Position numbers and translations under genes: made by a program
In this document: in pieces, positions 1 to 32,000 of the stretch
How positions within the stretch are numbered: position 1 is the first letter of the stretch
Layout: each line of letters opens with the position of its first letter
Assembly (NCBI RefSeq): GCF_000172995.2
Contig: NC_014729.1
Coordinates: 270,001 to 302,000 of the forward strand
Direction of reading: 5' to 3'
Origin: Halogeometricum borinquense DSM 11551
GTDB lineage: Archaea > Halobacteriota > Halobacteria > Halobacteriales > Haloferacaceae
Length of the DNA stretch: 32,000 nucleotides
Notes under the pieces: model-generated
Database searches by the model: none
Seen by the model: the letters and a program-made list of their open reading frames with translations, nothing else
What the model was told of the DNA's origin: nothing

Positions 1-713
1 AGAGCGTCTTCATCTACGACGCCGCCGCGGGCGCAGTTGACGAGGTAGCCGCCGCCCATCAGTTCCAACTCCTCAGTCGAGATGAGATCTTCCGTCTCCG
101 GCGTCAGCGGCGTGTGGACCGTCAGGAAGTCCGCACGTTCGAGGCATGCCTCGAACTCGACGAGTTTCGCACCGAGACGTTCGGCGCGTTCCTCGCCGAT
201 GTACGGGTCGTACGCGACGAGGTCCATGCCGATGCCGTCGAGACGCTTTGCGACCTCTTGACCGACGCGGCCGAGACCGACGATACCCAGCGTCTTGGCG
301 TTCAGTTCGGTTCCGAGGTAGTCGCCCTTGGCCCACTCGCCCGTTTTGAGTCGCGCGTGCGCTTGCGGGATGGAGCGTGCGGAGGCGAACGCCATTGCCA
401 CGGTGTGTTCGGCGGCGGCGCGGACGTTCCCCTCGGGTGCGTTAGCGACGATGACGCCGTGGTCGGTGGCGGCGTCGATATCGATGTTGTCTACGCCGAT
501 GCCCGCGCGTCCGACGATGACGAGGTCGGATGCGGCCTCGAACACCGCGTCGGTCACTTCCGTTCCGGAGCGAACGACGAGTGCGTTCGCGTCCGCGACA
601 GCGTCCAACAGTGCGTCGCCCGTTACGTCGTAGGCAGTTTCGACTTCGTGACCCGCTTCACGAAGGCGTTCCAGACCCGCATCGTCGATGGGGTCCGTCA
701 CGAGTACCTTCAT
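1..713 (-). CDS. serA: D-3-phosphoglycerate dehydrogenase, N-terminal ~237 codons (3' end lies beyond the left window edge)
   Basis: Reverse-complement translation from the ATG at 713..711 reads MKVLVTDPIDDAGLERLREAGHEVETAYDV...VGRAGIGVDNIDIDAATDHGVIVANAPEGN...KTLGIVGLGRVGQEVAKRL (GxGxxG NAD fold)...FLTVHTPLTPETEDLI. The ORF is absent from the track because it has no stop inside the window. It is divergent from serB. Confidence 0.85.
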   Translation of the reverse strand, partial: MKVLVTDPIDDAGLERLREAGHEVETAYDVTGDALLDAVADANALVVRSGTEVTDAVFEAASDLVIVGRAGIGVDNIDIDAATDHGVIVANAPEGNVRAAAEHTVAMAFASARSIPQAHARLKTGEWAKGDYLGTELNAKTLGIVGLGRVGQEVAKRLDGIGMDLVAYDPYIGEERAERLGAKLVEFEACLERADFLTVHTPLTPETEDLISTEELELMGGGYLVNCARGGVVDEDA

Positions 714-880
714 GCGCGTAATCATCGTATGTCCGGGGTTAAGGGTTTCTTCCTCGGCGGTATTGGCTGTGCTAGTTGCTCGCTTCCGACATACGTCTAT
801 AAACCGATGACTCGGATTGATCCACACCGGAATGCTGACGGGATGGGTGGTTTCAAACCGTCCGCAGATAAGTAGCGAGT

Positions 881-1531
881 ATGCGACTCGTGGCCTTCGA
901 CTTCGACGGAACGCTCTCGGACTCGGAGATGACGGTCCTCCTCGGCCGCCAGATGGATGTGGCCGACGAGATGGCTGACATCACCGAACGTGCGATGAAC
1001 GACGAACTCTCCTACGCCGACAGTCTCCGCAAACGCGCCGCACTCCTCGATGGACTCGACGACGAGGCCGCATCCGAGGCGTACGGCCAAGTGACGCTTC
1101 GACCCGGTGCGGCGGATCTTATCGAACGACTCCGAGACGCAGGACACCACGTCGCCATCCTCACGGGTGGCTTCGAACGCGGCGTCGAACGCGCTTTAGA
1201 GAAAGACGGTGTGGAGGTGGATTCTATCGTCGCTAACCGACTTCCAGTCGAGGGCGGACGCCTCACTGGTGAGGTCGAAGGACCGCTCATCGAAGGGACG
1301 AAAGACGACGCGTTGGAATCTCTGGCGGACGAACTCGACGTGGACCTTGCACGGACAGTCGCCGTCGGCGACGGCGCGAACGACCTGCCGATGCTCGAAG
1401 TTGCCGGTCTTTCGGTCGGATTCCTCCCGAAACCTGCCGTCAGGCCGTCCTGTGACGCCGTCGTCGCGTCGATGTACCGCCTCGGAAAACTGTTCGAGGG
1501 ACACAGTATGCTGAAGAACTCGGACCAGTAA
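881..1531 (+). CDS. serB: phosphoserine phosphatase (HAD superfamily)
   Basis: 216-aa ORF with HAD motif I DFDGTL at the N-terminus and motif III GDGANDLPML. Divergently paired with serA. Confidence 0.8.
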   Translation: MRLVAFDFDGTLSDSEMTVLLGRQMDVADEMADITERAMNDELSYADSLRKRAALLDGLDDEAASEAYGQVTLRPGAADLIERLRDAGHHVAILTGGFERGVERALEKDGVEVDSIVANRLPVEGGRLTGEVEGPLIEGTKDDALESLADELDVDLARTVAVGDGANDLPMLEVAGLSVGFLPKPAVRPSCDAVVASMYRLGKLFEGHSMLKNSDQ

Positions 1532-1577
1532 CGTCACCACAGCCACATTTTTACTGCGGTCGGGAGACGACCGTGAT

Positions 1578-2282
1578 ATGACGACATCCGACCGTTCGTC
1601 GGCGACTGACTTTCGTGTCGCCCAGCAGTGGGATGATGGCTTAAGTTGGATCTCCGACCCCGACGAGATAGTACGACGGGCCAGTCACGCCGTCCGCGGT
1701 GATGACGACGGTGTGTGGTTGTTCGACCCAGTCGATGCACCCGGCATTGATGACGCCATCGCGGAACTCGGCCCGGTCGAGGGTGTGGCTGTTCTCTCGG
1801 CGTACCACGCACGCGACGCTGGCGCGTTCGCTACTCGCCACGACGTGCCGGTGTCGATTCCGCGGTGGCTTCCGCGCGTTGCGGAACGAGTTGATGCGGC
1901 TGTCGAACGGTTCAGCGGCGAACTCGGTGATTCAGGCTTTCGCGTCCGCCGATACGAGCCGATTCCGGGATGGTCTGAGGCCATCGCTTACCGCTCATCT
2001 GACGACATACTCTACACCCCGGAAGTGCTCGGCACTGCACCGCTGTACACCGTCGGTCAGGAACGACTCGGCCTGTATCTCCCCCAGCGTCTTTTCCCGC
2101 CGACGTCCTTCACTGAGTATGCGCCGGAGCGAATCCTCGTCGGTCACGGCGACGGTCTCTCTCGCGAAGCGACGGCCGCGCTCACGGATGCGGTGACGAA
2201 CGGGAGAAAACGGCTCCCGCGAGCGATTCTGAAGCACGGGCCGACACAGTTCCGGGCGGCAATCGCGTCGATGATCGACTGA
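1578..2282 (+). CDS. conserved hypothetical protein (acidic, haloarchaeal-type composition)
   Basis: 234-aa ORF with GC3-rich codon usage like its neighbours. I can name no catalytic motif. Function unknown. Confidence 0.6.
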   Translation: MTTSDRSSATDFRVAQQWDDGLSWISDPDEIVRRASHAVRGDDDGVWLFDPVDAPGIDDAIAELGPVEGVAVLSAYHARDAGAFATRHDVPVSIPRWLPRVAERVDAAVERFSGELGDSGFRVRRYEPIPGWSEAIAYRSSDDILYTPEVLGTAPLYTVGQERLGLYLPQRLFPPTSFTEYAPERILVGHGDGLSREATAALTDAVTNGRKRLPRAILKHGPTQFRAAIASMID

Positions 2283-2310
2283 CCCGGTTTCGGCTCACAA
2301 CGACGCGCCG

Positions 2311-2820
2311 TCACTCGGGAAAGTGGAAGTCGGATTTCCGCGTCCGATGGTCGTTTGCGTCCGAGAGCGTAGAGATCTCACTCGGACTCCGGTGGCGGAC
2401 GATGACCACGTCGTAGGCTTCGTCTGCGGCCACTTTGCTCCCGACGCTGGTTATCGTCGTGACGATGTGCCCGGCGTTTTCGCTCCCGATAAACACCATC
2501 GATGCCTGTTCCCGTTCCGCCGTCTTTCGTAGGCAGTTTGCTATCGTTCCGGGCGTCGCGTACCGGTCAACAACTTCGTGTCGGAAGTCGGAACTCGGAC
2601 AGCATTCAGTCACTTGCTCGTGCAGTTTCGACACCACGGTCTCCCGGTCGAACGGCTCGTCGGTTTCGATCCATCCGCGCTCTCGGGCGTACTCGGCGTT
2701 TCGGTCCGGAATGACGCTCACCGCCAACACGTTTTGGTCGAAGACGCGCCCGAACTCTGTCGCACGGACGAGCGCCGCCGCAGCAAGCACGGACCCGTCG
2801 AACGGGACGAGCAGTGTCAT
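2311..2820 (-). CDS. universal stress protein (UspA family)
   Basis: 169 aa. MTLLVPFDGSVLAAAAL N-terminus and a C-terminal MVFIGSENAGHIVTTITSVGSKVAADEAYDVVIV segment, typical of the Usp ATP-binding fold. Confidence 0.75.
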   Translation of the reverse strand: MTLLVPFDGSVLAAAALVRATEFGRVFDQNVLAVSVIPDRNAEYARERGWIETDEPFDRETVVSKLHEQVTECCPSSDFRHEVVDRYATPGTIANCLRKTAEREQASMVFIGSENAGHIVTTITSVGSKVAADEAYDVVIVRHRSPSEISTLSDANDHRTRKSDFHFPE

Positions 2821-2914
2821 ATCTAGACGTTCTTCGAGGACAGCAAAAGAGCCACCTCGTCGTTCCCAGCGCGAGAGAAGAGAGCAGTAAAGAGGCGCAG
2901 TGAACGGCGTCTCG

Positions 2915-4342
2915 TTACCGATTCAGCGTGTGAATCGCCTGCCCTTGCGCGTTTTCGGCCGCCTCCATGACGGCTTCAGCGAGGGTCGGATGGGTGTGGA
3001 TGGTCCCCGCCACGTCTTCGAGCGTTGCGCCCATCTCGATGGCGAGTGCGAGTTCGGCAACGAGTTCGGACGCTTCGGGTCCGACGATCTGCGCGCCGAG
3101 GATGAATCCACTGTCCTCGTCGGCGACGATGCGAACGAAGCCGTCGGTGTGGCCCGTCGTCAACGCGCGTCCGGAGGCGTTGAACGGCATCTTCCCGACG
3201 ACGGGAGTGAATCCGGCTTCCTCGGCTTCCGCCTGCGTCATACCGACAGTCCCGATTTCGGGTTCGGTGAACACGGCCGCAGGGACGGCTTGCGCGTCGT
3301 AGGCGACGGGTTCGTCCGCGATGTGTTCGGCGGCGACGATGCCCTCTTTCGATCCGACGTGTGCCAGCATCGGCGAGTCGGCCACTACGTCGCCGATGGC
3401 GTAGATGTGCTCGACGTCGGTTCGCATCCGGTCGTCGGTCTCCAAGAAGCCGTTCTCGTTCGGCTCCAGTCCGGCGTTCTCGATGTCGAGCGTGTCGGTG
3501 ACGGGTGAGCGACCGACCGCGACGAGAACCTTGTCGGCGCGGTACGTCGATATCTCGCCGTCTTCGGTCTCCGTCTCGACGACGACGTCCTCGCCGTCGG
3601 GCGACCAACCGCTTGCTCCCTCGCCGAAGTGGAACTTGACGCCGAGACTCTCAGCGTGCTTGCGAACGACGCGCGCCACGTCGTCCTCGTAGCCGGGGAG
3701 TACGTCGTCCAGCATCTCGACGACTGTGACGTTCGCGCCGAGTTTGGCGAACGTCGTGGACAGTTCCATGCCGATGTAGCCCGCGCCGACGACGACGAGG
3801 TCGTCTGGCACCGAGTCGGCGGCGAGCGCGTCGCGCGACGACCAGACAGCGTCGTCTGCGAACTCGAATCCGGGAACCTGGATGGGACGAGAGCCGGTTG
3901 CGATGATGCAGTGTTCGAATTCGACGGTTTCGGACCCTTGTCCCTCACCACCGTGTTCGATGCGCACCGCGCCGTCGTCTTTGAACCGCGCCGTCCCCTC
4001 GATGAGGTTCACGCCGTTTGCTTTACACAGTTTCTCGACGCCGCCTGTGAGTTGGTCAACGACGCCGTCCTTCCAGTTGCGCAGTTGGGACATATCCACC
4101 GCCGGGTTGGCGTGGATACCCATCTCTTCGGCATGGCCTGCCTCGTGGGCCAACGACGACGCCGTGATGAACGCCTTCGACGGGATACAGCCGTGATTCA
4201 GGCAGGTGCCACCGTAGGCGTCTTTTTCGACCAGCGTCGTGTCGAGTCCGTTCTGTGCGGCGCGGATGGCGGCAACGTAACCGCCCGGTCCCGCGCCGAT
4301 GACCAGTACTTCCGTTCCAGTTGAAATGTCTCCGACGACCAT
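2915..4342 (-). CDS. lpdA: dihydrolipoyl dehydrogenase (E3)
   Basis: 475 aa. FAD motif GAGPGGY, redox-active disulfide GGTCLNHGCIPSK, NAD motif VVVGAGYIGMEL, C-terminal HTHPTLAE. Its start is 1 nt downstream of the E2 stop. Confidence 0.95.
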   Translation of the reverse strand: MVVGDISTGTEVLVIGAGPGGYVAAIRAAQNGLDTTLVEKDAYGGTCLNHGCIPSKAFITASSLAHEAGHAEEMGIHANPAVDMSQLRNWKDGVVDQLTGGVEKLCKANGVNLIEGTARFKDDGAVRIEHGGEGQGSETVEFEHCIIATGSRPIQVPGFEFADDAVWSSRDALAADSVPDDLVVVGAGYIGMELSTTFAKLGANVTVVEMLDDVLPGYEDDVARVVRKHAESLGVKFHFGEGASGWSPDGEDVVVETETEDGEISTYRADKVLVAVGRSPVTDTLDIENAGLEPNENGFLETDDRMRTDVEHIYAIGDVVADSPMLAHVGSKEGIVAAEHIADEPVAYDAQAVPAAVFTEPEIGTVGMTQAEAEEAGFTPVVGKMPFNASGRALTTGHTDGFVRIVADEDSGFILGAQIVGPEASELVAELALAIEMGATLEDVAGTIHTHPTLAEAVMEAAENAQGQAIHTLNR

Positions 4343-4343
4343 G

Positions 4344-5873
4344 CTATTCGAGTAAGAGGAGTTTGGGGTTCATGAGGTACTCCTTGACCTTGTTGGTGAA
4401 TCGAGCGCCGACTGCGCCGTCTACGATGCGGTGATCGAACGACAGCGACAGAGTGAGAACTTTCCGCGGGACGATGTCGCCGTCAACCACGCGCGGTTTC
4501 TCCTTGATCGCACCGAGTGCGAGGATGGCTACCTCGGGGTAGTTGATGATGGGCGTGGCGTACTCGCCGCCGATGCCGCCGATGTTGGTGATGGTGAAAG
4601 TGCCGCCCTGCATTTCCTCGGGCGCGATTTTGCGCTCGCGGGCCTTCTCGACCTTTTCGTTCATGTCACGCGAGAGGTCCAAGAGACCCTTGCCGTCCGC
4701 ATCGTCGACGACCGGAACCATCAGACCAACGTCCGTCGCGGTGGCGACGCCGATGTTGTACTCGTCGCGGAGGACGATTTCCTCGTTCTCCTCGTCGAGT
4801 TGGGAGTTCATGAACGGGAACTCCTTGAGGGCCGCGATGACGGCCTTCATCACGAACGGCATGTAGGTGAGTCGCGTGTCCTGTTCCTCGGCGAGGGGTT
4901 TCAGTTCCTCGCGGAGTTCGACCAGTTCGGTCACGTCAACCTCGTCGTGGTGAGTGACGTGCGGCGCGGTGTACTTCGAGCGCTCCATCTGGTCGCCGAT
5001 GGCGCGACGGACGCCGCGGTAGGGGACGCGTTCGCCCGCAACGGGTCCGGTTTCGGCCGCTTCCGCGGCTTCGGCTTCGCCAGCACCTTCTTCTTCGGCG
5101 AGTGCCTGCGCGTCGGCCGCTTGGGCGGCCTGTTGCGCTTCTGCGTACTCGTGGACGGCCTCGGCGGAGACGAACGCCTGCCCGTCTCGCTGCTCGCTCG
5201 CCGGCACGTTGTTGATGTCTACGCCTTTTTCCTCGGCGACTCGTCGCGTCGCGGGGGCGGCCAGCGTCTTCTCGCGGCCGGCGGCTTCGACCGACGCCGC
5301 GCCCGTGGTGACCTCGCCGTTTCCGACATCTCCGGACTTCGAGACGGCGTCGTCGCCGGAGAACGAAACTTCTCGCGGGCCGTCGTCGGACGCCGCGGAC
5401 TCGTCGTCGGACTCTGCAGCCTCGCGGACGTCGGATTCGGTTACTCGGCCACTCGGGCCAGTGCCCGAGACGGATGCGATGTCAACACCGAGTTCGCGCG
5501 CGAGTTGTCGGACGCTCGGCGACGCGAACACGCGTCCCGAGGATGTCTCGGTTTCACCCGTTTCGGCCGCTTCTTCGGACACCTCGTCCGTTTCGGGTTC
5601 TGCTTCGGCCGCAACTTCCTCGTCGCCCTCACCCTCGACCTCGAAGGTGATGATGACGTCGCCGACGGGGACCATTTCGCCCTCCTCGGCGAGGAGTTCT
5701 TTCACCGTGCCGTTGTACGGTGACGGAACGTCCACGAGCGCTTTGTCGGTCTCGACCTCTGCGACGACTTGATCTTCCTCGACTGTATCGCCAGGCGTGA
5801 CATGCCACGTGACGAGTTCGCCCTCGGCGACGCCCTCGCCAACGTCGGGTAGTTTGAATTCCTCGATAGCCAT
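4344..5873 (-). CDS. pdhC: dihydrolipoamide acyltransferase (E2) of a 2-oxoacid dehydrogenase complex
   Basis: 509 aa. Lipoyl domain with VETDKALVDVPSP, acidic Ala/Glu linkers, subunit-binding domain ASPSVRQLARELGVDIASVSGTGPSGRV, catalytic SFDHRIVDGA. Confidence 0.93.
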   Translation of the reverse strand: MAIEEFKLPDVGEGVAEGELVTWHVTPGDTVEEDQVVAEVETDKALVDVPSPYNGTVKELLAEEGEMVPVGDVIITFEVEGEGDEEVAAEAEPETDEVSEEAAETGETETSSGRVFASPSVRQLARELGVDIASVSGTGPSGRVTESDVREAAESDDESAASDDGPREVSFSGDDAVSKSGDVGNGEVTTGAASVEAAGREKTLAAPATRRVAEEKGVDINNVPASEQRDGQAFVSAEAVHEYAEAQQAAQAADAQALAEEEGAGEAEAAEAAETGPVAGERVPYRGVRRAIGDQMERSKYTAPHVTHHDEVDVTELVELREELKPLAEEQDTRLTYMPFVMKAVIAALKEFPFMNSQLDEENEEIVLRDEYNIGVATATDVGLMVPVVDDADGKGLLDLSRDMNEKVEKARERKIAPEEMQGGTFTITNIGGIGGEYATPIINYPEVAILALGAIKEKPRVVDGDIVPRKVLTLSLSFDHRIVDGAVGARFTNKVKEYLMNPKLLLLE

Positions 5874-5876
5874 CGT

Positions 5877-6872
5877 TCAGAACTCCACCGCGTTTCGGAT
5901 ACCTTCTTCGACCCGTGCAACCGACGGGAGGTAGTAGTCCTCCAGCGCGTACAGGGGGTACGGTACGTCGTAGCCGGCGATTCGCTCGACGGGGGCTTCC
6001 TGATGAAGGAGCGCCTCCTCCTGAATCGTCGTCGTAATCTCCGCGCCGAGACCGCCCGTCTTCGGCGCTTCGTGAACGACTGCTGCGCGGCCAGTCTTCT
6101 TGAACGACTCCACGATGGTCTCTTTGTCCATCGGGGAGACGGTACGGAGATCGACGACCTCCGCGTCGATGCCCTCCTCTTCGAGGTTCTCGGCCGCTTC
6201 GATCGTCGGCCGCGTCATCGCACCGTAGGTGTAGACGGAGATGTCCGCTCCTTCGCGGCGGACGGCCGCTTCCCCGATTGGTACCTCGTAGTCGTCCTCG
6301 GGAACGTCACCGCGGAACGCGCGGTAGATGAGTTTCGGTTCGAGGAAGATGACCGGGTCCGGGTCGCGGATGGCCGAGATGAGAAGCCCCTTCGTGTCGT
6401 GTGGTGTCGAGGGGATAACCACCTTCAGACCGGCCTCGTGCGCGTAAAACGCTTCCTTGGACTCGGAGTGGTGTTCAGGTGCGCGGATGCCGCCGCCATA
6501 GGGTGCGCGGACGACGAGCGGGCAGGTGTAGCGGCCACGGCTGCGGGTTCGGAGGCGCGCTGCGTGGCTCACAATCTGGTCGAACGCGGGGTACATGAAG
6601 CCGGAGAACTGCATCTCTGCAACCGGCCGCATGCCCATCGCGGCCATCCCGATTGCCGTCCCGGCGATGCCGGACTCTGCAAGCGGGGTGTCGATAACTC
6701 GGTCGTCACCGAACTCTTCCCACAGGCCTTCTGTTGCGCGGAAGACGCCGCCGTTCTTTCCGACGTCCTCGCCCATGACGACCACTCGGTCGTCCGCCTG
6801 CATCTCGGTGTAAAGACCGTCCCGTACCGCCTGTACCAACGTGAGATTCTGCGTCTGTTGACTCTGACTCAT
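5877..6872 (-). CDS. pdhB: 2-oxoacid dehydrogenase E1 component, beta subunit
   Basis: 331 aa with a transketolase-like pyrimidine-binding and C-terminal domain pattern (VVVMGEDVGKNGGVFRATEGL..., PLVVRAPYGGG). 3-nt gaps to both neighbouring genes. Confidence 0.93.
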   Translation of the reverse strand: MSQSQQTQNLTLVQAVRDGLYTEMQADDRVVVMGEDVGKNGGVFRATEGLWEEFGDDRVIDTPLAESGIAGTAIGMAAMGMRPVAEMQFSGFMYPAFDQIVSHAARLRTRSRGRYTCPLVVRAPYGGGIRAPEHHSESKEAFYAHEAGLKVVIPSTPHDTKGLLISAIRDPDPVIFLEPKLIYRAFRGDVPEDDYEVPIGEAAVRREGADISVYTYGAMTRPTIEAAENLEEEGIDAEVVDLRTVSPMDKETIVESFKKTGRAAVVHEAPKTGGLGAEITTTIQEEALLHQEAPVERIAGYDVPYPLYALEDYYLPSVARVEEGIRNAVEF

Positions 6873-6875
6873 TGT

Positions 6876-7979
6876 TTACTCTCGGAGGAATCCTTCGTCG
6901 CCGTGCTCCTCGTACAGTTCCGCGAACGCTTCGGCCTGTGCTTGGACCTCGGGCGTCATTTCTGCAAAGACGTTCGTGAACATTTCGTTCGGTTCGGGTC
7001 GCGGTTCGGCCTCCGCCGCCTTGATTGCTTCTGCGACCTCGTCTTCGACTTCCGACTGGATGGCGTCTACCTTCTCGTCGTCGAGACGGCCCGTATCCCG
7101 GAGGAACGTCTCCAAGCGCGGGATCGGGTCCTTCTGTTTCCACTGTTCGACCTCGTCGGAGTCGCGGTAGACTGTCGGGTCGTCTGCGGTCGTGTGCGCA
7201 CCGAATCGGTACTGCACCGCCTCGATGAGCGTCGGCCGCCGTTCGTCCTCTGCGGGGTCCTTCGCCTTCTTGACGGCCGCGCGCGTGGCGGCGTACACCG
7301 CGAGTGGGTCCATTCCGTCCACTTGGACGCCCTCGAAGCCGTAGGCTTTGGCCTTCTGTGCGATGGTCGCAGACGCGGTCTGCCGCTCGCGCGGCACCGA
7401 AATTGCCCACTGGTTGTTGTTACAGAAGAAGATGTTCGGCGTGTTGAACACGCCCGCGAAGTTCAGCCCCTCGTGGAAGTCCCCCTCGGAAGTCCCGCCA
7501 TCACCGAAGTAACAGAGGACGGCCGAGTCTTCGCCCTGTAATTTCTTCGCCCACGCCGCGCCGGTCGCGTGCGGAATCTGCGTCGAAATGGGAACGGCGA
7601 CCGGGAAGATGTTCGCGTCCTCCGGAATACGGTTGCCCTTCTCGTGTCCCATCCAGTACAGAAGCGTCCGCTTCAACGGGAGGCCGCGGTGGAGTGCCGC
7701 CCCGTGTTCGCGGTAACTCGGGAACATCCAGTCTTCTTCGTCCAGTGCGAACGCACTCCCGATCTGTGCGCCTTCCTGTCCTGACAGCGGCGGGTACGTG
7801 CCCATTCGACCCTGCCGTTGGAGACTGACGGCCCGTGTATCGAAGTGGCGGGCCATCCACATTTCGCGGTACATTCTCACCAGCTCGTCGTCGCTCAGGT
7901 CGGGGACCTCGCCGACTGGTTCTCCGTCCTCGTCAAGGACGCGAAGCATGTCCTGCGGGTCTCGCTGCAGTACGCTCAT
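6876..7979 (-). CDS. pdhA: 2-oxoacid dehydrogenase E1 component, alpha subunit (TPP-binding)
   Basis: The track ORF (6876..8225) is trimmed to the ATG at 7979 (MSVLQRDPQDMLRVLDEDGEPVG...). TPP motif GDGGTSEGDFHEGLNFAGVFNTPNIFFCNNN. The 82 upstream codons lie in low-GC promoter-like DNA. Confidence 0.9.
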   Translation of the reverse strand: MSVLQRDPQDMLRVLDEDGEPVGEVPDLSDDELVRMYREMWMARHFDTRAVSLQRQGRMGTYPPLSGQEGAQIGSAFALDEEDWMFPSYREHGAALHRGLPLKRTLLYWMGHEKGNRIPEDANIFPVAVPISTQIPHATGAAWAKKLQGEDSAVLCYFGDGGTSEGDFHEGLNFAGVFNTPNIFFCNNNQWAISVPRERQTASATIAQKAKAYGFEGVQVDGMDPLAVYAATRAAVKKAKDPAEDERRPTLIEAVQYRFGAHTTADDPTVYRDSDEVEQWKQKDPIPRLETFLRDTGRLDDEKVDAIQSEVEDEVAEAIKAAEAEPRPEPNEMFTNVFAEMTPEVQAQAEAFAELYEEHGDEGFLRE

Positions 7980-8190
7980 GGGTGAACCCACCTGCTCATG
8001 TACCCGAAGTCTCCCGCCCCGCGTATAGTATTTTCGTAAATAGTTTACTATGGCAAGAAATACTGCCAACCGTCCGAAAAGCGTCCATCCTCCCCGGGAA
8101 GAATTCAAATCCCTCAATTTCTCCGGCATGGGGGCGGACGTTTCTCCCCCGATACTCGGGAGATCCGCACGATAATGGACGAATGTGTAG

Positions 8191-8235
8191 AATTCTGCCG
8201 CAGTCGTCGCTGTAGGCGTCCGCACCGGCAGAATT
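8191..8235 (-). terminator. 10-bp perfect inverted repeat (aattctgccg / cggcagaatt) with a 25-nt loop, just downstream of the lipA stop
   Basis: Arms at 8191-8200 and 8226-8235, read directly from the sequence. The structure begins 13 nt after the lipA stop on the transcribed strand. No adjacent oligo-T run, so terminator function is uncertain. Confidence 0.3.
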
Positions 8236-8247
8236 GTTTCTTCAGTA

Positions 8248-9183
8248 TCAGCTACCGGCCGCAGTTCGTGCTTCCCGGCGCGCCTGTTCGACGGACTTGC
8301 CGTCGCGGACGATGGCGTCTACGAACAGCTCTCCCGCTTTGTACGACGACCGAACCATCGGGCCGGAGGCGCAGTAGAGGAATCCTAACTCGTCCTCGGC
8401 CACTTGTCGCCACGTCTCGAACGCGTCGGGATGGACGTACTCGAACACGTCGAGATGCGTCCGCGACGGTTGCAGGTACTGTCCCAGCGTCACTACGTCC
8501 ACATCGGCCTCGCGGAGATCAGACAGCGTCTGGTAGATCTCGTGGTCGTACTCGCCGAGACCGAGCATGATGCTCGTCTTGGTGTAGATGTCCGACTCGC
8601 GTTTGACCTGTTCGAGAACCGACAGCGATTGCTCGTAGTTCGCGCGTCGATCGCGGACCGGCCACTGGAGACGTTCGACCGTCTCGATGTTGTGCGCGAT
8701 GACATCCGGTTTCGCGTCGATTATCTTCCGGACCGCTTCCTCGTCGCCCTGGAAGTCGGGGATGAGTACTTCGACGAGAATGCTCGGGTCGCGCTGTTTG
8801 ATCTCGCGGATGGTCTGTGCGAAGTGTGATGCGCCTTGATCCGGCAGATCGTCGCGGTCAACGGATGTGAGGACGACGTAGTCCAGTCCGATTTCGGCCA
8901 CTGCCGCGGCGACGTTCGCTGGTTCGTCGGGATCCAACGGCTCCATCCCACCGGTCTGCACGTCGCAGAAGTTGCACCCGCGCGAACACCGGTCGCCCAT
9001 CAGCATGAACGTCGCTGTGCCGGGACCGTCGCGTCCGCTCCAACACTCGCCCATGTTCGGGCAGTTCGCTTCCTCGCAGACGGTGTGTAAGTCGCGGTCT
9101 CGGAGCGTCTGCTTGATGTCAGTGAAACGTCGCCCCGACGGCGGACGCATCTTCAACCAGTCGGGCTTCCGCCTGCCGCTCAT
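8248..9183 (-). CDS. lipA: lipoyl synthase (radical SAM)
   Basis: 311 aa. N-terminal cluster CEEANCPNMGEC and radical-SAM CSRGCNFC motif. Lies directly upstream of its lipoyl-protein client operon. Confidence 0.95.
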   Translation of the reverse strand: MSGRRKPDWLKMRPPSGRRFTDIKQTLRDRDLHTVCEEANCPNMGECWSGRDGPGTATFMLMGDRCSRGCNFCDVQTGGMEPLDPDEPANVAAAVAEIGLDYVVLTSVDRDDLPDQGASHFAQTIREIKQRDPSILVEVLIPDFQGDEEAVRKIIDAKPDVIAHNIETVERLQWPVRDRRANYEQSLSVLEQVKRESDIYTKTSIMLGLGEYDHEIYQTLSDLREADVDVVTLGQYLQPSRTHLDVFEYVHPDAFETWRQVAEDELGFLYCASGPMVRSSYKAGELFVDAIVRDGKSVEQARREARTAAGS

Positions 9184-9460
9184 ATCTCACCGTTCGGCGG
9201 GGAGGTAAAAAACGTGAGGATTATTTTGAGTAGTATGTCGATTAGCTGGCCAAAGCAACGGTATCTGGGAACCTGTTTCAGCGGTTTCGAACGATATCCT
9301 CGGAGAGGTTCACTGTAGATCCGGCTATTGTCTCCACTCCAGAAGCGTTGTCTTCGAAAAGTCACGAGATTCAGTTAGGTGATCGGATTCTGGCAGGGGC
9401 ACCACGAAGCTCGTCATCCTTCACTCACTTCGGTACACTGTCGTAGCCACGAAACGAACA

Positions 9461-9468
9461 ATTATATT
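9461..9468 (+). promoter_or_regulatory. TATA-box-like element (attatatt) upstream of the DUF4157 gene
   Basis: It lies about 27 nt upstream of the ATG at 9494, the spacing expected for a leaderless haloarchaeal transcript. Confidence 0.4.
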
Positions 9469-9493
9469 GGGTGTATGTCATTTTTGGATAGGA

Positions 9494-11077
9494 ATGGGAT
9501 TTCGATCTGTGGATAGGCGGGCGGACAAGAGTGATCACTCTTCTTCTGTCCCATCTATTCAAGAGCTGACGCAAGACTCTGATCGTAGCCGCGGTGGCGG
9601 TTCTCTCACACCGCAAGGGCGCGAATCTCGGTTCGGTCTCGACATGTATATGGATGGGCTGGAAGTCAAAGTCCAGCGTCTCGTCAGGAGTCATGGCGCA
9701 GACCAAGTCCGGGATTGGGCTGATGAAGGGATGACTGTCGATACCATGGGTAAACCGCGCGACATGCGTGCGTTCCGCGAACGCCAGCAGGGACGCTCTG
9801 CCGAAGTCCCAAAAGACATCGAACGCCGGAACGCTAAATCCGTTCAACGGAGTCGCGGCGCGCATCACGAAGCCTCGAAAGCCGGTGACACAAAAGTACC
9901 TGACTTGGTGCGAGACGTTATCTCCTCTCCGGGGCAGACGCTCGAAACCTCGATTCAGCGCACGATGGAGGAACGGATGGGCGACAACCTAGGTGATGTA
10001 CGCATCCATACCGGTCCGTTGGCCGCCAAAGCCTGCGAGGAAATCAACGCGCGTGCGTTCACCGTCGGAAATCACATCGCGTTCAATCACGGCGAATACG
10101 ACCTAAGTTCGGCGGAAGGCCAGCACGTCCTCGCTCACGAGTTAGCGCATGTGAGACAGCAGACGGGTGGTGCCGTGTCGTTGCTCCCTCAAGAAGGCAA
10201 GCTAGAAATTGACCCAGACAAACGTCTGGAGCGGGAAGCCGAAGAAACCGCTCAACGTGTGATGAAAGGGGGGAAACTCGGCGTCTATCGGATGCACAAC
10301 TCCAAGGTGCACGTTCAGCGATTCCCGAACGACGAGGACGTTCGGGAGACAACTGACGGAGTGGGTGCGCATGGGATCCAGGTTCCAGAGTACGAGAATC
10401 TAGATCTGGAACAGTTGTTCGAGTCGTTCGAGGGGAACAGGAAGAAAGCAGTCGAACAAATCAGACAGAACGACGATCTCTGGACCTCACTGCTCCGTAC
10501 GATCGCAATGGACGTCATCCAGAGTTCGATTGAGGCGAATGGAACCAACGTAATCGAGGACGCACTCGATCGATATCACTGTAACATCGTTCAGCACGGA
10601 CACGACCCCGTTCGATTCATGACTGGTGAAGAGGCCAACGAGTGGCACCTCGAACTCAATCCGAACGACGAACGGCCGCACAAGCCAGACTGTATCGCCT
10701 TGGAGTTCAAACCGGCCAGCGAAGACCGCCTGTACAAAGTGACGAAAGAAGGAAGAAAACTGGGGTCCTTCTTGGCACGCGAAGAAACGATTACATCGGA
10801 AGATGATCGGGAAGCGATTCTTGATGTCCTCGGACTGAAAGAAATGTGGAGTGATTACGATATGGTGTCTCAGTTGTCGATAACCGGCGAAGAAACAGTC
10901 TCAGTTTTGTCTAGCGTCGTCGGTACCATGACGGACGACTCACCGGGAGTAATTGAGCGAGAGGGAGAGCCAATCGAACGTCCTGGTGGGGAAGAACAAT
11001 TGTGGCTCAGTGATTTCTTCCCAATGGAGCAATTCGAGATGGTCGGTCCACTGGACGACTTCCAAGGAGGAAAATAA
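9494..11077 (+). CDS. DUF4157 (zincin HExxH) domain protein with divergent C-terminal domain; putative polymorphic-toxin-like effector
   Basis: The ORF contains PGQTLETSIQRTMEERMGDNLGDVRIHTGPLAAKACEEINARAFTVGNHIAFNHGEYDLSSAEGQHVLAHELAHVRQQ (nt ~9929-10171; HELAH at 10136-10150) followed by LEREAEETAQRV, which is the DUF4157 signature. About 300 further residues have no motif I can name with certainty. The track start at 9467 is a TTG. I prefer the ATG at 9494; an alternative ATG is at 9644 (MYMDGLEVKVQRLV). Confidence 0.85.
   Translation: MGFRSVDRRADKSDHSSSVPSIQELTQDSDRSRGGGSLTPQGRESRFGLDMYMDGLEVKVQRLVRSHGADQVRDWADEGMTVDTMGKPRDMRAFRERQQGRSAEVPKDIERRNAKSVQRSRGAHHEASKAGDTKVPDLVRDVISSPGQTLETSIQRTMEERMGDNLGDVRIHTGPLAAKACEEINARAFTVGNHIAFNHGEYDLSSAEGQHVLAHELAHVRQQTGGAVSLLPQEGKLEIDPDKRLEREAEETAQRVMKGGKLGVYRMHNSKVHVQRFPNDEDVRETTDGVGAHGIQVPEYENLDLEQLFESFEGNRKKAVEQIRQNDDLWTSLLRTIAMDVIQSSIEANGTNVIEDALDRYHCNIVQHGHDPVRFMTGEEANEWHLELNPNDERPHKPDCIALEFKPASEDRLYKVTKEGRKLGSFLAREETITSEDDREAILDVLGLKEMWSDYDMVSQLSITGEETVSVLSSVVGTMTDDSPGVIEREGEPIERPGGEEQLWLSDFFPMEQFEMVGPLDDFQGGK
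11066..11071 (+). promoter_or_regulatory. Shine-Dalgarno-like GGAGGA 5 nt upstream of the immunity-candidate ATG
   Basis: Sequence ccaaGGAGGAaaaTAATGg. The toxin stop TAA (11075-11077) shares one nucleotide with the ATG at 11077-11079. Confidence 0.6.
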
Positions 11078-11415
11078 TGGCAAAAATAGAATACGATGGC
11101 CGGGAACTGACGGTCGGTACCCAAACAGTTGTGCTTCGTCACAAGATTGGCCAGGTCTTGGAAGAAGATGGGATAATCCTCGTGGTCCTCTCTCCGTCAC
11201 AGACGGAGGGCCGTGACCAACGTAATCTGCTGGCGTTTGACGAGCAAGGAAACAAACTGTGGGAGTCTGAGATTCCGGAGCACTCGGAGCGCCACATGTT
11301 TGGAGAGATATATAAAGAGAACGGAGATATCATTGGATGGAGTTGGAACTCCAACGAGTACAAAATCGATTTAGAGACTGGCGCACTCGAAAACATCGGC
11401 TACGGCGGGAAGTAA
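11077..11415 (+). CDS. small cytoplasmic protein, candidate cognate immunity/antitoxin protein
   Basis: 112-aa ORF translationally coupled to the DUF4157 gene by the TAATG overlap and SD. It shares the same low-GC codon usage. No signal peptide or TM segment. Beta-rich sequence with a blade-like NLLAFDEQGNKLWE motif. Confidence 0.7.
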   Translation: MAKIEYDGRELTVGTQTVVLRHKIGQVLEEDGIILVVLSPSQTEGRDQRNLLAFDEQGNKLWESEIPEHSERHMFGEIYKENGDIIGWSWNSNEYKIDLETGALENIGYGGK

Positions 11416-11456
11416 TGACATTTGTAAAATCGAATTGAACTGCTTCCTGAAAGTGG

Positions 11457-11532
11457 GCGTTACCCCGTCCGAAGAGATCGACCAGCACTCGATATATGTC
11501 AACAAAACAATTCCATCAGATGGGGGTAACGC
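11457..11532. repeat. 10-bp perfect inverted repeat gcgttacccc ... ggggtaacgc separated by 56 nt
   Basis: Arms at 11457-11466 and 11523-11532, read directly. Located 42 nt downstream of the immunity-candidate stop, in AT-rich non-coding DNA. Confidence 0.5.
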
Positions 11533-11979
11533 TTGGCGGTACGGTGAGCCGACAAAATAGGCTGAAGGAAGCTTAATAAATGTGGCAGATTAGTTATGAG
11601 GAAGAAGAACAAAAATATCCATATTGGCTATTAAATGTCTAAGGCTCCTTTTATCGCTGCTGACTCTCACACCAAAAAACCGTGACACAGTTATCACAAT
11701 TTCGAAATACTCATACCTGAGTAAATCTGAGTGTGGGGTATGAACTGGAAACACCGCCGCGACCGAACGAAGGCAGAGTCGAAGAAAGAGGAGACGAAGA
11801 CCGGCACGAAGTGGTCGTTCATCGCCGCCGCAGTCGGCGCTGCGTAATTCGATTTTCCCTCTGTTCCACCGTCCGCCGAGCGATTGCGCTCGACCGCGTG
11901 AAGAAACGCCTTTTAGTTCGTAGGTCTGGGTGTCGCGTATGACTCTCGCTCTCGCGTTCCGCCGTCGGAGGTCTCTCGC

Positions 11980-14340
11980 GTGAAGGTCGAATCGGTCGTC
12001 CCCGAGTTCGCTGACGCCTTCGGTTTCGACGAGTTCAACCGGATGCAACGGGAGGCGGCCCCCGCCATCTTAGAGCGCGACGAGAACGTCGTCGCGGCCG
12101 CGCCGACCGCGAGCGGGAAGACGGCGCTCGCCGAGTTAGCGATCTGTCGCGCGCTCCGAAACGACGGCACCGCCCTCTTCATCGCCCCACTCCGCGCCCT
12201 TACGAACGAGAAGGAGTCCGAGTGGGAGCGCTTCGAGGAACTCGGCTACTCCGTCTACGTCGTCACCGGCGAACGCGATCTGAATCCCCGGCGCGCCGAA
12301 CGCGCCGACATCCTCGTGATGACGCCGGAGAAGACGGACTCGGCGACGCGAAAACACGAATCCGCCCGCTACTCGTTCATTACCGATGTCGACTGCTGTG
12401 TCATCGACGAAGTCCACCTCCTCGATTCGGACACCCGTGGCGGCGTCCTCGAAGTCACCGTCTCGCGCCTGCGCCGTATCTGCGACCCGCGCGTCGTCGC
12501 CCTCTCGGCGACGATGCCGAACGTCGAGGATGTCGCAAACTGGTTGGACGCGCCGCCGGAGACGACGTTCGAGTTCGGTGACGACTATCGCCCCGTGGAC
12601 CTCCACGCGGGCGTCAAGACGTACTCGCACGGCGAGAACTCCTTTGCGGACAAGTACCGACGGCTCTACCGCGCTATCGACCTCTCCGAACAGCACATCC
12701 GCGACGGCGGTCAGGCCCTCGTTTTCGTCTCCTCGCGGCAGGACACTGTCCGCGCTGCCGGGAAAGCCCGCGACGAACTCGGCAAGCGCGACATCCCTAT
12801 CGGCGCGCGCGGTGACTACGACTTCCACAACGAGGCCAAGGAGTTGAGCAACGATTCGCTTCGCAAAGCCGTCCCCGACGGCGTCGGCTTCCACCACGCC
12901 GGGTTGGCGAAAGACGACCGCGATAAAGTCGAAGCGTGGTTCAAAGAAGGGAAGATTCAGCTACTCTTTTCGACCTCGACGCTGGCGTGGGGGGTCAACC
13001 TCCCGGCGCGGTGCGTCGTCATCCGCGATACGAAGTACCACGATCCACTCGAAGGCGAGGTGGACATCTCGCCGCTGGACATCCTCCAGATGCTCGGCCG
13101 CGCGGGACGCCCTGGATACGACGACGTGGGGTACGGTTGGGTCGTCTGCGACCGCTCGGACGCCGATAAATACCGCCGACTGCTCCGCGAGGGCAAGGAG
13201 ATCGAGTCGCGCCTCGCGGAGGACCTCGACTCGCATCTCAACGCCGAGATTGCGATGGGAACTATCGGCGACCTAGAGGACGTGATGTCGTGGTTGCAGA
13301 CGACGTTCTACTACCAGCGCGCGCGTTCGAAGCCGAACGAGTACGATTTCGACGGCTTGCGAGAACGCGTACGCGAGACGCTCGAATCGCTCGTCGCACG
13401 CGGATTCGTTGAAATGGAGTCTGACCTCTCTATCGAGGCGACGCGACTCGGCCGTCTCGCCTCGAAGTACTATCTCCGCCTCGATACCGCCCGTCGATTT
13501 GCCTCGCTTTGTGACCGCGACACCATCACCGACGAGTCGATTCTGGAGACCGTGGCTGGGGCCGCAGAGTTCCACGACGTGTCGGCGCGGCAGTCCGAGA
13601 TGGACGCCGTCGATTCGGTTCTCACGGGCGTGGACACGACGCTCGAAGACGGCCCGCGGAAGGTACTCGCCATCCTGTACGCGGGGATGTCGAACAGCAC
13701 CCCCTCTGACCTCCGGTCGGATGCGTGGGTCATCCGACAGAACGGGCTACGACTGCTTTCAGCACTCAGAGAGTTCGTTGATGCCTTTGCCGGCCCTCGC
13801 GCCGCCAATCTCGCCCGCCGTGTCGAGGCCCGCGTCGAACACGGTGTCTCGCGCGATGCCGTTGCTCTCACTGCCGTAGACGGTATCGGACCGAACCGTG
13901 CGAGCAAACTCGCCACGGGTGGCCTTCGCTCCCCGCGAGATGTGGTTGAAGCCGGAACCGCCGAACTCACACAGGCTGGACTTTCGGATGGCGTGGCAAA
14001 GCAGGTAGTGCAGAACGCGCGCAACTTCCCCGATATCGACATCGCGTGGGGTGACTTCCCAGACTGCATCGGAACGGGTGAAAACCAGATGTGCGAGGTT
14101 CGCGTCCGCAACCGCGCGGGCGGTGCGACGGTCGGCATCCGCGTCACTGCTGTCGCCGGCGAGACGGGTGCTGACGAGGCGGAAATGACGACGAAACGGA
14201 CGTATCTCTCGGACGAGACTGCCGTCCACGTCGGGGTCTTCGGCGCACCCGCAGACGAGGTGACGTACCGCGTGGAAGTGACGTTCCCCGACGACCCGCT
14301 TCACCCGATTACAGAGACACGAACGGTTCGGGTGTCGTAG
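11980..14340 (+). CDS. Ski2/Brr2-like DEVH-box helicase with C-terminal Sec63-type module (Hel308 superfamily)
   Basis: 786 aa. Motif I AAPTASGKT, motif II DEVH, LSATMPN, HHAGL, TSTLAWGVNLPA, QMLGRAGRPG. This is followed by a winged-helix/ratchet/HhH-like region and a ~110-aa beta-rich tail. The start is a GTG at 11980; the next in-frame Met is 21 codons downstream. Confidence 0.88.
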   Translation: MKVESVVPEFADAFGFDEFNRMQREAAPAILERDENVVAAAPTASGKTALAELAICRALRNDGTALFIAPLRALTNEKESEWERFEELGYSVYVVTGERDLNPRRAERADILVMTPEKTDSATRKHESARYSFITDVDCCVIDEVHLLDSDTRGGVLEVTVSRLRRICDPRVVALSATMPNVEDVANWLDAPPETTFEFGDDYRPVDLHAGVKTYSHGENSFADKYRRLYRAIDLSEQHIRDGGQALVFVSSRQDTVRAAGKARDELGKRDIPIGARGDYDFHNEAKELSNDSLRKAVPDGVGFHHAGLAKDDRDKVEAWFKEGKIQLLFSTSTLAWGVNLPARCVVIRDTKYHDPLEGEVDISPLDILQMLGRAGRPGYDDVGYGWVVCDRSDADKYRRLLREGKEIESRLAEDLDSHLNAEIAMGTIGDLEDVMSWLQTTFYYQRARSKPNEYDFDGLRERVRETLESLVARGFVEMESDLSIEATRLGRLASKYYLRLDTARRFASLCDRDTITDESILETVAGAAEFHDVSARQSEMDAVDSVLTGVDTTLEDGPRKVLAILYAGMSNSTPSDLRSDAWVIRQNGLRLLSALREFVDAFAGPRAANLARRVEARVEHGVSRDAVALTAVDGIGPNRASKLATGGLRSPRDVVEAGTAELTQAGLSDGVAKQVVQNARNFPDIDIAWGDFPDCIGTGENQMCEVRVRNRAGGATVGIRVTAVAGETGADEAEMTTKRTYLSDETAVHVGVFGAPADEVTYRVEVTFPDDPLHPITETRTVRVS

Positions 14341-14359
14341 ACGCTCTCCTGACGTCGTA

Positions 14360-14404
14360 TTCACACTCATACAGCTCACACCCGTACAGTTCACACTCAC
14401 ACAG
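14360..14404. repeat. three tandem imperfect 15-nt repeats (ttcacactcatacag / ctcacacccgtacag / ttcacactcacacag)
   Basis: Read directly. Degenerate continuation (..actcag ttcactcg..) to about 14434. Lies in the 131-nt convergent spacer between the helicase and the HAD gene. Confidence 0.8.
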
Positions 14405-14471
14405 TGTTCCCGGGTACTCAGTTCACTCGACGCGAAACGAAGGGGTCCGTCCCGCGATCATCGCCGCTAAT

Positions 14472-15122
14472 TCAGTCAAATAATACCTCACGCAGTTCCG
14501 CCGGTCCATCGACCACCACTGCCGCTCGTGAGAGGTCCAACTCGGCGTTGTGCGTCGAACGGTAGGCGACTGTGAACGCGCCGGCCCGTACGGCCGCCTC
14601 GACGCCGTGGACGGAGTCTTCGACGACGACGCACGACTGGGGGTCGAGACCGACCGCTTCAGCCGCGTGTTCGTAGATGTGCGGTTCTGGCTTGCCCGGT
14701 TTGTCGATGTCGTCCGCGCTCAAAACAAGGTCGAGCGGGTCGAGACCGAACCGGTCGCGGACGATTCCGATCCAGTCCTGCGGTGCGGAGGAGACGATTC
14801 CTAACTGCCGCCCGTCGTCGCGGATGTCGTCGAACAGTGCGTTCGCGCCGTCCATCAGACGCACCTGTTCGCCGTACAGCGACTGTGCGCGGTCGTCGTA
14901 GGCTGCTACGAATTCCGCTTTCGTTACCGTGGTGCCGTACGTCTCGGAGAGGTAGTCGTAGATCTCCCGGTAGTTCATCCCCGTCACCTCCTCGTGTGAC
15001 GGGTCTCCGGATTCGATAGCCGCAGCGAACACCCAGTCGTCCTCGAACTGGTGCCAGTACGTCTCTGAATCGACCAGCACGCCGTCCATGTCGAACAACA
15101 CCGCTTCGTCGGGGACGTTCAT
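14472..15122 (-). CDS. HAD-IA family hydrolase (beta-phosphoglucomutase-like phosphatase)
   Basis: LFDMDGVLVDSE motif I and a C-terminal VVEDSVHGVEAAVRAGA motif. The track start at 15146 is a GTG; the ATG at 15122 (MNVPDEAVLFDMDG) is preferred. Confidence 0.8.
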   Translation of the reverse strand: MNVPDEAVLFDMDGVLVDSETYWHQFEDDWVFAAAIESGDPSHEEVTGMNYREIYDYLSETYGTTVTKAEFVAAYDDRAQSLYGEQVRLMDGANALFDDIRDDGRQLGIVSSAPQDWIGIVRDRFGLDPLDLVLSADDIDKPGKPEPHIYEHAAEAVGLDPQSCVVVEDSVHGVEAAVRAGAFTVAYRSTHNAELDLSRAAVVVDGPAELREVLFD

Positions 15123-15197
15123 GCCACCCCAAACGAGCGCTATCACTCAAAGTTCTTCGTGGCAGAGTTTATCACCCGGAACGCGGCCAACGCCCCC

Positions 15198-15935
15198 ATG
15201 TCAGAGACGATTCGTGTATTCGCAGGCGACTGTACGACGACGTTCGAGGGATCCCGTTCCCGCACCCAACGCGGCCGCGTGGTGGTCGTCGTGAAACCAG
15301 ATCGAACCGTTCTCGTCCACGACGCCGACGGCTATCAGCCCGTGTCGTGGTTGACCCGTCCCGACTCGTTGACGGTCGAAACCGACCGCTCCGGGTTCGG
15401 ACTCGTCGCGCGCGCCGACGAGCAGGTGCTTCGGATTCGGAGCCACGAGACCAGCGGCTGGGCGGAGTATCCGGCCAGCGAGGCGGGCGTTCCCGTTGGA
15501 TCGCACCCGCAGACGGGTGAACCGCTCGTCCGCGTCGGCGGGGCCGTCGTCGGACTCGATACCGAGACGCGATACGGTCTCCCGGCGGGAGCGACGGTGG
15601 TAGACGAGACGTGCGACGACTGCGGACTCCCGAAAATCAGCGCCGAATGCGGAGCCGTCTTCGAACTCTGCGTAGACCGCGCCTGCGAGTCACTGGACGA
15701 TGCCGTCCGCGACAGATTCGACGACGAGTGGACGTGTCCGGACTGCGGATCGCCTCTCAGTATCATTCGTCGCGGCGGCCGACTCCTCGCCGGGTGTTCG
15801 GCGTATCCGGACTGTGAGACGGCCTTTTCTATCCCTGCGGGCGTCGTCGTCGATGATTGTGACTGCGGATTGCCGGTGTTCGAGACGGCGCGCGGGCGGC
15901 GGTGTCTCGACGGGACGTGCGCGCAGTTCGAGTGA
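15198..15935 (+). CDS. NucS/EndoMS N-terminal-domain protein fused to C4 zinc-ribbon (topoisomerase-type) repeats
   Basis: IRVFAGDCTTTFEGSRSRTQRGRVVVVVKPDRTVLVHDADGYQPVSWLTRPDS parallels the NucS N-domain (compare FARCEVHYEGRA...RIIIIKPDGSFLIHQ...PVNWQPPGS, recalled from Pyrococcus NucS). The C-terminal half has CDDCG...C...C, CPDCG...C..C and CDCG...C...C clusters. No RecB-type ELK nuclease motif is seen. The ATG at 15198 is preferred over the GTG at 15159. Confidence 0.7.
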   Translation: MSETIRVFAGDCTTTFEGSRSRTQRGRVVVVVKPDRTVLVHDADGYQPVSWLTRPDSLTVETDRSGFGLVARADEQVLRIRSHETSGWAEYPASEAGVPVGSHPQTGEPLVRVGGAVVGLDTETRYGLPAGATVVDETCDDCGLPKISAECGAVFELCVDRACESLDDAVRDRFDDEWTCPDCGSPLSIIRRGGRLLAGCSAYPDCETAFSIPAGVVVDDCDCGLPVFETARGRRCLDGTCAQFE

Positions 15936-15987
15936 GAGACACCGCGGCATCGCAGGTCCTATGTCCTCGCCGGGCGCGTTCTCGAAC

Positions 15988-17010
15988 ATGGACGCCACAC
16001 TGCACGACGACGTCGTTCGGGTCGGGGACGACGCGCGTCAACGGTTCTACGATTCGAGAGGCTACGGTCGGCCACTCGACGGGAACCGACTCGAACTCGC
16101 GCCGGTCGAGGCGGCGCACTTGCTCTCTCGGGGAGACCTCGACGACATCGACGGTATGGAATTCCGCGAGTTCCTCGCGGAGACCGGCGCGGCGTTGGCC
16201 TTCGTCGTCTACAAAGACCTTCGGGACCGGGGATTCTACCTCTCTCCCGCGCGCGAGGAGTGGCCGGGTGTTTCCGACGCCGACGGCATCGATTTCGTCG
16301 TCTACCCGCGCGGAAAGGGACCGACGGACGGCGACGTGGAGTACCGAATCCGCGTCATCGGCGAACGCGAACGCGTGGCCGCTGCGTCGCTCGGGGACGT
16401 CGTTCTCGCCGTCGTGGACGAGGACGGTGATCTGACGTACTTTGACACCGACGATGACCCGGACGTGGGTGGGACGGACGATTACATACCGCCAGAGGGA
16501 CTCGATGCGGACCTTCTCTCGGACCGCGTCGTCTGCTACGAATCGCCCGACGAAGTGTATGAAAACGGCTTCTACGGCCAACGGCTGTTCGGGCGCAACG
16601 CCGAGGAGGGGCCGCTGCAACTGTCGCTCATCGAGGGCGCATATCTCGCTCGCCGGGGTGTTATCGACGTTGACGACGAGGAGGTCGTCGCGTTGGCCCG
16701 CGACGTGGAGGGCGACCGGTTCGACCGCCGCCTGAAGACGTACGCGGCCCTCAGAGACGCTGGCTCCGTCCCCAAGAGCGGGTTCAAGTTTGGTGCTGAC
16801 TTCCGCGTCTACACCGATTTCGAGACGGTGTCGTCGCTGAGTCACTCCGCCGACCTCGTTCGCGTCGTCACACCGGACCACGCGTTCTTCCCCCGTGACC
16901 TTTCGTTGGACGTTCGACTCGCTGGCGGGGTCCGGAAACGAATGGTTTTTGCGCTCACAGACGCCAACGATGGCATAGACTGGCTTTCGGTAGCCCGACT
17001 CACCCCATGA
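15988..17010 (+). CDS. endA: tRNA-splicing endonuclease (tRNA-intron lyase), duplicated-domain haloarchaeal type
   Basis: MDATLHDDVVRVGDDARQRFYDSRGYGRPL... plus a C-terminal SGFKFGADFRVY...SHSADLV catalytic-domain pattern. The upstream part of the track ORF (15700-15987) overlaps the previous gene in another frame. Alternative ATG at 15961. Confidence 0.88.
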   Translation: MDATLHDDVVRVGDDARQRFYDSRGYGRPLDGNRLELAPVEAAHLLSRGDLDDIDGMEFREFLAETGAALAFVVYKDLRDRGFYLSPAREEWPGVSDADGIDFVVYPRGKGPTDGDVEYRIRVIGERERVAAASLGDVVLAVVDEDGDLTYFDTDDDPDVGGTDDYIPPEGLDADLLSDRVVCYESPDEVYENGFYGQRLFGRNAEEGPLQLSLIEGAYLARRGVIDVDDEEVVALARDVEGDRFDRRLKTYAALRDAGSVPKSGFKFGADFRVYTDFETVSSLSHSADLVRVVTPDHAFFPRDLSLDVRLAGGVRKRMVFALTDANDGIDWLSVARLTP

Positions 17011-18623
17011 TACGAGACGACGACATTGAGACCGACGCGTCGGTACGCGAGGACGCCCGCACAGACGGGGGTACCTCCGCAGAAGGAGCAGACGACGTAG
17101 CGCTCGACCCGTGGGGTTCCTCGACCATCTCGGACTACCGTAAACTGTTCGAGGAGTTCGGCATCGAGGAGTTCGACGAGGTGCTGTCGGACGTTCCGAA
17201 CCCCCACTACCTGATGCGCCGCGGTGTCATCTTCGGCCATCGAGACTACCGCCCCGTTGCGGAGGCGATGCGCGACGGCGACCCGTTCGCCGTCCTTTCG
17301 GGGTTCATGCCGACGGGCGACCCCCACATCGGACACAAACTCGTCTTCGACGAGATCATCTGGCACCAACAGCAGGGCGGCGATGCGTACGGTCTCATCG
17401 CCGACCTCGAAGCCCACTCCGCGCGCGGCATGACGTGGGAGGAAATCGACAAGCACGCGCGCGATTACCTCCTCTCACTTCTTGCGCTCGGGTTCGACCC
17501 AGAGGAGGGCGAACTCTACCGGCAGTCGGACAACCGCCAACTGCAGGATCTCAGCTTCGAACTCGGGTCGAAAGCGAATTTCTCGGAGTTCGAGGCGATC
17601 TACGGCTTCGACAGCGGGACGAACGTCTCGCACTTACAGTCGGTCGTCACGCAGATGGCCGACATCCTCTACCCGCAGTTGGACGAACCCAAACCGACGG
17701 TCATTCCGGTCGGTCCGGATCAGGACCCGCACGTGCGTCTCGCACGCGACCTCGCCGCACGGATGCGCTTTTTCAAGGTCACAGAGGCGTACGCGAGCTT
17801 CGAACTCACGGACGCGGAACGCGATCTCGTCGCCAGCCTCTACGAGACGCTTGACCCGGCTGATTTCGACGACGACGACCTGCGCTGTGTCCACGTCGCG
17901 CAGTTCCTCGACGGCGTCACGCCCGAAGAACTCGACGTCGTCGTCGACGCCGAGACGATTTCCTCCGCGCAGACGAAACTCAACGAAGCGGGCATGGAAC
18001 CGCTTCGCCCGCGCGTTCGGTTCCTCGACGCCAACGCCACCGACGAGGCGTTCGACGCTCTCGTGGAGGCTATCGACGGCGAGAAACGCCGCTACGACGA
18101 ACATATCGACGCCTTCGATCTCTCGTTCGAGGCGGCTGACGAACTGGCCCGTGAAGTGGAGGTCGAACACGGCGGCTACGGATTTGTCGCGCCGTCGTCC
18201 ATCTACCACCGCTTCATGACCGGTCTGACGGGCGGGAAGATGTCCTCGTCAATTCCTGCGAGTCACATTTCGCTCTTGGACGACCCCGAGGACGGCTACA
18301 ACAAGGTAAAATCGGCCACGACCGGTGGCCGCGAGACGGCCGAGAAACAGCGCGAACTCGGCGGTGAGGCGGACAAATGTCCGGTTTACGAACTGTACGC
18401 CTACCTCCTGTCGGGCGACGACGACGAGTTCGCCAAAGAAGTGTACGACGAGTGCGTCGGTGGCGAACGCCTCTGTGGCGGGTGCAAAGAGCAGGCGGCT
18501 GAACTCATGCGCGCGTTCCTCGAAGACCATCAGGAGAAACGCGAAGAGATGGAGGAACTGCTGGACGACCTCGACATCTCCACCGACTCGCAGCGCCGCG
18601 GTGTCGCCCCCAGCGACGACTGA
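17007..18623 (+). CDS. trpS: tryptophan--tRNA ligase (long haloarchaeal form)
   Basis: 538 aa. HIGH-type motif TGDPHIGH, GPDQDPH, KMSKS-type motif KMSSS. The ATG overlaps the endA stop (ATGA, 17007-17010). Confidence 0.92.
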   Translation: MIRDDDIETDASVREDARTDGGTSAEGADDVALDPWGSSTISDYRKLFEEFGIEEFDEVLSDVPNPHYLMRRGVIFGHRDYRPVAEAMRDGDPFAVLSGFMPTGDPHIGHKLVFDEIIWHQQQGGDAYGLIADLEAHSARGMTWEEIDKHARDYLLSLLALGFDPEEGELYRQSDNRQLQDLSFELGSKANFSEFEAIYGFDSGTNVSHLQSVVTQMADILYPQLDEPKPTVIPVGPDQDPHVRLARDLAARMRFFKVTEAYASFELTDAERDLVASLYETLDPADFDDDDLRCVHVAQFLDGVTPEELDVVVDAETISSAQTKLNEAGMEPLRPRVRFLDANATDEAFDALVEAIDGEKRRYDEHIDAFDLSFEAADELAREVEVEHGGYGFVAPSSIYHRFMTGLTGGKMSSSIPASHISLLDDPEDGYNKVKSATTGGRETAEKQRELGGEADKCPVYELYAYLLSGDDDEFAKEVYDECVGGERLCGGCKEQAAELMRAFLEDHQEKREEMEELLDDLDISTDSQRRGVAPSDD

Positions 18624-18673
18624 CGGGCGACTGTGGCGACGACTGACGGGCGACTGTGGCGACGACTGACGGC
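18613..18673. repeat. 23-nt tandem direct repeat, 2.65 copies (gcgacgactgacgggcgactgtg)
   Basis: Copies at 18613-18635 and 18636-18658 are identical. A partial third copy spans 18659-18673. Copy 1 contains the last three codons and the stop codon of trpS. Confidence 0.9.
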
Positions 18674-18681
18674 CACTTCTG

Positions 18682-19650
18682 TTACAGTTCGACGACCGTT
18701 CCGACTCCGTCCGTTTCTGCCCGTTCGTACAGATACCCTGCCGTCACCGCGTCCAGCACCGCCGACCCGACGCTGGCGACGACGACTATCTCAGCGTCGT
18801 TTTCTCTGCCCGTGCCTGCCTCGAACACGTCGGAAAACGGCGTGAGATCCGTCGCATCCACGCCGACGTACGCGAAGTCGCCCGTCTCAGCCACTTCCTC
18901 GGGCACGTCTGCGAACAGGCGGCTCGCACGCCGGACCGTCTCAGAATCCAGTTCACGCATTGATTCTGTGAACGCGCCGATAGCGACGACGAGCGTTCCC
19001 GGTTCGAGTCGCGCACCGTCGAACACCGGTTCGGTACTGGTCGTCGCCGTGACGACGACGTTCGATCCGTCGAGTACTGGATCGGGTGATTCGACCGCTG
19101 ACACGGCAACGTCCGAGAGTCGCTCGCGGAGATCCGAAGCACACTGCGCACGCGATTCGGAGGGTGCGTAGATTCGGACCCGTTCGAGATTCGTTGCCGA
19201 CGCGATAGCGCGCGTCTGCCACCGCGCCTGTGCGCCCGCGCCGAACACACCGAGTCTGACGGGCGCGTCCGCGAGTTCGCGGGCCGCAAGGCCGCCGATG
19301 CATCCCGTTCTGGCGTTTGTTACGCGCGTCCCCGCGAGGTACGCGCGCGGAAGACCAGTTTCGGCGTCGGTGACGGCAATCTGTGCGTTCACTGTCGGGA
19401 GTCCTTTTTCGGCGTTCGACTCGTGGACGGCGGCGAGTTTCGTCGCGTACGTCGGATCGCCGTGGACGTACGCGGGCATCGTCAGCGCGGTTCCGGGCGT
19501 CTCCGTCCCGACTGGGTAGTGCGGACGCGGTGGCCGCTCGACCTCGCCGCGACCCTGCTTTAGGAACGCTCGTTCGATCTCGGGCAGGAGATCCGACAGC
19601 GAGAGCAACGAGGCGACCTGTTCGTCGGAGAGAACGCGGACATCGGCCAT
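18682..19650 (-). CDS. ornithine cyclodeaminase / mu-crystallin family protein
   Basis: 322 aa. MADVRVLSDEQVASLLSLSDLLPEIERAFLKQGRGEVERPPR N-terminus and a Rossmann segment LGVFGAGAQARWQ, typical of the OCD/mu-crystallin family. Confidence 0.8.
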   Translation of the reverse strand: MADVRVLSDEQVASLLSLSDLLPEIERAFLKQGRGEVERPPRPHYPVGTETPGTALTMPAYVHGDPTYATKLAAVHESNAEKGLPTVNAQIAVTDAETGLPRAYLAGTRVTNARTGCIGGLAARELADAPVRLGVFGAGAQARWQTRAIASATNLERVRIYAPSESRAQCASDLRERLSDVAVSAVESPDPVLDGSNVVVTATTSTEPVFDGARLEPGTLVVAIGAFTESMRELDSETVRRASRLFADVPEEVAETGDFAYVGVDATDLTPFSDVFEAGTGRENDAEIVVVASVGSAVLDAVTAGYLYERAETDGVGTVVEL

Positions 19651-19729
19651 GTCATCCCGTTCGACGCGGCGGTGAATCGTTCTTCCGCCCGTGGGTGAGA
19701 TTCATACGCACTGCTGACGAAGCGCGGTC

Positions 19730-20884
19730 ATGCACATCGTAATCGTCGGCGGGGGCGTCGTCGGACTCTCATGCGCGCACGCACTCGCCGAGCGCGACGC
19801 GAACGTGACCGTCTGCGAGGCCGGAACACTCGGTGGCGGCAGTACCGGACGGGCGGCCGGTGGGATTCGAATGCAGTTCTCGACGCCCGTGAACGTTGAT
19901 CTCTCCGTCGCCAGTGTTCCCGTTTGGGAGTCGTTCGAGGAGCGATTCGGCGTCGATATCGACTATCGGAAGAACGGGTATCTGTTCCTCGCGCGCGAGG
20001 CCGAGACCGCTGACGACTTCGAGTCAAACGTCGAGATGCAGACCGCTCGGGGTGTTCCAAGTCGCACCCTCTCACCGGCGGACGCAGCCGAACTCTGTCC
20101 TGAACTCCACACCGAGGAGTTCGTGGCGGCGACGTACTGCCCCGAGGACGGCGTCGCGGACCCGCACTCGGCGGTACAGGGCTACTCGCAAGCCGTGACT
20201 GACGCGGGCGTGGACGTGCGGACGAACACACCCGTGACCGGCCTCGACCGCGAGGAGAACGAGAACCGCTGGCGCGTCGAGACACCGGACGAGACGCTGA
20301 CGGCCGACTACATCGTGAACGCCGCCGGAGCGTGGGCACGACGTGTCGGACGATTCGCCGACGTGGAGTTACCCATCGCACCGCGCCGCCGACAGGCCGC
20401 CGTCGTCGAACCCGAACGGGAACTCGACGCGATGCACCCGCTCACCATCGACCTCGATAGCGGCGCGTACTTCCGACCCGAACGCGAGGGAACAGCACTC
20501 GTCGGCGGCCACTTCGCTGACTCAGACCCCGACGTTGATCCCGACGACTTCTCGGAGTCGGCTGACTTGGACTGGACCATCGAAGCGGTCGAACGCGCCG
20601 CGGACGTTGCGGGCTACTTCGGTCCCGAGACGCGCGTCCGAAACGGCTGGGCGGGTCTGTACGCGGTCACCCCTGACCACCACGCCGTCGTGGACGAGGT
20701 TCGACCGGGTTTCGTCGTCGCTGCCGGATTTTCAGGGCACGGCTTCCAACACGCGCCCGCGACGGGCCAGTGTGTTGCGGAACTGTGTCTCGACGGCGCG
20801 GCGTCCCACGTGGATATCTCGTCGCTGTCGCTGGACCGGTTCGAGGGCGACGAGACGGGATTGGTCGAACGAAACGTGGCCTGA
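19730..20884 (+). CDS. FAD-dependent oxidoreductase (DAO / sarcosine-oxidase-beta-like family)
   Basis: 384 aa. N-terminal dinucleotide fold HIVIVGGGVVGLSCAHALAERDANVTVCE and a C-terminal AGFSGHGFQHAPATG motif. Confidence 0.85.
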   Translation: MHIVIVGGGVVGLSCAHALAERDANVTVCEAGTLGGGSTGRAAGGIRMQFSTPVNVDLSVASVPVWESFEERFGVDIDYRKNGYLFLAREAETADDFESNVEMQTARGVPSRTLSPADAAELCPELHTEEFVAATYCPEDGVADPHSAVQGYSQAVTDAGVDVRTNTPVTGLDREENENRWRVETPDETLTADYIVNAAGAWARRVGRFADVELPIAPRRRQAAVVEPERELDAMHPLTIDLDSGAYFRPEREGTALVGGHFADSDPDVDPDDFSESADLDWTIEAVERAADVAGYFGPETRVRNGWAGLYAVTPDHHAVVDEVRPGFVVAAGFSGHGFQHAPATGQCVAELCLDGAASHVDISSLSLDRFEGDETGLVERNVA

Positions 20885-21004
20885 CGGTTACCCCTGACAC
20901 CGCGTGAATGACAGTTTGTGGCATGGATTCGGAACCGTTTTGTCCCGCGACTCGCATCGTTCGACTATGCCGACCGGACCCACCGACGGCGGAGGCGTCG
21001 CGTA

Positions 21005-21041
21005 CGAACCGACCGCAACCGATGGGTTCGGCTTTTTCTTT
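21005..21041 (+). terminator. 6-bp hairpin (cgaacc/ggttcg) followed by a T5-C-T3 run
   Basis: Stem at 21005-21010 and 21025-21030, T-run at 21033-21041. About 120 nt downstream of the oxidoreductase stop. Oligo-T is the usual archaeal termination signal. Confidence 0.35.
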
Positions 21042-21219
21042 CGGGTCGCCTGACGAGGGCGGTGGACCCACCATCGGCCGTCGAAGCGGCACATCTCCGC
21101 TTTGGTGGTCGCGGGGGACGAAACCGTCCGGACCGACCCGACGCGGGTGTTCCCGCATCTTCGGAACTGCTAACTGACTTACGGTCGGTAGACGCGACAA
21201 CGACCGACGCGAATCTCAA

Positions 21220-22731
21220 ATGAAACTACCCGAATCACAGGTCGCGGTGTTGAACGCCGCGAGTGCGACAGATGCAACGACTATCGGCAGTCTCGCCGAG
21301 GAGACGGGGCTGAAACCGGAGACGGTGACGCAGGCCGCCTTCGAACTCCGGGACGACGGCTACGTCACCGTCGAAGAACGCGAGGAAGTCGAATACGAAC
21401 TGACCGAGGAGGGCCGCCAATACGTCGAGGACGGCCTTCCCGAGGTTCGACTCTACCGCGCGGCCGTGGACGCCGGCGCGACGGCCGACCCAGTCCAGAT
21501 GGGGCAGGTCATCGGCGCGTCCGGCCTTGGCGGCCCCGAAGTGGACATCGCCCTTGCCAACTTCGGCCGGAAGGGCTACGGCTCTATCGACAGCGGTGAA
21601 CTCGCCGCCGACGCGGACGCCGATGCCGAGAATGACCCCGAATCGACGGTTCTGACGACGCTTGCGGACGGTGAGGCGGTCGAAGACGCTGACGAGGAGA
21701 CACTCGACCAACTCGTCTCGCGGAACCTCGTCGAACGCCACGAGGAGACGGTTCGTTCTGTCACTCTCACCGACGACGGCGTCACGCTCCTCATGGAGGG
21801 TGTCGAGACGGCGGAGACGGTGGACCGTCTCACGCCCGAGATGCTCACTTCCGGTGAGTGGGAGGACGTGGAGTTCACCGAGTACAACGTCGAAGCCGAC
21901 GCACCTGAGGTACGAACCGGGAAGACACACATCCTGCGGCAGACCGCAGACAGAGTCAAAGACGTACTCGTCGGCATGGGCTTTCAGGAAATGGAAGGCC
22001 CGCACGCCGACGCAGACTTCTGGATCAACGACTGTCTGTTCATGCCGCAGGACCATCCGGCACGGACCCACTGGGACCGCTTCGCCCTCGATGTACCGCC
22101 TATCGAGGACGTGCCCGAGGACCTCGTAGACCGGGTCGAAGACGCCCATCGGAACGGTGTCGGCCCGGACGGCGACGGCTACCACTCGCCGTGGTCCGAG
22201 GACTTCGCACGCGCGATTGCCCTTCGCGGTCACACCACGTCGCTGTCGATGCGCTATCTCTCGGGACACGAAGTCGGCGACCTCGAATCGCCGCAGCGGT
22301 ACTTCTCCGTCGAGAAAGTGTACCGTAACGACACACTGGACCCGACGCACCTGCTCGAATTCTACCAGATCGAGGGCTGGGTGATGGCCGATGATCTGTC
22401 CGTCCGCGACCTGATGGGGACGTTCGAGGAGTTCTACGAGCAGTTCGGAATCACGGACATCCAGTTCAAACCGCACTACAACCCCTACACGGAGCCGTCG
22501 TTCGAGCTGTTCGGACGGCACCCCGAGACGGGTGAACTCATCGAAATCGGTAATTCGGGTATGTTCCGCGACGAGGTACTCGAACCGCTGGGCGTCGAGT
22601 GTGACGTGATGGCGTGGGGCCTCGCCTTGGAACGCCTCTTGATGCTTATGTACGGCTTCGACGACATCCGCGACGTGCACGGAACGATGAGCGATCTCGA
22701 ACTCCTCCGCGAAGTGGAGGTGCTTCGATAA
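21220..22731 (+). CDS. pheS: phenylalanine--tRNA ligase alpha subunit
   Basis: 503 aa. Archaeal-type N-terminal winged-helix repeats and a class II core (HPARTHWDRF, LRGHTTS, YFSVEKVYRND, GNSGMFRDEV, AWGLALERL). Confidence 0.93.
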   Translation: MKLPESQVAVLNAASATDATTIGSLAEETGLKPETVTQAAFELRDDGYVTVEEREEVEYELTEEGRQYVEDGLPEVRLYRAAVDAGATADPVQMGQVIGASGLGGPEVDIALANFGRKGYGSIDSGELAADADADAENDPESTVLTTLADGEAVEDADEETLDQLVSRNLVERHEETVRSVTLTDDGVTLLMEGVETAETVDRLTPEMLTSGEWEDVEFTEYNVEADAPEVRTGKTHILRQTADRVKDVLVGMGFQEMEGPHADADFWINDCLFMPQDHPARTHWDRFALDVPPIEDVPEDLVDRVEDAHRNGVGPDGDGYHSPWSEDFARAIALRGHTTSLSMRYLSGHEVGDLESPQRYFSVEKVYRNDTLDPTHLLEFYQIEGWVMADDLSVRDLMGTFEEFYEQFGITDIQFKPHYNPYTEPSFELFGRHPETGELIEIGNSGMFRDEVLEPLGVECDVMAWGLALERLLMLMYGFDDIRDVHGTMSDLELLREVEVLR

Positions 22732-24509
22732 TGCCGGTCGTTGACGTTCATCCCGACGAACTGCGGGACCTGACCGGTCACGAAGAGAAGTCTGACGAGG
22801 AGTTCAAAGACGACCTGTTCGCCCTCGGACTGGAGTTCGAAGGCGAGACCGAAGACGGCGCGTTCCAACTAGAGTTCGGTCCCGACAGACTCGACCGCCT
22901 CTCCGTCGAAGGCGTCGCCCGGTCGCTTCGTTACCAGTACGGCGACGCACGCGGCGTCTACGTGCCGAAGACGAACGATCCCGACTTCACGTTCGTCGTT
23001 GACGAAGACGTTCCAGACGAACGGCCGTACGTCACCGGCGCCGTCATCCGCGGCGTGGACTTAGACGACGACGCTCTCGACTCGCTCATCCAATTGCAGG
23101 AGAAACTGCACGCGACGATGGGCCGAAAGCGCGCGAAAGGCGCTATCGGCATCCACGACCTGACGATGCTGAAGGGTGATGCCCTGAGCGAAGACTCCGA
23201 CGGTAACTCTATCACCTACACGGGTATCGACCCCGAGGGCGACACGTTCGTCCCGCTCGATGCCGACGCGGAGATGACGCCCGCGCGAGTCCTCGAAGAA
23301 CACCCGACTGGCCAGACGTACGCCGACCTCGTGTCCGAGTACGAACGCTATCCGGCCATCTACGACGAACTCGGTCTGTTCTCGTTCCCGCCAGTCATCA
23401 ACGGCCGCCGGACCGAGGTTACGACCGACTCGCGGGAACTCCTCGTCGAACTCACCGGCACGGACCAGTGGACGATCGACCGGATGTGCAACATCATCTG
23501 CTACGCCCTCGACGCGCGCGGCGCGACGATCGAGGCGGTCGAAGTCGAGTATCCCGACGGGACCTATGTCCGTCCCGACTTCGAGGTGGAGACGAAGCAC
23601 GTCTCGCACGACCGCATCGAGACGATGCTCGGCGTTGATCTCGAACCACGCGAGGTCGTTGACTTGTTCGAACGTTCCGGCCTCGATGCGGACGCCGACG
23701 ACGGTGCCGACGCAGGCGACGGAAGCGACACCACCGAGGCGGGTGGCGAGAACGCGACCGATGCCGAGAGCGACGACCTCGTCTACGAGGTGTCGATTCC
23801 GCCGTATCGCGTGGACGTGCTCCATCCGCTCGACCTCGTGGACGACGTGGGCCGTGCGTACGGATTCAACGAACTCCAACCGCGCTACCCCAACGTGGGC
23901 ACGGTCGGCGGGCGACACGAACGCTCCCGTCTGGAAGACGCCGCCCGCAACTCGCTCGTCGGACTGGGCTTCGAGGACATGCTCAATTTCCACATGACGA
24001 GCGAGGAGGAGGTGTACGACCGGATGGGCATCGAAGCCGGATCAGAGGTCCTTGGCGGCGGCGACACCGCGGAGATAACCGGTCCGTACAGCGAGGACTA
24101 CACCATCCTCCGGACGTGGGCGCTTCCCTCGCTGATGATGGTGCTGGAAAACAACACCCACCGCGCGTACCCGCAGGACCTCGCCGAAATCGGTCTGGTT
24201 GCCGAACGCGACGACTCAGTGAACACGCGCGTGGACGAACGGCGGCACGTCGCGGGCGTCCTCGCACGTCACGATGCGACGTTCGAGGACGCGAAGGCAC
24301 GTCTCCAGTCGCTCTGCCGCGACTTCGGTGCGGAACTGAAGACGCCAGCGACCGATCACCCATCGTTTATCGACGGCCGTGCGGCGAGCGTCGTCGTGGA
24401 CGGTGAAAACGTGGGCGTCGTCGGTGAGATTCACCCCCGCGTCCTCGTGGAACACGACCTCGAACTCCCCGTCGCGGCGTTCGAGTTCGACCTCGACGCG
24501 CTCCGCTAG
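22731..24509 (+). CDS. pheT: phenylalanine--tRNA ligase beta subunit
   Basis: Starts MPVVDVHPDELRDLTGH at the ATG sharing one nt with the pheS stop (TAATG). 592 aa of archaeal beta-subunit type. The track ORF start at 22614 is an upstream extension inside pheS. Confidence 0.92.
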   Translation: MPVVDVHPDELRDLTGHEEKSDEEFKDDLFALGLEFEGETEDGAFQLEFGPDRLDRLSVEGVARSLRYQYGDARGVYVPKTNDPDFTFVVDEDVPDERPYVTGAVIRGVDLDDDALDSLIQLQEKLHATMGRKRAKGAIGIHDLTMLKGDALSEDSDGNSITYTGIDPEGDTFVPLDADAEMTPARVLEEHPTGQTYADLVSEYERYPAIYDELGLFSFPPVINGRRTEVTTDSRELLVELTGTDQWTIDRMCNIICYALDARGATIEAVEVEYPDGTYVRPDFEVETKHVSHDRIETMLGVDLEPREVVDLFERSGLDADADDGADAGDGSDTTEAGGENATDAESDDLVYEVSIPPYRVDVLHPLDLVDDVGRAYGFNELQPRYPNVGTVGGRHERSRLEDAARNSLVGLGFEDMLNFHMTSEEEVYDRMGIEAGSEVLGGGDTAEITGPYSEDYTILRTWALPSLMMVLENNTHRAYPQDLAEIGLVAERDDSVNTRVDERRHVAGVLARHDATFEDAKARLQSLCRDFGAELKTPATDHPSFIDGRAASVVVDGENVGVVGEIHPRVLVEHDLELPVAAFEFDLDALR

Positions 24510-24735
24510 ACCGGCCAACGCCGTTCTTCGCTCGGCGCAGTTGTTTCTCTCTGCATCTGTTGCCCGTCTCACCGGCTCATCAGCGACGGTGCAAGCAAAA
24601 CTCGGTCCGCTTCCCGGACACGGAAATAGTGCTGTCTGAATATCCCGACATGTCTAGTTTTGAGGAAAATAACTCAAGAGAATCATGCATGATATAAAAT
24701 TATCTCCAGATATTTTCTATGGAATTAGGGAAACG

Positions 24736-24743
24736 TTTAGTAT
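24736..24743 (+). promoter_or_regulatory. TATA-box-like element (tttagtat) about 26 nt upstream of the ATG at 24765
   Basis: The spacing fits a leaderless transcript. It is embedded in a ~150-nt strongly AT-rich block. Confidence 0.4.
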
Positions 24744-24764
24744 CTCTTCGACTCGCTATCGTTC

Positions 24765-25967
24765 ATGAATGATTCTGATTACCAGTTTGAAACACTCGCG
24801 GTGACGCACGGCGAACGTCAACGTCCTGCCGAGGGTGTCGAGGACGTGGCTGTGCCCGTCCACCTCGCCTCGACGTTCGCGGTGCCCGAGATCGACCCCG
24901 ATGCGTCGCTGGAGTCGCTCGATCCCGACGCGGGCGAGTATCTCTACTCACGTCTCTCGAACCCGACGCGGAATGCGCTCGAACACCGTATCGCCGCGCT
25001 CTGTGGGGGCGATCACGCACTCGCATTCGCCTCGGGAACCGCAGCCATCGTGACCGCTATCTCGGCCGCCGTCCAACCCGGCGACCACATCGTCGCCTTC
25101 GATGACCTGTACGGCGGTACGAAGTCGATGCTCTCCGATCTTTTCGAGGATCGACTGAACGTCAGCGTCTCGCTCGTCGATGCGCGCGACACCGACACTG
25201 TCGCTGCCGCGATGCGCGAGGAGACATCGCTCGTCTGGATGGAGACGCCGACGAATCCGCTTCTCAGACTCTGTGACATCGAGGCTATCGCCGCTATCGC
25301 CGACGAATACGGAGCGACGTTCGGCGTAGACAACACGTTCGTCGGCCCGCACTTCCAGCGACCGCTCGAACTCGGCGCGGACGTGGTCGTCCACTCGACG
25401 ACGAAGTACCTGAACGGTCACTCCGATTCTATCGGTGGGGCGCTGGCGACGAACGACGAGGCGTACGCCGAGGAAATGACGTTCCTCCAGCGCGTCGGGA
25501 TGGGGAACATGCTCGCGCCGTTCGACGCGTACCTCACTCTGCGCGGACTGAAGACGCTCCCGCTTCGGATGGAGAAACACGCCTCGAACGCGCAGGCTGT
25601 TGCGGAGTTCCTCGCAGACCACCCAGCGGTCGAAGCGGTCCACTATCCGGGACTAGAATCACACCCGCAACACGACCTCGCCTCCCGGCAGATGTCGGGC
25701 TACGGCGGCGTCCTCTCTATCGAACTGGATACGGATTTAGACGGCGTCGCACGGTTCGTCGCCGCACTTGAACACTTCCCGCTGGCGGTCAGTCTCGGCG
25801 GCGTCGAGTCGCTCATCGAACATCCGGCCTCGATGACCCACTCACCGCTCTCGCAGGAAGAACGGGACATGCTCGGAATCACCGATAGTCTCCTGCGTCT
25901 CTCTGTCGGCGTCGAACACGAAGCAGACTTGCTCTCGGACCTTTCGGACGCCCTCGACGTTATCTGA
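24765..25967 (+). CDS. Cys/Met-metabolism PLP-dependent enzyme (cystathionine gamma-synthase/lyase or O-acylhomoserine sulfhydrylase family)
   Basis: 400 aa. YSRLSNPTR, the PLP-lysine motif STTKYLNGHSD and C-terminal LRLSVGVE, the family signature. Confidence 0.88.
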   Translation: MNDSDYQFETLAVTHGERQRPAEGVEDVAVPVHLASTFAVPEIDPDASLESLDPDAGEYLYSRLSNPTRNALEHRIAALCGGDHALAFASGTAAIVTAISAAVQPGDHIVAFDDLYGGTKSMLSDLFEDRLNVSVSLVDARDTDTVAAAMREETSLVWMETPTNPLLRLCDIEAIAAIADEYGATFGVDNTFVGPHFQRPLELGADVVVHSTTKYLNGHSDSIGGALATNDEAYAEEMTFLQRVGMGNMLAPFDAYLTLRGLKTLPLRMEKHASNAQAVAEFLADHPAVEAVHYPGLESHPQHDLASRQMSGYGGVLSIELDTDLDGVARFVAALEHFPLAVSLGGVESLIEHPASMTHSPLSQEERDMLGITDSLLRLSVGVEHEADLLSDLSDALDVI

Positions 25968-26102
25968 TCGAGTTCGACTCGGGTTTCACTCGCCGTCTGT
26001 CTTCGGACCGTCCGAGCATCGCTGTGTATCGTCACCTTCGGGCAGTCTGGCCCGTACAATCGAGTAACTTAACACGCCTTCCGGTGGTACAACGTTGCAA
26101 GA

Positions 26103-28715
26103 ATGCCGAGTGGAGAATACGACCCGGAGACGGTCGAAGCGAAGTGGCAAGATAGGTGGGTCGATGAGGACACGTACTCGTACGACGACAGCGCGGTAGA
26201 CGCCGACACTGCCTTCTCTATCGACTCGCCGCCGCCGACGGTCTCGGGGAGTCTCCACTGGGGTCACGCCTACGGGTTCACCCTTCAGGACTTCGTCGCT
26301 CGGTTCAACCGCATGCGCGGGAAAGAGGTGTTCTTCCCGTTCGGGTTCGACGACAACGGCATCGCCTCCGAGCGACTGACCGAGGACGAACTCGACGTGC
26401 GCCACCAGGACTACGACCGGCGCGAGTTCCAAGAGATGTGCCGAGAGGTGTGCGAACAGTATGAGGCCGAGTTCACCGAGAAGATGCAGAATCTCGGTAT
26501 CTCGATCGACTGGGACCAAACGTACCAGACCATCTCGCCGGAGGTCCAACGCGCCTCGCAGCTCTCCTTTATCGAACTGTACGACGACGGCCGCGAGTAC
26601 CGCCAGCGCGCCCCGGCTATCTGGTGCCCTGAGTGCGAGACGGCAATCTCGCAGGTCGAAACGGAAGACGACGAACAGGGCAGTCACTTCCACGATATCG
26701 AGTTCGAGGTTGTCGATAGCGAGGAAGAATTCGTCATCTCCACGACGCGGCCGGAACTGCTCCCCGCCTGCGTCGCCGTCTTCGTCCATCCCGACGACGA
26801 GGAGAACCAGCACTTGGTCGGCGAAGAGGCGCGAATCCCCCTCTTCGGACAGGAAGTTCCGATTATCGAGGACGAGCGCGTCGATCTCGAAACCGGGTCC
26901 GGGATCGTCATGTGCTGTACCTTCGGTGACCAGACAGACATCGAGTGGTACCAAGCGCACAATCTCGACCTCCGAATCGCTATCGACGAATCCGGGACGC
27001 TCACCGACGTTGCGGGCGAATACGAAGGACTCTCCTCCGAAGAAGCGCGCGAGGCCATCGTCTCGGACCTCGATGACGACGGCGCACTCCTCGACAAGCG
27101 CGCGATTACCCACACGGTCAACGTCCACGAACGCTGTGGCACGGGCGTCGAGTTCCTCGTCAAAGATCAGTGGTACGTCGAACTGCTCGATAAGACCGAC
27201 GAGTACCTCGAAGCGGGCCGCGAGATGGACTGGTACCCCGAAAAGATGTTCACGCGGTACAAAAACTGGATCGAGGGTCTGCAGTGGGACTGGTCCATCT
27301 CCCGACAGCGCTCCTCGGGTATCCCGTTCCCGGTCTGGTACTGCGACGACTGCGAACACGTCGTCGTCGCGGAACGCGAAAACCTACCGGTTGACCCACT
27401 CTCGGACGACCCGCCGGTCGATACCTGTCCGGAGTGTGACCACGACGAGTTCGTCCCCGAAGACGACGTGTTCGACACGTGGGCGACCTCCTCTTTGACT
27501 CCGCTCATCAACGCCGGTTGGGACTGGGACGAAGACGCAGAAGAGATCGTCATCGACCGGGAAGAACTGTATCCGTTCGATGTGCGCCCGCAGGGCCACG
27601 ACATCATCTCGTTCTGGCTGTTCCACACGGTCGTCAAATGCTACGAACACACCGGCGAGGTGCCGTTCGACAGCGTGATGATAAACGGGATGGTCCTCGA
27701 CGAGAACCGCGAGAAGATGTCGAAGTCGAAGGGCAACGTCGTCTCGCCGGACGAAGTCATGTCGAAGTACCCCGTGGACGCCGCACGCTACTGGGCCGCG
27801 GGCTCCGCCGTCGGCGACGACCTGCCGTACTCCGAGAAAGGCCTCCGCGCCGGCGAGAAACTGCTTCGCAAACTCTGGAACGCGTCGAAACTAGTCGATA
27901 GTCTCAGTGAAGACGCCCCCGAGTCGTTCGACCACGACGACCTGAAGCAGATCGACCGGTGGCTTCTCGCGTCTCTCGACCGCGAAATCGAACACGTCAC
28001 CGAGAAACTGCAGAACCGCGAGTTCTCGAAGGCCCGCGACGACCTGCGGAGTTTCTTCTGGAACACGTTCTGTGACGACTACCTCGAAATCGCCAAACAG
28101 CGCGTCCGCGAGAGCGACGACGAGTCGGCGAAGTACACGCTCCGCACCGCGCACCGACGCTTCCTGAAGCTGTTTGCGCCTATCCTCGCGCACGTTACCG
28201 AGGAACTCTGGCGCGAGATGCACGAGGAAACCAGCGTCCACCGCGCGTCGTGGCCCGAACCACTCGGACTCGAAGCCGACTTCGAGGCGGGCGAGACGGC
28301 GATGGCGGTCGTCGGCGCACTCCGCAAGTACAAGAGCGACAACCAGTTGTCGATGAACGCGCCCATCGACCTCGTGCAGGTGTACGGCGACGTGCAGGAC
28401 TTCGAGGCGGACATCAGCGGCGTCATGCACGTCGAGGAGATGGAGACCTTAGCGGAAGAACCGCAGATCGAGTCGGTCGTTACCGGCGTTGACCTCGACT
28501 ACTCGCTCGTCGGACCGGAGTTCGGCGCGCAGGTGCCCGACATCGAGGCGGCACTCGAAGCCGAGGAGTACGAGGTCGGAGACGGCCACCTCCACGCTGC
28601 GGGCGTCGAACTCGCCCCCGAGATGTTCACCATCGAAGAAGAGCGTAAGTACATGGGCGACGGCGAAATGCTCGAAGCGGGCGACGCCGTCGTCATCGTC
28701 CAGCACGAGAACTGA
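26103..28715 (+). CDS. valS: valine--tRNA ligase
   Basis: 870 aa. PPPTVSGSLHWGH (HIGH-type), editing-domain insertion, KMSKSKGN, and an archaeal-type C-terminal domain. Confidence 0.93.
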   Translation: MPSGEYDPETVEAKWQDRWVDEDTYSYDDSAVDADTAFSIDSPPPTVSGSLHWGHAYGFTLQDFVARFNRMRGKEVFFPFGFDDNGIASERLTEDELDVRHQDYDRREFQEMCREVCEQYEAEFTEKMQNLGISIDWDQTYQTISPEVQRASQLSFIELYDDGREYRQRAPAIWCPECETAISQVETEDDEQGSHFHDIEFEVVDSEEEFVISTTRPELLPACVAVFVHPDDEENQHLVGEEARIPLFGQEVPIIEDERVDLETGSGIVMCCTFGDQTDIEWYQAHNLDLRIAIDESGTLTDVAGEYEGLSSEEAREAIVSDLDDDGALLDKRAITHTVNVHERCGTGVEFLVKDQWYVELLDKTDEYLEAGREMDWYPEKMFTRYKNWIEGLQWDWSISRQRSSGIPFPVWYCDDCEHVVVAERENLPVDPLSDDPPVDTCPECDHDEFVPEDDVFDTWATSSLTPLINAGWDWDEDAEEIVIDREELYPFDVRPQGHDIISFWLFHTVVKCYEHTGEVPFDSVMINGMVLDENREKMSKSKGNVVSPDEVMSKYPVDAARYWAAGSAVGDDLPYSEKGLRAGEKLLRKLWNASKLVDSLSEDAPESFDHDDLKQIDRWLLASLDREIEHVTEKLQNREFSKARDDLRSFFWNTFCDDYLEIAKQRVRESDDESAKYTLRTAHRRFLKLFAPILAHVTEELWREMHEETSVHRASWPEPLGLEADFEAGETAMAVVGALRKYKSDNQLSMNAPIDLVQVYGDVQDFEADISGVMHVEEMETLAEEPQIESVVTGVDLDYSLVGPEFGAQVPDIEAALEAEEYEVGDGHLHAAGVELAPEMFTIEEERKYMGDGEMLEAGDAVVIVQHEN

Positions 28716-28728
28716 CGCATCCGTCCGC

Positions 28729-28734
28729 TTTTTT
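28729..28734 (+). terminator. T6 run 14 nt after the valS stop
   Basis: Sequence tgacgcatccgtccgcTTTTTTgg. Oligo-T tracts act as archaeal intrinsic terminators. Confidence 0.45.
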
Positions 28735-28759
28735 GGAGTTGCGCCCAAGCCGTTCGATT

Positions 28760-30046
28760 CTAGCGACGCTCGTCGGATTCGGACGTTAACCGCCACGCGA
28801 CACCGAACGCGTCGGCGACTGCTTCGGGGTTCTCGACGTGTGGGTACGTCAGCGGATGGTTCTCGTTCGCGTCGTCGCCGTTGATTTCCGCAGGGTCGGG
28901 AACTGTGAGTTGCACGTCGGGGGAGTCGTCTTCGTCTGTATCGAACGCCATCGTCTCGGTCCCGAACAGTCGATCCACGGCGTCCGTGGTGATGGTCAGG
29001 TCGGTCACTGCCCCGCGTTCGAGACGTGCCTGCGGTTCATCTAAGAGAGTGTCGTACACGACGAGAACATCCCCGTAGCACCGATATTCGACTGTTCCGT
29101 ACCGGAGGTAGCGCGAGATCGCTTTGACTCCAGCGAACACTCCCGCGACGGTGATCGGTATCAGCACAACAACCAGATCACCGCCGAAGAGTGCGAGTGC
29201 TGCGGCGATGGCGTAGAATAAGAGCACTACACTGGTGAACGTGTATCGAACGCCCCGGTAGAGTGCGTCCGCGACAGCTACCCACCGGTTGGTCCGGTCG
29301 CAGTGTACGGGTTCTCCCGTTGGCTCTGACACTGGAACCGGGAGGATTTCGGTCTCCTCGCTCCCGTACAGGCGGTAGAAGATACCCCGTTTGTCATCGT
29401 CGTGTTCGAGTTGGAGCGTTCGCAGGTCGTACAGGAATTTCCCCGCGACGACGACTGCGACGAACGCGTCGCTTCCGGGTGATTCCTCGAACGGTATCGC
29501 GGCAAACAGGAGTATTGCGACCGCGAAGAGTTGCTTAAACGGGAGTAGTAACAGCGAACGTGGCGAGTGGTTGCGGTACTCACCGTTTCCGAAGTAGTGA
29601 GCGGCCATCTCGATGCCGTGTCCGATGAATACGCTCAGTCCACCAACCAGGATTCGCCCGCCCGTCTCGTCGGTGATGGTTGGATCGGCCAGCCCAAACA
29701 CTCCGAGTGCGACCGCCAACTCCAACGGAGCAAGGAGGAAGGCGGCGATGACGACGCTCGGCACATTCCGGAGATAGACCGGCGGAAGCGGTCCGGGCAG
29801 CGACGTCGAACCGCGCTTGGTCTGTAGCGGACCGAACAGTCCTCGCTCACCGAGGGCGTTGTTCGGGCGCTTGGCCGCGAATGGCATCTTCACCATCGAC
29901 CAGAACAGGACGACCGCGATTTCGGCGATAAACACGCCGAAGAGAACAGTCGTTGACCACCCGAGAAAGAAGATTCCGAGCGGTGCTACTGCGTTGGACG
30001 CGAGCACCGCAAGCACTCCGGAGTCATGGATGGAGGGACGTCGCAC
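28760..30046 (-). CDS. multi-pass membrane protein with C-terminal bacterial-type PH (YdbS/bPH2-like) domain
   Basis: 428 aa. At least 6 hydrophobic segments. The C-terminal part has two TM helices followed by LRYGTVEYRCYGDVLVVYDTLLDEPQARLERGAVTDLTITTDAVDRLFGTETMAF, the TM-hairpin plus PH-domain pattern. The family assignment is from memory only. Confidence 0.6.
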   Translation of the reverse strand: MRRPSIHDSGVLAVLASNAVAPLGIFFLGWSTTVLFGVFIAEIAVVLFWSMVKMPFAAKRPNNALGERGLFGPLQTKRGSTSLPGPLPPVYLRNVPSVVIAAFLLAPLELAVALGVFGLADPTITDETGGRILVGGLSVFIGHGIEMAAHYFGNGEYRNHSPRSLLLLPFKQLFAVAILLFAAIPFEESPGSDAFVAVVVAGKFLYDLRTLQLEHDDDKRGIFYRLYGSEETEILPVPVSEPTGEPVHCDRTNRWVAVADALYRGVRYTFTSVVLLFYAIAAALALFGGDLVVVLIPITVAGVFAGVKAISRYLRYGTVEYRCYGDVLVVYDTLLDEPQARLERGAVTDLTITTDAVDRLFGTETMAFDTDEDDSPDVQLTVPDPAEINGDDANENHPLTYPHVENPEAVADAFGVAWRLTSESDERR

Positions 30047-30118
30047 AGTTACCGGCTTGACCGAAGCAACAAACAGACACCGTTTTGACGTGATTCCGTT
30101 GCGCCGTCGCGGGCCGAT

Positions 30119-31177
30119 TTACAGGTCGGCACCGACGGCTTCGTCGATGGAGTCGAACCCGTCGCGTTCGAGGAGCGTGAGGAGTCCTTCGTTGATGTCG
30201 CGCGTGAGGGTCGGCCCCTCGAAGACGAGGCCAGTGTACAACTGGACGAGACTTGCCCCAGCACGAATCTTCGCGTACGCGTCTTCGGCCGAAGCAACGC
30301 CGCCGACGCCGACGACCGGCACGTCGGTTCGTTCGGCGACGAAGCGGACCATCTCGGTGGCTCGTTCCTCGATGGGCGCACCGGAGAGGCCGCCGCGTTC
30401 CGCACGATTCGGGTTCTGTAGTTCGGCGGGCCGGTCGGTGGTCGTGTTCGTAGCGACGACGCCGTCCAATCCGTACTCGTTGACAACGTCGAGGGCGTCT
30501 TCGACGGCGGGGTCGGGTAAGTCCGGTGAGAGCTTCACCAAGAGGGGGTCGGCACCGGCGTCTACGAGTCCACCGAGGATGGCCTCCAACGAATCGCGGT
30601 TCTGGAGGTCGCGGAAGCCCTCGCTGTTCGGACAGGAGACGTTGACCGCGACGTAGTCTGCGGCGTCTGCGACCTGTTCGTAGGTGTAGCGGTAGTCCGC
30701 GGGCGCGTCCTCGGCGTCGGTGGACTCCGAGAGGGCGAGGTTGACGCCGACGGGAATGTCCGCTCTCGGCCCTGCGGCGAGACGCGCGCCGACAGCGTCA
30801 GCACCCTCGTTATTCAACCCCATTCGGTTGATTATCGCGCCGTCTTCGGGGAGACGGAACATGCGCGGGCGGGCGTTGCCGTCCTGCGGTTCGGCCGTCA
30901 CGCCGCCGACTTCGACGTGTCCGAAGCCGAGCGAACCCAACACGTCGGGTACCTCGGCGTTCTTGTCGAATCCGGCGGCGACACCGACTGGGTTGTCGAA
31001 CGAACAGCCGAACGCCTCAGTGTGAAGCCTGTCATCTTCGACTCGGTACCGCGTGGCGAGTGCATCCTCGATAGGCGTGTGTTGGACGGTTCGCAGTCCG
31101 TGATGAACGAGTCCGTGCGCCGTTTCTGGCGGGAGCGAAAACAGTGCTGGTTTGAGTATCCGATAGAGGAGGCGCAT
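30119..31177 (-). CDS. pyrD: dihydroorotate dehydrogenase (quinone), class 2
   Basis: MRLLYRILKPALFSLPPETAH N-terminal extension, GFDKNAEV, NRMGLNNEG, NVSCPNSEG, VKLSPDL, ATNTT, GGLSGAP, GVGGV. The track start at 31228 is trimmed to the ATG at 31177. Confidence 0.9.
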   Translation of the reverse strand: MRLLYRILKPALFSLPPETAHGLVHHGLRTVQHTPIEDALATRYRVEDDRLHTEAFGCSFDNPVGVAAGFDKNAEVPDVLGSLGFGHVEVGGVTAEPQDGNARPRMFRLPEDGAIINRMGLNNEGADAVGARLAAGPRADIPVGVNLALSESTDAEDAPADYRYTYEQVADAADYVAVNVSCPNSEGFRDLQNRDSLEAILGGLVDAGADPLLVKLSPDLPDPAVEDALDVVNEYGLDGVVATNTTTDRPAELQNPNRAERGGLSGAPIEERATEMVRFVAERTDVPVVGVGGVASAEDAYAKIRAGASLVQLYTGLVFEGPTLTRDINEGLLTLLERDGFDSIDEAVGADL

Positions 31178-31237
31178 AGGTGATGATCGCTGTGCAGTGT
31201 CTCTTTCGTCCGAGGCGAGTCGTTCCATCGGACGCCG

Positions 31238-31435
31238 TCAGAAGTCGTGTTCGACTTCGTCTGGATCAGCCTTCTGGATGATAATCTTGCCGTCCCGGAC
31301 TCGCACGAACACCTCGTCGCCGATTTCCATTCCGGCAACGGCGAGTTCGTCTTCGTGGAGGTTCACGTGGACATTATGGTACTCGCCGTTCTCGTCTTTC
31401 GCGCCACTCGGGCTGAGCTTCTTTTTCCGGACCAT
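31238..31435 (-). CDS. small conserved protein, possible SpoVT/AbrB-like DNA-binding fold
   Basis: 65 aa. Basic N-terminus MVRKKKLSP, GDEVFVRVRDGKIIIQKA resembling the AbrB swapped-hairpin motif, and an acidic tail. Same strand as pyrD, 60 nt upstream of it. Confidence 0.5.
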   Translation of the reverse strand: MVRKKKLSPSGAKDENGEYHNVHVNLHEDELAVAGMEIGDEVFVRVRDGKIIIQKADPDEVEHDF

Positions 31436-31651
31436 CGGGGGTCTCTCTGTTCGATGCTTCGCCGTAGGATATACATAAGTGTTGTCTACCCGCTCCCCAC
31501 CTTATTAAAAAACAACGCTGATTTCCCCGATTGCGCTCGTTTTCGATCTCGGAATCTGCCGCTATTTATATACACCTCGCCGCCGCCCCCCGTTTTTCGC
31601 CGATATATTTATGGCGGACCATGTGTTCGGTTGCCATGGAGGTCAAAAATC
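31436..31651. promoter_or_regulatory. AT-rich divergent promoter region with several TATA-like elements
   Basis: tatttatata (31564-31573) and atatatttat (31603-31612) face the MC1 gene. ttattaaaaaac (about 31502-31513) and atacataag (about 31470-31478) face the small minus-strand gene. GGAGGT lies 8 nt upstream of the MC1 ATG. Confidence 0.4.
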
Positions 31652-31966
31652 ATGGTACGCGAGGACGGTAAACGGAACTTCGTACTACGTGAGGAGAATG
31701 GCACGGAGTCGAGTGTCTTCTCTGGAAGTATGCCCCGCCAAGCCGCCTTGAAGGCAGCTCGCCGTCTCGATCCGGTCGATTCGGAAGATAAGGCGCGAGA
31801 GCAAGCAACAGAGATTCGTCTCCGCGAGAAAGGCACCGACAAAGTACACATCTTCGACGCGTGGGCGTGGGTAGACGACGCGCCGGACGACAAGCCGGAC
31901 TGGATGGAGGGTGACATCACGAAGGGGAACGTCTCAAAGCAGGGGATCGAACACCTCGAAGAATAA
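31652..31966 (+). CDS. non-histone chromosomal protein MC1
   Basis: 104 aa. MVREDGKRNFVLREENGTESSVFSGSMPRQAALKAARR...IRLREKGTDKVHIF...APDDKPDWM matches the MC1 family pattern known from Methanosarcinales and Halobacteria. The track ORF (31247..) is trimmed to the ATG at 31652. Confidence 0.8.
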   Translation: MVREDGKRNFVLREENGTESSVFSGSMPRQAALKAARRLDPVDSEDKAREQATEIRLREKGTDKVHIFDAWAWVDDAPDDKPDWMEGDITKGNVSKQGIEHLEE

Positions 31967-32000
31967 ATTCGGGATTCCCTTCGGTTTTCTTCGCGTACGC

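Follow-up and report, generated by a model that had tools for sequence, protein, structure and literature searches.

An orphan T6SS toxin–immunity gene pair in a low-GC, strain-variable islet between lipA and a helicase gene of Halogeometricum borinquense

The archaeal T6SS was first described in 2024, and the gene pair considered here, Hbor_02990 and Hbor_03000 of Halogeometricum borinquense DSM 11551, is one of four experimentally validated toxin–immunity pairs. Comparison of the secretomes of the wild type and of a cis2::novR mutant showed T6SS-dependent secretion of Hbor_02990; the protein is toxic in Haloferax volcanii, the downstream gene Hbor_03000 rescues the cells, and the CIS cluster is located on pHBOR03 (Zachs et al. 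2024, Sci Adv 10:eadp7088, PMC11566945). That publication concerns the same locus and does not discuss its composition, the borders of the islet, the polymorphism among strains or the activity of the toxin. The function of the pair as a T6SS toxin and its immunity protein has been known since 2024; what is new here are the exact borders of the islet, its absence from sister strains, the predicted NAD-destroying fold, the 527-aa gene model and the architecture. Polymorphic toxins in which an N-terminal DUF4157 domain with the HExxH motif is combined with a variable toxin domain at the C-terminus, and which are encoded next to an immunity gene, are also known from eCIS/PVC loci (Zhang et al. 2012; Geller et al. 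2021). The pairs Tse6–Tsi6 of P. aeruginosa and Rhs1-CT(Db10)–RhsI1 of S. marcescens resemble the H. borinquense pair in that a T6SS-delivered toxin is followed directly downstream by its cognate immunity gene.

We consider it very probable that the islet is an orphan T6SS effector–immunity cassette, composed of a polymorphic toxin gene with a predicted NADase domain and a coupled immunity gene, and moved by recombination as a presence/absence allele. By orphan we mean a chromosomal location apart from the contractile-injection cluster, which is carried by plasmid pHBOR03. The typical, though not obligatory, location of such a module is in or next to the CIS cluster, whereas the neighbours found across the window (the whole stretch analysed, 32,000 nt, positions 270,001 to 302,000 of NC_014729.1) are housekeeping genes. 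With housekeeping neighbours on one replicon and the CIS cluster on another, the module is therefore an orphan. The features discussed below are, in window coordinates:

8248–9183, minus strand: lipA, lipoyl synthase, the left housekeeping flank (Pfam Radical_SAM and LIAS_N; GC3 0.79)
9184–9232, unstranded: native lipA upstream DNA on the lipA side of the left junction (49 of 49 positions identical in five H. borinquense strains)
9233–11674, plus strand: the actual indel, a toxin–immunity islet of 2,442 bp (blastn against strains L086, L087 and L088)
9451–9480, plus strand: promoter-like block with the TATA-like sequence TTATAT some 30 nt upstream of the ATG (GAAACGAACAATTATATTGGGTGTATGTCA, conserved upstream of the Haloferax sp. 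S1W paralogue)
9494–11077, plus strand: toxin gene Hbor_02990, 527 aa (identity with WP_241432376.1 and ADQ65909.1)
9494–10321, plus strand: conserved N-terminal module, residues 1–276, with a putative delivery role (PF13699; 75–86% identity to many paralogues)
10322–11074, plus strand: variable C-terminal toxin domain, 251 aa, with a predicted TNT/Tse6-like NAD(P)+ glycohydrolase fold (AlphaFold2 and Foldseek)
11077–11415, plus strand: immunity gene Hbor_03000, 112 aa, DUF7957 (its ATG overlaps the toxin stop codon, TAATG)
11416–11674, unstranded: 3' non-coding tail of the islet, 42.9% GC (missing from the empty-site strains)
11675–11979, plus strand: native helicase-upstream DNA (305 of 305 positions identical to the empty-site strain L086)
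11980–14340, plus strand: gene for a Ski2/Hel308-like superfamily II helicase, the right housekeeping flank (Pfam DEAD, Helicase_C, Sec63 and wHTH; GC3 0.79)

The first-pass annotation of this DNA had described an abrupt fall in GC content between lipA and the helicase gene, over positions 9184–11900, from 65–67% to 32–50% by hand counting. The fall itself is confirmed, whereas the hand-counted figures exaggerated both sides of it: the GC content of this interval is 52.2% against 62.7% for the remaining window, and the refined indel (9233–11674), at 52.1%, lies about 8 sd under the mean of 494 equal-length windows taken elsewhere (mean 62.9%, sd 1.3, minimum 60.0). The lowest value reached in a 400-nt window is 44% GC. 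The two ORFs of the islet had also been said to lack the G/C bias at third codon positions, and indeed GC3 is 0.59 in both of them, compared with 0.73–0.83 in all credible genes of the window and 0.79 in the lipA and helicase flanks, so that the deviation is large for GC and GC3 alike. As had likewise been noted, the islet contains only two ORFs, the DUF4157 gene and the coupled small ORF of 112 aa. Two antisense ORFs (9425–9868 and 11590–12048) were rejected as genes, having no family matches and overlapping better-supported features.

The borders of the islet can be placed to the nucleotide, as alignments obtained by blastn with three H. borinquense strains (L086, L087 and L088) break exactly at 9232/9233 and 11674/11675. 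The islet originally delimited at 9184–11900 is real, but the true indel occupies 9233–11674 and the rest of that interval is native intergenic and promoter DNA. On the left, the 49 nt retained upstream of lipA include a block, AAAAACGTGAGG, conserved in Haloferax. On the right, the region 11675–11979 is conserved in Haloferax, H. rufum, H. pallidum and H. luteum, and holds a 35-aa ORF (11740–11847), itself conserved and annotated as a gene in several assemblies. The non-coding tail at 11416–11674 displayed no similarity to any fetched locus and no Rfam match.

In the three empty-site strains a 185-bp spacer stands in place of the islet. This filler is unrelated to the islet and missing from islet alleles; among the empty alleles it is homologous, with 10.8% divergence. 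A second genome, CP048739, carries the islet with 98.9% identity, which brings the tally of independent H. borinquense genomes to two with the islet and three without it. The LipA protein is identical between islet-plus and islet-minus strains. A compensatory hairpin considered in the filler was dropped on inspection. Neither the filler nor the non-coding ends of the islet contain relics of the otsBA cluster or of other fetched loci, and scans of metagenomes with junction-flank patterns gave no matches. A scan for sigma-70 promoters and intrinsic terminators returned nothing useful, these models not being applicable to Archaea.

A LipA-based contig scan recovered at least eight haloarchaeal loci, other Halogeometricum species being found via their helicase proteins. 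The first-pass annotation had suggested asking whether lipA and the helicase gene are adjacent elsewhere: they are directly adjacent and divergent, with no islet between them, in Haloferax mucosum, Haloferax sp. S1W and the three conspecific strains. This adjacency is not genus-wide, as an otsBA cluster occupies the same position in H. rufum, H. pallidum and H. luteum. The islet is absent at this position from Haloferax and from these three other Halogeometricum species.

The GenBank model of Hbor_02990 begins at 9731 and encodes 448 aa. However, 12 of 14 aligned homologues, comprising paralogues and orthologues from several genera, share the start at 9494, and most of them begin with MGFRS; judged by this conservation, 9494 appears to be the true start and the product a protein of 527 aa. 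The block at 9451–9480 may act as the promoter, and from the position of the TATA-like element, about 30 nt before the ATG, the transcript would be leaderless. The published construct, a 448-aa form cloned from M80, does not include 79 conserved N-terminal residues (Zachs et al. 2024, PMC11566945), and the 527-aa model consequently matters for studies of DUF4157 cargo loading.

DUF4157 is situated at approximately 9941–10171 (DUF4157/eCIS_core PF13699, E 4.7e-30, scoring 104 bits where the cutoff is 22), and its HELAH zinc motif at 10136–10150 corresponds to residues 215–219 of the 527-aa form. Conservation of the N-terminal module ends in a sharp break after VHVQR, beyond which the sequences diverge abruptly: 442 relatives match only the first ~52% of the toxin query, with 55–86% identity, and the C-termini of paralogues include GH-E nuclease, deaminase and colicin D domains. 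Matches to plasmids of Haloferax, Halobacterium and Natribaculum are similarly limited to the N-terminal coding half, and the plasmid collection held no H. borinquense replicon with DNA similar to the islet. By its sequence architecture Hbor_02990 is classed as a polymorphic toxin joining a shared N-terminal module to a rare C-terminal domain. The former probably links the toxin to the injection apparatus, with a putative role in loading.

Hbor_03000 is preceded by a GGAGG sequence 8 nt upstream of its start and, given the overlap of its ATG with the toxin stop codon, appears to be translationally coupled to the toxin gene. The family PF25857 is given to this protein and to all five of its relatives in precomputed annotation; our local Pfam copy, which perhaps does not contain the model, gave no match. 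In Halovivax cerinus an orphan array of four DUF7957 genes in tandem lies behind a DUF4157–colicin D pair, and two of the four copies are preceded by relic 3' ends of the Hbor_02990 toxin family. The predicted structure of Hbor_03000 is all-beta and resembles propeller blades.

The C-terminal domain of the toxin belongs to a very small family, as an exhaustive HMMER search detected only 12 relatives of the domain among 1.84 billion representatives. It has no Pfam, NCBIfam or PDB sequence match, nor do its 11 relatives, and a PDB sequence search with the profile of the domain returned only noise, as did a fold search against BFVD. An AlphaFold2 model was obtained with pLDDT 84.9 and pTM 0.81. 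The top four PDB matches of this model in Foldseek are entries of Tse6-CT (4zv4, 4zv0) and Rhs1-CT (6xtd), with probabilities of 0.93–1.0, marginal E values of 3e-3 to 3e-2, TM scores on the target of 0.48–0.53 and 12–16% identity; all other PDB matches have probabilities below 0.05. Tne2 and TNT, which have a palm-domain fold in common with Tse6 and Rhs1-CT, are absent from this listing. In the model, the first 90 residues of the domain fold into a helical bundle that has no PDB match. The NADase assignment, it may be observed, is based on one predicted model, with no sequence-level link to NADase families.

Three positions of the C-terminal domain, R/K139, F/W150 and Q226, do not vary among its aligned relatives, and make K415, F426 and Q502 the candidate catalytic residues of the H. 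borinquense toxin. The entry 6XTD represents the Serratia Rhs1 NAD(P)+ glycohydrolase, a member of the TNT-like family with Arg, an aromatic residue and Gln as key residues (6XTD deposition paper). The three invariant positions may correspond to R757/Y765/Q822 of TNT; the basic position is Lys in H. borinquense and Arg in TNT-like enzymes. We predict that the C-terminal domain kills by NAD(P)+ hydrolysis because its modelled fold resembles those of Tse6 and Rhs1-CT. To our knowledge, no biochemical activity has yet been described for an archaeal T6SS effector, and the NADase prediction, if true, would provide the first mechanism for archaeon-to-archaeon killing.

How the islet reached its position can be judged from its junctions and from its distribution. 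Neither inspection of its ORFs nor a family search revealed an integrase, a transposase or any other mobility ORF or domain, and an Rfam search of the islet gave no match. The nearest tRNA lies at 108–199 of the window, with no tRNA or att-like target at the islet; no terminal direct or inverted repeats bracket 9233 and 11674, and comparison with the empty sites revealed no target-site duplication at the junctions. The first-pass annotation had seen no integrase, transposase, tRNA target or terminal repeats and had proposed a search for target-site duplications once the junctions were defined; its observations are borne out on all these points. It is therefore very improbable that the islet was left behind by a canonical mobile element, whether an insertion sequence, an integrative plasmid or a provirus, after transposition or site-specific integration, even if the atypical composition and strain-variable presence would suit such an origin and identical junctions on two backgrounds are what site-specific integration would give. 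In addition, 185 bp were replaced, so that the insertion was not clean, and the non-coding ends of the islet are not common to the Haloferax S1W module. The earlier proposal of an old or non-canonical acquisition of a conflict module holds as regards its non-canonical nature and the conflict module; the acquisition is not demonstrably old because the islet segregates within the species, and it is a replacement rather than a clean insertion. Vertical inheritance, with the islet present in the H. borinquense ancestor and deleted in some strains, would account for two strains with diverged flanks holding it at exactly the same junctions, and the dS of 0.028 between their islet genes speaks against very recent transfer between these two strains. 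We nevertheless find this scenario distinctly improbable: the same dS is below that of most flanking genes (median about 0.067), a GC3 of 0.59 instead of 0.79 shows that the genes are foreign in composition, and Haloferax and three other Halogeometricum species do not have the islet. Moreover, the empty alleles are not deletion scars, as they have in common a diverged homologous filler that islet alleles do not carry. The polarity of the indel is unrooted because other Halogeometricum species carry otsBA at this position and the filler yields no convincing alignment with Haloferax spacers. Islet-present and islet-absent alleles are each found on both flank haplotypes with identical junctions, which implies that precise allele replacement happened repeatedly. 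The crossovers lie no farther than 58 bp and about 11 bp from the junctions, which simple homologous recombination would not readily produce. A more far-reaching proposal, which we hold to be unlikely, is that the lipA–helicase spacer is a dedicated cassette-exchange site in which the effector–immunity unit and the 185-bp spacer are swapped precisely on at least two backgrounds, the effector being the first archaeal T6SS NADase and the founder of a new toxin family, and its immunity protein having a new fold. Such a site would require an integrase-independent targeted mechanism, as yet undescribed.

Concerning function, it is quite possible, though we rather doubt it, that the C-terminal domain does not act as an NADase but either catalyses a different reaction known from this broad fold class, such as ADP-ribosylation of proteins or nucleic acids, or kills by an unrelated mechanism. 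A TM score of only about 0.5 with 12–16% identity, the helical bundle unmatched in the PDB and a Lys in place of the usual Arg would fit such an activity; against it, the sole confident structural neighbours are three NADase entries, and the invariant Gln and aromatic residue match the NADase pattern. That the pair is instead an intracellular addiction module of the type II toxin–antitoxin kind, with DUF4157 as an internal protease and no secreted effector, is scarcely credible. Its layout of two translationally coupled genes for toxin and antidote is that of such modules, and the toxicity and rescue assays were intracellular; yet the secretome of the sheath mutant contains significantly less Hbor_02990, DUF4157 marks CIS-delivered polymorphic toxins, and C-termini are swapped among the paralogues in the way that exported polymorphic toxins typically show.

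We thus favour the orphan effector–immunity cassette. In such a cassette the 276-residue N-terminal module, with its HExxH DUF4157 'PVC-metallopeptidase', would couple the toxin to the injection apparatus, and the private 251-residue C-terminal domain would hydrolyse NAD(P)+ in the target. Hbor_03000 would be carried on the same, probably leaderless transcript and translated by stop/start coupling, and it neutralises the toxin inside the producer cell. The cassette, in place of the 185-bp spacer, exactly fills the space from the lipA core promoter to the promoter of the 35-aa ORF and helicase gene, and homologous recombination in the flanks may carry it between genomic backgrounds. The natural sister strains devoid of both toxin and immunity, among them the empty-site strain of assembly GCA_004150395.1, are ready prey for studies of intraspecies competition.

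An orphan effector–immunity islet of atypical GC content is ordinary in kind, as specialists of the T6SS would expect, and its particularities emerge from comparison with the systems already described. Compared with the DUF4157 toxins of eCIS/PVC loci, Hbor_02990 is delivered by a membrane-anchored archaeal CIS of the T6SS type, is encoded far from the CIS cluster and has about 150 extra conserved residues before DUF4157. Its C-terminal domain has no confident structural matches other than Tse6 and Rhs1-CT, which are also its best, and the invariant basic, aromatic and Gln positions of the Hbor_02990 family may correspond to the conserved residues of these enzymes. However, Hbor_02990 has no detectable sequence similarity to them, its carrier is DUF4157 and not PAAR or Rhs, and its toxin domain includes an extra helical bundle. 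Tsi6 is helical, whereas the model of the DUF7957 immunity protein is all-beta; published NADase immunity proteins are mutually unrelated. Bacterial orphan or auxiliary T6SS effector–immunity modules, such as the Serratia Rhs1 orphan immunity genes, are alike in their strain-variable content and recombination-exchanged toxins, and the orphan immunity arrays of the Serratia type also resemble the haloarchaeal ones in carrying relics of toxin 3' ends. Unlike these bacterial modules, the islet resides in an archaeal host, the unit exchanged is the whole gene pair together with its promoter, and the site it occupies is a promoter-to-promoter spacer between housekeeping genes.

Exact-protein look-up assigned the window to the chromosome of H. 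borinquense DSM 11551 and identified the two ORFs of the low-GC islet as Hbor_02990 (ADQ65909.1, annotated with 448 aa; RefSeq WP_241432376.1, 527 aa) and Hbor_03000 (ADQ65910.1, 112 aa). The islet is flanked by the lipoyl synthase gene (lipA) on one side and the gene for a Ski2/Hel308-like helicase on the other. Among five independent H. borinquense genomes, in which LipA is identical, the islet is present in two (DSM 11551 and CP048739) and absent from three (RZHH01000002, JAXCMF010000027 and the Logan assembly of SRR26441317), where only about 539 bp separate lipA from the helicase gene. Alignment to the empty strains by blastn breaks exactly at 9232/9233 and 11674/11675; in place of the 2,442 bp in between, these strains carry an unrelated 185-bp filler of 42% GC. 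The left junction joins TTTTGAGTA to GTATGTCG and the right junction joins CTCACACC to AAAAAACCGTG. The first-pass annotation had placed the islet at 9184-11900; the islet itself stands, but its borders are moved inwards to 9233-11674, as the outer segments are native. Positions 9184-9232 are identical in all five strains, and 11675-11979 is conserved in Haloferax and in three other Halogeometricum species. The cassette therefore lies between two divergent promoter regions, neither of which it disrupts. One further ORF lies just upstream of the helicase gene:

11740-11847, forward strand, conserved 35-aa ORF (MNWKHRRDRTKAESKKEETKTGTKWSFIAAAVGAA)

This ORF and a promoter-like block upstream of it are strongly conserved in Haloferax mucosum, Haloferax sp. 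S1W, H. rufum, H. pallidum and H. luteum. It matches no Pfam or NCBIfam family and is probably a real small protein gene.

A sliding-window profile of the 32-kb window contains a single sustained GC trough, at about 9200-11900 (0.44-0.58 in 400-nt windows). The GC content of 9184-11900 is 52.2%, against 62.7% in the remainder; that of the refined 9233-11674 is 52.1%, against a mean of 62.9% (s.d. 1.3, minimum 60.0) in 494 windows of equal length elsewhere. GC3 is 0.59 in both islet ORFs and 0.73-0.83 in every credible gene of the window. The low-GC islet reported on first reading is therefore real, and its composition is far beyond chance, although the original hand counts (65-67% outside, 32-50% inside) overstated the contrast. 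DUF4157 modules in other genera behave in the same way, with GC3 of 0.69 and 0.62 in Haloferax sp. S1W (host genes, 0.81) and of 0.68 and 0.57 in Halovivax (0.73 and 0.93 in the two flanking host genes measured). Low GC3 thus travels with DUF4157 cassettes, which is consistent with a haloarchaeal mobile or plasmid gene pool rather than with one recent import from a low-GC donor. Two other AT-rich stretches of the window, neither of which looks like an inserted element, are a long one at 31230-31966 (54-57% GC) and a shorter intergenic dip at 24540-24765. The former precedes an ORF whose C-terminal ~100 residues we take to resemble the archaeal chromatin protein MC1.

No integrase, transposase, tRNA target or terminal repeats had been noticed at the islet, and none was found here: the region contains no tRNA, Rfam family or mobility gene, and no direct or inverted repeats bracket it. 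Comparison with the empty sites revealed no duplication at either refined junction. The empty sites and the absence of a canonical insertion signature support the earlier proposal that a conflict module was acquired by a non-canonical route. The sole tRNA of the window, tRNA-Ser (CGA) at 108-199 on the forward strand, lies 9 kb from the islet and is unrelated to it.

Single-nucleotide differences in the flanks divide the five genomes into haplotype A, with DSM 11551 (islet) and RZHH (empty), and haplotype B, with CP048739 (islet), JAXCMF and SRR26441317 (both empty). Between A and B, dS of the flanking genes ranges from 0.024 to 0.10, with a median of about 0.067; divergence is about 1% between the two islet copies (dS 0.028) and 10.8% between the two fillers (20 of 185 positions). 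The flank differences track background rather than islet status to within 58 bp of the left junction and about 11 bp of the right one, and the junctions are identical on both haplotypes. This four-gamete pattern requires that one allele precisely replaced the other at least twice. We attribute these replacements to homologous recombination between flanking sequences, whose tracts would end where heterology begins; this inferred route does not readily explain the tightness of the breakpoints (58 bp and ~11 bp). Within ~55 bp of the right junction, four sites distinguish the islet-bearing B strain from the empty B strains and may represent a short co-conversion tract. Since genes for other DUF4157 toxins persist in the empty-site strains, what these appear to be missing is this particular weapon with its antidote, not the whole system. 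One DUF4157 toxin, P0005 (517 aa), is present in both an islet-bearing and an empty-site strain (L097 and L098, 1-5912). There, a conserved block of seven genes, none with a Pfam hit (about 945-1062, 98, 97, about 930, 126, 119 and 127 aa), precedes it and may belong to the contractile injection system (CIS) cluster.

Synteny with relatives fits the proposed acquisition, lipA and the helicase gene being directly adjacent in Haloferax mucosum and Haloferax sp. S1W (divergent, 581-586 bp apart) as well as in the three empty H. borinquense strains. Three other Halogeometricum species have an interval of ~4.3 kb with a different content:

L094 (H. rufum), 618-4488: otsB-otsA, a hypothetical gene (153-159 aa in the three species) and a BAT/HTH_10 regulator gene
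L095 (H. pallidum), 1723-5567: the same genes
L096 (H. luteum), 959-4803: the same genes

In H. luteum, an extra LysE gene adjoins the helicase gene. Natrialba and Halocatena carry in the interval, among other genes, one for a multi-pass membrane protein of roughly 490 aa, which from its sequence we take to be a MATE-type transporter. As these differing contents show, genes have been gained and lost in the interval repeatedly. A second toxin cassette occupies the same neighbourhood in another genus:

L006 (Haloferax sp. S1W), 4567-6893, reverse strand: a different DUF4157 paralogue (447 aa) and a downstream ORF of 326 aa, immediately after the orthologous helicase gene

The corresponding stretch in Haloferax mucosum is only about 680 bp long.

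The function of the module has been described. The CIS of H. borinquense, whose genes lie on plasmid pHBOR03 (Hbor_38640-38890), was shown to work as a type VI secretion system (T6SS); Hbor_02990 was among five DUF4157 proteins significantly depleted in the secretome of a sheath mutant, and its introduction into Haloferax volcanii was impossible without co-expression of Hbor_03000 (Zachs et al. 2024, PMC11566945). The role of the two genes as a T6SS toxin-immunity pair is thus already established, and the supposed conflict module corresponds to this published archaeal effector-immunity pair. That publication contains nothing on composition, islet borders, strain variation or toxin activity.

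Hbor_02990 matches PF13699 (eCIS_core, formerly DUF4157; E 4.7e-30), with a HELAH motif at residues 215-219. In the literature, DUF4157 ('PVC-metallopeptidase') serves as the marker for polymorphic toxins delivered by a CIS. A database search yielded 442 relatives whose similarity (55-86% identity) is confined to the first ~52% of the protein; many are paralogues in H. borinquense, Haloferax larsenii, Haloferax elongans, Haloferax sp. S1W and Natrinema. The C-termini of the relatives differ, some carrying GH-E nuclease, deaminase or colicin D domains, and an alignment is conserved almost perfectly through VHVQR (residue 276) and not at all thereafter. Such an architecture marks Hbor_02990 as a polymorphic toxin. 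Like the GenBank protein (448 aa), the construct expressed in the published work begins at M80 (primer ...CATATGACTGTCGATACCATG), both omitting 79 residues (9494-9730) conserved in paralogues; the toxicity demonstrated therefore does not need them. Of 14 homologues in the alignment, twelve share the start of the 527-aa form, most with MGFRS. A TATA-like TTATAT is centred ~30 nt before the ATG at 9494, within a 30-nt block also conserved ahead of the Haloferax S1W paralogue. Together, these observations support the 527-aa form and suggest a leaderless transcript.

Residues 277-527 have no sequence match in Pfam, NCBIfam or the PDB, and among 1.84 billion representatives searched exhaustively with HMMER only 12 proteins reached E <= 1e-3, the others among them having no recognizable DUF4157 fusion and no Pfam domain. 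From the alignment of these proteins, AlphaFold2 built a confident model (pLDDT 84.9, pTM 0.81) in which a helical bundle leads into an alpha/beta domain. The four best Foldseek matches of the model in the PDB are toxin-domain chains of Tse6 (4zv4_C, 4zv4_D, 4zv0_A) and Rhs1-CT (6xtd_A), with probability 0.93-1.0, marginal E-values of 3e-3 to 3e-2 and TM-scores on the target of 0.48-0.53; all remaining matches have probability <0.05. Tse6 and Rhs1-CT, both delivered by a T6SS, belong to the TNT-like family of NAD(P)+ glycohydrolases, in which the key positions are occupied by Arg, an aromatic residue and Gln. Three positions are invariant in the toxin-domain family: the first is basic (K in the window protein, R in most relatives), the second, 11 positions on, is aromatic, and the third, 76 positions after the second, is Gln; in full-length Hbor_02990 they are K415, F426 and Q502. 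The fold matches and these residues lead us to predict killing by NAD(P)+ depletion, at about an even chance because the E-values are marginal and no sequence link was found; the three residues would be candidate equivalents of the key residues in the TNT-like family.

Hbor_03000 overlaps the toxin stop codon (TAATG), and GGAGG lies 8 nt upstream of its ATG. Precomputed annotation assigns it to DUF7957, a family of only six clusters among 5.8 billion proteins. One locus outside Halogeometricum is informative:

L093 (Halovivax cerinus), 4224-7577: a DUF4157-colicin D toxin gene and a colicin immunity gene, then four tandem DUF7957 genes

Two of these four are preceded by ~25 codons of the C-terminal tail of a Hbor_02990-type toxin (...RQYRFTGRLSPGQFEMDGTLEALLEGDK). 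The locus is an orphan immunity array with displaced toxin tips, a classic arrangement, and ties DUF7957 to the Hbor_02990 toxin domain in a genus other than Halogeometricum. The AlphaFold2 model of Hbor_03000 (pLDDT 85.9) is all-beta, like two to three beta-propeller blades; a structure search matched BamB and WD40 proteins and no known immunity fold.

Relative to known systems, the predicted enzyme family would add one more member to a kind already known. To the published pair, the present analysis adds the exact 2,442-bp indel with its natural empty alleles and absence of any canonical insertion signature, the pattern of allele swapping within H. borinquense, a corrected start codon and polymorphic-toxin anatomy for Hbor_02990, independent genomic support for DUF7957 as the immunity partner of the toxin domain, and a rare toxin family with a testable, model-based prediction of NADase activity.

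Follow-up and report, generated by a model that had tools for sequence, protein, structure and literature searches.

What does a DUF4157 protein encoded in a low-GC islet of the haloarchaeon Halogeometricum borinquense do, and is the system to which it belongs already known? A first-pass annotation of the window (i.e. the whole 32,000-nt stretch of DNA analysed) had read the gene as an orphan polymorphic toxin followed by an immunity ORF, had ranked it as the most likely undescribed system present, and had considered the route of delivery unknown. Archaeal polymorphic toxins have reportedly been treated by Makarova et al. in mBio in 2019. The toxin-immunity pair is real and is already known. 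What is new here is a predicted NADase-toxin-like fold for the C-terminus, the predicted mobility of this module as a cassette with the DUF7957 protein, and the finding that the published construct lacks the first 79 residues.

A toxin-immunity pair in a low-GC islet

The GC content of the window between about 9000 and 12000 was 0.50–0.55 compared with 0.62–0.66 in the flanks, in agreement with the earlier description of this DNA as foreign-looking. The islet is bordered by genes for lipoyl synthase (8248–9183, minus strand) on one side and a Hel308-type helicase (11980–14340, plus strand) on the other (Table 1). The remainder of the 32 kb is housekeeping and includes, besides these two, 2-oxoacid dehydrogenase E1/E2/E3, tRNA endonuclease, aminoacyl-tRNA synthetases and MC1; as noted previously, no injection-machinery (CIS) or secretion genes were found within the window. 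The term "orphan" holds within the window only, since many paralogues exist genome-wide and a CIS cluster is located on a plasmid.

The toxin ORF encodes 527 aa if it starts at an ATG and 536 aa if it starts at a TTG located upstream at 9467. Its TAA stop is overlapped by 1 nt by the start of the 112-aa immunity ORF, which is preceded by GGAGG, so that the layout of an unrelated C-terminus followed by an overlapping small ORF was recovered. Local copies of Pfam and NCBIfam gave no match for the C-terminus, for the first 149 aa or for the immunity ORF; the assignment of the latter to PF25857 comes from precomputed annotation. A scan of the locus for sigma-70 promoters and terminators was set aside, as the model is uninformative for an archaeon. 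In the spacer at 11416–11979, a tblastn search for orphan remnants of toxins or immunity genes gave only two sub-significant matches (E about 0.03), which were rejected as evidence.

Table 1. Coordinates of features at the toxin-immunity locus, given as positions in the window.
Feature	Position	Strand	Remarks
Low-GC islet with toxin-immunity pair	9184..11979	.	Basis: GC profile, flanking gene identities
Toxin gene Hbor_02990	9494..11077	+	RefSeq WP_241432376.1, 527 aa; N-terminal constant trafficking/DUF4157 region and variable C-terminal toxin
Variable hydrophilic N-terminal tail, aa 1-42	9494..9619	+	Predicted disordered, pLDDT <50
Constant region common to the haloarchaeal family, aa ~45-276	9626..10321	+	Helical segment aa ~45-125, then DUF4157
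Met80 ATG	9731..9733	+	Start of GenBank 448-aa model and of published expression construct
DUF4157 / eCIS_core / "PVC-metallopeptidase" domain, aa 150-226	9941..10171	+	PF13699
HExxHxxQ zinc-binding signature HELAHVRQ, aa 215-222	10136..10159	+	Signature defined in PMC3482391
LEREAEE helix, aa 245-251	10226..10246	+	Downstream Glu of zincin signature
VHVQR junction motif, aa 272-276	10307..10321	+	Constant/variable boundary
Variable C-terminal toxin module, aa 277-527 (251 aa)	10322..11074	+	Helical bundle aa ~305-366 and alpha/beta domain
Alpha/beta domain, aa 371-525	10604..11068	+	Predicted Tse6/Rhs1-CT (TNT-like) NAD(P)+ glycohydrolase-type fold
Immunity gene Hbor_03000	11077..11415	+	112 aa; DUF7957/PF25857; exact match to ADQ65910.1

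Identity with a published pair

The window toxin is 100% identical over 527 aa to the database entry P0001, and the P0001/P0132 cluster includes ADQ65909.1, "Hbor_02990". The 112-aa ORF is identical to P0137, which is Hbor_03000 (ADQ65910.1). Two primers from the supplement of Zachs et al. also match exactly: pWL102et_Hbor02990_for2, ATGACTGTCGATACCATG, at 9731–9748 on the plus strand and Hbor03000_rev at 11393–11412 on the minus strand. There is hardly any room for doubt as to the identity of the pair as Hbor_02990/Hbor_03000 and its role as toxin, immunity protein and CIS cargo.

Zachs et al. (2024, Sci Adv, PMC11566945) reported that secretion of Hbor_02990 requires an intact membrane-bound CIS (the "archaeal T6SS"), encoded by the cluster Hbor_38640-38890 on plasmid pHBOR03, and that five DUF4157 proteins including Hbor_02990 were enriched in the wild-type secretome relative to that of a cis2::novR sheath mutant. 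Delivery, which the first-pass annotation took to be unknown, has thus been addressed experimentally. When Hbor_02990 was introduced on its own, no Haloferax volcanii transformants were obtained, a result taken by the authors as a sign of toxicity, and co-expression of Hbor_03000 allowed it to be established in that host (PMC11566945). The finding is not new, because that paper showed this exact pair to be a CIS-fired toxin and its protective immunity protein; with the gene already published, no new system is added. Moreover, H. borinquense had been named as a carrier of multiple polymorphic "PVC-metallopeptidase" toxins in 2012 (Zhang et al., PMC3482391). The enzymatic side was left free, as Zachs et al. 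gave no activity or domain to the toxin C-terminus or to the immunity protein (PMC11566945). The published toxicity is based on missing transformants, and on neither a quantitative killing assay nor a prey-protection assay (PMC11566945).

Zachs et al. worked with the GenBank model of 448 aa, which starts at Met80 (ADQ65909.1/ELY26267.1), whereas the window ORF comprises 527 aa. Among 116 homologues, conservation extends 5' of Met80, with an occupancy of 0.95 at aa 53–79 and a conserved block at aa 61–100 that spans it; Met80 is, judging from these alignments, probably an internal methionine and not the true start. The cloned and annotated 448-aa form is thus devoid of conserved N-terminal residues, which could matter for experiments on loading and secretion. 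The first 42 residues are far more variable (occupancy 0.67–0.72 and identity about 0.25 in the same 116 homologues). This N-terminus is hydrophilic and predicted to be disordered, and therefore carries no classical signal peptide, as had been stated from the sequence.

Polymorphism across the haloarchaeal family

A shared N-terminus with swapped C-termini and differing small ORFs, the pattern suggested earlier as a test of polymorphism, was observed. The C-termini of 116 homologues fell into 25 BLAST clusters, and beyond the junction the family has at least 25 unrelated modules, each accompanied by a downstream ORF of its own. One locus (L003) combines a GH-E nuclease C-terminus with an ankyrin ORF, another (L032) has a toxin followed by a SUKH/SMI1 ORF, and a third (L016) has a weakly EndoU-like C-terminus; deaminase and colicin D domains also occur among the homologue C-termini according to precomputed Pfam annotation. 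At 25 of the 27 intact loci, an ORF begins between -7 and +12 nt relative to the toxin stop, if the annotated 149-aa ORF of L010 is taken as having an upstream-extended start. The downstream ORFs co-vary with the toxin C-termini, in agreement with a cognate role, and C-terminal cluster T2 was paired three times with downstream family I1. A caveat on co-variation is provided by family I0 (300–330 aa), which comes after seven different C-terminal clusters.

Linkage to CIS is drawn from our own data for Haloferax paralogues and from the literature for H. borinquense. The paralogues at L012 and L027 lie directly 3' of Phage_GPD, Phage_base_V, two Baseplate_J genes and Tail_P2_I. A further paralogue, P0003 (Hbor_38900 by primer match), is located on a plasmid-sized contig of 210,350 bp and shows 79% identity over the aligning 55% of the query. 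Taken as a census, these data show the family behaving, in haloarchaea that have a CIS, as a classic polymorphic toxin system, and the earlier reading of the locus, in which the DUF4157 N-terminus stays constant, the C-terminal toxin varies and a cognate ORF comes downstream, is upheld.

The position of the pair far from injection genes, in a small low-GC islet amid housekeeping genes, together with the missing signal peptide and the overlapping two-gene toxin/antidote layout, would also suit a purely intracellular toxin-antitoxin or abortive-infection module in which DUF4157 is incidental. This explanation is scarcely credible and was rejected because of the published secretome data, in which Hbor_02990 was found in a CIS sheath-dependent manner (PMC11566945) and by which it is largely refuted. 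The architecture fits polymorphic toxins and not type II TA, and the constant region alone is 74–86% identical (best local alignment) to paralogues and orthologues, including paralogues encoded inside or beside CIS clusters.

The DUF4157 domain and the VHVQR junction

The near-consensus DUF4157 module recognised at first sight was recovered as PF13699 (eCIS_core) with E=4.7e-30 and 104 bits against a cutoff of 22, with HELAH beginning at aa 215 and LEREAEE, which provides the downstream Glu, at aa 245. Residues H215, E216, H219 and Q222 occur without exception in 116/116 homologues, and E246 and E248 are kept in 99% and 96% of them (n=116), which argues for retained metal binding or catalysis. 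In structural comparison, the AF2 model of aa 1–281 had a mean pLDDT of 67.5, the top match in a fold search of the constant region against the PDB (aminopeptidase N, an M1 zincin) was not significant at E=3.8, and phmmer of the constant region against the PDB gave no match. Support for a zincin fold of DUF4157 comes from a published HHpred analysis (PMC3482391).

BLAST similarity to the best 120 homologues stops at query aa 275–295, and in 116 of these 120 the similarity ends at a [VILMF][HYF][VIL]Q[A-Z] pattern, typically [VI]H[VIL]QR. In Hbor_02990 the motif lies within a low-confidence linker (pLDDT <50 at aa 265–277). VHVQR marks the recombination breakpoint at which the constant part gives way to the variable one, and is a candidate release site. 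A self-processing protease role for DUF4157 was put forward as early as 2012; autoproteolytic release of the toxin at VHVQR itself is, in our estimation, rather unlikely.

Alternatively, DUF4157 could serve as a chaperone or adaptor and not as a protease, docking the effector on the spike/PAAR or holding the toxin inactive in the producer, with delivery of the uncleaved protein. We place this only a little short of an even chance. Geller et al. (2021, PMC8213781) and Danov et al. (2024, PMC11297309) call the role of DUF4157 unknown and suggest loading or a chaperone function, and the toxicity of Cgo1, another DUF4157 effector, is independent of the metalloprotease motif (PMC11297309). Zachs et al., in whose data the lumen of the tube showed no density for cargo, favoured attachment to the spike as a proposal (PMC11566945). 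An adaptor sits less easily with the conservation of the HExxHxxQ signature and downstream Glu, or with the presence, precisely where the two modules meet, of a conserved junction motif within a disordered linker. The two roles, adaptor and protease, could also be combined, and VHVQR supplies a defined module boundary at which the role of DUF4157 can be probed.

The C-terminal toxin module

The C-terminal 251 aa had no Pfam match even at E<=10. An exhaustive phmmer search found matches in only 12 representative clusters among 1.84e9 proteins, and a profile of 12 toxin-domain homologues produced only noise against PDB sequences, with no relevant match. The AF2 model of the module was confident (pLDDT 84.9, pTM 0.81), and Foldseek against the PDB returned only 4zv4_C/D, 6xtd_A and 4zv0_A below E=0.4, with the next match at E=0.41. 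The values were E=3.1e-3, probability 1.00 and TMt 0.53 for 4zv4_C, E=4.7e-3, probability 1.00 and TMt 0.53 for 6xtd_A, and E=3.3e-2 for 4zv0_A; probabilities of the top matches ranged from 0.93 to 1.00, and the TM scores (TMq 0.30–0.37, TMt about 0.5) are modest, the query being a predicted structure. Entries 4zv4 and 4zv0 are Tse6 and 6xtd is Serratia Rhs1-CT, all of them T6SS NADases (PMC10539506). The predicted fold would thus correspond to the palm domain that Tse6, Tne2, Rhs1-CT and TNT have in common. Within the toxin family Q502 never varies, and conservation is also seen at K/R415 and F/W426, position 415 being R in 9 of 11 sequences and K in Hbor_02990; as judged from the conserved alignment columns, this set resembles the Arg-aromatic-Gln of TNT-type NADases (PMC10539506). 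On the predicted structure we give roughly even weight to the C-terminal domain being a NAD+-utilising toxin, with a NADase likelier than an ADP-ribosyltransferase.

An ADP-ribosyltransferase (ART) acting on a specific macromolecule (protein or RNA) of the target cell, in place of a NAD(P)+ glycohydrolase, appears improbable. TNT/Tse6-like NADases and ART toxins have a similar beta-sheet core, which favours such an enzyme, and the family has a conserved His370 just ahead of the first strand, a conserved S474 and the invariant Q502. These positions loosely recall the H-Y-[EDQ] clade, represented among T6SS effectors by Tre23 (PMC8661411). However, all significant fold matches are NADases and none are transferases, the expected position has no conserved Tyr, and the C-terminus shows no Pfam ART match.

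It is unlikely, if still a serious possibility, that the domain acts in some unrelated way (on membranes, as a nuclease or otherwise) and resembles Tse6/Rhs1-CT by coincidence at the level of the fold. The best Foldseek E is only about 3e-3 with the low TMq given above, sequence support for a NADase is absent from Pfam and from the PDB profile search, and none of the Foldseek matches has an equivalent of the 60-aa helical bundle N-terminal to the alpha/beta domain. Yet the four top matches are to one enzyme family with analogous delivery machinery, at high probability and with nothing else below the E=0.4 mark; they were obtained with a confident model, and the best-conserved residues include a Gln typical of the NADase family.

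Where toxin-domain homologues carry other N-termini, a DUF7957 homologue follows in 5 of 5 cases. A broader proposal, held tentatively and at somewhat less than even probability, is that the module founds a small, unannotated Tse6/TNT-like NAD(P)+-depleting family with DUF7957 as its dedicated immunity protein, that this cassette moves among DUF4157 CIS cargo, giant dockerin/TSP3 proteins and short stand-alone forms, and that the HExxH centre may cut the VHVQR linker. What is gained is a concrete biochemical hypothesis, namely that the toxin would kill by NAD(P)+ depletion, along with a role for DUF7957. If true, NAD(P)+ depletion would mark the first time that an archaeal T6SS effector is given an enzymatic mechanism.

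Proposed mechanism

Overall, the locus is very probably best explained as an effector-immunity pair that is chromosomal "satellite" cargo of the membrane-anchored CIS (archaeal T6SS) encoded on pHBOR03. The constant region would couple the toxin to the injection apparatus, either through the spike attachment proposed by Zachs et al. or through loading, and might also free it through a cut within the disordered VHVQR linker. The C-terminal alpha/beta domain would act as a NADase of the Tse6/Rhs1-CT (TNT-like) type and drain NAD(P)+ in the injected cell, while the DUF7957 protein would bind the toxin directly and thereby block it in the producer and its kin. The pair belongs to the first contact-dependent killing system demonstrated in archaea.

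Comparison with known systems

With respect to the Hbor_02990/Hbor_03000 pair of Zachs et al. (PMC11566945), the proteins are identical and the biology does not differ. The machine of H. borinquense is membrane-anchored, contact-dependent and T6SS-like (PMC11566945), whereas an eCIS is a released particle. Hbor_02990 resembles the eCIS-associated toxins (EATs) that carry DUF4157 as an "eCIS core domain" (PMC8213781, PMC11297309) in having a disordered hydrophilic N-terminal tail, an N-terminal DUF4157 and a C-terminal toxin; however, it lies on a different replicon from its CIS cluster, while 88% of EATs are found within ten genes of the operon (PMC11297309).

The PVC-metallopeptidase toxins (Zhang, de Souza, Anantharaman, Iyer & Aravind 2012, PMC3482391) likewise have a constant N-terminal HExxHxxQ-E domain, highly variable C-terminal toxins and an association with phage-tail-like injection systems. 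The haloarchaeal family differs from its bacterial counterparts in having the VHVQR junction and, ahead of DUF4157, a further conserved helical stretch of ~100 aa, and is almost always accompanied by a tightly coupled downstream ORF, whereas many bacterial PVC toxins have no adjacent immunity gene.

In structure, the predicted C-terminal domain significantly matched only Tse6/Tne1 and Serratia Rhs1-CT(Db10) (4ZV0, 4ZV4, 6XTD; PMC10539506), to which the Hbor_02990 toxin has no detectable sequence similarity. The carriers also differ, being DUF4157 in Hbor_02990 and PAAR/Rhs in Tse6/Rhs1-CT, and DUF7957 is unrelated to the immunity proteins of these toxins. Nevertheless, Tse6, Tne1 and Rhs1-CT are likewise C-terminal modules of contractile-injection effectors, and each is likewise countered by a small immunity protein specific to its family, the gene for which comes directly after that of the toxin (PMC10539506).

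Identity of the gene pair

The toxin gene Hbor_02990 and its partner Hbor_03000 lie within a low-GC segment (0.50–0.55 over about 9000–12000 vs. 0.62–0.66 in the rest of the window), in keeping with the first-pass annotation, which had described this DNA as foreign-looking. That annotation was also accurate in recognizing a DUF4157 protein with an unrelated C-terminus and an overlapping small ORF (feature table); searches of Pfam and NCBIfam with the C-terminal 251 aa of Hbor_02990 returned no match. All remaining sizeable ORFs of the 32-kb window were housekeeping (2-oxoacid dehydrogenase E1/E2/E3, lipoyl synthase, dihydroorotate dehydrogenase, Hel308-type helicase, NucS-like, MC1, tRNA-splicing endonuclease, TrpRS, PheRS alpha and beta, class I aaRS); injection machinery is missing from the 32 kb, as had been stated. 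The spacer separating Hbor_03000 from the helicase gene (GC about 0.50) contained no convincing ORF, and tblastn against family proteins returned only two sub-significant similarities (E about 0.03).

Features of the Hbor_02990/Hbor_03000 locus (window coordinates; residues of the 527-aa model)
Feature	Window position	Residues (aa)	Details
Toxin Hbor_02990	9494–11077 (+)	1–527	intact ORF from ATG (Met1)
In-frame TTG	9467		upstream of ATG; 536 aa if used
Met80	9731	80	start of 448-aa GenBank model and published expression construct
eCIS_core (formerly DUF4157), Pfam PF13699		150–226	E=4.7e-30
HELAH		from 215
LEREAEE		from 245
VHVQR motif		from 272
Immunity gene Hbor_03000	11077–11415 (+)		112 aa; first base is last base of toxin TAA stop; GGAGG upstream
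Primer pWL102et_Hbor02990_for2, gene-specific part	9731–9748 (+)
Primer pWL102et_Hbor03000_rev, gene-specific part	11393–11412 (-)
Spacer	11416–11979		immunity gene to helicase
Spacer similarity	11454–11513		C-terminal end of a toxin-domain homologue (sub-significant)
Spacer similarity	11885–11697		N-terminal part of a DUF4157 homologue (sub-significant)

The toxin was 100% identical to the H. borinquense protein WP_241432376.1 (P0001), its 90% cluster contained ADQ65909.1 (Hbor_02990 of H. borinquense DSM 11551, the 448-aa GenBank model, annotated as hypothetical), and the 112-aa ORF was ADQ65910.1. The gene-specific parts of two supplementary primers of Zachs et al. ('Archaeal type six secretion system mediates contact-dependent antagonism', Sci Adv 2024; PMC11566945) each matched the window once, and the locus is therefore the published Hbor_02990/Hbor_03000 toxin–immunity pair. 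In that study, H. borinquense killed Haloferax volcanii in a contact-dependent manner using a contractile injection system (CIS) anchored in the cytoplasmic membrane and encoded by Hbor_38640–38890 on plasmid pHBOR03 (PMC11566945). Hbor_02990 alone was not established in H. volcanii, with zero transformants or an excised insert, and establishment succeeded when it was cloned together with its downstream partner (PMC11566945). Taken together, the literature and the sequence identity show that secretion of Hbor_02990 depends on the CIS/T6SS, and that the protein is toxic to H. volcanii but neutralized by Hbor_03000. The earlier proposal of a polymorphic toxin with immunity partner was essentially right, as the breakpoint and downstream ORF data below also indicate; its view of an undescribed system with an unknown delivery route does not hold, since both the gene pair (experimentally, in 2024) and the pHBOR03 apparatus had already been described.

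Modular architecture of the toxin family

A homologue search over 5.8 billion proteins produced 839 matches, the best 120 of which were analyzed. These proteins (318–893 aa) aligned only to the N-terminal 35–72% of the query, mostly about 40–60%, with identities of up to 86%, and the BLAST alignments terminated mainly at query aa 275–295. At the alignment end, 116 of these 120 carried the motif [VILMF][HYF][VIL]Q[A-Z], typically [VI]H[VIL]QR. Beyond it, the 116 sequences fell into 25 unrelated clusters, among which the Hbor_02990 C-terminus was a singleton.

A genome scan identified 34 related loci in Haloferax larsenii, H. elongans, Haloferax sp. S1W, Natrinema spp. and Haloarchaeobius. Of 27 intact loci, 25 had an ORF beginning at -7 to +12 nt relative to the toxin stop codon, and C-terminal type and downstream ORF co-varied: a GH-E nuclease C-terminus was followed by an ankyrin-repeat protein, another toxin by a SUKH/SMI1 protein, and one type had the same small partner ORF at three loci. 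Ankyrin and SUKH/SMI1 proteins are classical immunity families of polymorphic toxins (PMC3482391). The exception was a family of 300–330 aa, with no Pfam match, found downstream of seven different C-terminal clusters, mostly coiled-coil with Gly/Ala-rich membrane-like tails (loci L002, L004, L006–L008, L011, L012, L014, L015, L017, L018 and L023–L027; about 11220–12570 in locus coordinates, starting a few nt from the toxin stop). Its members behave like a partner common to several toxins, not like immunity proteins dedicated to one. These data show Hbor_02990 to be modular and polymorphic, its junction being defined; the common N-terminus, 25 C-terminal clusters and tracking downstream ORFs are the outcome of the polymorphism check that the first-pass annotation had proposed. 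Several Natrinema and Haloferax elongans members (L021, L029, L030 and L033; match start about 10001) were truncated or frameshifted, with ORFs of 3–238 aa across the matched region, which suggests frequent decay of paralogues.

Constant region and start codon

Across the 116 homologues, H215, E216, H219 and Q222 were invariant and the LEREAE helix was more than 95% conserved, which argues that a predicted metal binding or catalytic function is maintained. Conservation began at about aa 45–53 and ran unbroken through Met80 (95% occupancy over aa 53–79; conserved block aa 61–100). The 448-aa GenBank model, and with it the published construct from Met80, is consequently very likely truncated at the N-terminus, with conserved residues probably missing there; the 527-aa RefSeq model is the better fit.

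An AF2 model of aa 1–281 (78-sequence alignment, mean pLDDT 67.5) predicted a disordered tail (aa 1–42), helices (aa 45–125) and a DUF4157 core of mixed alpha/beta structure (aa 137–258), with VHVQR inside a low-confidence linker. Foldseek and phmmer comparisons of the constant region to the PDB gave no significant matches, and its predicted zincin fold rests on the motif, Pfam and the HHpred result of Zhang et al. (PMC3482391). Four conserved [VI]QR motifs were observed across the constant region (window 9494–10321) at aa 60–62, 117–119, 154–156 and 274–276, the last being part of the VHVQR junction; a protease might recognize them, or they may be coincidental.

Linkage to the injection system

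Paralogues of Hbor_02990 show linkage to genes for spike and baseplate proteins, and the label 'orphan' given to it earlier does not hold. The close paralogue at L012 (Haloferax sp. S1W plasmid pHFX2) lies directly 3' of Phage_GPD, Phage_base_V (spike), two Baseplate_J and Tail_P2_I genes, and L027 (H. larsenii) has the same spike/baseplate neighbours upstream, as assigned by matching ORF layout. The homologue P0003 (79% identity over 55% of query length; 210,350-bp contig) ends in ...WFSGLN, matching the Hbor_38900 reverse primer, which identifies it as the validated toxin gene adjoining the CIS cluster. CIS-encoding strains listed and tested by Zachs et al. include H. elongans, H. larsenii and Natrinema species (PMC11566945). 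The pHFX2 toxin genes occupy a variable, defence-rich plasmid region; near one DUF4157 toxin were a pentapeptide-repeat/ion-channel fusion (L007:12511–14844) and a Cas_TM1802-type CRISPR-associated protein (L007:16928–19135).

Toxin module and immunity cassette

An exhaustive phmmer search with aa 277–527 against 1.84 billion representatives (E<=1e-3) recovered only 12 relatives, several with different N-termini. Queried with the C-terminal 251 aa, a word-indexed search gave no match, missing even the source protein, so nulls from that index need caution. With an alignment of the relatives, AF2 yielded a confident model (pLDDT 84.9, pTM 0.81) that starts with a helical bundle and continues into an alpha/beta domain. 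Foldseek against the PDB gave four matches below E=0.4: Tse6 (4zv4_C and 4zv4_D, E=3.1e-3), Rhs1-CT (6xtd_A, E=4.7e-3) and Tse6-Tsi6 (4zv0_A, E=3.3e-2), with probabilities of 0.93–1.00 and TMt of about 0.5; the next stood at E=0.41. 6XTD is the C-terminal NAD(P)+ glycohydrolase of Serratia marcescens Db10 Rhs1, grouped with Tse6, Tne2 and TNT; key residues of these NADases are an aromatic residue and a Gln, both conserved, and in the TNT subgroup an Arg as well, and each NADase has an unrelated immunity protein (PMC10539506). In the toxin family Q502 was invariant and F/W426 conserved, and position 415 was Arg in 9 of 11 sequences and Lys in the query. These structural matches give an NADase roughly even odds; it stays a prediction because sequence-level searches lent it no support. 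The module would rather improbably be an ADP-ribosyltransferase, and some other activity is a further alternative.

Hbor_03000 carries PF25857 (DUF7957) in precomputed annotation. Among four toxin-domain homologues with other N-termini, an annotated DUF7957 ORF lay directly 3' of P0121, P0127 (both contigs) and P0125, and the ORF downstream of P0128, cut by the contig end, had 41% identity to Hbor_03000. One contig (L039:1–7546; GCA_005388095.1, SDGW01000359.1) carried an array of three toxin-domain copies of the Hbor_02990 type, each accompanied by a DUF7957 gene; one of these copies formed the C-terminus of a >1464-aa protein with Dockerin_1/TSP3 repeats, indicating use of the same cassette on a different delivery chassis. 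The toxin therefore travels with DUF7957 as a mobile cassette that does not depend on the DUF4157 chassis, as expected of a cognate toxin–immunity pair.

Proposed mechanism and relation to known systems

The constant region may couple the effector to the injection apparatus; Zachs et al. favoured spike attachment because lumen density was not seen (PMC11566945). The HExxH centre may cut in the disordered linker that contains VHVQR and so free the toxin, a release idea that goes back to Zhang et al. 2012 (PMC3482391). The toxin would deplete NAD(P)+ in the recipient, if the predicted activity is correct, and DUF7957 would bind and block it inside the producer.

The leads that remain are modest but directly testable: a fold predicted to resemble that of NADases, pairing of the toxin with DUF7957, a probable truncation at the start of the construct used by Zachs et al., and the junction at VHVQR. 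DUF4157 was made a marker of eCIS cargo by Geller et al. 2021 and Danov et al. 2024, both calling its role unknown. Zhang et al. 2012 had earlier defined DUF4157 proteins as the 'PVC-metallopeptidase' class of polymorphic toxins, in which the N-terminal HExxHxxQ-E peptidase is constant and the C-terminal toxin varies, and had explicitly named the archaeon H. borinquense as carrying multiple members (PMC3482391).

Follow-up and report, generated by a model that had tools for sequence, protein, structure and literature searches.

The locus described here can be compared with the cassettes of Rhs and other polymorphic toxins. In these a delivery domain is joined through a conserved junction to a toxin domain that varies, and an immunity gene comes immediately afterwards, with orphan immunity arrays nearby and single immunity families occurring behind different delivery domains (Zhang et al. 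2012, PMC3482391). The same 2012 census described the eCIS_core domain as determining PVC secretion and acting as a releasing peptidase, and stated that the beta-propeller fold class is absent from immunity proteins. In a second described system, Tse6–Tsi6 of the Pseudomonas aeruginosa T6SS, the toxin is delivered by contractile injection, and the gene directly behind its own encodes the small protein that neutralises it. PQQ-like beta-propellers, such as BamB and the assembling fragments 2yms and Ika4, provide a third comparison, with four-stranded blade-like sheets and the motif '(A/G)FD..G..LW'.

The locus resembles each of these in part, and it is identical to one that has been studied experimentally, the Hbor_02990/Hbor_03000 pair of Zachs et al. 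2024 (Sci Adv; PMC11566945). It and its relatives share the organization of the Rhs cassettes, differing in that Hbor_02990 has an archaeal DUF4157/eCIS_core delivery module in place of Rhs. As in Tse6–Tsi6, delivery is by contractile injection and the small neutralising protein is encoded directly downstream, and the predicted fold of the toxin domain weakly resembles that of Tse6, a relative of the M. tuberculosis toxin TNT; however, the toxin has no detectable sequence similarity to Tse6 and is modelled with an extra five-helix N-terminal bundle, and the predicted structure of Hbor_03000 is an all-beta propeller fragment for which Tsi6 is not among the best 50 PDB fold matches. Hbor_03000 may share blade-like sheets and the motif with PQQ-like propellers, but with 112 aa and roughly three predicted blades it cannot form a closed propeller by itself, and its role is immunity rather than that of a scaffold or an enzyme.

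A verified toxin–immunity pair

We compared the window (the whole 32,000-nucleotide stretch of Halogeometricum borinquense DSM 11551 DNA that was analysed) with the primers of Zachs et al. (PMC11566945). Their 'Hbor_03000' reverse primer matches positions 11393-11412 exactly, and their 'Hbor_02990' forward primer matches positions 9731-9748 exactly, so the 112-codon open reading frame (ORF) is Hbor_03000 and the gene upstream of it is Hbor_02990. Its product is also 100% identical to the database protein H. borinquense C499_11928. The pair and its junction are:

9494..11077, plus strand: toxin gene Hbor_02990, 527 aa from ATG 9494, a T6SS-secreted polymorphic toxin
11066..11071, plus strand: GGAGGA, Shine-Dalgarno-like motif, 5 nt before the immunity ATG
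11075..11079, plus strand: TAATG, stop/start overlap, read from the sequence
11077..11415, plus strand: immunity gene Hbor_03000 (C499_11928), 112 aa, DUF7957 (PF25857), all-beta

This is one of four verified toxin–immunity pairs in the first characterised archaeal T6SS (PMC11566945). Zachs et al. identified Hbor_02990 as a DUF4157/eCIS_core protein and found it enriched in the secretome of the wild type versus that of a sheath mutant, which indicates T6SS-dependent secretion. Hbor_02990 alone yielded no transformants in Haloferax volcanii, and the tandem Hbor_02990/03000 construct was tolerated. Their anti-His blot (fig. S4) detected only three of the four immunity proteins, and Hbor_03000 is the one not listed. 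Because secretion, toxicity and rescue are all reported there, the reading of this ORF as an immunity gene is already published; the call is correct and real, and ordinary for the field. Apart from DUF4157, neither protein is given a family, fold or mechanism in the text and supplement of that paper. What is new here is the DUF7957 family, its genomic contexts, and the predicted folds of the immunity protein and the toxin.

At the junction, the toxin stop codon (TAA, 11075-11077) and the immunity start codon (ATG, 11077-11079) have one base in common, as originally predicted, indicating translational coupling of the two genes. The predicted GGAGGA is also in place, 5 nt before the ATG, and it doubles as the codons for the toxin's last Gly-Gly. 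The significance attached to it, as an unusually strong Shine-Dalgarno (SD) motif for this window, was overstated. The hexamer occurs 25 times in the window versus 21.8 times expected, so it is not rarer than chance and we rejected the idea of an exceptional SD, and it is not kept at the homologous junction in Halovivax asiaticus. Haloarchaeal operons normally combine a leaderless first gene with a strong SD on a distal gene, so its presence at the immunity gene is no anomaly. The conserved feature is the tightness of the junction: at all eight toxin–DUF7957 junctions examined (that of the window and seven others) the two genes overlap by 1-4 nt or are separated by no more than 7 nt. ATGA overlaps, equivalent to TAATG, are found at the H. 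asiaticus locus and at four others (L009, L011, L012, L014), and SD-like GGAG/GAGG motifs are present at four of the other junctions.

DUF7957 is a probable immunity family with a predicted propeller-fragment fold

The family of the 112-aa protein, which the original prediction had been unable to name, is Pfam DUF7957 (PF25857), a rare one with only 20 clusters among 5.8 billion proteins. The identical database protein and 20 of 20 relatives carry a precomputed PF25857 assignment, and a profile built from 14 DUF7957 members retrieves Hbor_03000 with an E-value of 2.4e-46. A Pfam hmmscan gave no DUF7957 match for the ORF or for any other member, and the model seems to be absent from the Pfam copy used. 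None of Pfam, NCBIfam, PADLOC and PHROGs yielded a meaningful match for the 112-aa protein; matches to Carbam_trans_N (E = 0.063) and to a phrog methyltransferase (E = 0.097) were dismissed as noise. An initial alignment of eight sequences was too divergent for locus scanning, and scans of genomes and of metagenomes gave only one locus each.

Homologs of Hbor_03000 have 24-63% sequence identity to it and keep the same length, which marks the 112-codon ORF as a genuine gene; we rejected a chance ORF because the family is conserved across two domains of life. The protein is acidic and soluble (12.7 kDa, pI 4.64), with a maximum 19-residue hydropathy of 0.84 and therefore no membrane segment. Its AlphaFold2 model (pLDDT 85.9) has 11 strands and no helix of at least four residues, which bears out the earlier description of a small, cytoplasmic, beta-rich protein.

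In this model the strands form about three blades resembling those of PQQ-like beta-propellers. Foldseek matched it to BamB (E = 1.4e-3, TMq 0.52-0.67) and to designed propeller fragments, with query TM-scores (TMq) of 0.5-0.67, and the DUF7957 profile hit PQQ beta-propeller domains in PDB with E-values of 5.6e-4 to 1.2e-3. By Pfam, PQQ_2 was seen only for the Natronococcus member, at E = 0.1. The invariant residues of the family are mostly structural (G, W, N and D in blade turns). A closed propeller from a 112-aa monomer is impossible. Hbor_03000 may close one by oligomerising. A tandem double DUF7957 protein in Natrinema sp. 74 hints at assembly into a closed propeller.

DUF7957 genes follow toxin domains in archaea and bacteria

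The toxin gene encodes the following features:

9941..10171, plus strand: eCIS_core / DUF4157 ('PVC-metallopeptidase'), Pfam PF13699
10310..10324, plus strand: junction motif HVQRF, where the conserved N-terminal part gives way to the variable C-terminal toxin domain
10391..11074, plus strand: C-terminal toxin domain, about 228 aa, modelled as a five-helix N-terminal bundle and an alpha/beta core

The eCIS_core match is strong (E = 4.7e-30, 104 bits versus a cut-off of 22, residues 159-235 of the 536-aa ORF that starts further upstream) and its HExxH motif is intact (HELAH at 10136-10150). This is the marker domain of contractile injection system cargo. The junction motif, (H)[VI]QR, stands ahead of three different continuations: that of the window, that of H. 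asiaticus (IQRHP), and that of a metagenome contig (HIQRW, followed by a GH-E nuclease).

We found DUF7957 genes behind the same C-terminal toxin domain in two other archaea, the kind of co-occurrence that had been proposed as a check on the immunity call. In H. asiaticus the toxin domain (54% identity over 270 aa) has a different N-terminus, without eCIS_core, and a DUF7957 gene comes directly after it, with an ATGA overlap. The Natrinema sp. 74 counterpart is a protein of 483 aa with another N-terminus that scores 62.5 bits against the toxin-domain profile; the gene behind it encodes the tandem double DUF7957 protein. The immunity gene thus goes with the toxin domain, whichever N-terminus precedes it.

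The same immunity family lies directly behind Rhs toxins in four bacterial genomes: Leptospira interrogans, L. santarosai, a third Leptospira-like genome, and a Chitinispirillaceae MAG. The junction is usually a 4-nt overlap, and all four Rhs toxins, from two bacterial phyla, have one common C-terminal domain of about 110 aa. Whether this domain is homologous to the archaeal one is a question on which sequence comparison is only suggestive, and we do not claim it. BLASTP between the archaeal and Leptospira domains gives E = 0.11, and hhalign between archaeal and bacterial domains gives probabilities of 3.5% and 5.8% (E = 0.0065). Profile scores are 1-8 bits, versus -0.3 to -1.5 for three unrelated toxins, and the order of an R/K...S...Q motif agrees between the archaeal and Leptospira domains. 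A PDB sequence search with the Leptospira domain gave noise only.

DUF7957 genes also occur as orphan copies beside bona fide immunity families. H. cerinus has four copies behind a Colicin_D toxin and a Colicin_immun gene; H. asiaticus has three, with a Colicin_immun gene (E = 9.4e-9) and a SUKH-1 gene (E = 1.3e-11) after them; and a metagenome contig has one behind a GH-E toxin and an ankyrin gene. There are further arrays on the metagenome GH-E contig, in Natrinema sp. 74 and at locus L019. The Natronococcus plasmid member has no toxin nearby.

The predicted fold of the toxin domain weakly resembles Tse6

The C-terminal toxin domain is rare, with only 12 relatives among 1.84 billion representatives in an exhaustive phmmer search. 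We used an exhaustive search because a word-index search with this domain did not recover even the toxin itself. Pfam detected no family beyond eCIS_core in the window toxin (E ≤ 1) and no significant family in seven of its relatives (E ≤ 10), and a PDB sequence search with the family profile returned noise, with no chain matched.

The AlphaFold2 model of the domain (pLDDT 91.3, pTM 0.87) was compared to PDB with Foldseek. The only fold matches above noise were three chains of Tse6, of which 4zv4_D was the best (E = 2.3e-3, prob 0.99, TMt 0.47), the others being 4zv4_C and 4zv0_A; the next PDB match had an E-value of 1.0. These matches are weak: over the three chains E ranges from 2.3e-3 to 6e-2, prob from 0.80 to 0.99, TMt from 0.47 to 0.51, within an overall TM range of 0.35-0.51, and rmsd from 5.7 to 6.9 Å. 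The conserved columns of the domain are GHE, A-N, P-H, F-V-[RK]-V, S-T-x-G and GG-x-x-Q, which may correspond to the catalytic residues of Tse6 and TNT; in the window toxin a Lys stands in the column of the conserved Arg of F-V-R-V. The modelled fold hints at a putative NAD-consuming activity, with NAD+ as the putative target of the toxin, and so offers NAD+ consumption as a candidate activity for an archaeal T6SS effector.

Mode of action and alternative explanations

We consider it highly probable that Hbor_03000 confers immunity to its cognate toxin, the T6SS-delivered polymorphic toxin Hbor_02990. The published secretion, toxicity in H. volcanii and tolerance of the tandem construct (PMC11566945), the recurrence of toxin domain and DUF7957 in H. 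asiaticus and Natrinema, and the orphan copies adjoining Colicin_immun and SUKH genes all argue for it. In this reading the pair is a horizontally acquired two-gene operon. Its first gene, for the toxin, is probably leaderless, and the second is translationally coupled to it via TAATG and the SD motif; with such coupling, immunity protein would be made whenever toxin is made. The toxin has a conserved N-terminal leader, DUF4157/eCIS_core, and a C-terminal part of about 230 aa, the rare domain for which a weak fold resemblance to the Tse6 NAD(P)+ glycohydrolase toxin domain is predicted. Hbor_03000 most likely binds this domain and blocks it, putatively by occluding the active site, and would thus shield the producer against the toxin that it makes and against that which sister cells inject.

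Rescue could in principle come about with no binding of the toxin, if the protein shielded or repaired the target or reversed its modification as does the ADP-ribosylhydrolase immunity protein Tri1, and reversal is conceivable if the toxin is an ADP-ribosyltransferase-like enzyme. We regard this as very unlikely, because Hbor_03000 is a 112-aa three-blade fragment that belongs to no enzymatic family in Pfam, NCBIfam, PADLOC or PHROGs, and the residues that are invariant in DUF7957 are mostly those of the fold. Moreover, paralogs within single arrays are only 28-63% identical, a rapid diversification typical of binders that co-evolve with a toxin surface.

Even less probable is that DUF7957 proteins are chaperones or adaptors that stabilise the toxin or load it onto the T6SS spike (compare Eag/DUF1795 and DUF4123), so that rescue occurs by sequestration. 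The tight coupling of a small protein to an effector gene would suit such a role, as would the absence of Hbor_03000 from the proteins detected on the blot (PMC11566945). However, the family is found behind the Rhs toxins of Leptospira and Chitinispirillaceae as well as the eCIS_core toxins of haloarchaea, which means that it follows the toxin domain and not the delivery machinery. In addition, it forms orphan arrays of several copies interspersed with Colicin_immun and SUKH immunity genes, which chaperones are not known to do, and known effector chaperones are usually encoded upstream of their effector.

The weakest alternative is an intracellular type II toxin–antitoxin module with the ORF as a labile antitoxin and no role in intercellular competition: its organization as a two-gene operon with a small acidic second gene fits, but the toxin carries a cargo domain and is in the T6SS-dependent secretome (PMC11566945), relatives are fused to Rhs shells, and the small protein has no DNA-binding domain in Pfam.

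Returning to Hbor_03000 as an immunity protein, the more specific proposal is that DUF7957 is an unrecognised immunity family whose members are three-blade PQQ-type propeller fragments, perhaps closing by assembly, directed against an undescribed Tse6/TNT-like NAD+-consuming toxin, and that the cassette has been exchanged between DUF4157-linked archaeal T6SS effectors and bacterial Rhs toxins (Leptospira and Chitinispirillaceae). This combination is tentative, and we give it somewhat less than even credence. The comparative results are of modest value; they assign an immunity function to the uncharacterised Pfam family DUF7957, and its presence behind Rhs toxins of pathogenic Leptospira points to toxin cassettes common to archaea and bacteria.

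Composition, promoter and start of the toxin gene

The third-position GC content (GC3) of the toxin–immunity pair is 0.59-0.60, versus 0.79 in the neighbouring helicase gene, a sequence feature that we count in favour of a foreign origin. A check for mobile-element boundaries around this low-GC islet found no flanking direct repeats and no adjoining tRNA. One further feature lies upstream of the pair:

9462..9467, plus strand: TTATAT, TATA-like box, 27-32 nt upstream of ATG 9494

Haloarchaeal promoters follow a general rule on TATA-to-start spacing, and this box is probably the promoter of a leaderless toxin–immunity operon.

Other possible starts of the toxin are TTG 9467 (536 aa) and ATG 9731 (448 aa). 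The NCBI draft has the 527-aa call, whose N-terminus, MGFRSVDRRAD, aligns with the MG[RK]..RRAD of eCIS_core toxins from Halovivax and a metagenome. Zachs et al. cloned the toxin from ATG 9731 and not from the conserved ATG 9494, which suggests that the published constructs are without the conserved 79-residue N-terminus of the effector and may matter for studies of effector loading.

Identity of the gene pair

The 112-aa product matches C499_11928 ('hypothetical protein') of Halogeometricum borinquense DSM 11551 at 100% identity; its precomputed Pfam assignment is PF25857 (DUF7957). Our local Pfam search gave no DUF7957 match for any family member, so the model is apparently absent from the local Pfam copy. 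Zachs et al. [quoted passage not shown] Because these primers map onto the window, the upstream gene is Hbor_02990 and the 112-codon ORF is Hbor_03000:

9731-9748: primer Hbor02990_for2 (ATGACTGTCGATACCATG), exact match
11059-11077: primer Hbor02990_rev, match with one single-base indel
11066-11071, + strand: GGAGGA, Shine-Dalgarno-like, 5 bases ahead of the ATG at 11077
11075-11077, + strand: TAA at the end of the long toxin ORF Hbor_02990, inside a GC dip
11077-11415, + strand: 112-codon ORF Hbor_03000, whose ATG uses the last A of the toxin stop (TAATG)
11393-11412: primer Hbor03000_rev (gene part, reverse-complemented: ACATCGGCTACGGCGGGAAG), exact match in the ORF's last codons

The toxin-immunity pair is thus already known experimentally. 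In PMC11566945, the secretome of the wild type, compared with that of a sheath mutant, was enriched in five DUF4157 proteins, Hbor_02990 among them; on its own Hbor_02990 could not be transformed into Haloferax volcanii, and its toxicity was prevented by tandem expression with the downstream partner. As a caveat, an anti-His blot (fig. S4 of that study) showed no more than three of the four immunity proteins, and the names given for them do not include Hbor_03000. The original prediction that the ORF encodes an immunity protein is supported by these secretion, toxicity and rescue results, as well as by the DUF7957 genes behind the same toxin domain and the orphan arrays described below. Our literature searches found neither gene mentioned outside Zachs et al. 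2024, and no mention of DUF7957. To the published pair we add a family-level annotation of DUF7957, its bacterial Rhs counterparts, a predicted Tse6-like fold for the effector domain, and the probable true effector start at ATG 9494.

A tight junction within a low-GC islet

The TAATG overlap and the spacing of GGAGGA had been read correctly. The single overstated point was the weight given to GGAGGA as a strong Shine-Dalgarno sequence: the motif occurs 25 times in the window (21.8 expected) and is missing from the orthologous toxin-immunity junction of Halovivax asiaticus. The conserved element at toxin-DUF7957 borders is the tight junction, not the Shine-Dalgarno motif.

GC content is 0.60-0.66 across the window and drops to 0.50-0.57 at about 9.0-12.0 kb. 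Since the GC3 of Hbor_02990 and Hbor_03000 is 0.59-0.60, compared with 0.79 for the adjacent helicase gene, we infer that the pair is a foreign islet; we found no repeats flanking it and no adjoining tRNA. A 560-bp low-GC spacer (11416-11979) separates the immunity gene from the Hel308-like helicase gene. Neither repeats nor a convincing ORF are present in it, a 35-aa product being the sole NCBI call, and it could be a decayed rest of the acquired islet.

The effector

Hbor_02990 carries an eCIS_core cargo domain (DUF4157, PF13699; E 4.7e-30) whose HELAH motif is intact. DUF4157 has been described (Zhang et al. 2012, PMC3482391) as a releasing peptidase and the determinant of PVC-type secretion. 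The published constructs begin at ATG 9731, which leaves out 79 conserved N-terminal residues. From ATG 9494 the protein begins MGFRSVDRRAD, aligning with MG[RK]..RRAD of Halovivax and metagenome eCIS_core toxins, and this ATG is probably the true effector start. A TATA-like TTATAT lies 27-32 nt 5' of it, which suggests a leaderless toxin transcript. The N-terminus also resembles the starts MGFRST (Hbor_07690) and MGFGPH (Hbor_38720) in the published primers.

A short motif, (H)[VI]QR[FHW], precedes three differing C-terminal continuations, one of them a GH-E nuclease (window 10310-10324; H. asiaticus; metagenome contig L008, 3644-4852). Haloarchaeal DUF4157 toxins may recombine or be cleaved at this junction.

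When the last 252 residues were used in an exhaustive phmmer search of 1.84 billion representatives, 12 proteins with varied N-termini were found. Their conserved columns are GHE, A-N, P-H, F-V-[RK]-V, a G-G-x-[WF] turn, S-T-x-G and GG-x-x-Q, and the domain has no sequence match in Pfam or PDB. Its AlphaFold2 model (pLDDT 91.3, pTM 0.87) starts with a five-helix bundle and continues into an alpha/beta core. Foldseek against PDB returned three Tse6 toxin-domain chains (E 2.3e-3 to 6e-2, prob 0.80-0.99; TM 0.47-0.51, Tse6-normalised), the following match having an E-value of 1.0; the resemblance is one of fold and does not make the domain a family member. From the confident model and the Tse6 matches we tentatively infer that the domain may be an NAD+-consuming enzyme of Tse6/TNT/ADP-ribosyltransferase-like type. 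The toxin would be loaded onto the T6SS via its N-terminal part and injected into neighbouring haloarchaea, and its C-terminal domain would deplete or misuse NAD+.

The immunity protein

Hbor_03000 had been described as small, cytoplasmic and beta-rich, which agrees with its mass of 12.7 kDa (pI 4.64), its lack of a hydrophobic segment, and the 11 beta-strands in an AlphaFold2 model built with six homologues as input (mean pLDDT 85.9). Foldseek groups this model with BamB and designed propeller fragments (E ~1e-3, TMq 0.5-0.67) and the DUF7957 family profile matches PQQ-type beta-propeller domains in PDB (E 5.6e-4), so DUF7957 looks like about three PQQ-type blades. Indirect or enzymatic immunity is improbable, as Hbor_03000 has no catalytic signature. 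Hbor_03000 would bind the toxin C-terminal domain and block it, both in the producer and in its siblings.

In Halovivax cerinus (L001, 694-1629) and on a Natronococcus plasmid (L010, 2432-4084), genes for full-length PQQ-like beta-propeller proteins lie 2-5 kb away from DUF7957 genes. This proximity may be coincidental, or it may point to where the three-blade fragment came from.

DUF7957 across archaea and bacteria

DUF7957 is a very small family: a 14-member profile searched against 5.8 billion proteins recovered 20 DUF7957 clusters, all labelled PF25857. When we ran the co-occurrence check suggested with the original prediction, DUF7957 lay behind the same toxin domain in two other archaea and behind Rhs toxins in five bacterial loci. 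A 323-aa protein of H. asiaticus (NZ_AOIQ01000008, 5033-6004) is related to Hbor_02990 over the C-terminal 270 residues (54% identity, E 2e-98), lacks eCIS_core, and has an ATGA overlap with its DUF7957 gene. In Natrinema sp. 74 (CP175698), a 483-aa protein scores 62.5 bits against the toxin-domain profile, and a 248-aa tandem DUF7957 fusion (8922-9668) begins 2 nt after it, with a 172-aa partial copy nearby (6119-6637). Speculatively, this fusion may mean that two or more DUF7957 units work together. The H. asiaticus toxin retains the KR-rich leader, Pro-rich repeats and C-terminal toxin domain, with the entire eCIS_core gone and a join at 'IQRHP'; possibly this is a toxin cassette that has been displaced or orphaned.

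The bacterial pairs are on a Leptospira interrogans plasmid, in L. santarosai (two loci, where the Rhs proteins are full-length at 1348 and 1075 aa), in another Leptospira-like genome and in a Chitinispirillaceae MAG. All five Rhs proteins terminate in one common domain of ~110 aa (…YYRVFSG..GGFLT…ALSLPPGN…RSRA…RGGAEQFEL), with the DUF7957 gene directly 3' (4-nt overlap in four of the five). This domain has its motifs in the same order as the archaeal toxin domain, with weak statistical support for homology between the two. DUF7957 tracks the Hbor_02990-type toxin domain whatever the delivery module.

Other copies are orphans. H. cerinus has four behind an eCIS_core-Colicin_D toxin and its Colicin_immun gene; in H. 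asiaticus, two additional copies precede Colicin_immun and SUKH-1 genes; and the metagenome contig has a single one, behind the gene for an eCIS_core-GH-E nuclease toxin and an ankyrin gene. Arrays or remnants are also present at four loci (L013, in Natrinema sp. 74, and L017, L018 and L019), and among the contexts read only the Natronococcus plasmid copy is solitary. Cognate pairs together with orphan arrays classically mark a family of immunity proteins to polymorphic toxins. That DUF7957 proteins are chaperones or adaptors is very unlikely, being contradicted by the orphan arrays and by their independence of the delivery system. Least credible is an intracellular toxin-antitoxin module, which secretion and the fusion to Rhs shells contradict. 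We rejected a chance ORF because Hbor_03000 is conserved across two domains of life.

On the L. interrogans plasmid (pLiSL2, NZ_CP039285, 89273-101587; human blood isolate), a SpvB/TcaC-Rhs toxin is followed 3' by many orphan Rhs C-terminal fragments in a long array, together with small hypothetical genes and a fragment of 'polymorphic toxin type 10'; the region is a large plasmid-borne toxin-immunity island. In several Natrialbaceae genomes (L002, L017, L018), toxin/immunity islands adjoin the alanyl-tRNA synthetase gene, and they include truncated remnants of DUF7957 as well as giant VWA/TSP3 proteins whose C-termini are PD-(D/E)xK-like; the site may be a conserved hot spot for insertion.
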